64,000 nucleotides of DNA, from the IMG/VR virus record IMGVR_UViG_3300046171_000227, positions 11,269-75,268 of that record, one strand, 5' to 3'. This DNA is from a virus. Both the position numbers and the translations under genes were made by a program. Below are positions 1 to 64,000 of the stretch, one piece after another. Under the pieces are notes generated by a model. It saw nothing but the letters and a program-made list of their open reading frames with translations. It searched no databases and was not told the DNA's origin. Numbering within the stretch: the stretch's first letter is position 1; every line of letters starts with the position of its first letter.

Positions 1-8365: not shown

Positions 8366-9703
8366 TCATTCTGGATAGTCCCAATTGGTAATTGAATCTG
8401 TCTCATTACGAGGGCCCCATGATCCCACTTCATGTATATACGGAGTGGTTCTAATTGGACAGGAGTCGCCAGTACAAAGGAGATCATCAACAATCCTCCA
8501 TGATTCTATCACTTCTTCAGAATGAACAAAGTGTGATTGATCACTTTCTATAGCATCATATAGAAGTTTTTCATAACCATCAACTCCCAACCAATCAGGA
8601 TAACGATGAGTAAGAGTAGCTAACTCTACACTCTCTCCTAATCCTGGAGATTTTACATCAATTTGAATATCTAGGTGAGCATGAGGTTGTAAACGCATAA
8701 CAATTCTACCAGGAGTCTCCCCTCAAATAAACCTAAGGGTGGCGCTTTAAGTTTTACAATAACCTCCACACATTGATAAGGCATTTTTTTGCCTGTCATA
8801 AAGCGAAAAGGAACTCCCTTCCAACGCCAGTTATCGATGAATAAAGTACCAGCAACATAGGTAGGAGTGTTACTGTCAGGATCAACGCCCTCTTCATCGC
8901 GATAAGTTTCATATTGTCCAAGGATCATGTCCTCCCCTAGATGAGTAGCAGATAAAACTTTGACTTTTTCTCTTCTAATTTCTTTTGCGTCCATTCTACA
9001 AGGTGCTTCCATTGCAACTAGTGCAAGAATTTGAAGCATATGATTCTGCAGCATATCTCTTACAACACCTGCACCATCGTAATATTGAGATCTTCCTTCA
9101 CAACCAATAGTTTCAGTCGCAAAAATTTGAATCTCCTCTATGTACTCTCTGTTCCAAAGTGGTTCAAGAAGAACATTACCAAAGCGGGTGGCAAGGATAT
9201 TATTAACAGTATCTTTACCAAGATAATGATCAATGCGATATACTTGTTTTTCGCGTAGATGTCGCTCCACCACAGACTGTAGATGATTAGCAGATTGATA
9301 ATCGTACCCAAAGGGTTTTTCAATAACAACACGGGATTTTTCTGGATCATCTAAAAGTCCTCCTTGCTTGAGGTTGATGATTGCCCATTCATATCTTTCG
9401 GGTGGGACAGATAAGAAATAAGTTGTATCATCAGGTTTTGGGAAGTGTATTTAAACTTTCCTGACAGGATAAGTCACATGAAACATAATCTAATTGATGT
9501 AGAAATTCCTCTGGATATTCTCCAAGAGATTTTTTCCAAGCATCAACTCCAACATCTCTTCTAGCAGCACCAGTAATTAAAAATCCCCTTGGAAGAAGAT
9601 CTTTCTCCCAAAGTTTATGAAGTGCTGGAATAAGTTTTCTTTTGCACAGATCTCCAGTGGCACCAAAGATTACTATACCTCTAGTGAGCAGTTCCGTTTC
9701 CAT
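8366..9703 (-). CDS. zwf: Glucose-6-phosphate 1-dehydrogenase (frameshifts at ~9430 and ~8690)
   Basis: IFGATGDLCKRKL, YRIDHYLGK, RDMLQNH, WRWKGVPF. Confidence 0.95.
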
Positions 9704-9809
9704 TGTATTTGTCTGTTTCATAATAGTTATTTTCACCCTTTTTCATTCCAAAAAGTACAGTAGTCAATACAAAAGGTATCGAAATTATCATAAGGAAATT
9801 ACCTAACAT
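9681..9809 (-). CDS. 42-aa membrane protein between gnd and zwf
   Basis: Manual translation MLGNFLMIISIPFVLTTVLFGMKKGENNYYETDKYNGNGTAH. Confidence 0.6.
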   Translation of the reverse strand: MLGNFLMIISIPFVLTTVLFGMKKGENNYYETDKYNGNGTAH

Positions 9810-10820
9810 GATGTCCTCCAAACATGTACCGCATTCCATTAAGAACTTTATTTGCAAATGCTCCTAACTTTCTTGATCCGAATCGTTCAAATAGTGCGGT
9901 TGATATAACAGGTGCGGGAACACCAAGATCCACAGCAGCGTGGACAGTCCAACGCCCCTCACCACTATCGCTAACTCCCCCACCGAACTTGCTAAGCTCT
10001 CTATCGCCGCGTAGAACATCAGCGGTAAGATCAAGCAACCAACTGCCAACCACGCTACCACGACGCCATAACTCAGCCACCTCAGCACAGTCAATATCAT
10101 ACTGATAATCTTCTGGATTCTCCATCGGAGCAACCTCAGCATCGCCTTCCTTAACATATTTTGCCCCAGCATTAGCTTCATGCAGGATATTAAAGCCTTC
10201 GGCGTAGGCTTGCATGATTCCATACTCTACTCCATTATGAACCATTTTTACAAAGTGTCCTGCACCTGGAGGGCCGCAATGCAACCAACCATACTCAGCA
10301 CTTGTTGCTCTACTCATAGGATCAGTTCTGGGAGATGAAGCGATGCCTGGTGCCAGTGCCCTAAAGATAGGAGCGCAGACGGATACTGCGCTATCTGTAC
10401 CACCAACCATAAGACAGTATCCACGCTCCAAACCGTAAACACCGCCGCTAGTGCCACAGTCAATATATTGGATGCCCAACTTAGAAAGACGCTCTGCCCT
10501 CCTCCTACTATCCTTAAAATTACTATTGCCATGATCAATAATAATATCTCCCTCATCACAAAACTGTAGTAACTCATTTAAGGTGTCCTCCACTGTTTCT
10601 GCTGGTACAACCATCATGAAAATTCCAGGAGCATTTGCTCTTTACAGCACTACAAAGTGATTGAATATCAACAGTTACACCATCAATACCACCATTTCTC
10701 CAAAAGTTCTTGCGCCTTTTCATAATTTCTACGATATCCCCATACTTCGATACCGTCTTTCATCATGCGGCGAGACATACCCTCGCCCATTCTTCCTAGT
10801 CCAATAATTCCTACTTTCAT
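9799..10820 (-). CDS. gnd: 6-phosphogluconate dehydrogenase (N-terminal region frameshifted)
   Basis: MKVGIIGLGRMG start; IDHGNS, DCGTSGG, GHFVKMVHNGVEYG, DSGEGRW. Confidence 0.95.
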
Positions 10821-11419
10821 TTTTGTTCTTCTGTTGATACTAATGTTACTGAACTCAAATCACTTAAATCTGGTGGAAATGGTTCACGATCTTTTTCTCT
10901 TACAGTTAGACGATCAGGATCAATCATTCTAATTGCTTCCGCTAGTTCTTGAAAGTGTTGAATTTCATCATTCATAATCTCACAGATTTTCTTATCATCT
11001 GGAAAGCGAGTTAGATATTCAGCATACGTTTCAGCAGCGTGCATCTCTATCTCATAGGAGAGGTGGTAAGCAGAGCGAGGAGCCAACCAATAATAAACCA
11101 CGTTGATCCAATAGTAGATAAGGACAAGGTGTCTGGCGACAAAGCGATCCACCCAATAAGCACTACCGCCCCTGCTCTCCATATATTCAAGATGTTCTGT
11201 TTCGTTAAGAGTTTGAGCAAAATGTTCCTCCATTAGATATATGTGCCACTGTCCACGTAATCCTAGTGATTCTCTTAAATGAAGAACACTTAAGAAAGCA
11301 AAGTATGGTGCCCGAGCAATCTCCTCAAGCACCCAAAAACGTGGAAAATCTCTTCCTTTATAAAGAAAATCAATAATTGCTACAGTGAAATTTAAAACCC
11401 ATATGTTAATAGTTTTCAT
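10817..11419 (-). CDS. ptoX: Plastoquinol terminal oxidase (alternative oxidase family)
   Basis: RFWVLEEIARAPYFAFLSVLHL; ExxH di-iron motifs. Confidence 0.93.
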   Translation of the reverse strand: MKTINIWVLNFTVAIIDFLYKGRDFPRFWVLEEIARAPYFAFLSVLHLRESLGLRGQWHIYLMEEHFAQTLNETEHLEYMESRGGSAYWVDRFVARHLVLIYYWINVVYYWLAPRSAYHLSYEIEMHAAETYAEYLTRFPDDKKICEIMNDEIQHFQELAEAIRMIDPDRLTVREKDREPFPPDLSDLSSVTLVSTEEQK

Positions 11420-11424
11420 AGTAG

Positions 11425-11610
11425 TTAAACATAAATTTTAGGTTCCCCATCCTCATCATCGTCATAATCATAAATCATACGACAGTCAGACAAATCATCC
11501 CACTCTGGTTCATAGAGTGGACATGGTTCCTCAAATAAATGACTCATTCTTAATTGTTGAATCCTTTCTCTGAGAGATTTGTAAAACTCTCGTTTTTCGT
11601 CTTTGTTCAT
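11425..11610 (-). CDS. Hypothetical protein
   Basis: ORF coupled to petE. Confidence 0.65.
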   Translation of the reverse strand: MNKDEKREFYKSLRERIQQLRMSHLFEEPCPLYEPEWDDLSDCRMIYDYDDDEDGEPKIYV

Positions 11611-11936
11611 TCTACGTGTACTGTACCGATCATTCCTGCTCCTTTATGTGGCCCACACCAGTAAGTATAGTCACCTTTATCTGAAAATACAACGTCTTGG
11701 GATTCTCCCGGATTAAACATGAGCGATTCTCTAGAGAGATCAGGGCGATCTTCGACAATTATATTATGCGGAGGTAACATATTATTTTCAAAATGAACAG
11801 TGTCACCCGCACTTATTGTAACTTCAGCAGGATCAAATACTAAGTTGCCATTAGAACCCATCTGCACATCTACAGCCCAAGCAGGTGCAGCAAGAAATAA
11901 TGTAGCAAGAAGTCCGAATAAAAACTTCATAAACAT
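11607..11936 (-). CDS. petE: Plastocyanin
   Basis: Signal peptide, PHNI, YWCGPHKGAGM copper ligands. Confidence 0.97.
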   Translation of the reverse strand: MFMKFLFGLLATLFLAAPAWAVDVQMGSNGNLVFDPAEVTISAGDTVHFENNMLPPHNIIVEDRPDLSRESLMFNPGESQDVVFSDKGDYTYWCGPHKGAGMIGTVHVE

Positions 11937-11953
11937 TTTTATAACTACACTAT

Positions 11954-12160
11954 CTATTTCAGATTCAATCCCCTATAACGAGGGTTTGTTTTGACTTCCT
12001 GACTTATCATTTTACTGTGTTCGTTCACACAATTACACCATTTTTTTCTTAATTCTTTTGCTTTTTCTTTATCTTTTATTTCATACTGAAAGTGCCACCA
12101 TTCATTCCAAATGGCGGCACACTCGTCACTCTTTTTTTGAAGTTGTGGTTCGTGATACAA
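11954..12160 (-). CDS. Hypothetical protein
   Basis: ORF track. Confidence 0.6.
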   Translation of the reverse strand: MYHEPQLQKKSDECAAIWNEWWHFQYEIKDKEKAKELRKKWCNCVNEHSKMISQEVKTNPRYRGLNLK

Positions 12161-12469
12161 TTACTTTTTAGGTTCTATTGCTGACTGAACTGGTGGTTGC
12201 TCTTTCTTTTTAGAATGTCCATTACCATTACCATTACCTGCTTTAGCGGGACTGAGTCCAAAAGCAGCCAGTGATCCAGAGAACACTGAGGCAATGAATG
12301 TAGGATCAAAATCTAAAATCTTTTGTCCGTTTGGAAGTCTAACATAGGAGAATGTGAGAAGGGATGCACTCCAAATAAGGACTACAACTTTCACCAAATT
12401 ACCAAGAACTTCACTTTTGTCTTCATCATTTTGCTTCTCTTCTACCTCTGCTTTGGATTTACCGAGCAT
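12161..12469 (-). CDS. Two-TM membrane protein
   Basis: VVLIWSASLLTFSY and DPTFIASVFSGSLAAFG; CTAAATA late-type promoter upstream. Confidence 0.7.
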   Translation of the reverse strand: MLGKSKAEVEEKQNDEDKSEVLGNLVKVVVLIWSASLLTFSYVRLPNGQKILDFDPTFIASVFSGSLAAFGLSPAKAGNGNGNGHSKKKEQPPVQSAIEPKK

Positions 12470-12490
12470 TAGTATAGAAGTAAGGCATCT

Positions 12491-13146
12491 TTATTTAGAG
12501 ATATACCCCTGTTCCATCAACCATTTTTCGGTAAGAGGTGTTGGTTTATAAACTTCCCACATCCTTTTAGGGCCTGCACAAACTTTAAGAGCATCTCTAG
12601 TCATAGGTATCAGAGAATGCTGCAAACATTGCTTCCGATTCATATGGAGATGCTGAGGGTGGATATGTTCTTTTTGCACCATCTTTAATCCAATCAGGAA
12701 TTTCATCGGGATGAATGATTATAGCAGTAAATGTATTATCAAGAGTTCCTGCCATGCAGTCTTGAGCGGTATGCCAACCCTCATGACGGAGAACTTTAAT
12801 GAGCATAGTAGGAGAAGAAATATATTTCTCATTAAAGAACATATCATTTCCCTTTACATAATAAAGTCCGCGTGTCAAGGAATAAAAATATTTGTTGTCA
12901 CCAATATAAACATTTACTCCAATTTGGTTAAGACTGGTGAGGATATCAGTGATCTCATCTTTGTTTACTTCATGTTGCTCACCAAAACTCATCCAAGTTT
13001 TCACCTTGTCTTACATCTTTAGTGCATTCACGAAGCATCATACAACCCATAGAGTCATAAGAATTCCAGCTTTTAACTTTTGATTCATCGGCAAGGGCAG
13101 GTGTAGTCAATGCTGCTGCCATCAACATCATAAAAAATTTTTTCAT
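12491..13146 (-). CDS. Secreted HExxH zinc-metallopeptidase-like protein (two frameshifts)
   Basis: Signal peptide MKKFFMMLMAAALTTPALA; LRHEGWH motif with a downstream ESEA. Confidence 0.7.
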
Positions 13147-13149
13147 ATC

Positions 13150-13377
13150 TTAAAAAGGTAATGCACCACCAGTTGTTTGTGGAAGTGCCTCTGGGAGTTC
13201 TGCATCTAATGCAACAGGAAGAGCATCTGTAATTGCTTCTCCGATCGCCTCAGTCATTCGTGACTTGACATTCGCAATAATGTTATCCTTATTGAGATAA
13301 ACATAACCTCCTCCTGCAATTATAGCAGAAGTTCCTACGAATGAAAGTAGTGCTAATACATTAATTACTTTTTGCAT
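13150..13377 (-). CDS. Membrane-anchored protein
   Basis: N-terminal TM helix. Confidence 0.7.
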   Translation of the reverse strand: MQKVINVLALLSFVGTSAIIAGGGYVYLNKDNIIANVKSRMTEAIGEAITDALPVALDAELPEALPQTTGGALPF

Positions 13378-13618
13378 AATATGCCTTGTAGTATTGAACT
13401 ATGCCAGCTGTATGCATGTTGCCTTGAGATACCCAATCGTTGGCACATTCATAGATGGACTGACTCGAATATTTAGGAACAACACCATCCATTTGTCCTC
13501 CATATTTTGTAAGCAATATCTTAAGTGCCTGCTCACGCACCTTCATTTTGTGATCGTTGTAGCGCCAATCATCGATGGACATTTTCGGAACCGCCTTGAA
13601 AGTTTTCTGAACCACCAA
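13361..13618 (-). CDS. Hypothetical protein
   Basis: ORF track; coupled overlaps. Confidence 0.65.
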   Translation of the reverse strand: MVVQKTFKAVPKMSIDDWRYNDHKMKVREQALKILLTKYGGQMDGVVPKYSSQSIYECANDWVSQGNMHTAGIVQYYKAYYAKSN

Positions 13619-13988
13619 TAGGATTTAGTTGCAGAGTAGTTTTACCACTTCTAGTAGACATTTCATACATTAATTGATGCATCCCATCATCCCCAACAGA
13701 CTTTTTAAACTCATCAACTGCAGTATAAGGGGCATACAAAGGCCCTTCATAGTTTCCAGCAAATTCTACTTCTTTCTCTTTCATAGGATTTGGAAACCAA
13801 TCATCATGAGATAATTCTTTTGGGGCAGGAATACCAGTGAAGTAATTTTTTGCATCATCTTTAAATGCTTGTCCTTCATTATAGTCGTCTTGTAGTTCAC
13901 TACAATCAACAATATTATCGTCTACCTCGCATTTAATCTTATCTGTTGCTTGTTCTCTCTTGAAGAGTGCTTTAATTTTTTCGATCAT
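13569..13988 (-). CDS. Hypothetical protein
   Basis: ORF track. Confidence 0.65.
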   Translation of the reverse strand: MIEKIKALFKREQATDKIKCEVDDNIVDCSELQDDYNEGQAFKDDAKNYFTGIPAPKELSHDDWFPNPMKEKEVEFAGNYEGPLYAPYTAVDEFKKSVGDDGMHQLMYEMSTRSGKTTLQLNPIGGSENFQGGSENVHR

Positions 13989-14041
13989 AAAAAAGGAGCA
14001 ACCTGTGCTCCAATGATAGTAAATTTATTTAGTTTTGTCAA
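13989..14041 (-). promoter_or_regulatory. sigma70 promoter with embedded CTAAATA, followed by a terminator-like hairpin
   Basis: TTGACA-N17-TATCAT (14013-14041); GGAGCA..TGCTCC-T6 hairpin. Confidence 0.65.
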
Positions 14042-14163
14042 GGAGAGGGAACCGATGCTGGTATCATCATTCCTCCACTCATGTCGTCATCATCATCAAT
14101 GTCTCTTCCCAAGAATGATCCAACTATAAATCCTGCGAACAAAGACATTGCTAAGACTAACAT
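14038..14163 (-). CDS. 41-aa TM protein with acidic tail
   Basis: MLVLAMSLFAGFIVGSFLGRDIDDDDDMSGGMMIPASVPSP; TGATG coupling to hli. Confidence 0.65.
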   Translation of the reverse strand: MLVLAMSLFAGFIVGSFLGRDIDDDDDMSGGMMIPASVPSP

Positions 14164-14270
14164 CACCATACTCCTGGGATGATCTGCCCTGTAAGTGCAT
14201 ATGCACCTAGAGCGGCAACAATGCCGATCATGGCTGCGAGTCCATTAATTCTTTCTGCTGTTTCGTTCAT
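14163..14270 (-). CDS. hli: High-light-inducible protein (35 aa)
   Basis: MNETAERINGLAAMIGIVAALGAYALTGQIIPGVW: AExxNGxxAMIG and TGQIIPG motifs. Confidence 0.95.
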   Translation of the reverse strand: MNETAERINGLAAMIGIVAALGAYALTGQIIPGVW

Positions 14271-14488
14271 GATTCTAAGGTAAGGTAAAATTTAGTTTGA
14301 TCGGATGGTGAATTTTCATAAATGGAGGAATCACCATACTCCTTGTGATCTTTGTATCCAACCATGCGTCCCTTCGTATTTTGAAGGGCAGACATGAATA
14401 CGATAAAAAAGAATACTCCTGGGGCACCAATCAAAAGAGCACCACCAATAACATAGTAAGTAAGAATTTCAAGAAGGGAGTTTTCCAT
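14267..14488 (-). CDS. Small membrane protein
   Basis: TM helix; ATGA coupling. Confidence 0.7.
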   Translation of the reverse strand: MENSLLEILTYYVIGGALLIGAPGVFFFIVFMSALQNTKGRMVGYKDHKEYGDSSIYENSPSDQTKFYLTLES

Positions 14489-14709
14489 TAGGGATGATCA
14501 GTAAAGTGTTTTTGAATAACTTCTAAGCGTTCTTCCTCGTGTGCAATGATATCGAGTTGATCTTGGATTGCAGCGAGGATATCTGGGTGTTCGCCAATAC
14601 CTACAGGTTGATGTAGGTAAACTTCTACATTTGCTTTTGCTTTAGCAATATTACCTTGAGCATCAGCACTTAGTGCTTCGATAATTTTAGCGCGGAGATT
14701 GCAAGACAT
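14488..14709 (-). CDS. Hypothetical protein
   Basis: PVGIGEHPD motif; coupled to petF. Confidence 0.7.
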   Translation of the reverse strand: MSCNLRAKIIEALSADAQGNIAKAKANVEVYLHQPVGIGEHPDILAAIQDQLDIIAHEEERLEVIQKHFTDHP

Positions 14710-14999
14710 CAGTACAGTTCTTCCTCTTTTTCAGTTTCAATTACACAATCACTTTCAGGATATGCAACACAAAGCAATGCAAATCCTGCTTCAAGTTGAT
14801 CATCATCTAAAAATGATTGTTCTTCTTGATTTAGTGAACCTTCAATAACCTTTCCTGCGCATGATGAACAAGCACCTGCACGGCAGGAATAAGGGAGATC
14901 CAAACCTGCTTCATCAGCAGCATCTAAAATATATTGATCTTCTTCACATTGAATAGTATTTTCACCTTCGGGGGTTTTGAGAGTAATAGTGAAAGACAT
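14709..14999 (-). CDS. petF: Plant-type [2Fe-2S] ferredoxin
   Basis: [16 protein letters not shown]...LLCVAYP. Confidence 0.97.
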
Positions 15000-15020
15000 T
15001 TAATACAATCGGATGTAAAG

Positions 15021-15049
15021 ATTATATAGATTCTTTGATACCAAGTCAA
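15021..15049 (-). promoter_or_regulatory. sigma70 promoter for petF
   Basis: TTGACT-N17-TATAAT; the -35 lies inside a TTGATAC..GTATCAA inverted repeat. Confidence 0.75.
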
Positions 15050-15059
15050 GTATCAATTA

Positions 15060-15278
15060 TCAGAATCCGAAGACACCAAAGAAAAATACACTACCAGTAG
15101 TAGCATAAGAGATGATAGCAGAAACAAATCCAAGCATAGCAGTACGTCCATTTAATTTTTCCGCACGCTCTGCATACGTTTCATATCCATAACGCTCAGC
15201 GTCAGTCTTAGAGACGTACATCTGTGGCTCCTTAGCAAACAGATTCTGCTGTCCAAACTCATTCGTTGTTACAGTCAT
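15060..15278 (-). CDS. hli: High-light-inducible protein
   Basis: AEKLNGRTAMLGF motif. Confidence 0.93.
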   Translation of the reverse strand: MTVTTNEFGQQNLFAKEPQMYVSKTDAERYGYETYAERAEKLNGRTAMLGFVSAIISYATTGSVFFFGVFGF

Positions 15279-15287
15279 TAACTTATT

Positions 15288-15340
15288 GTTATGAAACTTT
15301 ACATAGTATATAGTAAAAAAGGAACGCTGTCAAGCGTTCC
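15288..15340 (-). promoter_or_regulatory. hli promoter whose -35 is the loop of the upstream terminator; HLR1-like repeat over the start site
   Basis: GGAACGC-TTGACA-GCGTTCC-T6; TTGACA-N17-TATACT; GTTATGAA-ac-TTTACATA at 15288-15305. Confidence 0.7.
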
Positions 15341-15356
15341 CTGTAGTGATTTATAC

Positions 15357-15545
15357 TCAGTAGTCGTCTCCTTCAAGGATATCCTGACATTTCTCAGGAT
15401 TCTTCTCACAAAATTTTCTGACATAACCATGAACATCTTCATCCATATGATAATGGTAGATGTTGTGCATCACACCGACAATAATCAAAGTTCCCACAAT
15501 CAAAATATTGAGTTGGGTAACAGGAGAAAGTAGAATCCTCTTCAT
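15357..15545 (-). CDS. Small membrane protein
   Basis: TM helix and Cys pair. Confidence 0.6.
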   Translation of the reverse strand: MKRILLSPVTQLNILIVGTLIIVGVMHNIYHYHMDEDVHGYVRKFCEKNPEKCQDILEGDDY

Positions 15546-15571
15546 AAAAAAAGGGGTGCCGTCGCACCCCA
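15546..15571 (-). terminator. Terminator after the porin-like gene
   Basis: GGGGTGC-gacg-GCACCCC-T7. Confidence 0.8.
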
Positions 15572-15604
15572 GTATATCATCTAGATGTATTATTGTCTAT
15601 CGTA

Positions 15605-15979
15605 TCAGAAGTTGTACTTCACACCCAATTTACCACCGACGCTAAGATCATCCATTTCAAACTCATCGGTAGCGGTAATCGCAGAGAGTTCGCCGTAGAC
15701 GCCAAGTGCATCAGTCACGGGGACGCCAACACCAACCTTACCGGAGATACGGGTTTCGTTCTCTTCACCATCGATAGCAACGATAGCAGGGCCACCCTGA
15801 ACATAAACGGAAGCAGCACCGACTTGGCCTTCAACGCCTACGTGGATGTCGGTAGTTGCCCCGACATAATCATCGCCCGCCCAACCTGCATTGGTTTCTA
15901 CGTTGACATAAGGGCCTGCAAGGGCAGCGCCTGCGGAAGTGAACAGAGCAGCAGTTGCTGCGAATACAGTTTTAAACAT
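15605..15979 (-). CDS. Small outer-membrane beta-barrel/porin-like protein
   Basis: Signal peptide, alternating beta strands, C-terminal GVKYNF beta-signal. Confidence 0.8.
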   Translation of the reverse strand: MFKTVFAATAALFTSAGAALAGPYVNVETNAGWAGDDYVGATTDIHVGVEGQVGAASVYVQGGPAIVAIDGEENETRISGKVGVGVPVTDALGVYGELSAITATDEFEMDDLSVGGKLGVKYNF

Positions 15980-15994
15980 TTTTGTGTACCTTTA

Positions 15995-16050
15995 TTTACT
16001 TGCGGAATGGTTACCCGCAGATGGAAAGAACCTCGACTTGGTTCTGTGTA
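15995..16050 (-). ncRNA. Candidate two-hairpin 5' leader of the porin-like gene
   Basis: AGAACC-aagtcga-GGTTCT and TGCGG-gtaaccatt-CCGCA immediately after a TATAAT box. Confidence 0.5.
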
Positions 16051-16100
16051 ATTATACCTAATGCAAAGCAAAAGGTTAAGTATTTATGATAACAGTTTCT

Positions 16101-16730
16101 TCAGATTCTGTCAACTTGAGAGTTTCCTACGTAAAGTGGAGCTTGAGATGGATGAATTCCAGCAAAATAAATCCACCCGGTAAGAATATACTTATTACCA
16201 CTTACCACCATACCACCTCTATGAGTATGTGTAAACCCAGTTGGCCATATTAACAATGTTCCTTTTTTAGGTTTAACTCTTTTTGATAGGTAGTTAAATT
16301 CAGTTTCTCCACCCTCATAATCATCATTAAGATAAACCATCCATGCTAACAATCTATCTTTATCATAATCGTTTATAAAATGTGGTTGTTCACAGTGCCA
16401 ATTATGAAATCCACCCCCAGAGATAGTTTTTTGAAGTTTTAATCCTGGATTATAAACAGAACAATCTTTTAAAATTGGATAATTATCTATGTAATGATGA
16501 AAACTATCAAAGATTAAATCATTGCAACGAACAGTAATTTTATGTCCAGGCATAAAACACTGCAAATTAAAAGAACAATCACTTCTGTATACTGTATTAT
16601 TTCTTCTAATATCAATTGATTGCTCATTTTCTACCTGTGAAAATACATCAATTAATGCATTGCATAATTTGTCAGGGAATTGATTTTCATAAAATCCAAT
16701 AAAGTCCTCATAATAAACATCTTTAGACAT
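16101..16730 (-). CDS. 2OG-Fe(II) oxygenase
   Basis: FHNWHCE, MVYLND..EGGETEF, HTHRG, KYILTGW. Confidence 0.9.
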   Translation of the reverse strand: MSKDVYYEDFIGFYENQFPDKLCNALIDVFSQVENEQSIDIRRNNTVYRSDCSFNLQCFMPGHKITVRCNDLIFDSFHHYIDNYPILKDCSVYNPGLKLQKTISGGGFHNWHCEQPHFINDYDKDRLLAWMVYLNDDYEGGETEFNYLSKRVKPKKGTLLIWPTGFTHTHRGGMVVSGNKYILTGWIYFAGIHPSQAPLYVGNSQVDRI

Positions 16731-17559
16731 TATTATTATCCTTTTCTTTTGCAGCTGCTACAGCAGCAGAGTTCTCAGTGATTCTACCCAAATATGGATC
16801 ATAATTCATTTGATCCTGGATACTCATTTGAGCACCATTTGTAATCCAGTAATTAGATTGTGCTTTATAGTTGCCTATATGAAAAGCATCAATATGTTCT
16901 GGATGAATACTAGAACCCAAATCAGTCTTATAAAGAAGAAGTGGAATGGAGTATGTGTTACCTGAATTGTAGATTAAATCATCTGCAACAGGACGCGGTT
17001 TCACTCCGTTATCTAGTTTGTATTTGTTACCGCGTACATGAAAGTCTAACAGTTTTTGTGCATGGCGTCTAGTAATCATGTAGCAAGCGGTAGAGAAGTC
17101 ATTTACAAACCGCTTGTGAATCTTGACATGAATATCGCCTGTGCAGATAATTGCGAGTTGAATTACATCATAGTCATAAGGAGTGTATGCAATAAAATCA
17201 TCCCATGTAAAGTTCCAACATTGAACTGTTTCAAGACTACAATCATCTTCCATGATGATTGCATAAGAACTATCAGATGTCTCTAACCAGTGTTTAATTG
17301 CTTTTAGATGAGAAGTGGTACAACCAATCTCACCAGAAGACATTAGATCTGGATATCTTCCCTTAATAATATGTCCAAGATCATCATCTCTACCATCATA
17401 AGCAGAGATACGTTCATAGTTTTCTACTCCCCAGTATTCAAACTGATCTTCCATGAACTGACGCCGTTCTGGTTGATCATCTAGGTTTAGATAATAAACA
17501 GGGCCAAAATTACGGAGTTTATGTTTTGATTTGTTCTTTTCGGCATTAGTAAAAGTCAT
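16723..17559 (-). CDS. Glycosyltransferase family 25
   Basis: YYLNLD..ERR, GEIGCTTSH, IIMEDD. Confidence 0.88.
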   Translation of the reverse strand: MTFTNAEKNKSKHKLRNFGPVYYLNLDDQPERRQFMEDQFEYWGVENYERISAYDGRDDDLGHIIKGRYPDLMSSGEIGCTTSHLKAIKHWLETSDSSYAIIMEDDCSLETVQCWNFTWDDFIAYTPYDYDVIQLAIICTGDIHVKIHKRFVNDFSTACYMITRRHAQKLLDFHVRGNKYKLDNGVKPRPVADDLIYNSGNTYSIPLLLYKTDLGSSIHPEHIDAFHIGNYKAQSNYWITNGAQMSIQDQMNYDPYLGRITENSAAVAAAKEKDNNNV

Positions 17560-18695
17560 TAGATATCTACTTTAAATACTTCTTCGTTAGGTTCTCCAAA
17601 CTTTACTCTATCATAATATTGATCATATAGAGTATCTTTTACACGATTCAGAATAGTTTCGTTATCATTGATGTAAACAGTATATCCTTGATTAAGTAAT
17701 TCCTTACAAAGTTTAAACTGCTGACTCTCCGTTAGAATATCTGTTCCTTTCTTATATGAAACGTAGTCAAAGTAGAAAGGAAGACTCTTATGATTCTTAC
17801 AAATCATGTAATCAAGAAGAAACTTATTATGTACTTCATTGAAGTTATCAGTCGTAGCACCTAGGTTATATTCAACCCCAAGACTCTTGGCATAGGCAGC
17901 AAAAGCACGATTGTCTCTAGGAAGACAAGGGCCACCAAAACCATAACCAAACTTCAGATACTTCTTACCGACTCGACTGTCAGCACCAATAGCATCGAGT
18001 ACGGTATCAATCTCGTCCTCCATGCCGTCTAGAGTGAGAACCTGTCCCATCATGTTGGCATAACTGATCTTTGTCGTAAGAAAGCAGTTAGTGGCGATTT
18101 TAACAACCTCTGAGGCAGTTCTAGACATCAGACTAATCTGAGGTTTCGTAACTTGAATCTTATGATAAAGTTCAGATAACTTATCAAATGTTTTACCCCA
18201 CTTACCACCAATCAGAACCATATCAGCGTTCTGAAGATCTTTAACAATAGATCCTTGTGCGATAAATTCTGGATTATAGAAAGTTTCCCAACCAACTTCA
18301 TCTAGTCTATCTTGGAACATCTCACAATCACCAGGATTAGTAGTGCATCCAACGATAAAAGATTTATCTTTTACACCAGACTCGATGATATCATCAACAA
18401 CTCTCCACACAGCACTGACATCATAGTCACCACTGGGAAGAGAAGGAGTTGCAACAAGTGTGTAAATGATATCACACTCTTCAATTACTTTTTGATTGCT
18501 AGTTGTGGCTGAGAAATTATTAGATTGACTAAGCAAGTCTTGAACATCAGGTTCATTAGTCTTGATCTTCTTTTCCATAAGATCAGCGACGTAATCTTCG
18601 CGAATATCAGAGACTAATACATCATACCCTGCCTGTTCACAAAGAAGTGCGAAGCAAATACCAAGTCGCCCCGCACCAATTACACCAATTTTCAT
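17559..18695 (-). CDS. ugd: UDP-glucose/GDP-mannose 6-dehydrogenase family
   Basis: GVIGAGRLG, YNPEFIAQG, GFGGPCLPRD. Confidence 0.9.
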   Translation of the reverse strand: MKIGVIGAGRLGICFALLCEQAGYDVLVSDIREDYVADLMEKKIKTNEPDVQDLLSQSNNFSATTSNQKVIEECDIIYTLVATPSLPSGDYDVSAVWRVVDDIIESGVKDKSFIVGCTTNPGDCEMFQDRLDEVGWETFYNPEFIAQGSIVKDLQNADMVLIGGKWGKTFDKLSELYHKIQVTKPQISLMSRTASEVVKIATNCFLTTKISYANMMGQVLTLDGMEDEIDTVLDAIGADSRVGKKYLKFGYGFGGPCLPRDNRAFAAYAKSLGVEYNLGATTDNFNEVHNKFLLDYMICKNHKSLPFYFDYVSYKKGTDILTESQQFKLCKELLNQGYTVYINDNETILNRVKDTLYDQYYDRVKFGEPNEEVFKVDI

Positions 18696-19543
18696 AGTTT
18701 GAATGTTGGAATAGAGATCATTTTATGCTTGTTCTGGCGGTGAAACTTACCATACTGTTTGATTGCAGACTTTTGATTTTCGGTTAGTTCTTTACCCATC
18801 CACATGGTAGCAGACTCTGGATGTTTTTCATGAATGAAAATTCCAGATTCCATAACCCATTCTAGATCTTCATAGGAAGCACCAACCTGTGCTTCATCAG
18901 TCCTGCTATCTTCCCACAGTCCATCTGTAGGAGCAGCAGCGATAATACGCGGATCGACACCAAGGTGTCTACCAAGTTCCCATACTTCTGTTTTGTACAA
19001 GTCCGCGATAGGTGCGATATCAACACCGCCATCACCATATTTAGTGTAGAATCCGATACCGTAATCTTCAACTTTATTACCAGTACCGACAACCATACCA
19101 CCAACTGTTCCTGCAATCTGATACAGAGTCACCATACGAAGACGTGACTTTGTATTTGCATTTGCAAGTTGATTGGATGTGTATGTTCCTTTCTCTCCGC
19201 CATGCGCATCAGTCCACCAGTCAATAGAACTGAGTAATTTTTCATATGTAGAAGAAAGATCTACATTTTGCATCATGACATTTTCATACTGCTCTCTCAG
19301 TTCAGTCGCATGTGCGACAGATAGAATAGTATTATCCATCTTTGAATTGAGAGACATCGTCAGGACATAAGTAGGCAGTCCTGTACGAGCACAAAGAGTT
19401 GACACAACAGCAGAGTCAATGCCACCAGACACACCACAAACAAGTGCTCTGATGTTATTGTTATCAGCGTATTCTCTAAGCCAGAGAACGATTCTTTCTT
19501 CTAATTCAGCGTAGTCTTTAATTCTGTTCATAGGATAATCCAA
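18692..19543 (-). CDS. nadE: NH3-dependent NAD+ synthetase
   Basis: GVSGGIDSAV, NTKSRLRM, GTGNKVE, FYTKYGDG, PTDGLW..RTDE. Confidence 0.92.
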   Translation of the reverse strand: MDYPMNRIKDYAELEERIVLWLREYADNNNIRALVCGVSGGIDSAVVSTLCARTGLPTYVLTMSLNSKMDNTILSVAHATELREQYENVMMQNVDLSSTYEKLLSSIDWWTDAHGGEKGTYTSNQLANANTKSRLRMVTLYQIAGTVGGMVVGTGNKVEDYGIGFYTKYGDGGVDIAPIADLYKTEVWELGRHLGVDPRIIAAAPTDGLWEDSRTDEAQVGASYEDLEWVMESGIFIHEKHPESATMWMGKELTENQKSAIKQYGKFHRQNKHKMISIPTFKL

Positions 19544-20382
19544 TCAGGGCAATAGAGATCTGTAGTGTCTTTATCTGCATAAGCAGGCCCGAACCAGTTC
19601 TTCGGAGCAATAACTTTTTTGTTGGAGTTTGCTTGTAACCAGGCTCCCCACCAACTCATACTACTGTTAGCAATAATAGCATGAGAGCATAGAGACATCA
19701 AGCACAAGTCAGCATATGGAGTAAAAGATCCGTCTGCATATTTATCAACTGGTTCAGAAATTAAGAATCTATCTCCGGAGAAGAACTCCTGTTCCTTCAC
19801 CCAATCAACAGAATCAGAGAATACAAAGACGGGTTGATTGTCATTAAATTCTGCAAGAGCACTTTCATAATATTCAATAGTTTGAGGTGGATGTTGTGAT
19901 GAACACTGAGTATATGCCCACTTAAATCCCCGAGGATCTGTTAGGTTGGGATCACCTCGTCGAACATGAAGCATGATAGGTTCTTGATCCTTAAACTCAT
20001 CCATGATTTGTTTGCAAGGTTCGAGATGCTCATCATGAAATGTATACTCCCTCCTAATGATATCTTCTACGTTCTTGAAGTATCTTTCAGACTGAAAGAA
20101 TCCATGAAGACTGACATTATCAGGACAACTCTCTACAAGAGATTCATCATAATTGAAGAATCTTTCTTGTACATATCCACCATTTCTTTGTTGGAGATTT
20201 TCTTCTTTTACATCCTCCATCTTGAAACAATAGTGCAAACTATAGTTTTCAATACTTTGTGCATTATATGGAGGAATACACCAGTCATATCCATGCTTAG
20301 CAGCAATACCACGAAGTGCAGCATACTCAAACATTTGATTACCTAGTCTTCCTAGATTGCCGAGTTGATTAAATGCTAGCAT
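19528..20382 (-). CDS. Glycosyltransferase family 11 (alpha-1,2-fucosyltransferase-like)
   Basis: GRLGNQMF, GFFQSE, HVRRGD, ANSSMSWW. Confidence 0.9.
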   Translation of the reverse strand: MLAFNQLGNLGRLGNQMFEYAALRGIAAKHGYDWCIPPYNAQSIENYSLHYCFKMEDVKEENLQQRNGGYVQERFFNYDESLVESCPDNVSLHGFFQSERYFKNVEDIIRREYTFHDEHLEPCKQIMDEFKDQEPIMLHVRRGDPNLTDPRGFKWAYTQCSSQHPPQTIEYYESALAEFNDNQPVFVFSDSVDWVKEQEFFSGDRFLISEPVDKYADGSFTPYADLCLMSLCSHAIIANSSMSWWGAWLQANSNKKVIAPKNWFGPAYADKDTTDLYCPDWIIL

Positions 20383-21181
20383 ATTTCTCCAGATATTCTT
20401 GGTTAGAATAATAATCCATTAATTGTTTTTTGTCCATTCCACTTATCATTTCCCATTCTTGCAGGTTAGATTCCATATGTGGGTTAGAGAACCATGAATT
20501 TTCTCCTCTGGCATGTTCTAAGTGATAAACTACATTATTAATTCTACCAACTTTATATCCTAATGTAGTAAATCTGAAATACCTTTCTTTATCTTCAGGA
20601 GCATATGCTCGGAAGTTTTCATTCTCCATGCCACCTTCAATATAAACACTGCGTCTGAAGAACTGAGCCCATCCAAAATCAGATGTATGCTCATTAGAAA
20701 CAGCATCTAAGACTGAATAGTCATTACCATCAAGGAAAGCAGATACAATTTTATCTTCTGCATTTACTTGTCGTTGATACATCCCATCACCGTATGGGTA
20801 TACAACATCAAAAACTTTTTCTTTAATCCCCATGTATGCAGTCACATATGATTCAAGGGGGAGAATCACATCACAATCATAATTAACTACTATTTCTGTG
20901 TCTGCCTCTACAATCATTTCATTAAGAACTCTCTGACGATGAAACAGAGGTTGATCACTCTCTTCAAAAATGTGCTTTACCTTGACATCTCCAAAAAAAC
21001 TTTCTAGTTGTGGAAGTGCTCTTTCATTGAATACAGAGGTTTTATCAACTTCTTTAACAATAATGTTTGTATTAAAGTTGTTTAAAAGAAATGCTACTGA
21101 AGTAATAACATTTCTAAGTCTATCTTCCGATTCGATACGAATAGGGATGATAAAGGTTGCGTCGGTTAAATCAATTCTCAT
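20369..21181 (-). CDS. Glycosyltransferase (GT2/GT7-C type)
   Basis: DCD motif; GGMENENFRAYAPEDKE; HLEH. Confidence 0.8.
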   Translation of the reverse strand: MRIDLTDATFIIPIRIESEDRLRNVITSVAFLLNNFNTNIIVKEVDKTSVFNERALPQLESFFGDVKVKHIFEESDQPLFHRQRVLNEMIVEADTEIVVNYDCDVILPLESYVTAYMGIKEKVFDVVYPYGDGMYQRQVNAEDKIVSAFLDGNDYSVLDAVSNEHTSDFGWAQFFRRSVYIEGGMENENFRAYAPEDKERYFRFTTLGYKVGRINNVVYHLEHARGENSWFSNPHMESNLQEWEMISGMDKKQLMDYYSNQEYLEKYASI

Positions 21182-21930
21182 CAGGATACTTTCTCGTCAC
21201 AAAAAATTCTGAATGCTTTTGATAGATATGATCTATTTCTTCTTTATTTACCAACCAAGTTCTAGATGAGTCAGAAATAGTAGCGTTATAATCAATCCCA
21301 CCGGAACTCGTTCTATTATCATGCTCACGGTTTGCTGTTAATACCTCGTCAATTATTGCTGGCATACCATGCTTGACTCTCATTCGATGATACAATTCAG
21401 TATCAATTAAGAGATTAAGTTTTTCATCCATACCATCATAAGTGCCATTAAGAAATGCAGTACCTGATGGATTACCTAATAAGTTGTCACCTTCAAGCAT
21501 TCTTGCAGTCCATTTTGGAAAACAATCTCTATGAGTTTCCTACACCATCTGTAGTGTGAGTAAACCCATGAATTAACCATTTAGCACCATTTTGAAATAC
21601 TTCATATATTTTTTGAAGGGCATCATTACTAATAAAAATATCATCCTGATAAATTAATTTTAATATTTTACCCTCAGCATTTTCAATAGCACAATTAGTA
21701 TTTGCTGCTAAACTCCCTCGCCCATTTGGATTTTTAATATATGTAATATCAAAATCATAGTCACAATTACGACACCATTCCTGAATCACATCATCCTTAC
21801 TATGATCAGAAATAACAATATCAAAGTCTTTGAAAGATTGATTTGCAATTGTATCAAATAACTTTTCAAGATAAAAAACTCCATCACCTCGATATTCGTA
21901 GGTGGGAATGCATACACTAATTTCTGACAT
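21171..21930 (-). CDS. Glycosyltransferase family 2 (frameshift ~21540)
   Basis: ISVCIPTY, SDHS, QDD, GNPS. Confidence 0.85.
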
Positions 21931-22723
21931 CAAGATACTCCCATCGATCGATGTAAATGTCTGTAGGATCTTCTCCATCAGGGCCAAACCACAGTCTGGG
22001 TGCAATCACATTTGTATGTCCTGAGAGCCATGCTCCCCACCAGGAGAAGGTAGAGTTTGCGATGATGTTGTATTGTGACATTGACATGAGGCACATATCG
22101 TGAATGTTGTCACTCTCAGAGATAAAGAAACGATCTGATTCAAAGAATTCGTGTCCGAACGCCCACGATGGATCATCCGTGAGTACAACCACAGGGATAT
22201 CCTTAGGCAGTCTTCCAAGTGCTTCTTCATAATAACTGATAGGCAAGACTGGGTGGAATGTTGGTTTGATTAGATGATCTGTGCGACGAACATGAAGGGT
22301 GATGAAATCATTATCACCTACTGCTTGATCCAGAAAATTATGACAATTCTCCTCTACTTCATCTCTAAAAGTAAAGTCTTCGCGAATTTCGTCTTCAATA
22401 TGCTTGAAGTATTTTTCTGATTGAAAGTACCCATACAGATTTACATCATCAGGACACTCATCAACAATATTTTGATCATACCGAAAAGATGCCTCTTTGC
22501 GATATCCCGCTTCTAGTAAACCAATATTCTTAGCACCTGCCATATCAAATGCCATGAAGAGTTTATGTTGTTCCTCTTCATCATGAAACTCTTCATCTGT
22601 TTTAGGCCCATCGGGGATGATGAATTCATATCCCCTCGCTGCTGCAATACCTCTAGTAGCAGCATATTGGAACATTTGATTACCAAATCTTCCATTCCTA
22701 CCAATGTGGTTATGTCCAATCAT
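21917..22723 (-). CDS. Glycosyltransferase family 11
   Basis: GRFGNQMFQYA, GYFQSE, HVRRTD, ANSTFSWW. Confidence 0.9.
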   Translation of the reverse strand: MIGHNHIGRNGRFGNQMFQYAATRGIAAARGYEFIIPDGPKTDEEFHDEEEQHKLFMAFDMAGAKNIGLLEAGYRKEASFRYDQNIVDECPDDVNLYGYFQSEKYFKHIEDEIREDFTFRDEVEENCHNFLDQAVGDNDFITLHVRRTDHLIKPTFHPVLPISYYEEALGRLPKDIPVVVLTDDPSWAFGHEFFESDRFFISESDNIHDMCLMSMSQYNIIANSTFSWWGAWLSGHTNVIAPRLWFGPDGEDPTDIYIDRWEYLDVRN

Positions 22724-23421
22724 GAAAGTTCAACTCCTGGGGGCAATCTATAATGGAAACCAAAAGGTGTTACACCTTCCGCTTCAGGTACTCTGGTTTC
22801 CTGTGAGAACCTTACTGCAACGTCAACGGGGGCATATTTCATGCCCTCTTTCTGAAAGATATGTCTGTTGTGGACACAGACATTTCCATCTTCGTGATAG
22901 TTTACCACACCCTCAGGCATCCAGTAAAAGTCACTATTGTTTGTTTCCCAAGGGACTTCTACTTTCGTCGGAACTTCAAGAAACCTTTTACTACGCATGG
23001 AGAATCCACCATTACCAACACGCCAGTGTCTACCAAAAGGATCAATGTAAGCGTCCTTTACAATCGCCCAGGGTGCTCCAATATAATCATATTCAAGCCA
23101 TGTATCATCCCACTTATCAGGAAACAATACGAACCCATCAGGTTGAACAAGAAGGCAATGTGATGTGTCTACATGTTCATGAAGATGATACACCACATAG
23201 TAATTGTAATCATCGTAGTTTTTGATATCACGTACAGGAGTCTGCATCGTGATACCATCTTCTACAAGTTTAGGATTGTTGTCAATCTGCTCCTGTGTCG
23301 TGATAAGTTTGACATCACCGAAATTGATGCCAGACATACTAGTATAAACACCATTAAGTGTCCCTGATAAATCATCAGTGGTATCAACAGATATCAATGT
23401 GACATCTGGCAAATTAATCAT
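22720..23421 (-). CDS. DUF5672-like putative glycosyltransferase
   Basis: QPDG, YDYIGAPW, VGNGGFSMRS, FGFH. Confidence 0.8.
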   Translation of the reverse strand: MINLPDVTLISVDTTDDLSGTLNGVYTSMSGINFGDVKLITTQEQIDNNPKLVEDGITMQTPVRDIKNYDDYNYYVVYHLHEHVDTSHCLLVQPDGFVLFPDKWDDTWLEYDYIGAPWAIVKDAYIDPFGRHWRVGNGGFSMRSKRFLEVPTKVEVPWETNNSDFYWMPEGVVNYHEDGNVCVHNRHIFQKEGMKYAPVDVAVRFSQETRVPEAEGVTPFGFHYRLPPGVELS

Positions 23422-24307
23422 AAGTCTCCATCGTAAATGTTTGAAGTCTTTTTATACTCTTCCCATTCTACTCTACATTCGTCTGGTGTAAAGAGTTTAC
23501 CATCTCTATCCATATAATATGTTGGATAACTATAGATACTGCAACCAAGACTCCACCAACCCTGAGAAAGGTTATGGTGAAACCAATACTTAGGTGCAAT
23601 ACACATCTCTAGATTTTTTGATGTCCAGAGAGGAAGCAGGAGAAAGTAGAGGTGGTACAGATAACGTTCCTTGCATTCTTGACAGCGACATAATCCCATG
23701 CAACGTCAACATGGTATGCAGGAATATCAGGAAGCATCCTGTTAGCAGATTTAACATCATCGGTTACAATGCAATACTCCATTTTTGGATTATACTGAGA
23801 CATATGCTCCATTGCGTTTTCCCAATATGTTCTGGGGACAAATGCACCAGCATTGCCCACCATATCTCCACCACGAAAGTTAAGAACACAGATGTTCTTT
23901 CCGTTTGTGTCATCATGTTCGTACATTATACGAACTTTTAACCACTCTTTTACAAGATTGATTTCATTATAAAAATAATCTTCAGATTGAAATATACCAT
24001 GAAGAAGATGATTATCCGGTATAGAAAGTAGATTTCTATCAGTCAACCGAATATCAGTACGTAAATATTCATCAGTGTGAAAGGCATGTCGATATTCAAA
24101 ATATGTTTCAAGATCATCAGGAACTTTTTTCCCATAATCAAGGTTCATAAAATAAAAACCTTTCTTATTAACTCTGGAATCTCCAGCGTTTTGAAGTCCT
24201 TTAATACCAAAGTCGTAACCCAATCTACGGGCTAAGACTCTAGTTGTTACATATGCGAATAATTGATTTCCAAGTCCTTGTCCATGCAAAAATTCAGTCG
24301 CTAACAT
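23418..24307 (-). CDS. GT11-like glycosyltransferase (frameshift ~23630)
   Basis: GQGLGNQLF, GIFQSE, NFRGGD, STFS, IAPKYW. Confidence 0.8.
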
Positions 24308-25590
24308 ATTCAGATGATACCTTACTAATATAATCAATCATCTCATCGGTGATTGTAGGCGAACACCCAAGGAAAAATACAAGATCTAACACTTGGTTCG
24401 CGTTTGGATATTTATTCGCGTCATCAAGGTGTGAGTATCCAGGGTGAAGAAGAATATTTCCAGCAAAGTAATTTCTAGTTTGAATCTTATTCTTCTCAAA
24501 GTGACGAACTAGAGAGTGCTTCAGTTTTTTATTTTCACATAAAATGGGAACACCAAACCAACTTGTTTCGGCGTTAGGCATCTCATTCATTACACGAATA
24601 CCAGGAATGCTTTCAACAATTTGTTGAATCTTCCACTTGTTACGACGACGTTTATCATGAATTTCTTCATACTTGAGTAGTTGAACAGAACCTACAGCAC
24701 CCTGCAAATCAAGAGGCTTAAGATTGTAACCCATATTAGAAAAGACATACTTATGATCAACAATGTCATCATACTTGTCTAACCACTTGTCGAAACGCTT
24801 TCCGCATACTCCATTAGGAAGAAGGTTTTGCTGTCCCACACAATAGCAACCTCGGCCCCACCATGCAAAACTACGTGCGAGATCCACAACACCTTTGAGG
24901 TTAGAAGGACACCATACCGCCCTCAATCGTACATAGATGATGTGCGGGATAGAATGAGCATGATGCTGCTACAGCACGATCGGTAAGATACTTGCCATCA
25001 TACTTACTACCAAGACTATCACAATTATCAGCGATCAGTTCAAGTTGATGTCTATCAAGAATATCATACAGACAATCCATATCATAAGGATTGCCAAGAA
25101 CTGGTGAAGAAAATACTGCTCTTGTCCTGTCCGTAATTTTAGATTCTACTTGTTCAAGATTCCAGTTAAGATCATCCCAGACAATATCTACAAATACTGG
25201 TTTTAAACCTGCCTGAACAATAGGTGCTACTGTTGTGGCAAAACCACAAGCACATACGATAATCTCATCACCATCTCGCCAATTGAAGTACTTCTTCAAT
25301 GCAGCAATCATAACAAGATTGGCAGAACTACCAGAGTTCACCATAACAGAGTGCTCAAATCCAAACTTACTTGAGAACTCACGCTCAAACTTATTAACTT
25401 TCTCACCAGAAGACAACCACTTACCTTTCATGATTGAATAAACAAGTTCCCTCGCTTCATGATCATCCCAATAAGGGCCTGAATAATACACAGGTTTACC
25501 CTCTTTCCAATCTTTATTTGCCATGAAAGGAAAGATGTCATCATCCATCTCCTTTGCATCATTAATAAAGTTTTCAATCAGTTGATACAT
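24294..25590 (-). CDS. NDP-4-keto-6-deoxyhexose 3-dehydratase (RfbH/DdhC E1 type, DegT family; frameshift ~24905)
   Basis: VNSGSSANL, DNCDSLGS, SFYPAHH (His in place of the Schiff-base Lys), WGRGCYC..CGKRF Fe-S motif, TRNYFAGN. Confidence 0.85.
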
Positions 25591-26372
25591 AATTCTCTGA
25601 TGATGTCTGTTTGCGATATTTGTGGTTTAAAACCAAGTGCTCTTAGTTTACAGGAGTCAAGATACATGTCTTGAGTATCTGCTTTCTTTGTCAGAATTTT
25701 TGAATCTGATTTTAAGAAGTGTTTCGCCGTCCTAATTATATCACCTAGAGTTGTCCGCTGTCCACTGCCAATATTGTATATGGTATCAAATTCTCCACGG
25801 TTAACAACTGTGTTAATTGCTCTGCATACATCATCTACATGCATTATATCTTTGATTATATCTCCATCATTATAGAGGGTAATATCATTACCCTTCTTAA
25901 GTTCACCAATTAGATAATGAATAGCGTTCTTCTTTGGGGAAGCTTTTGGATCATAACCACCTACAACATTAGGCATCCTCAATATTCTATACTTTACTTT
26001 ATAGGTTCTGCAGAAATCAATGAGTAGATCTTCTGCACACTTCTTTGTAATGGAATAGAAACCTCTTGGATTACATGGAGAATCTTCTTTAGCAGGAAGT
26101 TCACAATCTCCATAAACGAACCAAGAAGAAATAAAATTGAAAACGCGATCAGCACTCCTGCAATGATCCAACACTTCACAAAGAATACTGAGATTTGTCT
26201 TGACATCTAAAGTAATATCTGTATGAATATTGCTGTTATCAATCGTTGAAATGAAGTATAAAATTTCCTGTGTTTCAGGATTTCTCTGTTCTCTGGGAAT
26301 AATCAGTGTTTCATTGGTATACATTTCACAGTATCTACCACCAATATACCCAGCACCATATACACTCAGCAT
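25578..26372 (-). CDS. NAD-dependent epimerase/dehydratase/reductase
   Basis: YGAGYIG, SSWFVYG, YSITK. Confidence 0.85.
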   Translation of the reverse strand: MLSVYGAGYIGGRYCEMYTNETLIIPREQRNPETQEILYFISTIDNSNIHTDITLDVKTNLSILCEVLDHCRSADRVFNFISSWFVYGDCELPAKEDSPCNPRGFYSITKKCAEDLLIDFCRTYKVKYRILRMPNVVGGYDPKASPKKNAIHYLIGELKKGNDITLYNDGDIIKDIMHVDDVCRAINTVVNRGEFDTIYNIGSGQRTTLGDIIRTAKHFLKSDSKILTKKADTQDMYLDSCKLRALGFKPQISQTDIIRELCIN

Positions 26373-26989
26373 TCTGAAGTTCTCAAAATAAAAAATCCAT
26401 TTCCATGTGGATGCGGGTTAATCCACTTTTCTTTAATTGATCCTAGTGAATATGAAAATTTCACAAGTTCCATACCCTGCGATTCAAACATCTTGATCCA
26501 CCACTCCTCATCTTTCTTAGTGACGTGAGTAACATCTACTTCATACTCTCTGATTCTAAATCTATCATTATCTCCAAGAGGAATTACAAAGAAAAACTGA
26601 TTTGATTTCTTCTTGAAATTTTTGAGAACAGAAGGAATATCCTCAACCTCAACATGCTCAAGAACATCTTTACAAATAAGTAAATCGTAAAATTTGTCAT
26701 TTGGTAAGGATACATAATCTCTTACATTAAGATGACAATTCTGAACAGCATACTCACTTATATCTTCTCCCCAAGCGTCACATCCAATAATACGAAGAGC
26801 ATTTACAAGAAACCCCTTCGCACATCCATAATCAACACAAGTCTTAAATTCAAAATTGTTTTGAATATCAAGTGCTTCAGGAATTGAACGAGTGGGCATC
26901 CACTTATAGTCTTCATACCCAGAAATATGTTTTCTTACACCATCCTCATAATAGTCTTTGGTGAATTGATGCATATCATGCGAAATCAT
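26366..26989 (-). CDS. Class I SAM-dependent methyltransferase
   Basis: VDYGCAKG, DISEYA, DVLEH. Confidence 0.85.
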   Translation of the reverse strand: MISHDMHQFTKDYYEDGVRKHISGYEDYKWMPTRSIPEALDIQNNFEFKTCVDYGCAKGFLVNALRIIGCDAWGEDISEYAVQNCHLNVRDYVSLPNDKFYDLLICKDVLEHVEVEDIPSVLKNFKKKSNQFFFVIPLGDNDRFRIREYEVDVTHVTKKDEEWWIKMFESQGMELVKFSYSLGSIKEKWINPHPHGNGFFILRTSEC

Positions 26990-28109
26990 TGTGAATAGTA
27001 TCAGTAAGAATATCGTCAACTAGTTCATTTTGCATAGCATACTTGCAATAATGGCAAGCATGATGTCTCAAAGTTGGCCCTTGATTGTAAAAATCTTCGA
27101 TACCATCAATGTCACATACAGCAAATTGAGATTCGGGAACATAGTTGTAGTTGTTCTCAATAGACAACTCTGCAGACGGACAAGCGTAGATATATCCGTC
27201 AGTGAACAAGAAAGGTTTCACCATATGCATATAGCAATGATCATTTCTACGTTCACCTTGGAAGTTAAAGTCAGACAAAAATGCAGACTTTAGTTTTCTG
27301 CCACGATCTTCTTCATATGCCTCGATGATACCACGGATAGTTTCAATATCCTTCTCGGTTTCTTTAACGTCTTTGATGGCATTGAATGCGATGCGGCAAG
27401 GAATTTTATTTTCCTCAACCCAATCTAACATACGAATGAAGTTTTCGGTAGTCTGAAATTTCTTGGAGAGAACACGCTTATTCTTTACATCGCTCCATTC
27501 ACCAGTAATGTTTGGGTTCTTAGAAGTCTCAAGGTTTTCATCCCAAACATATGCAGCGGAGGGTTTACAGTTAGTTCCTTCAAAGACACTTAAGTCATAA
27601 TCATAACCCTCATAGAAACCATACATTCCCAGGCGAACCCAGTCAAACAGTTCTACAATGTCCTTTTTAATAGGACGATCTGCACCAAAACGGGCTCCAT
27701 TAGTACAGATACCAAGACTAAATCCTAAGTCTTTGGCATACTGAACAATCTCTTTAAAATGTGGGTGAATACTTGGTTCACCGCCACCAGTGAATTCTAC
27801 TCCAGTTACTCCAATCGCTTTAAAACTTTCAAGTGCCTGGAATACCTTTTCGGTAGGCATCTTTTCTGAAATATCTCTATTCGCGAAACAGCAGAAAGAA
27901 CAAGTCAGGTTACAAGCATTTGTAAGAGAAATGTGTGCCATTACAGGAGATGCTTTTTTGCCTTCCTGAAGGTTCTGCAATTTTGGTAATTGCTTAAGAA
28001 GTTTAGTTAAATTACTACTATAACTTCTACCCTGAACTTTATCATCTTCTTTTCTGAATGTCCCGTCTTCATTAAAGATTGGAGTTCCCTTATAAGGTAC
28101 TGTAGTCAT
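26976..28109 (-). CDS. Radical SAM protein with SPASM/twitch domain
   Basis: CNLTCSFC, TGGGEP, C..DGYIYACP..CHYC. Confidence 0.9.
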   Translation of the reverse strand: MTTVPYKGTPIFNEDGTFRKEDDKVQGRSYSSNLTKLLKQLPKLQNLQEGKKASPVMAHISLTNACNLTCSFCCFANRDISEKMPTEKVFQALESFKAIGVTGVEFTGGGEPSIHPHFKEIVQYAKDLGFSLGICTNGARFGADRPIKKDIVELFDWVRLGMYGFYEGYDYDLSVFEGTNCKPSAAYVWDENLETSKNPNITGEWSDVKNKRVLSKKFQTTENFIRMLDWVEENKIPCRIAFNAIKDVKETEKDIETIRGIIEAYEEDRGRKLKSAFLSDFNFQGERRNDHCYMHMVKPFLFTDGYIYACPSAELSIENNYNYVPESQFAVCDIDGIEDFYNQGPTLRHHACHYCKYAMQNELVDDILTDTIHNDFA

Positions 28110-28155
28110 TTTAAAATGCTCATGATGATTTTTTGCCTGTGTTATTTATTATACC

Positions 28156-28882
28156 CTAGTCATCTCTTTCTACTAAATCTTCATTCCAAATCAAATAAAA
28201 CATCCTTTCAATAACATGAGCCTCTGCACAAGTTGGATCATACCCAGACTCTGGTTCATAGTATAGAGCACTTACCATTTTTTCGTATACATCTTTAGAA
28301 TACTTTAAGATTACTTCTTTAGGTACTGCAAAATTAGAAGCAGGTATAAATTCAATAGTGTTAGTTTTTGGTGGATCAACAAAACACCAGTCAAGTAATT
28401 CATGATGATTAGAAAAAGTGTCTATCTTCTAAGTCATTATTACGAGAATAATCACACCATACAACTGGTTGAATTAATCTACCATCGTTAAGTGTCTCAA
28501 GAGGAGTATAGTCAGTATGTCTCAAGTCTCCAACTAATACATTTTTATCAACCCAGATACTAAAAAATTCTGTAGCGTTTAAAGACTGCAGAAATCTTTC
28601 TTCTGTTGTGTAATAGTTTTCTCCCCTAGAAAAAAGATTTCCCTTGATAAAGACACTCATGTCTGGGAGATCTTCATAGTTTTCAATGATGAATCTAAGT
28701 ATGTCAAATTGATTAGCTCCGACATTGGGAGATTTTATCACCTCACCAAGATGAGATAAGTCTTTACTAACATCACTTTTATCGTAAATGACTGTATTAT
28801 CTGGAGAGAATCCATGATCATACGTCATCTTCAACCATTCAAGATCCCAATTATAATTTGATACTACTAGAGTTTTTTCCAT
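28156..28882 (-). CDS. DUF3431-like glycan-related protein (frameshift ~28410)
   Basis: VVSNYNWDLEW, PNVG, YEDLPD; second frame FAVPK..EAHVIER. Confidence 0.7.
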
Positions 28883-29792
28883 TTTTCAAAAAAGTTATTA
28901 AGATCAAGTTGAGATAAATCTTGCGTTTGAGCGTCTAGAAACATCTGATTATTATCTAGAAGCAGTTGTTCAGTCACTTCAGAATAGTCGTCAACAAAAA
29001 GAACCTGATAGTCTTTATACAATTCTTCTAGAAACGGAGTTCGTTTCATTACGGGAACACGCCGCATGTAGATTGTCTCCCAGTTTCTATGGCAATCAAT
29101 AGCATTTCCTCTAGGACATAAAACAAACTTACACCTTCTCATGTGTTCTAAGTAAGTTTCAAAATCAACTCTTCCACTCTCCACGGTTGCCCAAGATTCA
29201 TCTATAAACTTTGTAGACAAACCCTTACGCTCTTCATGTGAGTTTTCATTTATGCCAACATAGAGTAATCTAAATGATCTAGGATCTCTCTCATTCATGA
29301 AGTGATTGAGAATTTCAATTCGATCATCGTTTGGATTCATGCGTCTCTGCATACCATATGGCGCAGGAATCACTTTCCCACCAAAGGTGACGGCATTCAC
29401 AGCAACAATGCGAACTACATTATCAGGAATAAACTCATAAATGTAATCATCAATCGGAGTATCTTCAAGATTAGGTGAAGATAATAAACTTCATGTCCTT
29501 GAAGTTTCTGCAGAGATTAAGAAGATTACTCTTTTGCATCATTGCCCTGACAGCAGGCCAATCTTCATCTTTAACATCCTGCAATCTTTCTATGATATAA
29601 ACGAATGTTATCAATGAACAGAGTCATATAATTTCTACTTCTTTCAATCTCAAAAACTTTACTGACGAACTCAAAGTTCATCAGATTAGCTTCTTTCATG
29701 AAATGCGTATATATCCCACTCCATTGTCCCGATTGATCGCCAAACGAATAGTCACAAAGTTGTGATAGTGCTACACCTTCAATTAATTCCAT
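28867..29792 (-). CDS. Exostosin/GT47-like glycosyltransferase (frameshifts ~29475 and ~29580)
   Basis: KFVLCPRGNAIDCHRNWE..VPV. Confidence 0.75.
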
Positions 29793-30637
29793 GGTTTAAT
29801 AAATTCTGCATACTTCTCCTGATTATTCTGAATATACTCTGGATAACTTTCATCAATTGGAACTGGATGATACGATATTCCTCTACCTAAAGGATCAGAT
29901 TTATTAGTCACTCTTGAAGAAGATTCAATTTCTGTAAGTTGTTGACTATCAGCACCTGCAGTCATTTTTTGCCTGTACCTTTCAACCCCTCCAAAGTAAC
30001 TCCAGTGCCACCCACCATCTAGAAGACGATGTGATTCCTCCCACATACTATCACGTAATTTGTCAACTGACAAATCTTTCATTTTACCCCAGGTACATAC
30101 CCTAGATCCTCTCCAATCATTCTGGTAATGAGTATTAAGATCATAGTAAAATGCTCTCTGCATAGCAGCATATAAGTTATTAGGATCAAACCAATCAGTA
30201 TTTTCAAGTATCAACGGATTAATTATTTCATCAGCATCACTAGTGATCACCATGTCATCATCTTCAACCCCAGACTTTTCCAATGAGAACGCAGTGTAAT
30301 TTCTTGCGTACATATCTCTTTGGTATCTATTAGGAATATCGATATATCGCATACCGCAATTGGGATCAATATCTTTGTATGCAGTGTGATATTTTTGTTT
30401 TTCATAATATGCAGTGAAATCACTGGGAATATCTTCCATTACATTATGAATAACCTTATCATTAAATTTAGAAAAACGATCTCTATTCTCCCAATAATAA
30501 AGTGGTTTACTATCACCCATGGTTGTATATGGTGATTCTGTGATTACAAAGTAATCAACAACATCATAAAGAATATTGAATCTAATTTCAAGAATTTCTA
30601 GTTCATTAAAGAATCTAAAGGAATCGAATATTTTCAT
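29783..30637 (-). CDS. Glycosyltransferase family 17 (MGAT3-like)
   Basis: FFNELEILEIR, VDYFVITES, SDADEI, GGWHWSY. Confidence 0.85.
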   Translation of the reverse strand: MKIFDSFRFFNELEILEIRFNILYDVVDYFVITESPYTTMGDSKPLYYWENRDRFSKFNDKVIHNVMEDIPSDFTAYYEKQKYHTAYKDIDPNCGMRYIDIPNRYQRDMYARNYTAFSLEKSGVEDDDMVITSDADEIINPLILENTDWFDPNNLYAAMQRAFYYDLNTHYQNDWRGSRVCTWGKMKDLSVDKLRDSMWEESHRLLDGGWHWSYFGGVERYRQKMTAGADSQQLTEIESSSRVTNKSDPLGRGISYHPVPIDESYPEYIQNNQEKYAEFIKPWN

Positions 30638-31629
30638 CAATTTTTCCAATAATCATAAATGTCTTTCGTCACTTCATAATCCATATCTTTAACTTTTCTA
30701 TTAGGTTGCTTCATAGCCCAAACAAACATACTCTCAATCAATTCATTAAGGTTTGTATTATCCTCGAAGTTGAGAATAGTTTTTGCTTTAGTATGATCAC
30801 AATAAGCATGTTTTACTTCATGACGTGGTTCACCATGCTCAATGTTTACCTGATAACCATACTTTGCAGCAATAGTCTGAACTGAAATAGCAACTTCATT
30901 CAGTGAGAAATGTTTATCAGCACCAATATTAAATGTCTCACCATCATGATCCGTTAAGAGTTTATCAAACGGTTCCATATAATATTTGATATCAGAGAAT
31001 GCTCTTGTTTGTTCTCCATCACCGTAGACAAGAATAGGTTGTCCATTCAACGCCTTACGGATGAAGATACCAATCACATTACGATATCTGTCCCAGATAT
31101 TCTGATAAACTCCGAGAACATTGTGAGGACGAACAATATTGTATCGTAATCCGAATTGTTCATACGCTAATTTCAAATCACATTCTACTGCATATTTTGC
31201 AATACCATATGGATCAATAGGTTGTGGACGCTTATCTTCGGTAAATGGTGGAGTTTGATCTCCATAGACTGCCATACTAGAAGTGAAGATGACTTTCGTT
31301 TCATAAGTGATGCACTCGTTGATCAGATTAGCGGAAACGATAAGATTATTACGATAATTGTAATTACGAATAAAAGGAGAAAGTCCTTCAGCCGCATACG
31401 CCGCGAAATGAACGAGGACATCAGGTTGATGCTCTTTAAAAAGTTCAGCAACTTTTTTCCTCCTTTCTAGATTTAATTTCACAAACGTAAATTTCTCCCC
31501 TTTAGGTACAAAGGCTTTGTACCCTCCAGAGAGATCATCAATACCTACTACATCATGCCCTGCAGCAAGAAGATGTCGTGAATAATTTGAACCAAGCAAA
31601 CCAGCACAACCCGTTACGAAGATTTTCAT
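30637..31629 (-). CDS. NAD-dependent nucleotide-sugar epimerase
   Basis: TGCAGLLG, YGIAK. Confidence 0.9.
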   Translation of the reverse strand: MKIFVTGCAGLLGSNYSRHLLAAGHDVVGIDDLSGGYKAFVPKGEKFTFVKLNLERRKKVAELFKEHQPDVLVHFAAYAAEGLSPFIRNYNYRNNLIVSANLINECITYETKVIFTSSMAVYGDQTPPFTEDKRPQPIDPYGIAKYAVECDLKLAYEQFGLRYNIVRPHNVLGVYQNIWDRYRNVIGIFIRKALNGQPILVYGDGEQTRAFSDIKYYMEPFDKLLTDHDGETFNIGADKHFSLNEVAISVQTIAAKYGYQVNIEHGEPRHEVKHAYCDHTKAKTILNFEDNTNLNELIESMFVWAMKQPNRKVKDMDYEVTKDIYDYWKN

Positions 31630-32483
31630 TCGTATCCATACTCCTTTTTCATTTCGTCGAATATTTTTCTGATACCCACATCAATTGTGGTTTGAGGAAT
31701 CCACCAGTCAAGGATGTAAGTATCTGGTGCGTTTCTCTTATCAAGTTGAACGCTATCTTTAGCAAGTCCAGACTTGATATTAATATCATGCCTCCCAATC
31801 AATCCAAAACATCCCTGGATGATATTAGCAACCTCTCTAATAGTGTTAGAGCGGAATGAGGTGATGTGAAGAGGATCTTCAGGTTTGAAGTCAGTATAAG
31901 ACTCCATGATAGTCTCCAATGCCTCACAGCAGTCTTCAGCATAGAGGAACTGACGCTCTTCTGTGCCATCTGTCAGCATCTCAAACTCCTTCTCTTCAAA
32001 TCCTTTACGGATAAAGTCAGTGATGACATGTGCTTTGTCCATGTCTTTCTCAATGCCGTAGACATTCCAGAACTTGACAATCAGTCCTTTTAGAGTGCTG
32101 GTATAAAGTTCACCAACACGTTTCAGCACACCATAGGGAGAGTAACTCATGTTACTCATCTGAGATGATGCAAAGACAAAACGCTTCTTATACTTGCCAA
32201 GCAAATCAAAAATGTTTGCCATCATACGAGTGTTGTTATTAACAAAGTCAAACGTATGTTGATACTTCTTCAGATATCTAGAACCACCTACATCAAAGGC
32301 AAGAACAAATACAAAGTCCGCATTCTTGATTGCACGATCGAGATTATGATTCGGAATCTGAGTCAAATCTTCACCATGATGTCGAGCGATGTCGAATGGC
32401 GTGACATCATGCCCCTTAGCAGAAAGGTGCTCAACGAGATAAGCACCAATCTGTCCACTTGAACCCAATACTGTAACTTTCAT
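31626..32483 (-). CDS. NAD-dependent nucleotide-sugar epimerase/reductase
   Basis: LGSSGQIG, YGVLK, RQFLYAED. Confidence 0.88.
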   Translation of the reverse strand: MKVTVLGSSGQIGAYLVEHLSAKGHDVTPFDIARHHGEDLTQIPNHNLDRAIKNADFVFVLAFDVGGSRYLKKYQHTFDFVNNNTRMMANIFDLLGKYKKRFVFASSQMSNMSYSPYGVLKRVGELYTSTLKGLIVKFWNVYGIEKDMDKAHVITDFIRKGFEEKEFEMLTDGTEERQFLYAEDCCEALETIMESYTDFKPEDPLHITSFRSNTIREVANIIQGCFGLIGRHDINIKSGLAKDSVQLDKRNAPDTYILDWWIPQTTIDVGIRKIFDEMKKEYGYE

Positions 32484-33529
32484 CGATTAGCAACCTGAAT
32501 AGCAATCCAATTATATGTCTTTCTAATTCCTTCTTCAAGTGTCTGAGAATAATCCCAATCAAGTTTCTCACGAATGAGATCATTATTAGAATTACGTCCA
32601 CGAACACCAAGAGGTGCGTCAAGTTTGTGACGCTTCTGAACAACCTTTCCAGAGACTCTAGCAGCAGTCTCTACAAGTTCATTGATGGTTACCATCTCTT
32701 CAGAACCAATATTGACAGGGCCAATAAAGTCACTATCCATCAACCTTCTAGTTGCTTCAATGCATTCATCAATGAACAGGAAGGAACGAGTCTGTAAGCC
32801 ATCTCCCCACACCTCGATGGATCCACCGAGCGGCGCGAGATCTGCGACTTTACGGCAGATTGCAGCTGGCGCTTTCTCTCTTCCACCCTCCCAGGTTCCT
32901 TCAGGCCCGAAGATATTATGATATCGAGCAACCCGAACAGGGATATCGTGATTACGATGATAAGCAAAGTAAAGTCGTTCAGAAAATAGTTTTTCCCATC
33001 CGTATTCCGAGTCTGGATTGGCGGGGTATGCGGATTCTTCACGGCAATCTGGATTATCAGGATCAAGTTGATTATGCTCTGGATACATGCAGGCAGATCC
33101 AGAATAGAAAATCTTTGTCTTATTTACTTCTGTCCTTTCGTTAAGTTTACGTTGCTCTTCAAGGACATTCAGATTAATCGATACTGAATTATGCATGATG
33201 TCTGCGTCGTTCTCGCCAGTGAAAACGAAACCTGCACCACCCATATCGGCAGCAAACTGATAGATCTCATCAAAAGATTCAATCAGTCTTTCTGGAACAT
33301 TTTTAAAAAAGTTTCCATTATATCCTTTAAATTCAAGAACTCTTTTCACGAATGAAACATCCCTGAGATCACCAAGGATAAATTCGTTTGCTCTAGTAGA
33401 AGAGAACTCAGGATTCTTTAGATCTACTCCGCGAACCCAGTAACCTTCTTCGCGGAGTCTTTTAACCATATGACTTCCAATAAAGCCACCTGCACCAAGT
33501 ACCAGTGCAGTCTTATTATATTCAGACAT
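32480..33529 (-). CDS. GDP-mannose 3,5-epimerase-like protein
   Basis: GAGGFIG, AADMGGAGF, SACMYP, YGWEK, GGREKAPAAICRK, GVRGRNS. Confidence 0.88.
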   Translation of the reverse strand: MSEYNKTALVLGAGGFIGSHMVKRLREEGYWVRGVDLKNPEFSSTRANEFILGDLRDVSFVKRVLEFKGYNGNFFKNVPERLIESFDEIYQFAADMGGAGFVFTGENDADIMHNSVSINLNVLEEQRKLNERTEVNKTKIFYSGSACMYPEHNQLDPDNPDCREESAYPANPDSEYGWEKLFSERLYFAYHRNHDIPVRVARYHNIFGPEGTWEGGREKAPAAICRKVADLAPLGGSIEVWGDGLQTRSFLFIDECIEATRRLMDSDFIGPVNIGSEEMVTINELVETAARVSGKVVQKRHKLDAPLGVRGRNSNNDLIREKLDWDYSQTLEEGIRKTYNWIAIQVANR

Positions 33530-33548
33530 GATGAAGACTTATACGTGT

Positions 33549-33782
33549 CTATTTAGATACTGTATCTTTGATGTAACAGGGAACACCTTCAGGATCCAAC
33601 CACTTTGTATACTCAAAGTCATCCATAGCAGTAATCAGTTGCATTTTGTTGTCAAGCAAATACATGTCACTGTATCGCTTAGTGTAATAATGTGCTTTTT
33701 GAATACGATAGTCAGGATGTCCGTTCTCTAGGACGCCAGACTCAACGTAACGATAGGGGAAGCGTTCGAGAAGAACTTTCAT
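33549..33782 (-). CDS. Hypothetical protein; 3' end contains the CTAAATA late-type promoter of the glycan operon
   Basis: ORF track; tatttag at 33549-33555 region. Confidence 0.7.
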   Translation of the reverse strand: MKVLLERFPYRYVESGVLENGHPDYRIQKAHYYTKRYSDMYLLDNKMQLITAMDDFEYTKWLDPEGVPCYIKDTVSK

Positions 33783-33994
33783 TGGACTTCGATAGTTTCA
33801 AGATCATTATAGACATATTCCATCAGGATGTCATAGTCATCCATGGGATCACCGGAAAAAACCACACCGCTGTTCTCATAATACTTGCGGACTTTCTTGA
33901 AAAGTTTTGGGTTCTTCACATCGAGAAAGAATTCTCCATTTGCTGCACTTCGGAGAGTCTGTACGTCCTTCTTGAATTTTGTAGTCAGTGTCAT
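33779..33994 (-). CDS. Hypothetical protein
   Basis: MTLTTKFKK start; promoter TTGACA-N17-TATACT at 34017-34045. Confidence 0.7.
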   Translation of the reverse strand: MTLTTKFKKDVQTLRSAANGEFFLDVKNPKLFKKVRKYYENSGVVFSGDPMDDYDILMEYVYNDLETIEVQ

Positions 33995-34045
33995 TTTGCT
34001 GGGTGTTGACGAGTCAAGTATAACTGACTTATGTATCCTTGTCAA

Positions 34046-34118
34046 TAGGGGTTGCGAGGATCGAACTCGCCTTAGGCAAATTATGAGTTTGCTGCATTCA
34101 CCAGATTGCTAAACCCCT
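34046..34118 (-). tRNA. tRNA-Ile2 (CAU; Met not excluded)
   Basis: AGGGGTT/AACCCCT acceptor; GCAAA-CTCATAA-TTTGC arm resembling cyanobacterial Ile2; lacks initiator features. Confidence 0.85.
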
Positions 34119-34193
34119 TGGTAGGACTGCTGAGAATTGAACTCAGTTCACACCGTTATAAGCAGTGGGCCTTAACCAATAGGCGACAGTCCC
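34119..34193 (-). tRNA. tRNA-Ile (UAU) with encoded CCA
   Basis: GGGACTG..CACTG-CTTATAA-CGGTG..TTCAA..CAGTCCTACCA. Confidence 0.92.
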
Positions 34194-34198
34194 TCAAT

Positions 34199-34369
34199 TC
34201 AAGAACCTTCTTCGTGTTCTGTATACATTTTTAGGAGTTCATCATTCGCTGGTATAAAGACAGCTGCTGTACCGTCTTCTTTGACAACGCCAAGTCTCTC
34301 TCCATTCTCAACTCGTGCGAAGAGTTCGTCGAAATTTTCTTCCCATTCTTTTAAAGAAAAGATTTCCAT
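34199..34369 (-). CDS. 56-aa Phd/YefM-antitoxin-like protein
   Basis: Manual translation MEIFSLKEWEENFDELFARVENGERLGVVKEDGTAAVFIPANDELLKMYTEHEEGS. Confidence 0.6.
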   Translation of the reverse strand: MEIFSLKEWEENFDELFARVENGERLGVVKEDGTAAVFIPANDELLKMYTEHEEGS

Positions 34370-34545
34370 TTGTTAACTATAGTGAAAAGTCCATGAGAGT
34401 AGAATCCCAGGACTATCGATCCCAGAATCGCACTTATAATTGTAGCAGTTTTATTGTGTTTGTCAATTGCCTTATCAATCATTTCTTGGCACTGTTTTTC
34501 CGTAACATAGTGCTCTGGTTTGATTTCATCCATCCGATGACTCAT
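34351..34545 (-). CDS. Small membrane protein
   Basis: C-terminal TM helix. Confidence 0.65.
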   Translation of the reverse strand: MSHRMDEIKPEHYVTEKQCQEMIDKAIDKHNKTATIISAILGSIVLGFYSHGLFTIVNKWKSFL

Positions 34546-34759
34546 CTTCTAGTCGCCCCAAAGTAACCATTCTCTCTTCCCATGTTACTCCACCTTCCAT
34601 TCCAGTACAAGGATTTATGCAGGTTTCATCACCGTGATTGTTACATACTAGTCCAGCAAGATCTAATTCGTTCCCTTTCTTGCCAGTATACCAGTAGTGT
34701 TGGCCACCTATCCAGGTTGCCTGACACTTTGGACACTCTTTAGTATCAAGTGATGTCAT
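34526..34759 (-). CDS. Cys-rich hypothetical protein
   Basis: CPKC, LAGLVCN..CINP. Confidence 0.7.
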   Translation of the reverse strand: MTSLDTKECPKCQATWIGGQHYWYTGKKGNELDLAGLVCNNHGDETCINPCTGMEGGVTWEERMVTLGRLEDESSDG

Positions 34760-35036
34760 TCTTTGTATGCTCCTTGAGTAATTGTTTTCTGTCTTTCACA
34801 AGTTGAGATCTAAGTTTCCTCATCAAGAAGTATGATCTCAATTTAATAAAAGAATACCTGACATTAAGATCAATGTATGCTACAAGTCGCATGGTGGCAT
34901 TATAACCACCTATTAAAATTAATGCAACAAATATCAGGACAAGAAGATAAAAGAGAACCAATATTTTTATGCAGGTATAATTGTATATAGAAACAAAATA
35001 TTTTCTAACAAGTGTAACATCTTGATACAAACACAA
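34746..35036 (-). CDS. Membrane protein (start uncertain)
   Basis: TM helix followed by a basic tail. Confidence 0.5.
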   Translation of the reverse strand: MCLYQDVTLVRKYFVSIYNYTCIKILVLFYLLVLIFVALILIGGYNATMRLVAYIDLNVRYSFIKLRSYFLMRKLRSQLVKDRKQLLKEHTKNDIT

Positions 35037-35110
35037 TCGGGATGATAGGATTTGAACCTACGGCCACTCGCTCCCAAAGCGAGTGCTCTACCAAACTGAG
35101 CTACATCCCG
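35037..35110 (-). tRNA. tRNA-Pro (UGG)
   Basis: CGGGATG..CTCGC-TTTGGGA-GCGAG..CATCCCGA. Confidence 0.95.
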
Positions 35111-35112
35111 GA

Positions 35113-35195
35113 CGGAGAGAACAGGAATCGAACCTGCGAAGGTGTTACCCTCAGCCGCTTTCAAGGCGGTGTCCTCGGCCAACCGGACTCTCTCC
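35113..35195 (-). tRNA. tRNA-Ser (UGA)
   Basis: GGAGAGA..CCGC-CTTGAAA-GCGG, long variable arm, G73. Confidence 0.93.
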
Positions 35196-35212
35196 AGGCA
35201 CATAATAGTTAT

Positions 35213-35695
35213 CTATTCAAAAAAATCAATTGCTAAACTGTATCTTGGCATAGTTACATTTGGAGGAACAGTATGTTTTATTTTACAGGGCAACAACATC
35301 AAAGAGTTGGTTGGACATTCTGTCTTGTAAATTTCATTTTCGATATTTAGCCATGATCCAATACCTTCAGGATTATCAATCATATAGACGCAAGTTACAT
35401 TATAATAACCCGGATAATCATGATCATGCCACACTTCATATGCCAAATCTTTATCAGTATAATTTACCCAAGAGGTTTTAACTGTTCTCGGTATATTAGA
35501 TTTTTCTGCTATTTTTTTAATTATGGGTGAAATAACTTCACATTTCATATGCAAATTATTCAGTGTTTGCAATCCAGGACAACCTTGAACTTTTTCTAAA
35601 AAACGTTTTGAACGAATGAATAAATTTACTCTTTCTTCTTCCGTAAGAATATTATCAATAATTTTTATTGAGTCTAATATATTATCTTTCCTCAT
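35213..35695 (-). CDS. 2OG-Fe(II) oxygenase-like protein
   Basis: WVN, WHDHD, HTVPP, RYSLA. Confidence 0.75.
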   Translation of the reverse strand: MRKDNILDSIKIIDNILTEEERVNLFIRSKRFLEKVQGCPGLQTLNNLHMKCEVISPIIKKIAEKSNIPRTVKTSWVNYTDKDLAYEVWHDHDYPGYYNVTCVYMIDNPEGIGSWLNIENEIYKTECPTNSLMLLPCKIKHTVPPNVTMPRYSLAIDFFE

Positions 35696-35927
35696 AATTT
35701 ATTTTACGTACTTTACGTTTTTTTCTTGCCTCTTGAAAAGCAAGATCCTGAGCAGAAAGTTTATTTGAAATTTTACTTTCTGATGATTTTATCATGACAA
35801 TTTGACTTAAATCAACTGCTGATACTTTATCATTAGTGACTATCATCATGTTAGGACAACCACAGACTTGAGTCTTAGTATTACTACAAATTTCTGTGTT
35901 GCATTCTTTGCAACGTACAATAATCAT
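35682..35927 (-). CDS. Zn-finger-like hypothetical protein
   Basis: CKEC...CGC; GGAGGG SD. Confidence 0.7.
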   Translation of the reverse strand: MIIVRCKECNTEICSNTKTQVCGCPNMMIVTNDKVSAVDLSQIVMIKSSESKISNKLSAQDLAFQEARKKRKVRKINYEER

Positions 35928-35951
35928 TTTTCATAACCCTCCTAATGGGAA

Positions 35952-36023
35952 TGCTTGATGACGGGATCGAACCGCCGACACCCAGAATGTAACTCTGGTG
36001 TTCTACCTCTGAACTAATCAAGC
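35952..36023 (-). tRNA. tRNA-Val (UAC)
   Basis: GCTTGAT..CCAGA-GTTACAT-TCTGG..ATCAAGCA. Confidence 0.92.
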
Positions 36024-36027
36024 AAAG

Positions 36028-36099
36028 CTCCCCCACTTGGACTCGAACCAAGAACCGCTCGATTAACAGTCGAGAGCTCTACCATTGAGCTATAGAGGA
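36028..36099 (-). tRNA. tRNA-Asn (GUU)
   Basis: TCCTCTA..CTCGA-CTGTTAA-TCGAG..TGGGGGAG. Confidence 0.95.
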
Positions 36100-36257
36100 T
36101 TGTTTTTTTGTTCCTTCTTTAGTTTGAAATACAGTTTATGATAATTATCACACATTTTTCTGAGAACATCTCTGTCTTCGTCAAAACCAAGTTTCTTAGT
36201 GTGTTGATAAGAACCTTCTAACTCGGATATAAGTAGAAGAATTTCAACTGGTTTCAT
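36090..36257 (-). CDS. 55-aa hypothetical protein whose stop overlaps the 5' end of tRNA-Asn
   Basis: Manual translation MKPVEILLLISELEGSYQHTKKLGF...NNPL; AGGA SD. Confidence 0.6.
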   Translation of the reverse strand: MKPVEILLLISELEGSYQHTKKLGFDEDRDVLRKMCDNYHKLYFKLKKEQKNNPL

Positions 36258-36273
36258 GTTCCTAAAAAAGGAA

Positions 36274-36345
36274 AGCGGAGTATCGGAATCGAACCGACGA
36301 CATCTAACTTGGAAGGATAGCGTTCTACCGCTGAACTAACTCCGC
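36274..36345 (-). tRNA. tRNA-Gly (UCC)
   Basis: GCGGAGT..CTTCCAA loop..ACTCCGCT. Confidence 0.93.
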
Positions 36346-36349
36346 GAGG

Positions 36350-36423
36350 CGTCTCAGGTAGGACTCGAACCTACGGCCGACTGCTTAGAAGGCAGTTGCT
36401 CTAATCCACTGAGCTACTGAGAC
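36350..36423 (-). tRNA. tRNA-Arg (UCU)
   Basis: GTCTCAG..CTGC-CTTCTAA-GCAG..CTGAGACG. Confidence 0.95.
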
Positions 36424-36435
36424 AAAAGAGAAGAC

Positions 36436-36642
36436 TCAAATCTCTGATTCAGAACCCCGAGTTGTGTCTTCAAGTACAATGTAGTCCATTCCATCCATTT
36501 TGTCAAGATCGAACCACTCGTACCATTCATCCATCATTGCAAGTCTATCATAAATTTGATCAACAGATTCATTTTGTGCCATTTCTTCAATATGAGTAAT
36601 AGCCCAGTTACGAGCCTGCATTACTACGTCCGTCGTTTCCAT
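36436..36642 (-). CDS. Acidic hypothetical protein
   Basis: METTDVVMQARNWA start inside the ORF-track ORF. Confidence 0.6.
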   Translation of the reverse strand: METTDVVMQARNWAITHIEEMAQNESVDQIYDRLAMMDEWYEWFDLDKMDGMDYIVLEDTTRGSESEI

Positions 36643-37060
36643 AGTAGTCTTTTCGGAAGTATCGGCTGAGGATGTTACTATTGTAGAACTTTGGAACTCC
36701 GTTGTCAAGGGATTCTGTAAGGACTCCGTTGACGAAGAGTTGTCTGGTTTCTTCAAAATTAGTTTTGCCCTTCGTGTTATGAACGCTGATAATAGTTCTG
36801 CTAAAATTTTGCTTACCGAATTTGTCAATGTCTTCTTTAAGTTCCGGACAAGAACCATAATATTTTTTCCAGTCAGATTCAGATTTTACTTTTCGTTTTT
36901 TACCTCTTGGAGTTCTAAACTGCCAGAAGTATTTTCTACCGATGTACTGTCGATTATTTTGTAAATTTGTAATGAGGTAGACAAAACCGAACTTATCGCC
37001 AATATTTTCAGATAAAAAAGGTTGTCCTTCAAAAATCCAGGGATTTTCATAATCAACCAT
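36608..37060 (-). CDS. GIY-YIG-like nuclease family protein
   Basis: GFVYLITN..RQYIGRK..YYGS; TATAAATA late promoter at 37084-37091. Confidence 0.75.
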   Translation of the reverse strand: MVDYENPWIFEGQPFLSENIGDKFGFVYLITNLQNNRQYIGRKYFWQFRTPRGKKRKVKSESDWKKYYGSCPELKEDIDKFGKQNFSRTIISVHNTKGKTNFEETRQLFVNGVLTESLDNGVPKFYNSNILSRYFRKDYYGNDGRSNAGS

Positions 37061-37086
37061 TACAAATTTATTTCAATTTCGATTAT

Positions 37087-39492
37087 TTATATCTTCCAAA
37101 TAAGATCACAATAATCTTGAATTGATCGATCTGATGAGAAGAATCCAGATCTAGCGATATTTATCAATGACTTACGACTCCATTCTTCACGATTGCCCCA
37201 GGTAGTATCAACTACACTTTGGGCACGATTATAATCCTCAAAGTCGGCACATACGCAGAATGGATCACTATTGAGAATATTATCAATTAGTGGTTTAAAT
37301 ACTTCTCTATCCCCGCCACTAAAGTGTCCAGATTTTACAAGTTGAATCGCTTCAAATAATTTGGGACTCATGAAATGTTTTGGATTGTATCCATTACTCC
37401 ATAGTTCACCAATCTGCTCCTCAGTATTACCGAAGAGGAAAAAGTTCTCTTCACCTACCAAATCACGAATCTCAACGTTTGCACCATCAAGTGTACCAAT
37501 AGTCAAAGCACCATTCATCTGGAACTTCATATTACCAGTGCCAGATGCTTCTTTACCTGCTGTAGAAATCTGTTCCGACAAATCCGCAGCAGGATATACC
37601 TTCTCTCCAAGTTTAACACTATAGTTTGGAAGGAAAATAACTTTCAGTTTCCCATCCATATCAGGATCACTATTGATAGTTTCAGCAATAGAGCAGATAA
37701 ATCTGATAATAAGTTTTGCCATCCAGTAACCTGGAGCAGCTTTACCGCCAAATATTACTGTGCGAGGTACAACGTAATCGTCTTTGTGATTTTTGATATA
37801 CACATACCTAGAAACCACCCATAAAGCAAGGAGATGCTGGCGTTTATATTCATGAATCCTCTTTACTTGAACGTCAAACATACTTGACGGATCAACAGAA
37901 ACACCAAGAGTCTTCTGTATATATCGAGACAGTTTATGTTTTCCTAAAGTTTTGGTGTTTGCAATCTGTTCGAGTAAGTTAGAATCATCAAGTCCATCTT
38001 CAAGTACTTGAAGTTTACTCATATCAGATATCCAATCAGAACCAATGTAATCAGTAATAACTTGACTTAATGCAGTGTTAGAACTTGCCAACCACCTTCT
38101 GGGGGTTACACCATTGGTAACATTAGTAAACTTATGAGGCCAAAGTTCATAGAACTCTGGCATTAGATTTTTAGTGATAAGATCTGAGTGAAGCGCAGCG
38201 ACACCATTTACATGATGAGATCCAACCGTTGCAAGGTTTGCCATACGAATAGATCTGTTTCCATCCTCATCAATGATAGAAAGTTTCCTGAGGATTTTGT
38301 CATCACCAGGATACTTCATCCTAACAACCTGTAAGAACCTATGGTTGATATCATAGATGATCTCAAGGTGTCTAGGAAGTAAATCCCCAAACATCTCCAG
38401 ATCCCACTTCTCAAGTGCTTCTGGAAGGAGAGTATGATTAGTGTATGCGATTGACTTGGTTGTAATATCCCATGCAAGATCCCAGTCAAGTCTATTATCA
38501 TCAACGAGAAGTCTCATCAACTCAGCAACAGCTACTGCTGGATGAGTGTCATTTAATTGAACTTGATAGTGTTTATGAAAATCTTCTAAAGAAATATTAT
38601 TTTCTTTAAGTGTTCTAATCATATCCTGAAGTGAGGCACTAACAAAGAAAAACTGTTGCTTTAATCTCAGTCTCTTTCCTTGACAGGTTCCATCATTTGG
38701 ATAAAGAACTTTAGAAATAGTCTCAGTAAAGACACACTTCTCTACCGAACCCAGGTAGTCTCCTTGGTTAAATGCATCGAAATCAAATACATCGCAAGCA
38801 TCCGCTCTCCAGAGTCTTAATTTGTTGCACCCCTCAACATTATATCCAACCTGAAGAACATCATAAGGAACCGCAAAGACGTACTCCTCAGGCACCCAGC
38901 GTACTCTCTTAATATTATCCCCATTGTTTGAGGTATAGTGTTCAACTTTACCACCAAAACCAACCTTTACGGATTGATCTGGATAACTAACTTCCCAAGG
39001 CCAATCACCGTGCAACCAGTTATCAGTAACTTCTACCTGTTGATTGTTGTGTATACTCTGCTTGAAAATACCAAACTTGTATCTAATACCATATCCCGTT
39101 GCAGGAACCTTCAGAGTGGAAAGAGACTCCATATAACAAGCAGCGAGTCTACCCAATCCACCATTACCCAATCCAGGTTCTTCTGCTTGTTCTAAAATCT
39201 CATCAAGAGAATATCCATACTCTTTTACAGACTCTGCCGCAACCTCTTTCAATCCAAGATTGAGTAAATTATTTGCTAGTTGTGGCCCTATCAAAAACTC
39301 TGCTGATAGATATGCGACTGTTTTATTTGGTTTAGGATTATTATGATAAGATGTCATCATCCTATCCCTAATGGCATAACACAATGCCATATACACATCA
39401 TGAACCGTTTCGGTTTTTGGTTTCTTACCTAAGGTGAATGTAAGATGATCACCAATTGCCGAACTAATATCAACAGTACTAATTTTATGCAT
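37087..39492 (-). CDS. glgP: Glycogen/starch phosphorylase (GT35)
   Basis: GLGNGGLGRLAAC, QLNDTHP, YTNHTLLPEALE, QVKRIHEYKRQ, EASGTGNMK PLP site, GTLDGANVE; intact 801 aa. Confidence 0.97.
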   Translation of the reverse strand: MHKISTVDISSAIGDHLTFTLGKKPKTETVHDVYMALCYAIRDRMMTSYHNNPKPNKTVAYLSAEFLIGPQLANNLLNLGLKEVAAESVKEYGYSLDEILEQAEEPGLGNGGLGRLAACYMESLSTLKVPATGYGIRYKFGIFKQSIHNNQQVEVTDNWLHGDWPWEVSYPDQSVKVGFGGKVEHYTSNNGDNIKRVRWVPEEYVFAVPYDVLQVGYNVEGCNKLRLWRADACDVFDFDAFNQGDYLGSVEKCVFTETISKVLYPNDGTCQGKRLRLKQQFFFVSASLQDMIRTLKENNISLEDFHKHYQVQLNDTHPAVAVAELMRLLVDDNRLDWDLAWDITTKSIAYTNHTLLPEALEKWDLEMFGDLLPRHLEIIYDINHRFLQVVRMKYPGDDKILRKLSIIDEDGNRSIRMANLATVGSHHVNGVAALHSDLITKNLMPEFYELWPHKFTNVTNGVTPRRWLASSNTALSQVITDYIGSDWISDMSKLQVLEDGLDDSNLLEQIANTKTLGKHKLSRYIQKTLGVSVDPSSMFDVQVKRIHEYKRQHLLALWVVSRYVYIKNHKDDYVVPRTVIFGGKAAPGYWMAKLIIRFICSIAETINSDPDMDGKLKVIFLPNYSVKLGEKVYPAADLSEQISTAGKEASGTGNMKFQMNGALTIGTLDGANVEIRDLVGEENFFLFGNTEEQIGELWSNGYNPKHFMSPKLFEAIQLVKSGHFSGGDREVFKPLIDNILNSDPFCVCADFEDYNRAQSVVDTTWGNREEWSRKSLINIARSGFFSSDRSIQDYCDLIWKI

Positions 39493-39513
39493 AATATTAT
39501 GCGATGTGTTTAC

Positions 39514-39560
39514 TATTTAAGCACAAAAAAAGAGTCCGTCAACTAAGTTGAGGACTCTGT
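39514..39560 (-). terminator. nrdB terminator followed by a TAAATA late-promoter core for glgP
   Basis: AGAGTCC-tcaacttagttgac-GGACTCT-T tract; TTAAATA at 39514-39520. Confidence 0.7.
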
Positions 39561-39574
39561 TTTGTTTTCCTAAC

Positions 39575-40765
39575 TCAAAGTTGGAATCCAGAAAAAGTAT
39601 CTTTCTTGACATCCTGCTTGATACCGCCTACAACATAAGACTCTACTTCTGTCTCTTGAGGAGCAACCTGAAGTCCTTTAGAAGAGATCCAATGTTGAGT
39701 CCATGGCAGAGGATTGTTCTTGGCAGCAATATCATACTGAGGAGTCAGTCCTATTGCCTTCAGACGACGATTAGCAATCCACTCAACATACTGCTGAAGA
39801 AGTTTGTCATTCAGTCCGATCATTGAACCATCTTTGAACAAATAGTCTGCCCAACGCTTCTCTTCGTTAACAGCACGATCAAACATCTTATAAGTCCACT
39901 CTTCTTCTTCCTTCATGATTTGCTTCATTTCAGGATCATCACCTTGTTTCCACTTATTAAGAATGTTTTGTGTGATTGCAAGATGCTGGTTCTCATCTCT
40001 GGCGATAAGCGAGATGATCTTAGCGGATCCTTCCATAAGTTTAAGTTCGCCAAATGCAAAGCTGCAAGCGAAACTAACATAGAATCGAATACCCTCTAGG
40101 ATGTTGACGTTTGCAACTGCTCTATAAAGTTTACGCTTGATGTCATTAATCTCCCATTGTGCTGTGGGAGAATCTCTGAACTCTTTACTCCACATATTAC
40201 CAGTGCCCCAAGTTTGAGCACTATTAATAAAATCATCATATGCTTCTGTAACGCTGCTAGCACGCTCTAGAATACGCTGATCAGTAACGATCTTATCGAA
40301 TACCTCTGAAGGATCCGAATAAACGTTCTTGATGATGTAAGTGTAAGAACGACTATGGATCATCTCCATGAATCCCCAGACTTCCATACATGCTTCCAAT
40401 TCAGGAAGAGAGCAGTAAGGAATGAATGCCATTCCAGGGCCTCTACCTTGAATAGAATCTAACATAATCTGATACTTCAGGTTAGAAGTATAGATATGTT
40501 TTTGTTCTGGACGAAGAGTTTGATAATCTCCACGATCTTTTTGCAGAGATACTTCTTCGGGACGCCAAAAGTATCCAAGTTGTTGAGTAGTCAGTTTATC
40601 GAAAACTGGATACTTATAAGAGTCATACCTCTGGACTCCCAGGGGTTTTCCAAAAAACATGGGTTGCTTTTTGGTATCTACTTGTTCTGTATTGAAAACA
40701 GTCATCCCTTTGACTTCTGTTTTCTTATCTTCTATTGATGAAACCTTAAACTGCACAGGATTCAC
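39575..40765 (-). CDS. nrdB: Ribonucleotide reductase class I beta subunit
   Basis: FWRPEEV, EMIHSRSY, LEGIRFY, RDENQH. Confidence 0.97.
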   Translation of the reverse strand: MNPVQFKVSSIEDKKTEVKGMTVFNTEQVDTKKQPMFFGKPLGVQRYDSYKYPVFDKLTTQQLGYFWRPEEVSLQKDRGDYQTLRPEQKHIYTSNLKYQIMLDSIQGRGPGMAFIPYCSLPELEACMEVWGFMEMIHSRSYTYIIKNVYSDPSEVFDKIVTDQRILERASSVTEAYDDFINSAQTWGTGNMWSKEFRDSPTAQWEINDIKRKLYRAVANVNILEGIRFYVSFACSFAFGELKLMEGSAKIISLIARDENQHLAITQNILNKWKQGDDPEMKQIMKEEEEWTYKMFDRAVNEEKRWADYLFKDGSMIGLNDKLLQQYVEWIANRRLKAIGLTPQYDIAAKNNPLPWTQHWISSKGLQVAPQETEVESYVVGGIKQDVKKDTFSGFQL

Positions 40766-43043
40766 ACTCTCCCTCCTCGGCTTGTTCTAATTCTTCTAAC
40801 AGGTTATTCAGTTTTTCTTTGTCTTCCTCTACTTCATCAGACTTTAGATCATTTGTGTTCTGGTAATAAGAGGTTTTCCAACCGTACTTATATGTAGTTA
40901 AAAAGTCTTGTGCCATGATGGACACTGGGACTTCATTATCATCATAATGCTCCGGATTGTAACTCCAGTTACCAGAAATTGCCTGATCAAAGAACTTTTG
41001 CATTACTGCGACAACATTAATATAACCTTTGTTGTTAGGCATGTCCCACAAGAGAGTATAATTATTCTTCAAAGAATTGTATTGAGGAACAATCTGCTTA
41101 AGAGGCCCTTTCTTTGATTTTTTAACGGACAAGTAGTCGCGAGGTGGTTCGATTCCATTGGTGGCATTTGACACAACGGAACTGCTCTCCGATGGCATCT
41201 GTGCGGACAACGTACTGTGCCGTAATCCAAATTCGTTGATAGATGCCCTAAGAGATTCCCAATCATGCTGGAGTTGTTGAGAAGAAATTTCGTCTACGTC
41301 CTTCTTGTATGTATCAATAGGAAGAATTCCATCGGCGTACTTAGTGCGTCCAAAGTATTCGCAGTGTCCCTTTTCCTTAGCAATTTGATTAGAAGACTTC
41401 AGAAGGTAATACTGGAAGGACTCAGAGAGTCCATGAACAGCATCCCATGCCTCTTGATCACCATACTTATATCCAAGTTTTGCCAGATAATGTGCTAAAC
41501 CGATGAAACCAATGCCAAGCGATCTACGTGCCCTTGTAGCGATTTCTGCTGCCCTTACAGGATACTTCTGATAGTCAATGAGTTCTTCTAGTCCGCGTAC
41601 AGAAAGATCACAAAGGTTTTCAAGTTCTTCATCAGACTTGACTTTACCAACATTGATAGCGGAAAGAATACAAAGTGCAATCTCACCATACTCATCATCA
41701 ATATGATTCAGAGGATATGTCGGAAGAGTAATCTCTTGACACAAGTTGGACATCTCAACCTTGTCTTTGAAGGATGAGTGAGAGTTACAATGATCGATGT
41801 TCATAATATAAACACGTCCAGTCTCTGCACGCTCTTTCAGCAGATCAAGAATCAGTTTCTGAGCACCGATAGTCTTTCTTGGAATAGACTGATCTGATTC
41901 ATAGTCCACATAGCGAGCGTCAAATGAATCAGTACCAAAAGCATCATACAAACCTGGTACGTCATGCGGTGAGAATAAGCTAATTTCTCCATCCTGGATG
42001 AAACGCTCATAGAAAAGTTTTGAAATCTGGATCGAGTAGTCAAGTTTCCTTACGCGATTGTCCTCTGTACCCTTGTTGTTCTTAAGGACAATTATGTCTT
42101 CGATTTCTTGGTGCCAGATTGGGAAGTGGACAGTCGCTGAGCCACCTCGTATTCCATTCTGTGTACAACACCGGACAGTCGATTCAAACTTTTTAAGGAA
42201 TGGTACAACACCTGTGTGTTGAACTTCTCCGCCTCGGATCTTACTGTTGATGCCACGGATTCGGCCTGCGTTGATACCGATGCCCGCCCTTTGTGCAACA
42301 TATCTGCCGATAGCCATATCAGAAGTAAAGATGCTATCGAGGGTGTCATCAACATCAACAAGAACACAGCTAGCAAATTGTCGAAGTGGAGTTCGCACTC
42401 CTGCCATGATAGGTGTGGGAATGTTGATTTTGTGTTTGCTGATTGCGTCGTAGTATCGTTTGACATAAGTCATCCTGGTTTCTTTGGGATACTCTGCAAA
42501 AATAGTCAGAGCAATCATGATATACATGAACTGAGGAGTCTCGTACACTCCACCAGTGCTGCGATCTTGAACCAGATACTTATCTGCTACTTGACGCAAC
42601 CCAGCATAAGTGAAGAGAAAGTCACGATGATGATCGATGTAGGAATTTGCTTTCGCAATCTCCTCCTTAGAGTATTTAAGGAAAATTTCTTTGTCATACA
42701 CCTCAATATTTGTGCAACTCATGATATGAGTTTCCAAATCAGGAAGTTCACGCATCTTTCCATATAATTGCTTCCTGAGTGAGAATAGAAGCAGTCTAGC
42801 AGCGACGAATTGATAGTTAGGATGTTCTAGATCAATCAGATCGCTTGCCGCCTTAATCAGAATTTCTTGAATCTCTGCTGTTGTGATGCCATCATAAAAC
42901 TGAATACCAGACTTCATCTCAACTTGACTAGCGGAAACACCTGCAAGTCCTGTGGTTGCTTCATCAACCATCAGATGCATTTTATCTAAATCAAGAGACT
43001 CGATTCTACCGTCTCGCTTTTTAACCTTGATACCGTTACTCAT
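40746..43043 (-). CDS. nrdA: Ribonucleotide reductase class I alpha subunit
   Basis: ATP cone, QFASC, SNLCQEI, KTSYY, C-terminal CESC. Confidence 0.98.
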   Translation of the reverse strand: MSNGIKVKKRDGRIESLDLDKMHLMVDEATTGLAGVSASQVEMKSGIQFYDGITTAEIQEILIKAASDLIDLEHPNYQFVAARLLLFSLRKQLYGKMRELPDLETHIMSCTNIEVYDKEIFLKYSKEEIAKANSYIDHHRDFLFTYAGLRQVADKYLVQDRSTGGVYETPQFMYIMIALTIFAEYPKETRMTYVKRYYDAISKHKINIPTPIMAGVRTPLRQFASCVLVDVDDTLDSIFTSDMAIGRYVAQRAGIGINAGRIRGINSKIRGGEVQHTGVVPFLKKFESTVRCCTQNGIRGGSATVHFPIWHQEIEDIIVLKNNKGTEDNRVRKLDYSIQISKLFYERFIQDGEISLFSPHDVPGLYDAFGTDSFDARYVDYESDQSIPRKTIGAQKLILDLLKERAETGRVYIMNIDHCNSHSSFKDKVEMSNLCQEITLPTYPLNHIDDEYGEIALCILSAINVGKVKSDEELENLCDLSVRGLEELIDYQKYPVRAAEIATRARRSLGIGFIGLAHYLAKLGYKYGDQEAWDAVHGLSESFQYYLLKSSNQIAKEKGHCEYFGRTKYADGILPIDTYKKDVDEISSQQLQHDWESLRASINEFGLRHSTLSAQMPSESSSVVSNATNGIEPPRDYLSVKKSKKGPLKQIVPQYNSLKNNYTLLWDMPNNKGYINVVAVMQKFFDQAISGNWSYNPEHYDDNEVPVSIMAQDFLTTYKYGWKTSYYQNTNDLKSDEVEEDKEKLNNLLEELEQAEEGECESCAV

Positions 43044-44008
43044 ACTTTCTTCCAGGTGTTAAATTTAAGTTTTGCTTCCAAACCACTGTATGTGTTACAT
43101 TCTACAATCTTCTGAACATCATGTCCAGCGATCACCATATCATTAATGTCCTTTTCATCTATAGATGATGGAAAGATAACTACCCTTCCACCGTTGTTGA
43201 TTGTACGCTCGATTCTGGATACAATCTCTCTGTTGCGTGGTTCGTTATCATAGATCCAAACAGGATTGCCAATCCCCCAACGATCAACATCAGCATCAGC
43301 TCCGCACATAGCAATCGCGTTGCGAATGAACGTTGAATCAAAGGGGCCTTCAGTGACGTAAACTGACTCAGATTTTTCAACATCATCAAGTCCATAAATT
43401 TTTGGCGCATTGTCATCAAACATCACGGTGATATATTTAACAGGGTTAGGATCTATAGATCTACCCTGCAATCCGATCAGATTTTTCTCATAGTAGATCG
43501 GAATGATTATTCTCTCTTCATCATAGCGGGTATCATCAAAGGTTGGTTTGATCGTGTTAACAAACTTCTTGAACTTCTTTGCATAATAAAACTTTGATGG
43601 ATCTAATTTCCTTGCAGTCAGATATCCATCAGATCGAGGATTCTCAAAAGCTTTAGGAATACTCAAACTCTTCTTGAACTTAGGTGCTTCAAACTTAAAG
43701 TCTGGTTCTTCAACAACAAAGTTTCTACCAGTATGTCCTTCTTTGAATTTCTCTAATGAGTATTGCTTATGAGTCGGAGCATCCACATGCTTCAGAAAGT
43801 TACTGAAGGACATTGAAGCACCACAGTTATGACACTTAAAGTTTGTATTAGTCTTTACAGAGTAAATATAACCCCGTGTTTTATTCTTGTTTTTCTTCGA
43901 GTCGCCACAAATGGGACAACGAAAGTTGTAGAGATTTGATTTAACTCTCTTAAATTTTCCTAAGCGTGGTGAAATAATCCCAATGTACTTAGAATCAATG
44001 TGATCCAT
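43040..44008 (-). CDS. gp61: DNA primase (T4 gp61)
   Basis: CPICGDS..CHNC Zn finger; EGPFDS and DNEPRN Toprim motifs. Confidence 0.95.
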   Translation of the reverse strand: MDHIDSKYIGIISPRLGKFKRVKSNLYNFRCPICGDSKKNKNKTRGYIYSVKTNTNFKCHNCGASMSFSNFLKHVDAPTHKQYSLEKFKEGHTGRNFVVEEPDFKFEAPKFKKSLSIPKAFENPRSDGYLTARKLDPSKFYYAKKFKKFVNTIKPTFDDTRYDEERIIIPIYYEKNLIGLQGRSIDPNPVKYITVMFDDNAPKIYGLDDVEKSESVYVTEGPFDSTFIRNAIAMCGADADVDRWGIGNPVWIYDNEPRNREIVSRIERTINNGGRVVIFPSSIDEKDINDMVIAGHDVQKIVECNTYSGLEAKLKFNTWKKV

Positions 44009-44396
44009 TCACGAAAGCGACTACTGGTGCTACTATAGCACTTTCAGTAGAGGATATCAAGGGTTTAACAAGTTTTAATGCTTGGGGATTGGTGGCTGTG
44101 ATTATTAATCCCAATACTCCGATACCAACCCAGAGTTTTCTTTCCAATAAGGATAATCTTTGACTAACATTGTCATGATCGCTGTCCATTTTATCACGGA
44201 GTTTGTCAATTTTATCAAAGAGTACTGAGTCAATTTGTTCTTGTTTTGATATTCTTTCTTCATGGACGGCAAGCATCCTAGACACATTATTATTTACCTC
44301 TGCAATTTTTTCAATAGCAGAATCCAACTTCGTGACAACTGCCTCAAAGTTTTGAAGTTTTTCTTCTAGAACTGCAACCTTAATTTGCTCAGCCAT
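43995..44396 (-). CDS. Coiled-coil protein with a TM segment
   Basis: Heptad pattern followed by LWVGIGVLGLII. Confidence 0.7.
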   Translation of the reverse strand: MAEQIKVAVLEEKLQNFEAVVTKLDSAIEKIAEVNNNVSRMLAVHEERISKQEQIDSVLFDKIDKLRDKMDSDHDNVSQRLSLLERKLWVGIGVLGLIITATNPQALKLVKPLISSTESAIVAPVVAFVNGSH

Positions 44397-44601
44397 TTTG
44401 ACGCCAAGTTCTGCGAGTGCCGTATCTACCTACAGGTGTTGGTTTTCTTTTTTTCTTCTTAGTAAAGACTGGAGGATCTTCTCCAGGTGCTGCACCAGCG
44501 ATCTTGCCATCACCAACATTATTAGTAGGAGCACCAACAGCTCCCGCACCCATCATTTCTCTAAAGAGATGTAAAAAATTTTCTACTGATTTACTGCTCA
44601 T
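44389..44601 (-). CDS. Hypothetical protein
   Basis: PTNNVGDGKIAG, basic tail. Confidence 0.65.
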   Translation of the reverse strand: MSSKSVENFLHLFREMMGAGAVGAPTNNVGDGKIAGAAPGEDPPVFTKKKKRKPTPVGRYGTRRTWRQNG

Positions 44602-44977
44602 TGTGAAAAGAAATAAGTTCTCTTAGACAATTATCATCCATTTCCAAATCATGAATATAAGTATGAGGAAACTCTGGTAACTTACCTAAAAACACTACAA
44701 ATGTTTTTAAACAACTTCTAAGATCCTGCTCATCTATTTTGTAAAATAACATCGGTGTTGTTGCTTCACCAAATATATTATATAAAACAATGAAATGATT
44801 AAGAAGAAGATGTACTTTCAATTCACCAGTTGACTTATACCTTTTAAGTAACCGCTTGATATATTTAAAATGATTTAGATCCTTATCAAAGTCTTCTCTA
44901 GTTACTGCCTGAGGATTTTCATAATTCTTAATGGCAAAGAGGAGAAAGTTCTCCGAATTCAATTCATGAAATAACAT
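44591..44977 (-). CDS. T4-like conserved hypothetical protein
   Basis: FKYIKRL..LLLNHFIVLYNIFG. Confidence 0.75.
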   Translation of the reverse strand: MLFHELNSENFLLFAIKNYENPQAVTREDFDKDLNHFKYIKRLLKRYKSTGELKVHLLLNHFIVLYNIFGEATTPMLFYKIDEQDLRSCLKTFVVFLGKLPEFPHTYIHDLEMDDNCLRELISFHNEQ

Positions 44978-44983
44978 CCCTTA

Positions 44984-45514
44984 TCAGTTCGCATTAACAA
45001 TATTAGGATAACTAGGAGCATTACCAGTAGAAATACCGGACATAGCACAAAGAATCTCTTTCTTGACTCTCAGATTACCAGCATTATCTGTATAAGTGGT
45101 AACACCAACCCAGCCTACACCAGTCTCATAAACGGTTCCTGATGCATCTGCAGAACCTGCTGCAGCGACTCCATAGTTGATAGAGGAATATGCAGTGTTT
45201 CTCTCACTGTAGTGTCCGTCAACAGCAAACTTAGGAAGTTGAGAAGCAGTGTAAGAAGTGGCAGCAATGGCAGCACCACTAAGTCCTGCAGTTGATGCGA
45301 TTGTTAGTTGAGATGTACTAGCAATACTTACAACAACAGCATCACCGAAATATGTGCCGGGTTTCTCAAGTGATCCAAAACGAATCACATCACCTTCTTG
45401 AATTTTGCCACTTTCACCAAATCCAGAATTACTACCCGTCACAACTCTGGTAGAGTAATTCAGGGAGACAGTTCCATGTGCAGTAATATTATCGTTATTG
45501 CCCCAGAGTGCCAT
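44984..45514 (-). CDS. Probable virion structural protein
   Basis: MALWG start, GWVGV..RVKKE.L; TATAAATA at 45547-45554. Confidence 0.75.
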   Translation of the reverse strand: MALWGNNDNITAHGTVSLNYSTRVVTGSNSGFGESGKIQEGDVIRFGSLEKPGTYFGDAVVVSIASTSQLTIASTAGLSGAAIAATSYTASQLPKFAVDGHYSERNTAYSSINYGVAAAGSADASGTVYETGVGWVGVTTYTDNAGNLRVKKEILCAMSGISTGNAPSYPNIVNAN

Positions 45515-45557
45515 GTCTTACGTCCGATAGTTTAATTGCTATAAGATATTTATAAAT

Positions 45558-45770
45558 TCACTCTTCTCTCGTTTTGATTGATTTGGTGACAACTTCAAGA
45601 AGTTTATCATCCATATCAGTCTTGGTTAACTTAACCGCTTTAGCAAGGATAACAAGACAGATCTCAACCAACTTCTCACCGAGTTCTTCATTTTCCGGAA
45701 TCTTTGCGACTGCATCTGAAATAATTTTTGATGCTAATGGGAGTAAAAATGCAAACATGATGAACCTCAA
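45558..45770 (-). CDS. Hypothetical protein
   Basis: ORF track. Confidence 0.65.
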   Translation of the reverse strand: MRFIMFAFLLPLASKIISDAVAKIPENEELGEKLVEICLVILAKAVKLTKTDMDDKLLEVVTKSIKTREE

Positions 45771-45786
45771 TACTACATTCTATATA

Positions 45787-46575
45787 TCAATTATCGGGTG
45801 TGAAAGATCCTTTATTGAATGTTCCCATCTTGCCTTTATGATATCCACGCATTCCTGTTGATTTAGATCTTACTTTCTCTACATCCTGTACAAATTTACC
45901 AAACTTTTTACGCTTATCATCTTTGGCAAATTTCTTTTTCTCAGCATCATATCTCTTAATTTTTTCTGCCCTTCCAGAATCAGAACCACTATAGATTTCG
46001 TTTACCTTTTTCTTTTTTCCTTGACAATGTGCTTTTTGAGAGAATCCTTTGGGGTTATTGCAATTGATTGATTTCTTATACTTATCACTCCATCCTTCAT
46101 TCATTTTTTTAGTTTTCTTTTTCATCGCATTGATATACTTTCTGTAGACTGCTGCCTCAGAAGTCTTACCCATCTCTCTTGCTCTTTGCTCCATAGCAAC
46201 TGCTGCTTGAATTTTGTGAGCATGAGATCTTGATGACTTACGAATCTTAGAAACAGATGCTTTTGCAGTTGCAACATCCTTGAACCCTAAACCATGAATA
46301 GTTCCTTTGGGATTCTCATCAGTGTAAAGATCAGAGTGCTTCTTAGAATTAGCAGGTTGTCCTTTCTTTCTAGGAATACGAGGATTAGATTCCTCTTTAG
46401 CAACTACCTTCTCAGGAAGTTTCTTATGCTTTGTTGATGCAAAATCTTTTACATCTTTTTTCTTCATCTCAGCAGCTGCCTTTGCAGTCTCAGGAGTAGT
46501 AGGTGCCATCTCACCTTTCTGGATGGCACGAACTATTCCAAAGAAACGCTGCTGCTTTTTAGATACTGCAGGCAT
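45787..46575 (-). CDS. Lys-rich modular protein, putative head-internal protein
   Basis: MPAVSKKQQRFFG module and further basic modules separated by xxE junctions. Confidence 0.7.
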   Translation of the reverse strand: MPAVSKKQQRFFGIVRAIQKGEMAPTTPETAKAAAEMKKKDVKDFASTKHKKLPEKVVAKEESNPRIPRKKGQPANSKKHSDLYTDENPKGTIHGLGFKDVATAKASVSKIRKSSRSHAHKIQAAVAMEQRAREMGKTSEAAVYRKYINAMKKKTKKMNEGWSDKYKKSINCNNPKGFSQKAHCQGKKKKVNEIYSGSDSGRAEKIKRYDAEKKKFAKDDKRKKFGKFVQDVEKVRSKSTGMRGYHKGKMGTFNKGSFTPDN

Positions 46576-47978
46576 CAGTCACTACTTCCCATTCTGGGTT
46601 TGCCGACTGCATCAGTCATTTTCTGAGCATCTGTTCTGGTGTCCTTTTTAGGAGCAACTTTTGGAACATTACCCATTGCTTTTTTGTTTGCTGCTTTCTT
46701 CTGCTCAGGACTCATTTTATTATACTTCTGAGAGATCTTCATCTGCTGATCAACAGATAATTCCTTCTCTTGAAGTTCATTTTGTTCTGTGACACCAGTC
46801 TCTTTATCTTGACGACGTTGAGTACCCGTTGCTTTCATTGTGCGAGATTTCAAACTCACACCTTTTTTATTCTCAGCTTTTTTTAGTTGGACGGGGAGAC
46901 TGAGGTTTAGAAGGATCTGCTGCCATACTAAACTTTTCATCAACAATCTCTTCACTCATGCGCTTTGCAACAGCGAGTGCTCCTTGCTTGATTCTATCTT
47001 TGATACTTTTCTTTGCAACTTTAGGAGCATCAGTTACTCTTTTCTTAGCAGTGGAGAGAGCAGACTTAACTTTGTCTTTTGCAGCAGAACCAGCAAATGC
47101 AACATCTGTTGCTGTATTCACCGCTTTCTTTTTCATATTGCTAGCGACTTCACCTGCCTTTCTCTTCATGAATCTAAGGCGTCCTTTCGCCTTCTTCATC
47201 ATCTCTGCTCTTTTGATCTTACCAGCAGCTGCTTTAGATGACTTCACAGCAGAGTCATAGTAACTATCACTTACTTCGTTAAGTTGCTCAGTCAGAGCAA
47301 ACTCAATCGCATCCTCAACATCTTCCTCAGAGTATCCCTCTTCAATCAGTTCGTCATATACACTCTGAACGATTTCATCAAATTCATGATCTTCGATCTC
47401 TTCGATCAAAGTGCCACCAATCTCTTCGATTGCTTCACCAAGTTTAGGGTTAATCTTAACCTTATTGTTTACCTTCTTCTCTTTGATGGGTTTATCTGCT
47501 TCAGTCTCATCCATCACTTCAATAAGTCCCTGCTCTTGAAGATCTGCTCTCCAATCAGAAAATTCTTCTTTTGCAGCGATTGCCTTACCAATCTTCTTAC
47601 GACGGTTCATCAGATACTTATCAGTCTTATCTTTTTTGCCATCATTATTGATATCACCATCTTCTTTTCCTACAGGATCAAGTCCTTCTTTATAATTATC
47701 TCTTGCTTTCTCATCACCCATCTTAGCAAAACGCTCTTTCTCTTTCTGACGGGAGATAGCAGACACAATCTTATTAGACTTATTCAATGCATCTTCTTTC
47801 TTCTTACCTTTAGAAGCAAGTCCTGTGCGAGCAAGGTTGCCTGCACGACGATACATTTTATTTTCTTTGGATCGATCAATCTCTTTGTAACCTTCCTCTG
47901 TTGTTTCTTGGAAGCTACTTTATCCAGATATACCTTTGAAATGTCATTCAAAGGATTCTTACCGATTCCATCAGACAT
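46575..47978 (-). CDS. Large charged modular protein, putative head-internal protein (frameshifts ~47870 and ~46890)
   Basis: Three consecutive ORF fragments; LDPVGKEDGDINNDG motif; CATAAATA upstream. Confidence 0.65.
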
Positions 47979-47988
47979 GGTAATACTA

Positions 47989-49216
47989 CTACTTCTTTAC
48001 CTTGTACTTATTTATGAAATTCTTGATACTAGTAGTGCCTGTTGCTGCCATAGCATTCTTAAGGTATCCACCAGTTCCATCTAAAGTATTAGGTTTGCCA
48101 GGAGTTCTCATCCGACGCTCCATGGTTTTCTCATCATACTCCATGACATCACGAATCCATGACTTGAACATATAATCTTCTTTTGTCAAACAGATAAGAT
48201 GATTAGTTCCTCTACGGATGATCTTACCAATCAATCCAGTGTTCAGGTTCTCTACAATATCACCAATCCTATAAATCAATCCATTTACATATTGCTCACG
48301 AAGTCCCTTTGCATCAAACTTTGGAGCAATCTCCCACATCTCAGCAGTAACTTTCTCTTTCTTCTTAATCTTCATTCCATCAGCAACAGCATCAAACAAT
48401 GATTTAGCTTGAGAATCTGTTACTAATTTAGGAAGTCCCTTCTTGAAGGAATCCATGTCACCATCTACAACTGCTTTCCTCATCTTGGAAGCAGACATTC
48501 CCTCAACACCCTCAGCGTCTGCATCTCTTGCACCAGCAGAGATTACTTTTATTTCACTGAAAGTTGTAGAGTTCGCCATTATATTTCTGTGCAAGGTTTT
48601 CAAACTCTGCTTGACGATCTGAACCGACGATTATATTAACCTTATCAAAATCTCTATCAGCACTCTGAAGAACATTAAATATAGATCTCATTTCATCATC
48701 GTTAATAATGTTCTCCTTAAAGTCAGGAAACATTTTTCTCATGAAGTTAACCTTCTTATCAGGATCAAGAGGGTTCTTCTTCTTATCTTGAGTTCTCGAA
48801 GGGAATATCCTTAATGTACCATTAGCGGCAACTTTCTTTGCCATCTTCAGTAACTTCTCATGTCCAACAGTGGGAGGATTGAATCTACCAAAAGCAAGAG
48901 TAAGTGTATCGCTACCAACTACTTTCTCTGCTTCCTCTCCACCTTTCTTCTTTTCTTTCTGTGGAGCTTTGTCCACAGACATTGTTTTAGTTTTGAGTTT
49001 AGGTTCTACCTTTTTTGTATTAGGAGTCTGATCTGGATCTCTTCCAGGTTTTTGATTTTTATCAAAGAACTTTAATTTACCACCAACAGTTTTAGCGACA
49101 AACTCGCCGGATCGATCTAACCATCCGCCATGTCCATCGCCTTTCAAACCAAGTTTTCTCGCCTGTGACGCAGCTTCTGTTTCTGCTTCACTAAGGAACT
49201 GAAAGAAACTTTTCAT
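47989..49216 (-). CDS. HxGH-family (cytidylyl/adenylyl) nucleotidyltransferase (frameshift ~48560)
   Basis: FGRFNPPTVGHEKL, VGSDR, MSASKMR; N-terminus MKSFFQFLSEA. Confidence 0.85.
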
Positions 49217-49246
49217 CTATATGATTTTTTTCCTATATGTTATTTA

Positions 49247-49528
49247 TTAGAGTTTACCTCCAACAATAGAAGATCCAATCACACGACTATAATCATCAAG
49301 AGTTCCGTCAATCTCACACTTAAGATGCCACCTAGTCATTTCAATGACATCTTCTTTGTGTAAACCAGTAAGCATCTTTCTACCTTGAACTGTCATCGTA
49401 CTATGAAGTCCATAGCGTGTTTCCCACACATAGAATGCTTCATCAATCAGTTCCGATCCTTCTGGAATTTTAATTTCTTGATCAGTCTGTGCTTGATTCG
49501 TCATTTTCCTCCTTTTTGTTGAATCCAA
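49247..49528 (-). CDS. Hypothetical protein
   Basis: ORF track; VGGKL C-terminus. Confidence 0.65.
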   Translation of the reverse strand: MDSTKRRKMTNQAQTDQEIKIPEGSELIDEAFYVWETRYGLHSTMTVQGRKMLTGLHKEDVIEMTRWHLKCEIDGTLDDYSRVIGSSIVGGKL

Positions 49529-49703
49529 ATGGGCCTTCTTTCTTTTCTAATGCAAGTTTCAATGCAACACCACCAACTGCTTCCATAACTCTCAAGATGT
49601 CTTCTGCCTTAGCATCTTCTCCAAGTTCCTTTGCTACATACCAATACTTAGGCCAAAATGTTTCTCCTGCTTTTTGATAATCTTCAAGTGTTAATAATTT
49701 CAT
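49482..49703 (-). CDS. Hypothetical protein
   Basis: GAGGAG SD; ORF track. Confidence 0.7.
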   Translation of the reverse strand: MKLLTLEDYQKAGETFWPKYWYVAKELGEDAKAEDILRVMEAVGGVALKLALEKKEGPFGFNKKEENDESSTD

Positions 49704-49868
49704 TTGTTACTCTCCTCAAAGTCACGTTCAATTTCTTTATCTAACATGCTATTACTTCTCTAAGCAATACGACACGAGTGGAGGGAAAATCGTAAGAATC
49801 ATCTTTAGTATGTAGGAACAAGGCATATCCTAAGGCATTTGCTTGCTCAGAAGTGAGTTCAAGACTAA

Positions 49869-50090
49869 TCATATCTCACCCTCCATTCTTTTAATTTGTT
49901 CTGTAAGATCGCGTAGAATTTTTTCTCTAGTATAGGAACCACTCTTCTCTTTACGAAGATTCATTTCAGTTTCTACTTTTTCAGTGATGGAGGCATGACG
50001 ACGAATCTCTCCACCCATAGACATTTGGTTTTTAGTTTGATCCATGCAAAACTTCAGTTGCATGAGTTCCATATCATCAAATTCAATCAC
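49869..50090 (-). CDS. Hypothetical protein
   Basis: GTGA overlap with mazG. Confidence 0.6.
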   Translation of the reverse strand: MIEFDDMELMQLKFCMDQTKNQMSMGGEIRRHASITEKVETEMNLRKEKSGSYTREKILRDLTEQIKRMEGEI

Positions 50091-50479
50091 AGATCACCCT
50101 CCTTACGGTTTTCAGAATAGTATGCATCAAAAGTGCCTTCAGGATATCGAGCACCAAGTTTCTCAACATTCATATCAAGAATCTCATCAAAGTTTGTATC
50201 AAGTGCCATAAATGCTTGAGCAAGATACCAGCAGATATCGCCAAGCTCACGCTTCATATGAAACACATTCTCTTCATTATAAGGTTTACCTTGAAAGAGA
50301 ATCTTTTTTACAACTTCAGTAAACTCACCAGACTCAGCAGTCAACCCAAGTGCAGCAGTGAGAAGTTGTGTAGTGTTGGTTCCTGTTACTTCAAGTTCTG
50401 CAAGACGAGATGCCATAGCACCATACTCCAGACTGGGTTCACTGGTGGTTTGCTTAACAAAATCAACGTAGTTGTTCAT
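50087..50479 (-). CDS. mazG: MazG nucleotide pyrophosphohydrolase
   Basis: GLTAESGEFTEVVKK..ELGDICWY..N.EKL..RY. Confidence 0.93.
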   Translation of the reverse strand: MNNYVDFVKQTTSEPSLEYGAMASRLAELEVTGTNTTQLLTAALGLTAESGEFTEVVKKILFQGKPYNEENVFHMKRELGDICWYLAQAFMALDTNFDEILDMNVEKLGARYPEGTFDAYYSENRKEGDL

Positions 50480-50484
50480 AGTTT

Positions 50485-50808
50485 TTAGTCGTGAAAATCA
50501 GGAATAAATGGTTCTTGAGAATTTTCGGGAAGTGATATTTCTCTCCAACTACCACCAACACCACCATCCATATTGACAACAATATCAGTGGTAGGAAGTT
50601 GATACGAAGTGTTAACATCAATATCAGTAGCAGAAATTTGATATGAAGTGTTCACATCAATTATATCACCTGGGAGAGGATTAAATGTGTAGTAATGTCC
50701 GTCCCAAGTTTTGTTTCGACTATGAATAAGAAAGAGAGCATCTCTTTCAGATCCACAGTCAGCAATTTTTTTACTGTCGGGATTAAAGACGGAGTAGTAA
50801 CCATTCAT
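50485..50808 (-). CDS. Hypothetical protein with an internal 13-aa duplication
   Basis: IDVNTSYQ occurs twice. Confidence 0.6.
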   Translation of the reverse strand: MNGYYSVFNPDSKKIADCGSERDALFLIHSRNKTWDGHYYTFNPLPGDIIDVNTSYQISATDIDVNTSYQLPTTDIVVNMDGGVGGSWREISLPENSQEPFIPDFHD

Positions 50809-52181
50809 TAGAACTTAAATCCATCAAATGATTTTTTAGGTTTGTCTTCGTAAGTATACTCCTCTTCCTGCCCACTGTCAACCATATCAGTCTGGGCAGT
50901 TTGCTCACAATCATAAAGACGCATCTTTGCACGATCAATACCAACAATGAAACGCTTATACACAGTCGGATCATTGTAGCGATTCTTCAACTGCTTCACC
51001 ATAATCTGCCCGAGTTCTTCAAGCTCATCAGTTGAAATAAGGGCAAACATAAAATCAGCAGTAGCAGGGAGGCCAAAGGACTCACTAGTATCAGTAAGCT
51101 CAACATCAGAGCTACCATAACCAGAACGGGTAGTCTGGGTGGCAGATACGATAGGTACGTTCGCTTCGACAGCGAGTCCTCTAAGTTCTTCAGCAATAGC
51201 CTTGATATAACTGTATGAATTGACAGAAAGGTTTCCGCGATACCTAGAGGAAGCACATATATTAAGGTAATCAATGAAAATAATGTCAGGACGAAATGAT
51301 TTCTTAATAGCGAGTTCATTAAGCAAACCACGGAAATGTCCTGCATGTGCTGACGCAGTAGGGTATTCCTTAATAATTAGGGTGCCTTGAGTCTTTTCTG
51401 AGAGTTTTGTCACCTTACTCTCATATATCATCTTGGGAAGATCCGATATCTCCTGAATGGGTACATTAAGAAGGTTTGCATCAATTCGCTCTGCAATCTT
51501 TTCTTCAGCCATTTCAAGCGTGATGTATAGCACGTTTTTTCCGTTAAGGAGTGCCGAAGCAGCGACATGGCACATAAACAAACTCTTACCGACGCCAGTG
51601 CCAGCGAGAGCAATATTAAGCGTCTTGTTAGGGATCCCGCCTTTCGTAATCTTGTTGAAATACTCCAAGTCGAATTCGGTTTTGTCTTCTTTCCTGTGGT
51701 AGGACTCATAACGTGCCTCATAGTCTTGAAGGTAATCATGTCCTACATGGGTGTCAAATGACACTGCAAGGGCATCAGAAAGAATAGTTGGAATAGCATC
51801 ACGATTCTTCTTTTCGTCCTGTCCATCGGCAATAGAGATGGACTCCATCAATGCCAAGTAGATAGCACGATCACGGCACCACTTCTCAGTCGTAGATACC
51901 AACCATTCAAACTCAGTAGGTGCTTCTTCTAATAAAGAGATGAGTTGAGTTATTTCTTTATAGTCACCATCAGTAATGTCCTGACGCTTCTCCGTTTCAA
52001 TACAGAGAATCTCTTTGGTAACTGGTTTGTTATATTGTTCTACAAATTTAAGAATCTCTTCGTAAACAATCTTTTGACTACGATTATCAAAATAATCTGA
52101 TTTGATAAATGGAATTACCTTACGGACATATTCCTCATTATAAAGTAGGTTTCTAAGAATTAGAAACTCAACATTGTCCAT
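50808..52181 (-). CDS. gp41: Replicative DNA helicase (T4 gp41)
   Basis: LAGTGVGKS, ITLEMAE, IDYLNI, KQLKNRY. Confidence 0.97.
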   Translation of the reverse strand: MDNVEFLILRNLLYNEEYVRKVIPFIKSDYFDNRSQKIVYEEILKFVEQYNKPVTKEILCIETEKRQDITDGDYKEITQLISLLEEAPTEFEWLVSTTEKWCRDRAIYLALMESISIADGQDEKKNRDAIPTILSDALAVSFDTHVGHDYLQDYEARYESYHRKEDKTEFDLEYFNKITKGGIPNKTLNIALAGTGVGKSLFMCHVAASALLNGKNVLYITLEMAEEKIAERIDANLLNVPIQEISDLPKMIYESKVTKLSEKTQGTLIIKEYPTASAHAGHFRGLLNELAIKKSFRPDIIFIDYLNICASSRYRGNLSVNSYSYIKAIAEELRGLAVEANVPIVSATQTTRSGYGSSDVELTDTSESFGLPATADFMFALISTDELEELGQIMVKQLKNRYNDPTVYKRFIVGIDRAKMRLYDCEQTAQTDMVDSGQEEEYTYEDKPKKSFDGFKF

Positions 52182-53176
52182 AACTAAACTCCTGTTTTGC
52201 AATCTCGTCTAATTTTTCCATCACCTCTGGGGTGAAGTATTGTTCTGGATCTTTATAGATCGCCTTTGCATAGACTTTCTTACCGTCTATTTCATAGCGT
52301 CCAGCCACATTCTTCCAAAGTCCACCAAGTTCTCCCAATTCAAGCAAACCGTAGTAACGATCCAAACCACGATTATCATAGTAAAGGCGAACGGTAACAT
52401 CTTTGTTCTCCTTGCTTAAACGCGACTTAGCAGTCTTTGCCTTGATAAGATTTCCAACGACTTCAGTTCCATCCTTTTTCTTTCTTCTTAGACAAGTAGA
52501 TGATAGAAGAGGCAGCGTACTTGAGTCCAGAACCTCCACCCATTTCTTTAGTTGGGACATAAGCGCCGATGACATCATAAGTGTGATTCGTAACAATCAT
52601 TGGAATATTTGCTTGCCCCAGTTTAAGAGTCAACATTCTAAATGCACCTTTCACAAGTTGTGATTTAGTCATATCACGGACTTGCTTGTCATTCAAAACG
52701 TCTGTAATCTCCTTCTCAGTGGAAAGCATCCCTAAAGAGTCTAGCACAAACATACAGGGTTTGCGTTCATCTACAGGTTTTTTTAAATATAGATCAACTG
52801 CTTTCAGTGCCTTACTACGGAACTCCTCAATCGTAACGACATTGACGACAGCAATACGATTAAGATCTAAACCCCGATCTGCGAGAAGAGACTTGTTAAC
52901 AGCGGCTTCAGTGTCAAAATATAGACAATAACCATCAGGGTTAGAATCAAGGAAGTTCTTGACGACAGCAAGAGAGAAAAAAGTTTTTCCAGTACTAGAC
53001 TCCCCAGCAATGGCAGTAATCTTATTCCCAGATACACCACCAAAAATACTCCCTGAAACAAGTCCATTAAAAATGTACGAACCCGTGTCAACATATTTCT
53101 CAGTATCATCAATATCGGATGCAAGTTGCGTGTAGTCATCTCCGATCTCTTTTACAATTTCTTTAAGAAAGTCCAT
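52168..53176 (-). CDS. uvsX: RecA-like recombinase UvsX (frameshift ~52475)
   Basis: [30 protein letters not shown]. Confidence 0.95.
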
Positions 53177-53693
53177 AATTTTGAATAAGTAAGTTTTTAA
53201 ACAGTTCGTTTCCTTTACGAACATTCAGTTCCCAATCATTTGCTGAGTTCTCATCGGTAGAATCTGATATGTATTTAAAACATTTAAAAGTTACACCTTC
53301 CTTAAGACATGTTTTTGCAATCGCAAAAGATTCCATGTCTACAATATCACATCCAATTTCTGGAGTTGATGTCGCGAATGTATCTCCCGTCCCACACACT
53401 ATACCACATTTTCCAATTAAAACACCATCTTCAAACGGTGTCTGTCCCAAATCAAAACCCAGTGGCCTTGCATCCATATCTCTATCAACAAATCCAGTTA
53501 CTTCAAGTAATCCAGATTGTTCAGAAACAGTTCCAGCAGTTCCATAGTTTATAATACAATCAGCACCATCACGAATTGCTGTCATAGTAGCAATAGTGGC
53601 ATTTACTTTGCCACAACCACTTAAATAAACTGGATATCCATCAATACCTTCTGCTTCTTGTGGCAAGGCAATAACTATAGCAATATTCATCAA
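53163..53693 (-). CDS. 5'-methylthioadenosine/S-adenosylhomocysteine nucleosidase family protein
   Basis: [35 protein letters not shown]. Confidence 0.85.
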
Positions 53694-56190
53694 CCAAAAA
53701 ACAATTCAAGGTTTACAGTTTTTTCAACATTCCATCCAATAGAATCAAGGATAGTTTTTAGTGGTTCAAGGAATGACTTCTCAAATTGTAAGTCGTAGTC
53801 AACATACTTGTCAAGATTCAATTCCTTGGAAAGTCTTGAATGAATGAGATAACATTCTCATGAATGTGATTTGGTTTTTTCAGATAGCAGAACTTAATCT
53901 TTCTCACCGTTCTGAATAAGAGAATACTTAGCATCTAGTTTATTCTCTTTAATGTAGTGATTAAAAAGAAGTGCTCCGCGAGCATGAATCGGAGTTCCTT
54001 TAGTGTAGATACTTGCGTGAGACTTATATTTTACAACATCAGAAACAGAACGTGGAAAGAAACTTCTTCGGGAGGAAGTTTTTTGAACTGATCGCGACTA
54101 GAATCAATGAAACTTAATCATCTCATCTTCAGTACCAGTCATCAGAATCTTGAATGCATCCTTCAGCATTTTACGACAAGGTGCAGGTGTAGATGATTTG
54201 ACTGATTCAATACCCATCACTTTCAATTTGGGTTCTTCATAACGAACTCCTTCACTATCCCATACGTTGAGAATATATCGCTTCTTCGCAGTCCAGATAC
54301 CACGATCAGCGATATTCTCACGCTTCATTTGCATCTTTTGATCATACGCCGATACATAGTTCGCCAAGTTCTGGTAACACTCATCGATGTACGGTTCCAG
54401 TTTGTCACGACAAACCATATCAAGTAACTCCACAATCTTTGCTTTGTCGCCAGAGCGATTAGCAAAAAATTTATCAACAACAGATCCCATATTAAGATAG
54501 ATAGAATCAGTGTCGGATGCGATGACATAGTCCTCGTCTTCTGTTTTTAACAGATTATTTAGATACTTGTTCATCTTCTGTTCAATCCAACGGATCGAAA
54601 CTTGTCCAGACAATGTGATTGCTTCTGCGTTTGCTAGTTTGTAATACCTGAAGTATTGATTACCAATAGCACCATAAGCAGAATTAAGAGAAATCTTCTT
54701 CGCCATTTGAATGTTGTTGCATCGAGCGATTTCTTTTTCAAGTGCTTTAGTAGGCGTCTTCTCATACTGCTGTTTGGCTGCAAGCATTCGTTTCTTGAAG
54801 ACGACACGATCTCCATACATCTTCTCCATCAACTCTGGTAGGAATCCACGGACATCTTTACGATACATTGCACCATTAGCACAAATCGCATTGTCCTTAT
54901 AGAGTTCAAAATTTATCTCTTCATTAAGAATTTTGTCAACGGTAACTGTTGGATGCTCTCATCAAGTAATGTCTCTGGTGAGATATTGTACTGCATAATA
55001 AGATGAGGATACAGAGAGTTCAAGTCAAAACTCACAACCCAATCATACTTTCCAGGAATCGGTTCTTTAACATACGCACCTGCATACTTTTCATTCTTAT
55101 CCGACTGCTGCTTTCTGTGGAATAACAATATCTCTCTTTCTTCAGATAATTATAGATGATATTGTCCCACATACGAACTTGATAGAACACATCATTATAA
55201 TTTACCTTAGCATCATATGCCATAGTCAGAGCTAGTTCGATAAGTTTCATCTTATCTTCCAACCTGTCAACTAGTTCTACGTCAACAATATTGTACTCAA
55301 TAAACTTCTGCCATCCGTTTGTATAGAAGTCCTTGAACGTATCATATTCTGAGTGATCTAGTTTTTTCTGTCCCAGTTCTACACTGGCAATATAATCCAG
55401 ACGATATGATTCTTGTGCCTTGTAAGTAAACTTCTTATAAAGATCAAGATAATCAAGTTGACATACACCACCAACATCATAATTGATGTGTTTACGCCCT
55501 TGAATATACATCTCTCCTTCAGTCACAAGTCCCCATGGAGAAAATCGCTTCATCAGTTTCTCGCCAAGAACTCGATTGAGACGCTTGCAGATATAAGGAA
55601 TATCAAACAACTGAATGTTCCAACCTGTGATGACATCAGGAACATCCTGCATCCAGTGATTGATGAAACTATTCAGAAGACTGTGTTCATCAACACAATG
55701 ATGATAAGTAACATTCTTTTGTTTGTTAATAAACGGTTTTACACCCCAAGTGATAATCTTCTTGGTAGTGTAATCCTGAATAGTAATCGCCTAGAATCTG
55801 TTCCTGAGCGGATTCAACATCAGGAAATCCTTGCTCAGCAGTCGTCTCAATGTCAAGTGTCACCAGTTTGATCTTACTAATGTCAAACTTGACTTCATCC
55901 TGAGGATACTTCTCAGAGATGTATTGATAGATGTACCGATCATTACCATAGATGGGAAAACCATCTACATCCTGATACTTCTTATAGAAGTCACGACAGT
56001 CACGAACTTGTCCTGGTTTGATTGGTTCTACACTTTCACCATTCAGCGTTTTGTACTTGGTTTCTCTTTTACTCTTAACGAAAAGGGTAGGACAGAACTC
56101 ACTATCTCTAATCTCAAACCTTTTTCCGTCTTCAACTCCACGAACTAGAAACTGATTACCGATCAGCTGAACATTGGTGTAAAACTTCAT
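53690..56190 (-). CDS. gp43: Family B DNA polymerase (T4 gp43), split by several indels
   Basis: LDIETT, GWNIQLFDIPY, SFDLNSLYPH, KISLNSAYG, SDTDS, KKRY. Confidence 0.96.
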
Positions 56191-56420
56191 TCGTCATCAT
56201 CATTGAAAAAAGAACCGAACATACCACTGTCGCCAGGGCTCCTGCTTTCTAGTTTATCAAGAATACTGTCTGTATCTTGAAGAGTTTGTATATCAGAAAT
56301 AATCTTTGCAATCTCTCTGCATACCATGGGACGTTCTTGCCTTGCTGCATATGCAAGAGCATTCCTGAGATTGGAATCTGCTTCTTTCAACGATTCTTCT
56401 ACAGATTTAGATAGTGCCAT
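56187..56420 (-). CDS. Hypothetical protein
   Basis: ORF track; coupled overlaps. Confidence 0.7.
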   Translation of the reverse strand: MALSKSVEESLKEADSNLRNALAYAARQERPMVCREIAKIISDIQTLQDTDSILDKLESRSPGDSGMFGSFFNDDDE

Positions 56421-56677
56421 TACTTAGTTGTTTCAAGGTATTTTTCAAGGAGTGTCGGTAGAGGATCAGCGAGTGTGATGATCTTCTCTGAACTAATCAT
56501 AAATGTATCTTGCATTGTATAATCTATCATCCAAGGGGAGAGCATATTACCCTCACAAATTTCCATGGGATTGATTAACTTACAGTCTGGTTCGCCAATT
56601 TCAGCACCAACTTCTTCAATCTCACTGATCATTCTCTCGCTGTTCGCCAGCAGGATCACTTTCACTACTTTGCTCAT
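56420..56677 (-). CDS. Hypothetical protein (Sm-like pattern)
   Basis: ORF track; resembles the adjacent gene. Confidence 0.7.
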   Translation of the reverse strand: MSKVVKVILLANSERMISEIEEVGAEIGEPDCKLINPMEICEGNMLSPWMIDYTMQDTFMISSEKIITLADPLPTLLEKYLETTK

Positions 56678-56984
56678 TTCCTACAACATCCTCCACATAC
56701 ATTTCTTTGAGTTTTTGTTTGGGATCAACAATCGTCACTACCCAGTCTACAGGAAGAGGGATAACACTATCCTCTGCCAGGGGACACCAGGGATACATTG
56801 AAACATTAAATGCCGACTTCTTATCTCCCTTTTCAGGTTTCTCAGCGTTCAAAATTTTAACAACACAAGGTTTGTCCAAGAAATATCCAAGGACTTTCTT
56901 GTCCGCTCCATCACCCATTGCCATCTCGCTGACATCAGCAATTACGTCCTCACCGGACTTCAATAGCAAAAGTTTTACAGTCAT
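56622..56984 (-). CDS. Hypothetical protein (Sm-like pattern)
   Basis: KLLLLKSGEDVIADV..PW; GGAGG SD; TTGACG-N17-TAGAAT promoter. Confidence 0.75.
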   Translation of the reverse strand: MTVKLLLLKSGEDVIADVSEMAMGDGADKKVLGYFLDKPCVVKILNAEKPEKGDKKSAFNVSMYPWCPLAEDSVIPLPVDWVVTIVDPKQKLKEMYVEDVVGNEQSSESDPAGEQRENDQ

Positions 56985-57016
56985 TTTTGATTTGTTCCTC
57001 CACGTATTCTAACAAT

Positions 57017-57088
57017 AAAAAAGAGGGGCGTCAACTGGATTTGGCCAGTTACCCCTCCGTCTGCGACGACGATATTCAATATATTTAG
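57017..57088 (-). ncRNA. Candidate short late transcript ending in a long terminator hairpin
   Basis: CTAAATA (57082-57088), GTCGTCGCAGAC, then GAGGGG-TAACTGG-ccaaat-CCAGTTG-ac-GCCCCTC and a T tract. Confidence 0.45.
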
Positions 57089-57354
57089 TCTTTAATAATC
57101 ACTTTCAGTTTAACATCGCTATGAGCATGATTTTTCCAACATGATCTCAAAGGTGTAACTTTTCTTTCAGTAAACCACCCATAATTATCATACTTGGTAA
57201 CGTACTTAATTTTTTTACAACGTTTCCAATCACGTCGAACCATTACATCCTTTTCTGGATAAGAATATGTCCAAGTGGTTCTTGGAGTTCTTGGATGAGC
57301 AACGGCAGGCGAAGCAATCAAAAGTGTAGCAAGTCCAATGAAAATCTTGTTCAT
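57085..57354 (-). CDS. Secreted basic hypothetical protein
   Basis: Signal peptide MNKIFIGLATLLIASPAVA. Confidence 0.65.
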   Translation of the reverse strand: MNKIFIGLATLLIASPAVAHPRTPRTTWTYSYPEKDVMVRRDWKRCKKIKYVTKYDNYGWFTERKVTPLRSCWKNHAHSDVKLKVIIKD

Positions 57355-57374
57355 GATTAAAAGAAAAATAATAG

Positions 57375-57806
57375 TTAGAGATAATCTTTTCGTGCGTGGT
57401 GTTCAGGCACTACTTTCTTTACAGTAATACTCAAAAGTCCGTCTTCAAATAACACGTCGGTGACTTCTGTGCCTTCAGCAAGTGTCCAGGATCTTTCAAA
57501 GTTTCGCTGAGCCAAACCCTTGTGGACGTATGTTCCTTCTTCGTCAGGTGTTCCTTTTTCTCCCCTGACAAAAAGTTTTCCATACTCGGTGAAGGCATGA
57601 ACCTCCTCCTTTTTAAATCCTGCTAGTGCGATTTCCAATCGTGTTTCAATATTATTTAATTGAATCACATTATAAGGTGGATAGTTGCTAGGTGTTGTGC
57701 CCTCGAATACTTTATCAAAGTATTCATTCATACCAATCGCATTCTTATTCAGTTTTTCCATCAGAGCAGCCATATCTGCCACGCGGTAGCGGGTAAGTTC
57801 TCCCAT
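57375..57806 (-). CDS. hsp20: Small heat shock protein
   Basis: NYPPYN, ALAGF, HKGLAQRNF, DGLL; AGGAG SD before the ATG at 57806. Confidence 0.95.
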   Translation of the reverse strand: MGELTRYRVADMAALMEKLNKNAIGMNEYFDKVFEGTTPSNYPPYNVIQLNNIETRLEIALAGFKKEEVHAFTEYGKLFVRGEKGTPDEEGTYVHKGLAQRNFERSWTLAEGTEVTDVLFEDGLLSITVKKVVPEHHARKDYL

Positions 57807-57870
57807 TTTACTTCTCCTTTTAAAGCGAGATTGTGTTGTGTGTACCCTTTCGGCGTACATACTAATTATA
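57807..57870 (-). promoter_or_regulatory. hsp20 5' UTR, ROSE-like RNA thermometer candidate
   Basis: TATAAT at 57865-57870; TGTAC-gccgaaagg-GTACA hairpin; TCTCGCTT-taa-AAGGAGA pairs the SD with a bulged G. Confidence 0.6.
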
Positions 57871-57911
57871 TCACAAACACAAAAAAATGGGGTGTTGAAC
57901 CCCGTATATTT

Positions 57912-58355
57912 TTATTCGGTTTGTTGGGCATTCTCTTTGCCTTTCTTACCAATATTATACTTCTGTTCAAGAATCCACTCACCCTTATCCTTATAAGCAA
58001 GAACTTTAATTTGATTCAAAGGTGCAATATCTGCAACAGACTCTTCATCAACAATAGAAATCAATCTCCAGTCAGAAAGTAGACGCACAATACGATTACG
58101 ACGCTGAACATCATTAATGGAAAGGTTAGCATGTTTTCCATCTAATGCAAACAATTCTTTGAAGTGGACAATATAGTACTTGCCCTGCTTATGCAGAATA
58201 TGACATGACTGATAAAGTTTCTTCTCTTTTCTAGAAGCAACTCCAATCCTAGTCAGCGTCTCTCTTACTTTCAGAAAATCATCTGGTTCGTTTAAAAGGA
58301 CTTCGATCATACGATCTTGAGTCCAATGATACTGGGGTTCCACAGTATTACTCAT
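57912..58355 (-). CDS. regA: Translational repressor RegA
   Basis: DFLKVRETLTRIGVAS..LYQSCHILHKQG.YYIVHFKELF. Confidence 0.97.
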   Translation of the reverse strand: MSNTVEPQYHWTQDRMIEVLLNEPDDFLKVRETLTRIGVASRKEKKLYQSCHILHKQGKYYIVHFKELFALDGKHANLSINDVQRRNRIVRLLSDWRLISIVDEESVADIAPLNQIKVLAYKDKGEWILEQKYNIGKKGKENAQQTE

Positions 58356-58720
58356 TTTGTTCCTCCAACGTCAAGTCGTTTTTTAATAAAGTTAATCTGT
58401 TCTTGTGTCAGGATTTTCAGAGCTTGACATGCCTTCTCATTACTATATCCATAGTATTGTTTGACACTTTCGAGATCCGTGACTTTGTCCTTACGGAGCC
58501 AGGGAGAAAATCTCTTTTTTTTCCTCAGACTATTTAGATAAAATTTATATTGCATATCTTTATCAAGAAAGTGATACTTGTTCATCTCATTAGCGAACAA
58601 TATACAATCAAGATGTCCAGATAAACAACGATTGACAATATAAGGAGGATAAGATTTCATATCCTCAGATAAATCTTCTTTTGTAAAGTTAACTGAATTC
58701 AACCAATCTTTAAGTTCCAT
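58352..58720 (-). CDS. gp62: Clamp loader small subunit (T4 gp62)
   Basis: YPPYIVNR, ANEMN, KKRFSPW, YYGYS. Confidence 0.92.
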   Translation of the reverse strand: MELKDWLNSVNFTKEDLSEDMKSYPPYIVNRCLSGHLDCILFANEMNKYHFLDKDMQYKFYLNSLRKKKRFSPWLRKDKVTDLESVKQYYGYSNEKACQALKILTQEQINFIKKRLDVGGTK

Positions 58721-59784
58721 TATCTAATGATCTCCATATTTTCTGTAGATCCCCAAATCTCAAGTTCAGTTCTTACTCTGCTCTCAGACTTAAGTTTTTC
58801 AAAACGCTTGGATGCTTTCTTCTTCCACCAGGCGATTGCTTCTTCTGATGTATGACGAAAGTCTCCAAGATAATATCTTTTCTTTTCTGTGAGAGACATA
58901 GCATGATCAATACACTCATTGAACTGCTTTAGTTTGTCTTCATCCTTCAAAGAATTTCTAATGATAGAAATCATCTTGACTTGAATCTTCAGTTTCTTTG
59001 ACGACTTATCAGCAGAAATCAAACGCTCTCCACCATTACGTTCGTTAAACCACCAGAAGAAGTCTCTGAATACATCATCGTGAAACAGAGGTAAGAACTT
59101 ACTCTCAGTGTCTCCAATATGCCTCAGAAAGGGTTTAAGTCCATCATACATTGACACTCCTTTAGTTGTTCCATAGAGAGATGTAGTCTCAAAGTATTTA
59201 AGATCTGTCCCGTACTTCTTATCAAACTGTTGCTTCAATTCTTTTGAAGATGCTAGTAAGGCAAGAAGTTTTCCGCCCAGGTAATTGAACCCGAAAGGTT
59301 GAGTAGGAACAATGTTAAAGCCCATAACGAAGTGAGCATTAATATCACTAAGAGACTTGACTTCACCAAAGTAATTATTGCGTGGTTTACTATTGATTGT
59401 GGGCGAACCAAACCTAACAACACCAACAACCTTGTCCGTGTTTGTTTCAACAACAATCCATTTATGTGTTCTACCAGGAATTGCTTCCTCAATAGGATTA
59501 GAAGCAGTCAAATTCAGTGTCTCAGAATAAAGCCACTGATTATACTTTGAACGACTTTTAGTATCAGTATCAACAACATAAACTTCAAAATTCATGTCAT
59601 CGGGGTGCATATCAAACTTGTCAAACATATCTGAGTCTGCACCAAACCCAGGAAGATATCCAGATCTATTTTCTCCCCTATCTTCCTTAATGTGTCTTAG
59701 ATAATCATCAATACGATTGAACTGAGTGTAATAATCAATAAATTTATCAGCAGCATAAACTGCATCACTTTCACTTAGTATCAT
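58720..59784 (-). CDS. DUF4338/DruA-like protein
   Basis: IPGR..GSP..VPTQPFGFNYLGGKLLALL..TTSLYG. Confidence 0.65.
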   Translation of the reverse strand: MILSESDAVYAADKFIDYYTQFNRIDDYLRHIKEDRGENRSGYLPGFGADSDMFDKFDMHPDDMNFEVYVVDTDTKSRSKYNQWLYSETLNLTASNPIEEAIPGRTHKWIVVETNTDKVVGVVRFGSPTINSKPRNNYFGEVKSLSDINAHFVMGFNIVPTQPFGFNYLGGKLLALLASSKELKQQFDKKYGTDLKYFETTSLYGTTKGVSMYDGLKPFLRHIGDTESKFLPLFHDDVFRDFFWWFNERNGGERLISADKSSKKLKIQVKMISIIRNSLKDEDKLKQFNECIDHAMSLTEKKRYYLGDFRHTSEEAIAWWKKKASKRFEKLKSESRVRTELEIWGSTENMEIIR

Positions 59785-60098
59785 TTATAATACTTCTCTA
59801 GAATTTCTTCTATTTTATAATTGACTTTATTTAATTCATCTCTTTCTTCCTGCTCCTCAAGATATAATCTATCCCTCATTCTTCTAAGATTTCTGAGAAC
59901 AGATGGATTGCCGCCATAGTAACCCATGTTCTTCCAAACACAATCAATATACCCCCACTTCTCACCGATCAGCTGATCTCCAACTGAGGGAACAACACGC
60001 CGAATGCAGTGATTCCTGATTTCTGCAGGAACCTCAACTTTTTTGATTTCAAAATTATCCATCAACATCGATGGATCTGGAACTAAAAAAGGAATCAT
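59781..60098 (-). CDS. Hypothetical protein
   Basis: ATGA coupling at both ends. Confidence 0.65.
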   Translation of the reverse strand: MIPFLVPDPSMLMDNFEIKKVEVPAEIRNHCIRRVVPSVGDQLIGEKWGYIDCVWKNMGYYGGNPSVLRNLRRMRDRLYLEEQEERDELNKVNYKIEEILEKYYK

Positions 60099-61039
60099 TT
60101 AAATTCACACTCCACCATAATCTCAGTCAGACATGCAAGCAGGTTTATTTCCTGATCCGCAACGAAGGCAATCTGATACTGATACTTAGCAATGACAAGC
60201 ACAGCAGCAGGAATACTAGAGTTTGCCAAGGATGTATAAAGAGCATCGTAAATACGACGCATAAGTACACCAGAATCATTGTCCAAATTATCCACCACCC
60301 ACTTCCGAACTTCAGGGAAGTTCTTTTGTTTAAGGTTCTGTATAAGGTTGTTAACTTTGACATCAGAGAACGTAGCGAGGATTCCTGCATCAATAGCACC
60401 ACCTGATGAGTAACGTTGAATTTCATTTAGAACCCGACGCCAATCAGGAAAATGCTTATTGATTAATTCTACCAGGACTTTGTTATCATATTTAATACTC
60501 TCTTCATCCAAGATGGTTTTGACACGCTTGAAGAAAGATGCTGCAATTTCTTGTCGTTCCTTTCCTTTGATTCCGAACTCGATGACGGCGCATCGGGAGT
60601 GAAGAGGTTCAACAATTTTGTTTTTATAGTTGCAGGTGAAGATGAATCTGCAGTTGCCACTAAACTCCTCAATAAACGCCCGTAGGAGGAGTTGAACGTC
60701 GTTGGTTGTGTTATCTGCCTCATCAATGATGATGACTTTGTGTTTTGCAGTTGACGCAAGCGAAACGGTTGAAGCGAAATTCTTCGCATTGTTTCGGACG
60801 GTATCAAGGAATCGTCCCTCATCGGATCCATTGATGACATAATAGTCTACTCCAAGTTCATTGCAAAGTGCTTTTGCAACTGTAGTCTTACCACATCCAG
60901 CAGGGCCTGCAAGAAGCAGGTTAGGCACTTCTCCTTTATCTAGGAAGTCAAGAAAAGTTTTCTTGATATTGTCAGGGAGAATACACTCCTCAATTTTACG
61001 TGGGCGGTATTTTTCTACCCACAGAAACTCGTCGCGCAT
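60095..61039 (-). CDS. gp44: Clamp loader large subunit (T4 gp44)
   Basis: WVEKYRP, GPAGCGKTT, IIDEAD, SRC. Confidence 0.97.
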   Translation of the reverse strand: MRDEFLWVEKYRPRKIEECILPDNIKKTFLDFLDKGEVPNLLLAGPAGCGKTTVAKALCNELGVDYYVINGSDEGRFLDTVRNNAKNFASTVSLASTAKHKVIIIDEADNTTNDVQLLLRAFIEEFSGNCRFIFTCNYKNKIVEPLHSRCAVIEFGIKGKERQEIAASFFKRVKTILDEESIKYDNKVLVELINKHFPDWRRVLNEIQRYSSGGAIDAGILATFSDVKVNNLIQNLKQKNFPEVRKWVVDNLDNDSGVLMRRIYDALYTSLANSSIPAAVLVIAKYQYQIAFVADQEINLLACLTEIMVECEFK

Positions 61040-61368
61040 AATATTGTTTTAGGAATAAACCAATAGGATACAGATTGCCAGTATTTTCCAAGCAAATATG
61101 CTTCATAAAAATCCCGAATATCTGTCCAAGTATTACGATAATCACTAGGATAAATCGTAACACTCATAATACAGAATATCACAACGTGAAAGAAACTTCC
61201 AGCAGGGTGATGTCCTAATTGAAAACCAAGAAGTTTGGCTTCATCATTAACACTAAACCCAAGATCAAAATGAATATGGAGTTGATCATGAAGTTTGGTG
61301 TCTTCACCTATTCCAGGTATCCAATTTTCTAAGAATTGAATATACGGATCAGGTTCCATAGTAAGCAA
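61015..61368 (-). CDS. Hypothetical protein
   Basis: ORF track. Confidence 0.55.
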   Translation of the reverse strand: MLTMEPDPYIQFLENWIPGIGEDTKLHDQLHIHFDLGFSVNDEAKLLGFQLGHHPAGSFFHVVIFCIMSVTIYPSDYRNTWTDIRDFYEAYLLGKYWQSVSYWFIPKTILCATSFCG

Positions 61369-61588
61369 ATAATTTACTTATTCCAATAGTAACAAGAAAA
61401 GAGAGCATAATAACCATGTCCCACATTTTGTTTTTAATAAAGAATGGGAGAGTAAGAAAATCAGCGATTAGATGCACTATGACTCCTGCTAAAACACTTA
61501 CATAAATCAAAGTAAAGTGAGAGCAAACAATCAGAATGCATCCAATCAACCGCATCCTACCCAAAAGTTGAGTCTGGTTCAAGTGCAA
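61349..61588 (-). CDS. Small multi-TM membrane protein (start probably MRLIG)
   Basis: Hydrophobic ORF. Confidence 0.6.
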   Translation of the reverse strand: MHLNQTQLLGRMRLIGCILIVCSHFTLIYVSVLAGVIVHLIADFLTLPFFIKNKMWDMVIMLSFLVTIGISKLFAYYGT

Positions 61589-62246
61589 TGTAGTAAGTCA
61601 GATCATGATTTTTACTTGTGAAGCGAGACAGAAGTTTTTGCGAAACCACAACATCATATGTTCCAGGAAGAATCTTGATGTTCTCCACTTTGAAGTTAAA
61701 GTTGAAACTTTTATCAGTCTCGCCAACAACTTCTTCATGAGCATTAGAAGTATCGTTCTTCTTATCACGAACTACAAGTTTCACAACACCTGCTTCACCG
61801 ACAGCAGAGATATCAGGAAGTTGATAAACAGCAGCTGCTTTTAGAAGTTTCTCAAGAACAGTGGTAGTCAGTTCAAAACAGACATCTTCACTAGGAAGTG
61901 AAATCTCTTTATCAGGAGGGGTAACGATGACAGATGGATCTGCAAAGAAATACTTAGAACGTGAGCGTCCTTCTTTGATCACCACATAACCATCATTTGC
62001 AAAGTCAAGTTCGGGTTTTTGATGCAGACTCAAACCGTTAAGGAATTGATTAAGATCATAGATACCAAAATCGCGAGCAAACTCTTCATTGATAGTTGCT
62101 TCTGCAAGAATATTTTTCATCACACTAATAGTGCGAAGTTTACTACCCTCTTTAAACAAAATAGACTGATTAATAGAAGAGAAGTTTTTGAGAAGAGAAA
62201 GGGTAGAGTCAGACAGTTTCATAAGATTACGAATTTTCATTATCAA
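61557..62246 (-). CDS. gp45: Sliding clamp (T4 gp45)
   Basis: MKLS..LLKNFSSINQSI, FGIYDLNQFL, YYIALE. Confidence 0.96.
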   Translation of the reverse strand: MIMKIRNLMKLSDSTLSLLKNFSSINQSILFKEGSKLRTISVMKNILAEATINEEFARDFGIYDLNQFLNGLSLHQKPELDFANDGYVVIKEGRSRSKYFFADPSVIVTPPDKEISLPSEDVCFELTTTVLEKLLKAAAVYQLPDISAVGEAGVVKLVVRDKKNDTSNAHEEVVGETDKSFNFNFKVENIKILPGTYDVVVSQKLLSRFTSKNHDLTYYIALEPDSTFG

Positions 62247-62791
62247 TAAGGGAAGTCAGTGTTGACTGGTTTGTAGTGATCATCAAAATGCAAGAGTAGC
62301 ATAGCATAATGAATTACTTTTAGAAGATCTTTTTTATTTTGCCCATCTTTATCACCATATCGTGTTCCGTACTTTATGATATTTGATTGGCAAAATCCAG
62401 AAGCAAGTCCTTTAGCTGCCATCAAATCAATAGTTTGGATGTCTTTAAATCCACCTTCTTTTCCCGTATAGTGACTACGATAGGTGCCGCTCACATAATC
62501 ATGAATATCCTTGAGGATTTTATCCTCATGATATTTCCAACGTCCATTATTGTTGTCTGGTGCATTTGGAAGTTCAGGCACACTAACATTCAATTCCATA
62601 GTTGTTTCGTCGAGAGAATCCCATTGAGACAATGCCTCACTTGGAATTGCTGAGATAGAGATTGTGTCTTCACCTAGTCCACCAACAATTCCATCTTCAT
62701 TTGTAGAGTATCCGTCTGCTTTCGTAATCATAACATCATAAAGTAAACTCCAAGCATTAGTCATTTTATCAAAATGGTTTAGTGTTGTCAA
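62243..62791 (-). CDS. DUF3310-like protein
   Basis: HY..QTID..FCQSNIIKY..RYG.K.G..KDLLKVIHY. Confidence 0.7.
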   Translation of the reverse strand: MTTLNHFDKMTNAWSLLYDVMITKADGYSTNEDGIVGGLGEDTISISAIPSEALSQWDSLDETTMELNVSVPELPNAPDNNNGRWKYHEDKILKDIHDYVSGTYRSHYTGKEGGFKDIQTIDLMAAKGLASGFCQSNIIKYGTRYGDKDGQNKKDLLKVIHYAMLLLHFDDHYKPVNTDFPY

Positions 62792-63869
62792 TTACGTAGA
62801 TACGATCTTCTTCTCCAGGCATCTGGAAATCAGCATCAACTTTATCATACAGTTCCAAGAATGCCTGCTTTGTTTCATCATCAAAACGATTCACGCAAAC
62901 CTCAATCGCTTTTGCTTTATCACCGAAGATATTGTATGCCTGGACGATATGAACCAGACGACGGGTGCTGATAATCTCTTCGATTCCACCATCATAGAAT
63001 GTTTTGCGGATGATGTCTGCCCAGTCAGCAAGACGCTTGCAGAAAGTATCATCAGTGCAAAGTTTAGACAGAATCTTAGTCTCAATAGCAGCGGTAGGAT
63101 ACTCCTGCTCAAAGGTGACAGGAAAACGCTCTAGAAACGCTTCGTTGAGCACGTTAGTTCCAATGAATCGTCCGTCGTCACTACCTTTACCCTTAGTGTT
63201 GGCTGTGGCGATGACATTGAATCCACTTCGAGGAGAAACCCATCTTCCGATTTTTTTAAGGAAAACTCCTTTCCCTTCAAGGATAGATTGGAGACAGAGA
63301 ATTTTGTTAGAAGCGAGATCGAGTTCGTCAAGGAGCAGTACAGCTCCGCGTTCGAGTGCTTCGATGACTGGGCCATTGTGCCAGACGGTGTTACCATCAA
63401 TAAGGCGGAAACCGCCAATAAGATCATCTTCATCAGTTTCGATTGTAATGTTTACACGGATGAGTTCTCTTCCGAGTTGGGCACACGCTTGCTCAACCGA
63501 AAAAGTTTTGCCATTGCCGGAGAGTCCAGTAATGAACGTTGGATAAAAAATACCGGACTGAATAATTTTTTTAATATCAGTGAAGTTACCAAACTTGACG
63601 AAGGAATCATCTTTCTGAGGAATAAGGTTTTGCTCAACTGCAGGCATAGCAGCAGGAGCAGTATAGGACGTTTCCAGATCTTCTACAGTCTCTTTAGTTA
63701 CTTCCAAATTCCACTTACCACGTCCAACTTTGTAATCTGACAGTTTGTTAGCAACAGTCTGATAGTTGCAGTCATTCATCGCACACCATGCCTTAATCTC
63801 AGCAGAAGTGATCGACGTGCCGTACATATCTTGAATGGAGTCGATGATGCTTTGCTTGGAGAGTCCCAT
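62769..63869 (-). CDS. cobS: CobS/MoxR-like AAA+ ATPase
   Basis: GLSGNGKT, LLDELD, TANTKGKG, NEAFLERF. Confidence 0.92.
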   Translation of the reverse strand: MGLSKQSIIDSIQDMYGTSITSAEIKAWCAMNDCNYQTVANKLSDYKVGRGKWNLEVTKETVEDLETSYTAPAAMPAVEQNLIPQKDDSFVKFGNFTDIKKIIQSGIFYPTFITGLSGNGKTFSVEQACAQLGRELIRVNITIETDEDDLIGGFRLIDGNTVWHNGPVIEALERGAVLLLDELDLASNKILCLQSILEGKGVFLKKIGRWVSPRSGFNVIATANTKGKGSDDGRFIGTNVLNEAFLERFPVTFEQEYPTAAIETKILSKLCTDDTFCKRLADWADIIRKTFYDGGIEEIISTRRLVHIVQAYNIFGDKAKAIEVCVNRFDDETKQAFLELYDKVDADFQMPGEEDRIYVIDNTKPF

Positions 63870-63892
63870 GTGCTTTTGTTGTTTACCTGCTT

Positions 63893-63927
63893 ATTATACA
63901 CACAAAAAAGGGGGGTACACACCCCCC
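63893..63927 (-). terminator. Terminator followed by a TATAAT box upstream of cobS
   Basis: G6-tgtgta-C6 hairpin, T tract, then GTGTGTATAAT. Confidence 0.7.
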
Positions 63928-64000
63928 AGTGTTCACTTTTCAAACCGTCTGTACTTGAATTTAATTGCTTGAAGCATCCACGCATCAGTCAATTTCTTAG

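What the first reader, a model, noticed from the sequence alone, without database searches (positions are those of the whole stretch)
37087..39560. Intact phage glycogen phosphorylase beside nrdAB: a possible route from host glycogen to dNTPs and NDP-sugars
Seen: an uninterrupted 801-aa GT35 phosphorylase with the PLP site (EASGTGNMK), between nrdB and a GIY-YIG-like gene, with its own TAAATA late-type core after the nrdB terminator. Known: cyanophages carry zwf, gnd and talC to run the oxidative pentose phosphate pathway for NADPH and ribose, and glycogen is the host's carbon store. GlgP is not among the standard cyanophage auxiliary genes I know. Inference: the window encodes most of glycogen -> Glc-1-P (GlgP) -> [host Pgm] -> Zwf/Gnd/TalC -> NrdAB. 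Glc-1-P is also the precursor of the UDP-/CDP-sugars used by the glycan island 3.5 kb away. This could allow replication in the dark or at dusk.
Basis: partly seen in the sequence, partly recalled or inferred. Interest (0 to 1): 0.85.

Follow-up and report, generated by a model that had tools for sequence, protein, structure and literature searches.

The report
Cyanophage-encoded glycogen phosphorylase gene
A marine cyanobacterial virus carries an intact, trimmed-down copy of the enzyme that breaks down glycogen; the gene is common in uncultured ocean cyanophages but almost undescribed, and it probably lets the virus turn the host's sugar store into fuel and building blocks for its own DNA.

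Summary
**Observation:** confirmed. Window 37087-39492 (-) is an uninterrupted 801-aa GT35 alpha-glucan phosphorylase with every catalytic and PLP motif. It lies between nrdB and a SegE-type GIY-YIG endonuclease on an S-SM2-like T4-type cyanomyovirus contig.

**Not a chimera:** three independent IMG/VR assemblies and contigs of two public runs cross both junctions.

**Not unique:**
- At least 196 IMG/VR contigs carry relatives, and more than 120 protein clusters are at least 70% identical.
- All sampled copies form one phage clade under strong purifying selection (dN/dS 0.02-0.13).
- The gene sits at three different backbone sites: after nrdB, between regA and hsp20/gp43, and beside psbA.
- Only one cultured phage has it (S-SCSM2R, annotated but not discussed).
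- This scan met the same gene before on other cyanophage DNA.

**Relation to cellular enzymes:** the nearest cellular relatives I could retrieve are only 52-56% identical, and all keep a 16-33-aa C-terminal tail. That tail is a redox switch in Synechocystis GlgP1, and every phage copy lacks it. In 21 of 73 loci a PMM-type phosphohexomutase gene follows within two genes.

plausible and supported by context, but untested. The "late promoter" is inconclusive. The NDP-sugar link has no support on this contig. I could not test whether the gene came from the host.

**Verdict:** a new member of a known kind (a carbon-metabolism AMG), of moderate interest.

The parts
37087..39492 (-). glgP: 801-aa GT35 alpha-glucan (glycogen/maltodextrin) phosphorylase, core-only form without the C-terminal tail
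   Evidence: - Family: PF00343, 1029 bits; TIGR02093, 1117 bits.
- All catalytic/PLP motifs are present.
- dN/dS against close relatives is 0.015-0.04.
- No C-terminal tail.
39525..39558 (-). Hairpin plus T7 run after the nrdB stop (intrinsic-terminator-like)
   Evidence: - RNA fold -20.5 kcal/mol, z -4.24, 0 of 200 shuffles as stable.
- Conserved in L003-L005, with an insertion in the loop in L005.
39513..39520 (-). TTAAATAG box 20 nt upstream of the glgP ATG (late-promoter-like, 6 of 8 to TATAAATA)
   Evidence: - It is the only occurrence in the window, against 3.6 expected by chance.
- GTTAAATA(G) also lies upstream of glgP in L006, L008-L010, L007 and L013.
- Function not shown.
39575..40765 (-). 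nrdB, ribonucleotide reductase small subunit (upstream neighbour)
   Evidence: - PF00268, 195 bits.
- Intact against S-SM2.
40746..43043 (-). nrdA, ribonucleotide reductase large subunit with ATP-cone
   Evidence: - PF02867, PF00317 and PF03477.
- Intact against S-SM2.
36608..37060 (-). SegE-type GIY-YIG homing endonuclease gene (downstream neighbour)
   Evidence: - PF19835, 185 bits, profile 1-123 of 123.
- The same gene family follows glgP or nrdB in 18 related loci (cluster c12).
- It is also present, unannotated, in S-SM2.
37084..37091 (-). Perfect TATAAATA (T4 late-promoter consensus) overlapping the glgP stop codon, about 25 nt upstream of the segE start
   Evidence: Sequence read; ATAAATA match.
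34046..36423 (-). Cluster of 8 tRNA genes downstream of segE, syntenic with S-SM2
   Evidence: ARAGORN; S-SM2 annotation.
8372..10820 (-). zwf and gnd (oxidative pentose-phosphate AMGs), each interrupted by frameshifts in this assembly
   Evidence: - Matches.
- The same kind of frameshift breaks gp43 and uvsX, so these are assembly indel errors.

Best explanation
The gene encodes a functional phage alpha-1,4-glucan phosphorylase, an auxiliary metabolic gene of T4-like cyanomyoviruses.

**Proposed mechanism**
- During infection it phosphorolyses the outer chains of the host's glycogen (or the maltodextrins released from it) to glucose-1-phosphate, without spending ATP.
- A phosphohexomutase converts this to glucose-6-phosphate. 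In this phage the mutase is the host's. In about a quarter of related phages it may be a phage PMM-type HAD enzyme encoded next to glgP.
- Glucose-6-phosphate then feeds the oxidative pentose-phosphate route that the phage already boosts (zwf, gnd, talC). That route gives NADPH and ribose-5-phosphate for ribonucleotide reduction by NrdAB and for DNA synthesis.
- The phage enzyme is a core-only form. It lacks the C-terminal peptide that all its nearest cellular relatives keep and that acts as a thioredoxin-sensitive switch in Synechocystis GlgP1, so it is probably outside that control.

**Shown:** enzyme family, intact active site, purifying selection, genuine and recurrent phage context, absence of the tail.

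**Inferred:** substrate, direction of flux, downstream fate of the sugar phosphate, and escape from regulation.
For: **Family and active site**
- Full-length PF00343 and TIGR02093 matches.
- E 1e-298 to solved structure 9wvu and 1e-239 to rabbit muscle phosphorylase.
- Seven catalytic/PLP motifs are intact in 82 of 82 phage copies.

**Selection**
- dN/dS is 0.015-0.126 in 16 pairs.

**Genuine phage gene**
- Flanks are 80% identical to S-SM2.
- L003, L004 and L005 are collinear across both junctions.
- Contigs of public runs X1 and X3 bridge both junctions.
- Near-identical DNA occurs in at least 8 studies.

**Recurrent and old**
- 196 IMG/VR contigs carry it, and the best 120 protein clusters listed are all at least 70% identical.
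- There is one phage clade with support 100 and a stem of about 0.6.
- It occupies three backbone sites on S-SM2-like, P-SSM2/P-SSM5-like and S-SSM7-like phages.

**Link to replication and nucleotide metabolism**
- The glgP start overlaps regA by 11-17 nt in about 42 loci, or directly abuts nrdB (...GGAGGATAATG).
- zwf, gnd and talC are on the same contig.
- The complete genome G001 has glgP plus zwf.
- A PMM-family gene with DVDGT and GDxxxxGGND motifs lies within two genes downstream in 21 of 73 loci, in two different contexts.

**Missing tail**
- The cellular sister clade has 16-33 aa beyond the phage end; the phage median is 0.5 aa.
- The function of the tail is described in bioRxiv 10.1101/2022.11.21.517384 and PMC12892837.

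**Transcription (weak hint)**
- glgP-like contigs appear in RNA libraries of two studies.
Against: - No activity, substrate or expression-timing data exist.
- The protein is as short as E. coli MalP. It reaches neither the MalP nor the GlgP equivalog cut-off, so maltodextrins rather than glycogen could be its substrate.
- In Synechocystis GlgP1, deleting the C-terminal peptide lowers activity to that of the reduced form. So 'tail-less' does not by itself mean 'always on'.
- The host's own GlgP is reported still to be made during infection (review PMC10452541), so the need for a phage copy is not obvious.
- Nearly all cultured cyanomyoviruses do without the gene.
- This contig and the complete relative G001 encode no mutase.
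- In this phage a terminator-like hairpin separates glgP from nrdB, and its own promoter is unproven.
- RNA-library contigs may be carried-over DNA.
Confidence: 0.7

Rival explanations
1. The enzyme supplies glucose-1-phosphate mainly for NDP-sugar synthesis. These sugars would feed the phage's glycan or LPS-modifying genes rather than the pentose-phosphate pathway.
For: - In isolate S-SCSM2R, glgP overlaps a GT24 glycosyltransferase gene and sits among GT1, GT2 and GT11 genes and KdsA/KdsB.
- Context-C loci have GT25 genes nearby.
- The window has a nucleotide-sugar epimerase 3.5 kb away.
- The neighbouring PMM-type gene could equally serve mannose activation.
Against: - Only 5 of 82 copies lie in the glycan/psbA context. 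About 75 lie in replication or nrd operons.
- No credible sugar-1-phosphate nucleotidyltransferase is on this contig (PF00483 gives 12 bits, below the cut-off).
- S-SM2 has the glycan island without glgP.
Confidence: 0.12
2. It is a maltodextrin phosphorylase (MalP-like). It would clear short linear glucans released by host debranching or amylolytic enzymes, not act on glycogen itself.
For: - At 801 aa it has the length of E. coli MalP and lacks N- and C-terminal extensions.
- It scores slightly higher against the MalP equivalog model (894 bits) than against the GlgP one (878 bits).
Against: - Both scores are far below their cut-offs (1273 and 1546), so neither assignment holds.
- Its closest relatives by tree and identity are proteins annotated as glycogen/starch phosphorylases of the tail-bearing clade.
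- The best PDB match, 9wvu, scores far above MalP (996 against 753 bits).
- The physiological outcome (Glc-1-P from stored glucan) would be the same.
Confidence: 0.13
3. It is a passenger gene spread by the adjacent homing endonuclease or by hotspot recombination, with no benefit to the phage. Alternatively it is an assembly chimera with host DNA.
For: - A SegE-type endonuclease gene lies directly downstream.
- The gene has changed backbone site several times.
- The contig carries many indel errors.
- One low-confidence X3 contig joins 37056 to 39768, as if glgP were absent in a relative.
Against: - dN/dS is 0.015-0.13, and the reading frame and active site are intact in 82 of 82 copies across 30% protein divergence.
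- Independent assemblies and runs show the same junctions.
- Phage core genes flank it on both sides at all three sites.
- No cellular protein is more than about 60% identical.
Confidence: 0.03

Closest known systems
Carbohydrate phosphorylase ORF260 of Synechococcus phage S-SCSM2R (PQ898602.1; paper PMC12801897)
   Same: - It belongs to the same phage GlgP clade, at 76% amino-acid identity over 99% of the length.
- It has the same core-only length.
- It is the only cultured phage found with the gene.
   Different: - It lies at another locus, between a peroxiredoxin gene and a GT24 gene in the AMG island near psbA.
- The paper lists 22 cell-wall genes but does not mention this one.
Cyanobacterial GlgP (Synechocystis GlgP1/GlgP2; Nostoc and Acaryochloris homologues)
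   Same: - GT35 family, with the same catalytic and PLP motifs.
- 53-56% identity.
- These proteins belong to the cellular clade that is sister to the phage clade.
   Different: - The cellular enzymes carry a 19-32-aa C-terminal peptide. In GlgP1 it holds the Cys837/Cys842 redox switch, and A. marina has CLDADAC.
- All phage copies end at the catalytic core.
- The GlgP of the actual hosts (marine Synechococcus and Prochlorococcus) could not be retrieved here.
E. coli maltodextrin phosphorylase MalP and glycogen phosphorylase GlgP
   Same: - Same fold and chemistry.
- MalP has the same minimal length, with no regulatory extensions.
   Different: - Identity is only about 44-46%.
- The phage protein scores below both NCBIfam equivalog cut-offs.
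- The Citrobacter glgP stand-in falls in a different branch of the tree.
Cyanophage pentose-phosphate AMGs (zwf, gnd, talC, cp12)
   Same: - They are host-like central-carbon genes carried by T4-like cyanophages.
- They are thought to redirect carbon to NADPH and ribose for dNTP synthesis.
- zwf, gnd and talC are on this same contig.
   Different: - Those genes are well documented and common in isolates.
- glgP acts one step earlier, on the storage polymer.
- It is rare in isolates and has no published functional study that I could find.

Membership tests
GT35 alpha-glucan phosphorylase (PF00343 / TIGR02093) | Full-length match to the family profile above the curated cut-off | tested here: met
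   - PF00343: 1029 bits (cut-off 27), profile 2-713 of 713.
- TIGR02093: 1117 bits (cut-off 553).
GT35 alpha-glucan phosphorylase (PF00343 / TIGR02093) | PLP-binding lysine in EASGTGNMK, plus the phosphate- and glucose-binding motifs (GGLGRLAAC, NDTHP, TNHT, TNGxTPRRW, KRxHEYKRQ, GGKAAPGY) | tested here: met
   - All are present in the window protein, and in 82 of 82 phage copies.
- They align to rabbit muscle phosphorylase.
GT35 alpha-glucan phosphorylase (PF00343 / TIGR02093) | Phosphorolysis of alpha-1,4-glucans to glucose-1-phosphate | not testable with these tools
   Needs an enzyme assay.
Cyanobacterial-type GlgP with C-terminal regulatory peptide | C-terminal extension beyond the catalytic core (a redox switch with a Cys pair in GlgP1) | tested here: not met
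   - The phage copies extend 0-10 aa (median 0.5) beyond the window protein's end.
- All 31 members of the sister cellular clade extend 16-33 aa.
- The feature is defined.
Enterobacterial MalP (NF011561) and GlgP (NF011562) equivalogs | Score above the equivalog cut-off | tested here: not met
   894 against 1273 bits for MalP, and 878 against 1546 bits for GlgP.
Cyanophage auxiliary metabolic gene | Host-type metabolic gene flanked on both sides by phage genes, in independent assemblies | tested here: met
   - This window: nrdA-nrdB-glgP-segE-tRNAs.
- Confirmed by L003-L005 and runs X1 and X3.
- Other loci: gp62-regA-glgP-hsp20-gp43.
Cyanophage auxiliary metabolic gene | Maintained by selection within phages | tested here: met
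   dN/dS 0.015-0.126; a monophyletic phage clade.
Cyanophage auxiliary metabolic gene | Expressed during infection | tested here: inconclusive
   Contigs 90-97% identical to glgP occur in RNA libraries X15 and X16, but DNA carry-over cannot be excluded.
Cyanophage auxiliary metabolic gene | Derived from the host's own gene | not tested
   - Marine Synechococcus and Prochlorococcus GlgP could not be fetched.
- The phage clade is sister to a mixed cyanobacterial and proteobacterial clade.
T4-type late promoter | TATAAATA about 6-10 nt upstream of the transcript start, recurring before late genes | tested here: inconclusive
   - CTTAAATA is a 6-of-8 match.
- It occurs once in the window, against 3.6 expected by chance.
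- It is conserved upstream of glgP in related loci.

The most novel reading that the evidence does not exclude
The phage GlgP lineage may be a regulation-free enzyme. Having lost the C-terminal peptide, it would be blind to thioredoxin. Together with the PMM-type phosphomutase that often follows it, it would form a phage-encoded bypass of both host control points of glycogen catabolism: the GlgP redox tail and the phosphoglucomutase step. The virus could then drain glycogen into the pentose-phosphate pathway whatever the light or redox state of the cell.
Probability: 0.3. Interest if true: 0.75.

Novelty: new member of a known kind. Interest (0 to 1): 0.55.

Why it matters
Cyanophages are known to shut down carbon fixation and push host carbon through the pentose-phosphate pathway, but where that carbon comes from has been left to the host. 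A phage-encoded, selectively maintained glycogen phosphorylase would extend the known takeover one step upstream, to the storage polymer itself.

Three features support this view:
- The gene is wired into replication and ribonucleotide-reductase operons.
- It is spread over several cyanomyovirus lineages that infect both Synechococcus and Prochlorococcus.
- It lacks the tail that regulates the cellular enzyme.

If it works as proposed, it bears on:
- how infection proceeds at night or in low light;
- how much fixed carbon is diverted into virions in the ocean;
- how AMGs move between hotspots in T4-like genomes.

It is directly testable, because one cultured phage (S-SCSM2R) has the gene and close relatives lack it.

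Tried and rejected
- **Chimeric assembly:** rejected.
- **Pseudogenised zwf, gnd and talC as a biological twist:** rejected. A scan against S-SM2 proteins shows the same kind of frameshift in gp43 (at least 3), uvsX and a cytidylyltransferase, roughly 1 per 6 kb. These are assembly indel errors.
- **Fetching the hosts' GlgP:** failed.
  - 'of' needs a genome handle.
  - Plasmid loci give W handles, which have no relatives.
- **The look-up of encoding contigs:** I could not view the 143-kb and 210-kb contigs that hold 98%-identical copies.
- **Primary proteomics paper (PNAS 2019, PMC6681717):** not held. Only the review's sentence could be used.
- **Organism of PDB entry 9wvu:** not identifiable.
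- **ESM Atlas:** gave only the family, no useful taxonomy.
- **50%-identity representative library:** it merges the phage clade with a 52%-identical representative, so it gave no closer cellular relative.
- **Simple terminator scan:** it missed the nrdB hairpin because of a bulge; folding found it.
- **Strict glgP-PMM linkage:** rejected.
  - P-TIM68, S-SSM7 and S-SSM6a have the PMM-like gene without glgP.
  - G001 has glgP without it.
- **X3 joint 37056>39768 (a possible glgP-less variant):** one contig with only 20 letters on the shorter side, so it is too weak to count.
- **Coral virome paper that mentions glgP:** not about cyanophages.
Full report
**1.

The minus strand of the window carries an open frame at 37087..39492 that encodes 801 residues without a stop.
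- It matches the Pfam carbohydrate phosphorylase profile from position 2 to 713 of 713 (1029 bits).
- It matches NCBIfam TIGR02093, the glycogen/starch/alpha-glucan phosphorylase family, at 1117 bits against a cut-off of 553.
- Against solved structures it gives E 1e-298 to entry 9wvu, 1e-239 to rabbit muscle glycogen phosphorylase and 1e-225 to E. coli MalP.
- The PLP-lysine motif EASGTGNMKF is at residues 648-657. The glycine loop GLGNGGLGRLAAC, NDTHP, TNHT, TNGxTPRRW, KRxHEYKRQ and GGKAAPGY are all present.
- Upstream on the same strand lie nrdB, nrdA and the gp61 primase. Downstream lies a SegE-type GIY-YIG endonuclease gene (PF19835, full domain), followed by eight tRNA genes.

**2. It is a real phage gene, not an assembly artefact**

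- The window is part of a 75,268-base IMG/VR record with an estimated completeness of 35%.
- Its flanks are about 80% identical in DNA to Synechococcus phages S-SM2 and Bellamy.
- S-SM2 has the same order, nrdA-nrdB-...-segE-like-tRNAs, but no phosphorylase.
- Three IMG/VR contigs from other metagenomes are collinear with the window across both junctions: L003 at 96.7% over 10 kb, L004 at 95% and L005 at 89%.
- Near-identical sequence is held by seawater and viral metagenome runs from at least eight studies.
- When laid on the stretch, X3 record 26 bridges segE-glgP. X3 record 31 and X1 records 5 and 6 bridge glgP-nrdB.
- The contig does have many indel errors. A scan with S-SM2 proteins finds frameshifts in gp43 (at least three), uvsX, a cytidylyltransferase, zwf (two), gnd and talC.
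- Essential genes are hit too, so these are sequencing or assembly errors, not decay of the pentose-phosphate genes. glgP is intact here and in all relatives.

**3. The gene is widespread in uncultured cyanomyoviruses and sits at three sites**

- A scan of IMG/VR found 196 contigs encoding relatives. The best 80 are 69-99% identical.
- The large protein collection lists more than 120 clusters at 70% identity or more, all 755-813 residues long. Some lie on contigs of 238-251 kb.
- I clustered the flanking open frames of the 80 loci and annotated the common clusters. Three contexts recur:
  - (A) nrdA-nrdB-glgP-[segE], as in the window, in about 20 loci whose GlgP is 70-99% identical to the window's.
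  - (B) gp45-gp44-[dam]-gp62-regA-glgP-...-hsp20-DUF6561-gp43, in about 55 loci.
  - (C) beside psbA and glycosyltransferase genes, in four loci and in the isolate S-SCSM2R.
- The backbones resemble S-SM2 (A), Prochlorococcus phages P-SSM5 and P-SSM2 (B) and S-SSM7 (C). The gene therefore spans several lineages and both host genera.
- Among 50,697 phage records, only S-SCSM2R is a genuine phage with the gene. Its paper does not mention it.

**4. One phage clade, old and under selection**

- A FastTree of 155 sequences and an IQ-TREE of 57 both put all phage copies in one clade (support 100) on a long stem of about 0.6 changes per site.
- That clade is sister (support 89 and 99) to a cellular clade that mixes cyanobacterial GlgPs (Nostoc, Acaryochloris) with those of Nevskiales, Steroidobacteraceae, Accumulibacter, Methylococcaceae and a few others.
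- No cellular protein that I could retrieve is closer than 52-56%. The PDB entry 9wvu, whose organism I could not identify, is about 59% by my count of the printed alignment.
- Inside the phage clade the genomic context changes at least four to six times. The gene has therefore moved between hotspots or been exchanged between phages.
- Pairwise dN/dS is 0.015-0.126 in 16 pairs, and all catalytic motifs are intact in 82 of 82 copies. The protein is kept for its activity.

**5. What differs from the cellular enzymes**

- Every member of the sister cellular clade extends 16-33 residues beyond the point where the phage proteins stop, with a conserved pattern (xPVxVxLL...AGxLQ). A. marina adds CLDADAC.
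- The 82 phage proteins extend 0-10 residues (median 0.5) beyond the window protein's end.
- A recent review and its primary source describe this C-terminal peptide as a hallmark of cyanobacterial GlgPs. In Synechocystis GlgP1 it is a Cys837/Cys842 redox switch: the enzyme is active when oxidised and inhibited by reduced thioredoxin.
- The same source shows that deleting the peptide leaves GlgP1 in its low-activity state. The phage enzyme can be called insensitive to that switch, but not automatically hyperactive.
- N-terminal shortening (about 10-40 residues against most relatives) depends on annotated start sites, so I rate it as suggestive only.
- The protein reaches neither the MalP nor the GlgP equivalog cut-off of NCBIfam. 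Whether it prefers glycogen or maltodextrin is open.

**6. Expression signals**

- In the window, an 82-nt spacer follows nrdB. It has a strong hairpin plus a T7 run (-20.5 kcal/mol, z -4.2) and then CTTAAATAG 20 nt before the ATG.
- Both elements are conserved in L003-L005. GTTAAATA(G) also precedes glgP in L006, L008-L010, L007 and L013. The two context-C loci add a near-consensus TTGACG-N15/16-TATAAT.
- The box is only a 6-of-8 match to the T4 late consensus, and it occurs once in the window against 3.6 expected by chance. A late promoter is therefore not shown.
- In most other phages there is no room for signals at all.
  - In about 42 context-B loci the only usable start is a TTG 11-17 nt inside the end of regA. 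In others it is an ATG 1-6 nt after the regA stop.
  - In half of the context-A loci the start overlaps the upstream stop (...GGAGGATAATG).
- There the gene is co-transcribed, and probably translationally coupled, with replication and ribonucleotide-reductase genes.
- Contigs 90-97% identical to glgP occur in RNA libraries of two studies. This is a weak hint of transcription.

**7.

- zwf, gnd and talC are on the contig; cp12 is not.
- The complete 250,613-base relative G001 has nrdA-nrdB-glgP and an intact zwf.
- In 14 of 73 informative loci the gene directly downstream of glgP, and in 7 more the second gene, encodes a 238-residue HAD protein of the eukaryotic phosphomannomutase family (PF03332, 75 bits). 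It has the DVDGT and FFGDxxxxGGND motifs.
- This pairing occurs in both context B and context A (L070, L071). Enzymes of this family interconvert hexose 1- and 6-phosphates (general knowledge of the family; not tested here).
- The pairing is not obligatory.
  - P-TIM68, S-SSM7 and S-SSM6a have the gene without glgP.
  - The window's contig and G001 have glgP without it and without a classical phosphoglucomutase.
It fits only the minority context C.

**8. Literature and earlier notes**

- Searches of the held library found no paper that describes a cyanophage glycogen phosphorylase.
- One review says that the host glycogen phosphorylase keeps being made during S-SM1 infection and has homologues in phages or viral metagenome fragments. 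The primary paper is not held.
- This scan met the same gene before on other cyanophage genomes. Those notes call it host-derived and trimmed at both ends.
- I confirmed the missing C-terminal tail against the relatives I could fetch, and I saw the psbA-side context myself. I could not test the host derivation.

**9. Verdict**

The gene is a functional, phage-adapted alpha-glucan phosphorylase.
- The best-supported role is mobilising the host's glucan store into sugar phosphates for the phage-boosted pentose-phosphate and dNTP supply. I put about 0.7 on that, with enzyme identity near certain and physiology inferred.
- It is a new member of a known kind (a cyanophage carbon-metabolism AMG): present in databases and in one isolate, but uncharacterised.
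- The tail-less architecture, the three insertion sites and the frequent mutase neighbour are the parts worth following up.

Noticed in passing
L054:3336-4052 (+) and 21 other IMG/VR loci; also P-TIM68 gp126 (L179:4968-5714), S-SSM7, S-SSM6a: A 238-aa HAD protein of the eukaryotic phosphomannomutase family (PF03332; DVDGT and GDxxxxGGND motifs) is carried by T4-like cyanophages, often right after glgP. In cultured phages it is annotated 'hypothetical protein'.
   Followed up: partly
window 53693-56190 (gp43), 52174-53176 (uvsX), 48010-49216, 8372-9742 (zwf), 9802-10820 (gnd); talC at G000 10742-11382: The contig carries about 13 frameshifts relative to S-SM2 proteins, including at least 3 in the DNA polymerase. 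This is the pattern of assembly or sequencing indel errors, so broken genes on this record should not be read as pseudogenes.
   Followed up: yes
window 37084-37091 (-): A perfect TATAAATA (T4 late-promoter consensus) overlaps the glgP stop codon about 25 nt upstream of the segE start. The homing endonuclease gene may therefore have its own late promoter.
   Followed up: no
window 36436-37060 (-); S-SM2 140285-140945: The GIY-YIG ORF (36608-37060) overlaps a second ORF in another frame (36436-36858), and S-SM2 shows the same two-frame arrangement. In S-SM2 the GIY-YIG frame is unannotated and overlaps SSM2_173 and SSM2_174.
   Followed up: partly
L018:31-1779 (+) and 6 other context-B loci (cluster c34): A 582-aa glycine-cleavage P-protein-like gene (PF21478 GcvP2_C 149 bits; PF02347) sits just upstream of gp62-regA-glgP in several uncultured cyanomyoviruses. 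I do not know it as a usual cyanophage AMG.
   Followed up: no
L016:1502-2629 (+) and 9 other loci (cluster c27): A 375-aa protein with a weak match to the Druantia DruA family (PF14236, 31 bits) lies between gp44 and gp62 in context-B phages.
   Followed up: no
L006:5217-9370 (+), record G001 (250,613 bp, CheckV 100%): In the 250-kb phage group, two large genes of unknown function (907 aa and 445 aa, with no credible Pfam match) are inserted between glgP and segE.
   Followed up: no
window 36300-41000, run X3: One contig joins 37056 to 39768, skipping glgP and the end of nrdB. This may reflect a co-occurring glgP-less relative, but only 20 letters lie on the shorter side.
   Followed up: no
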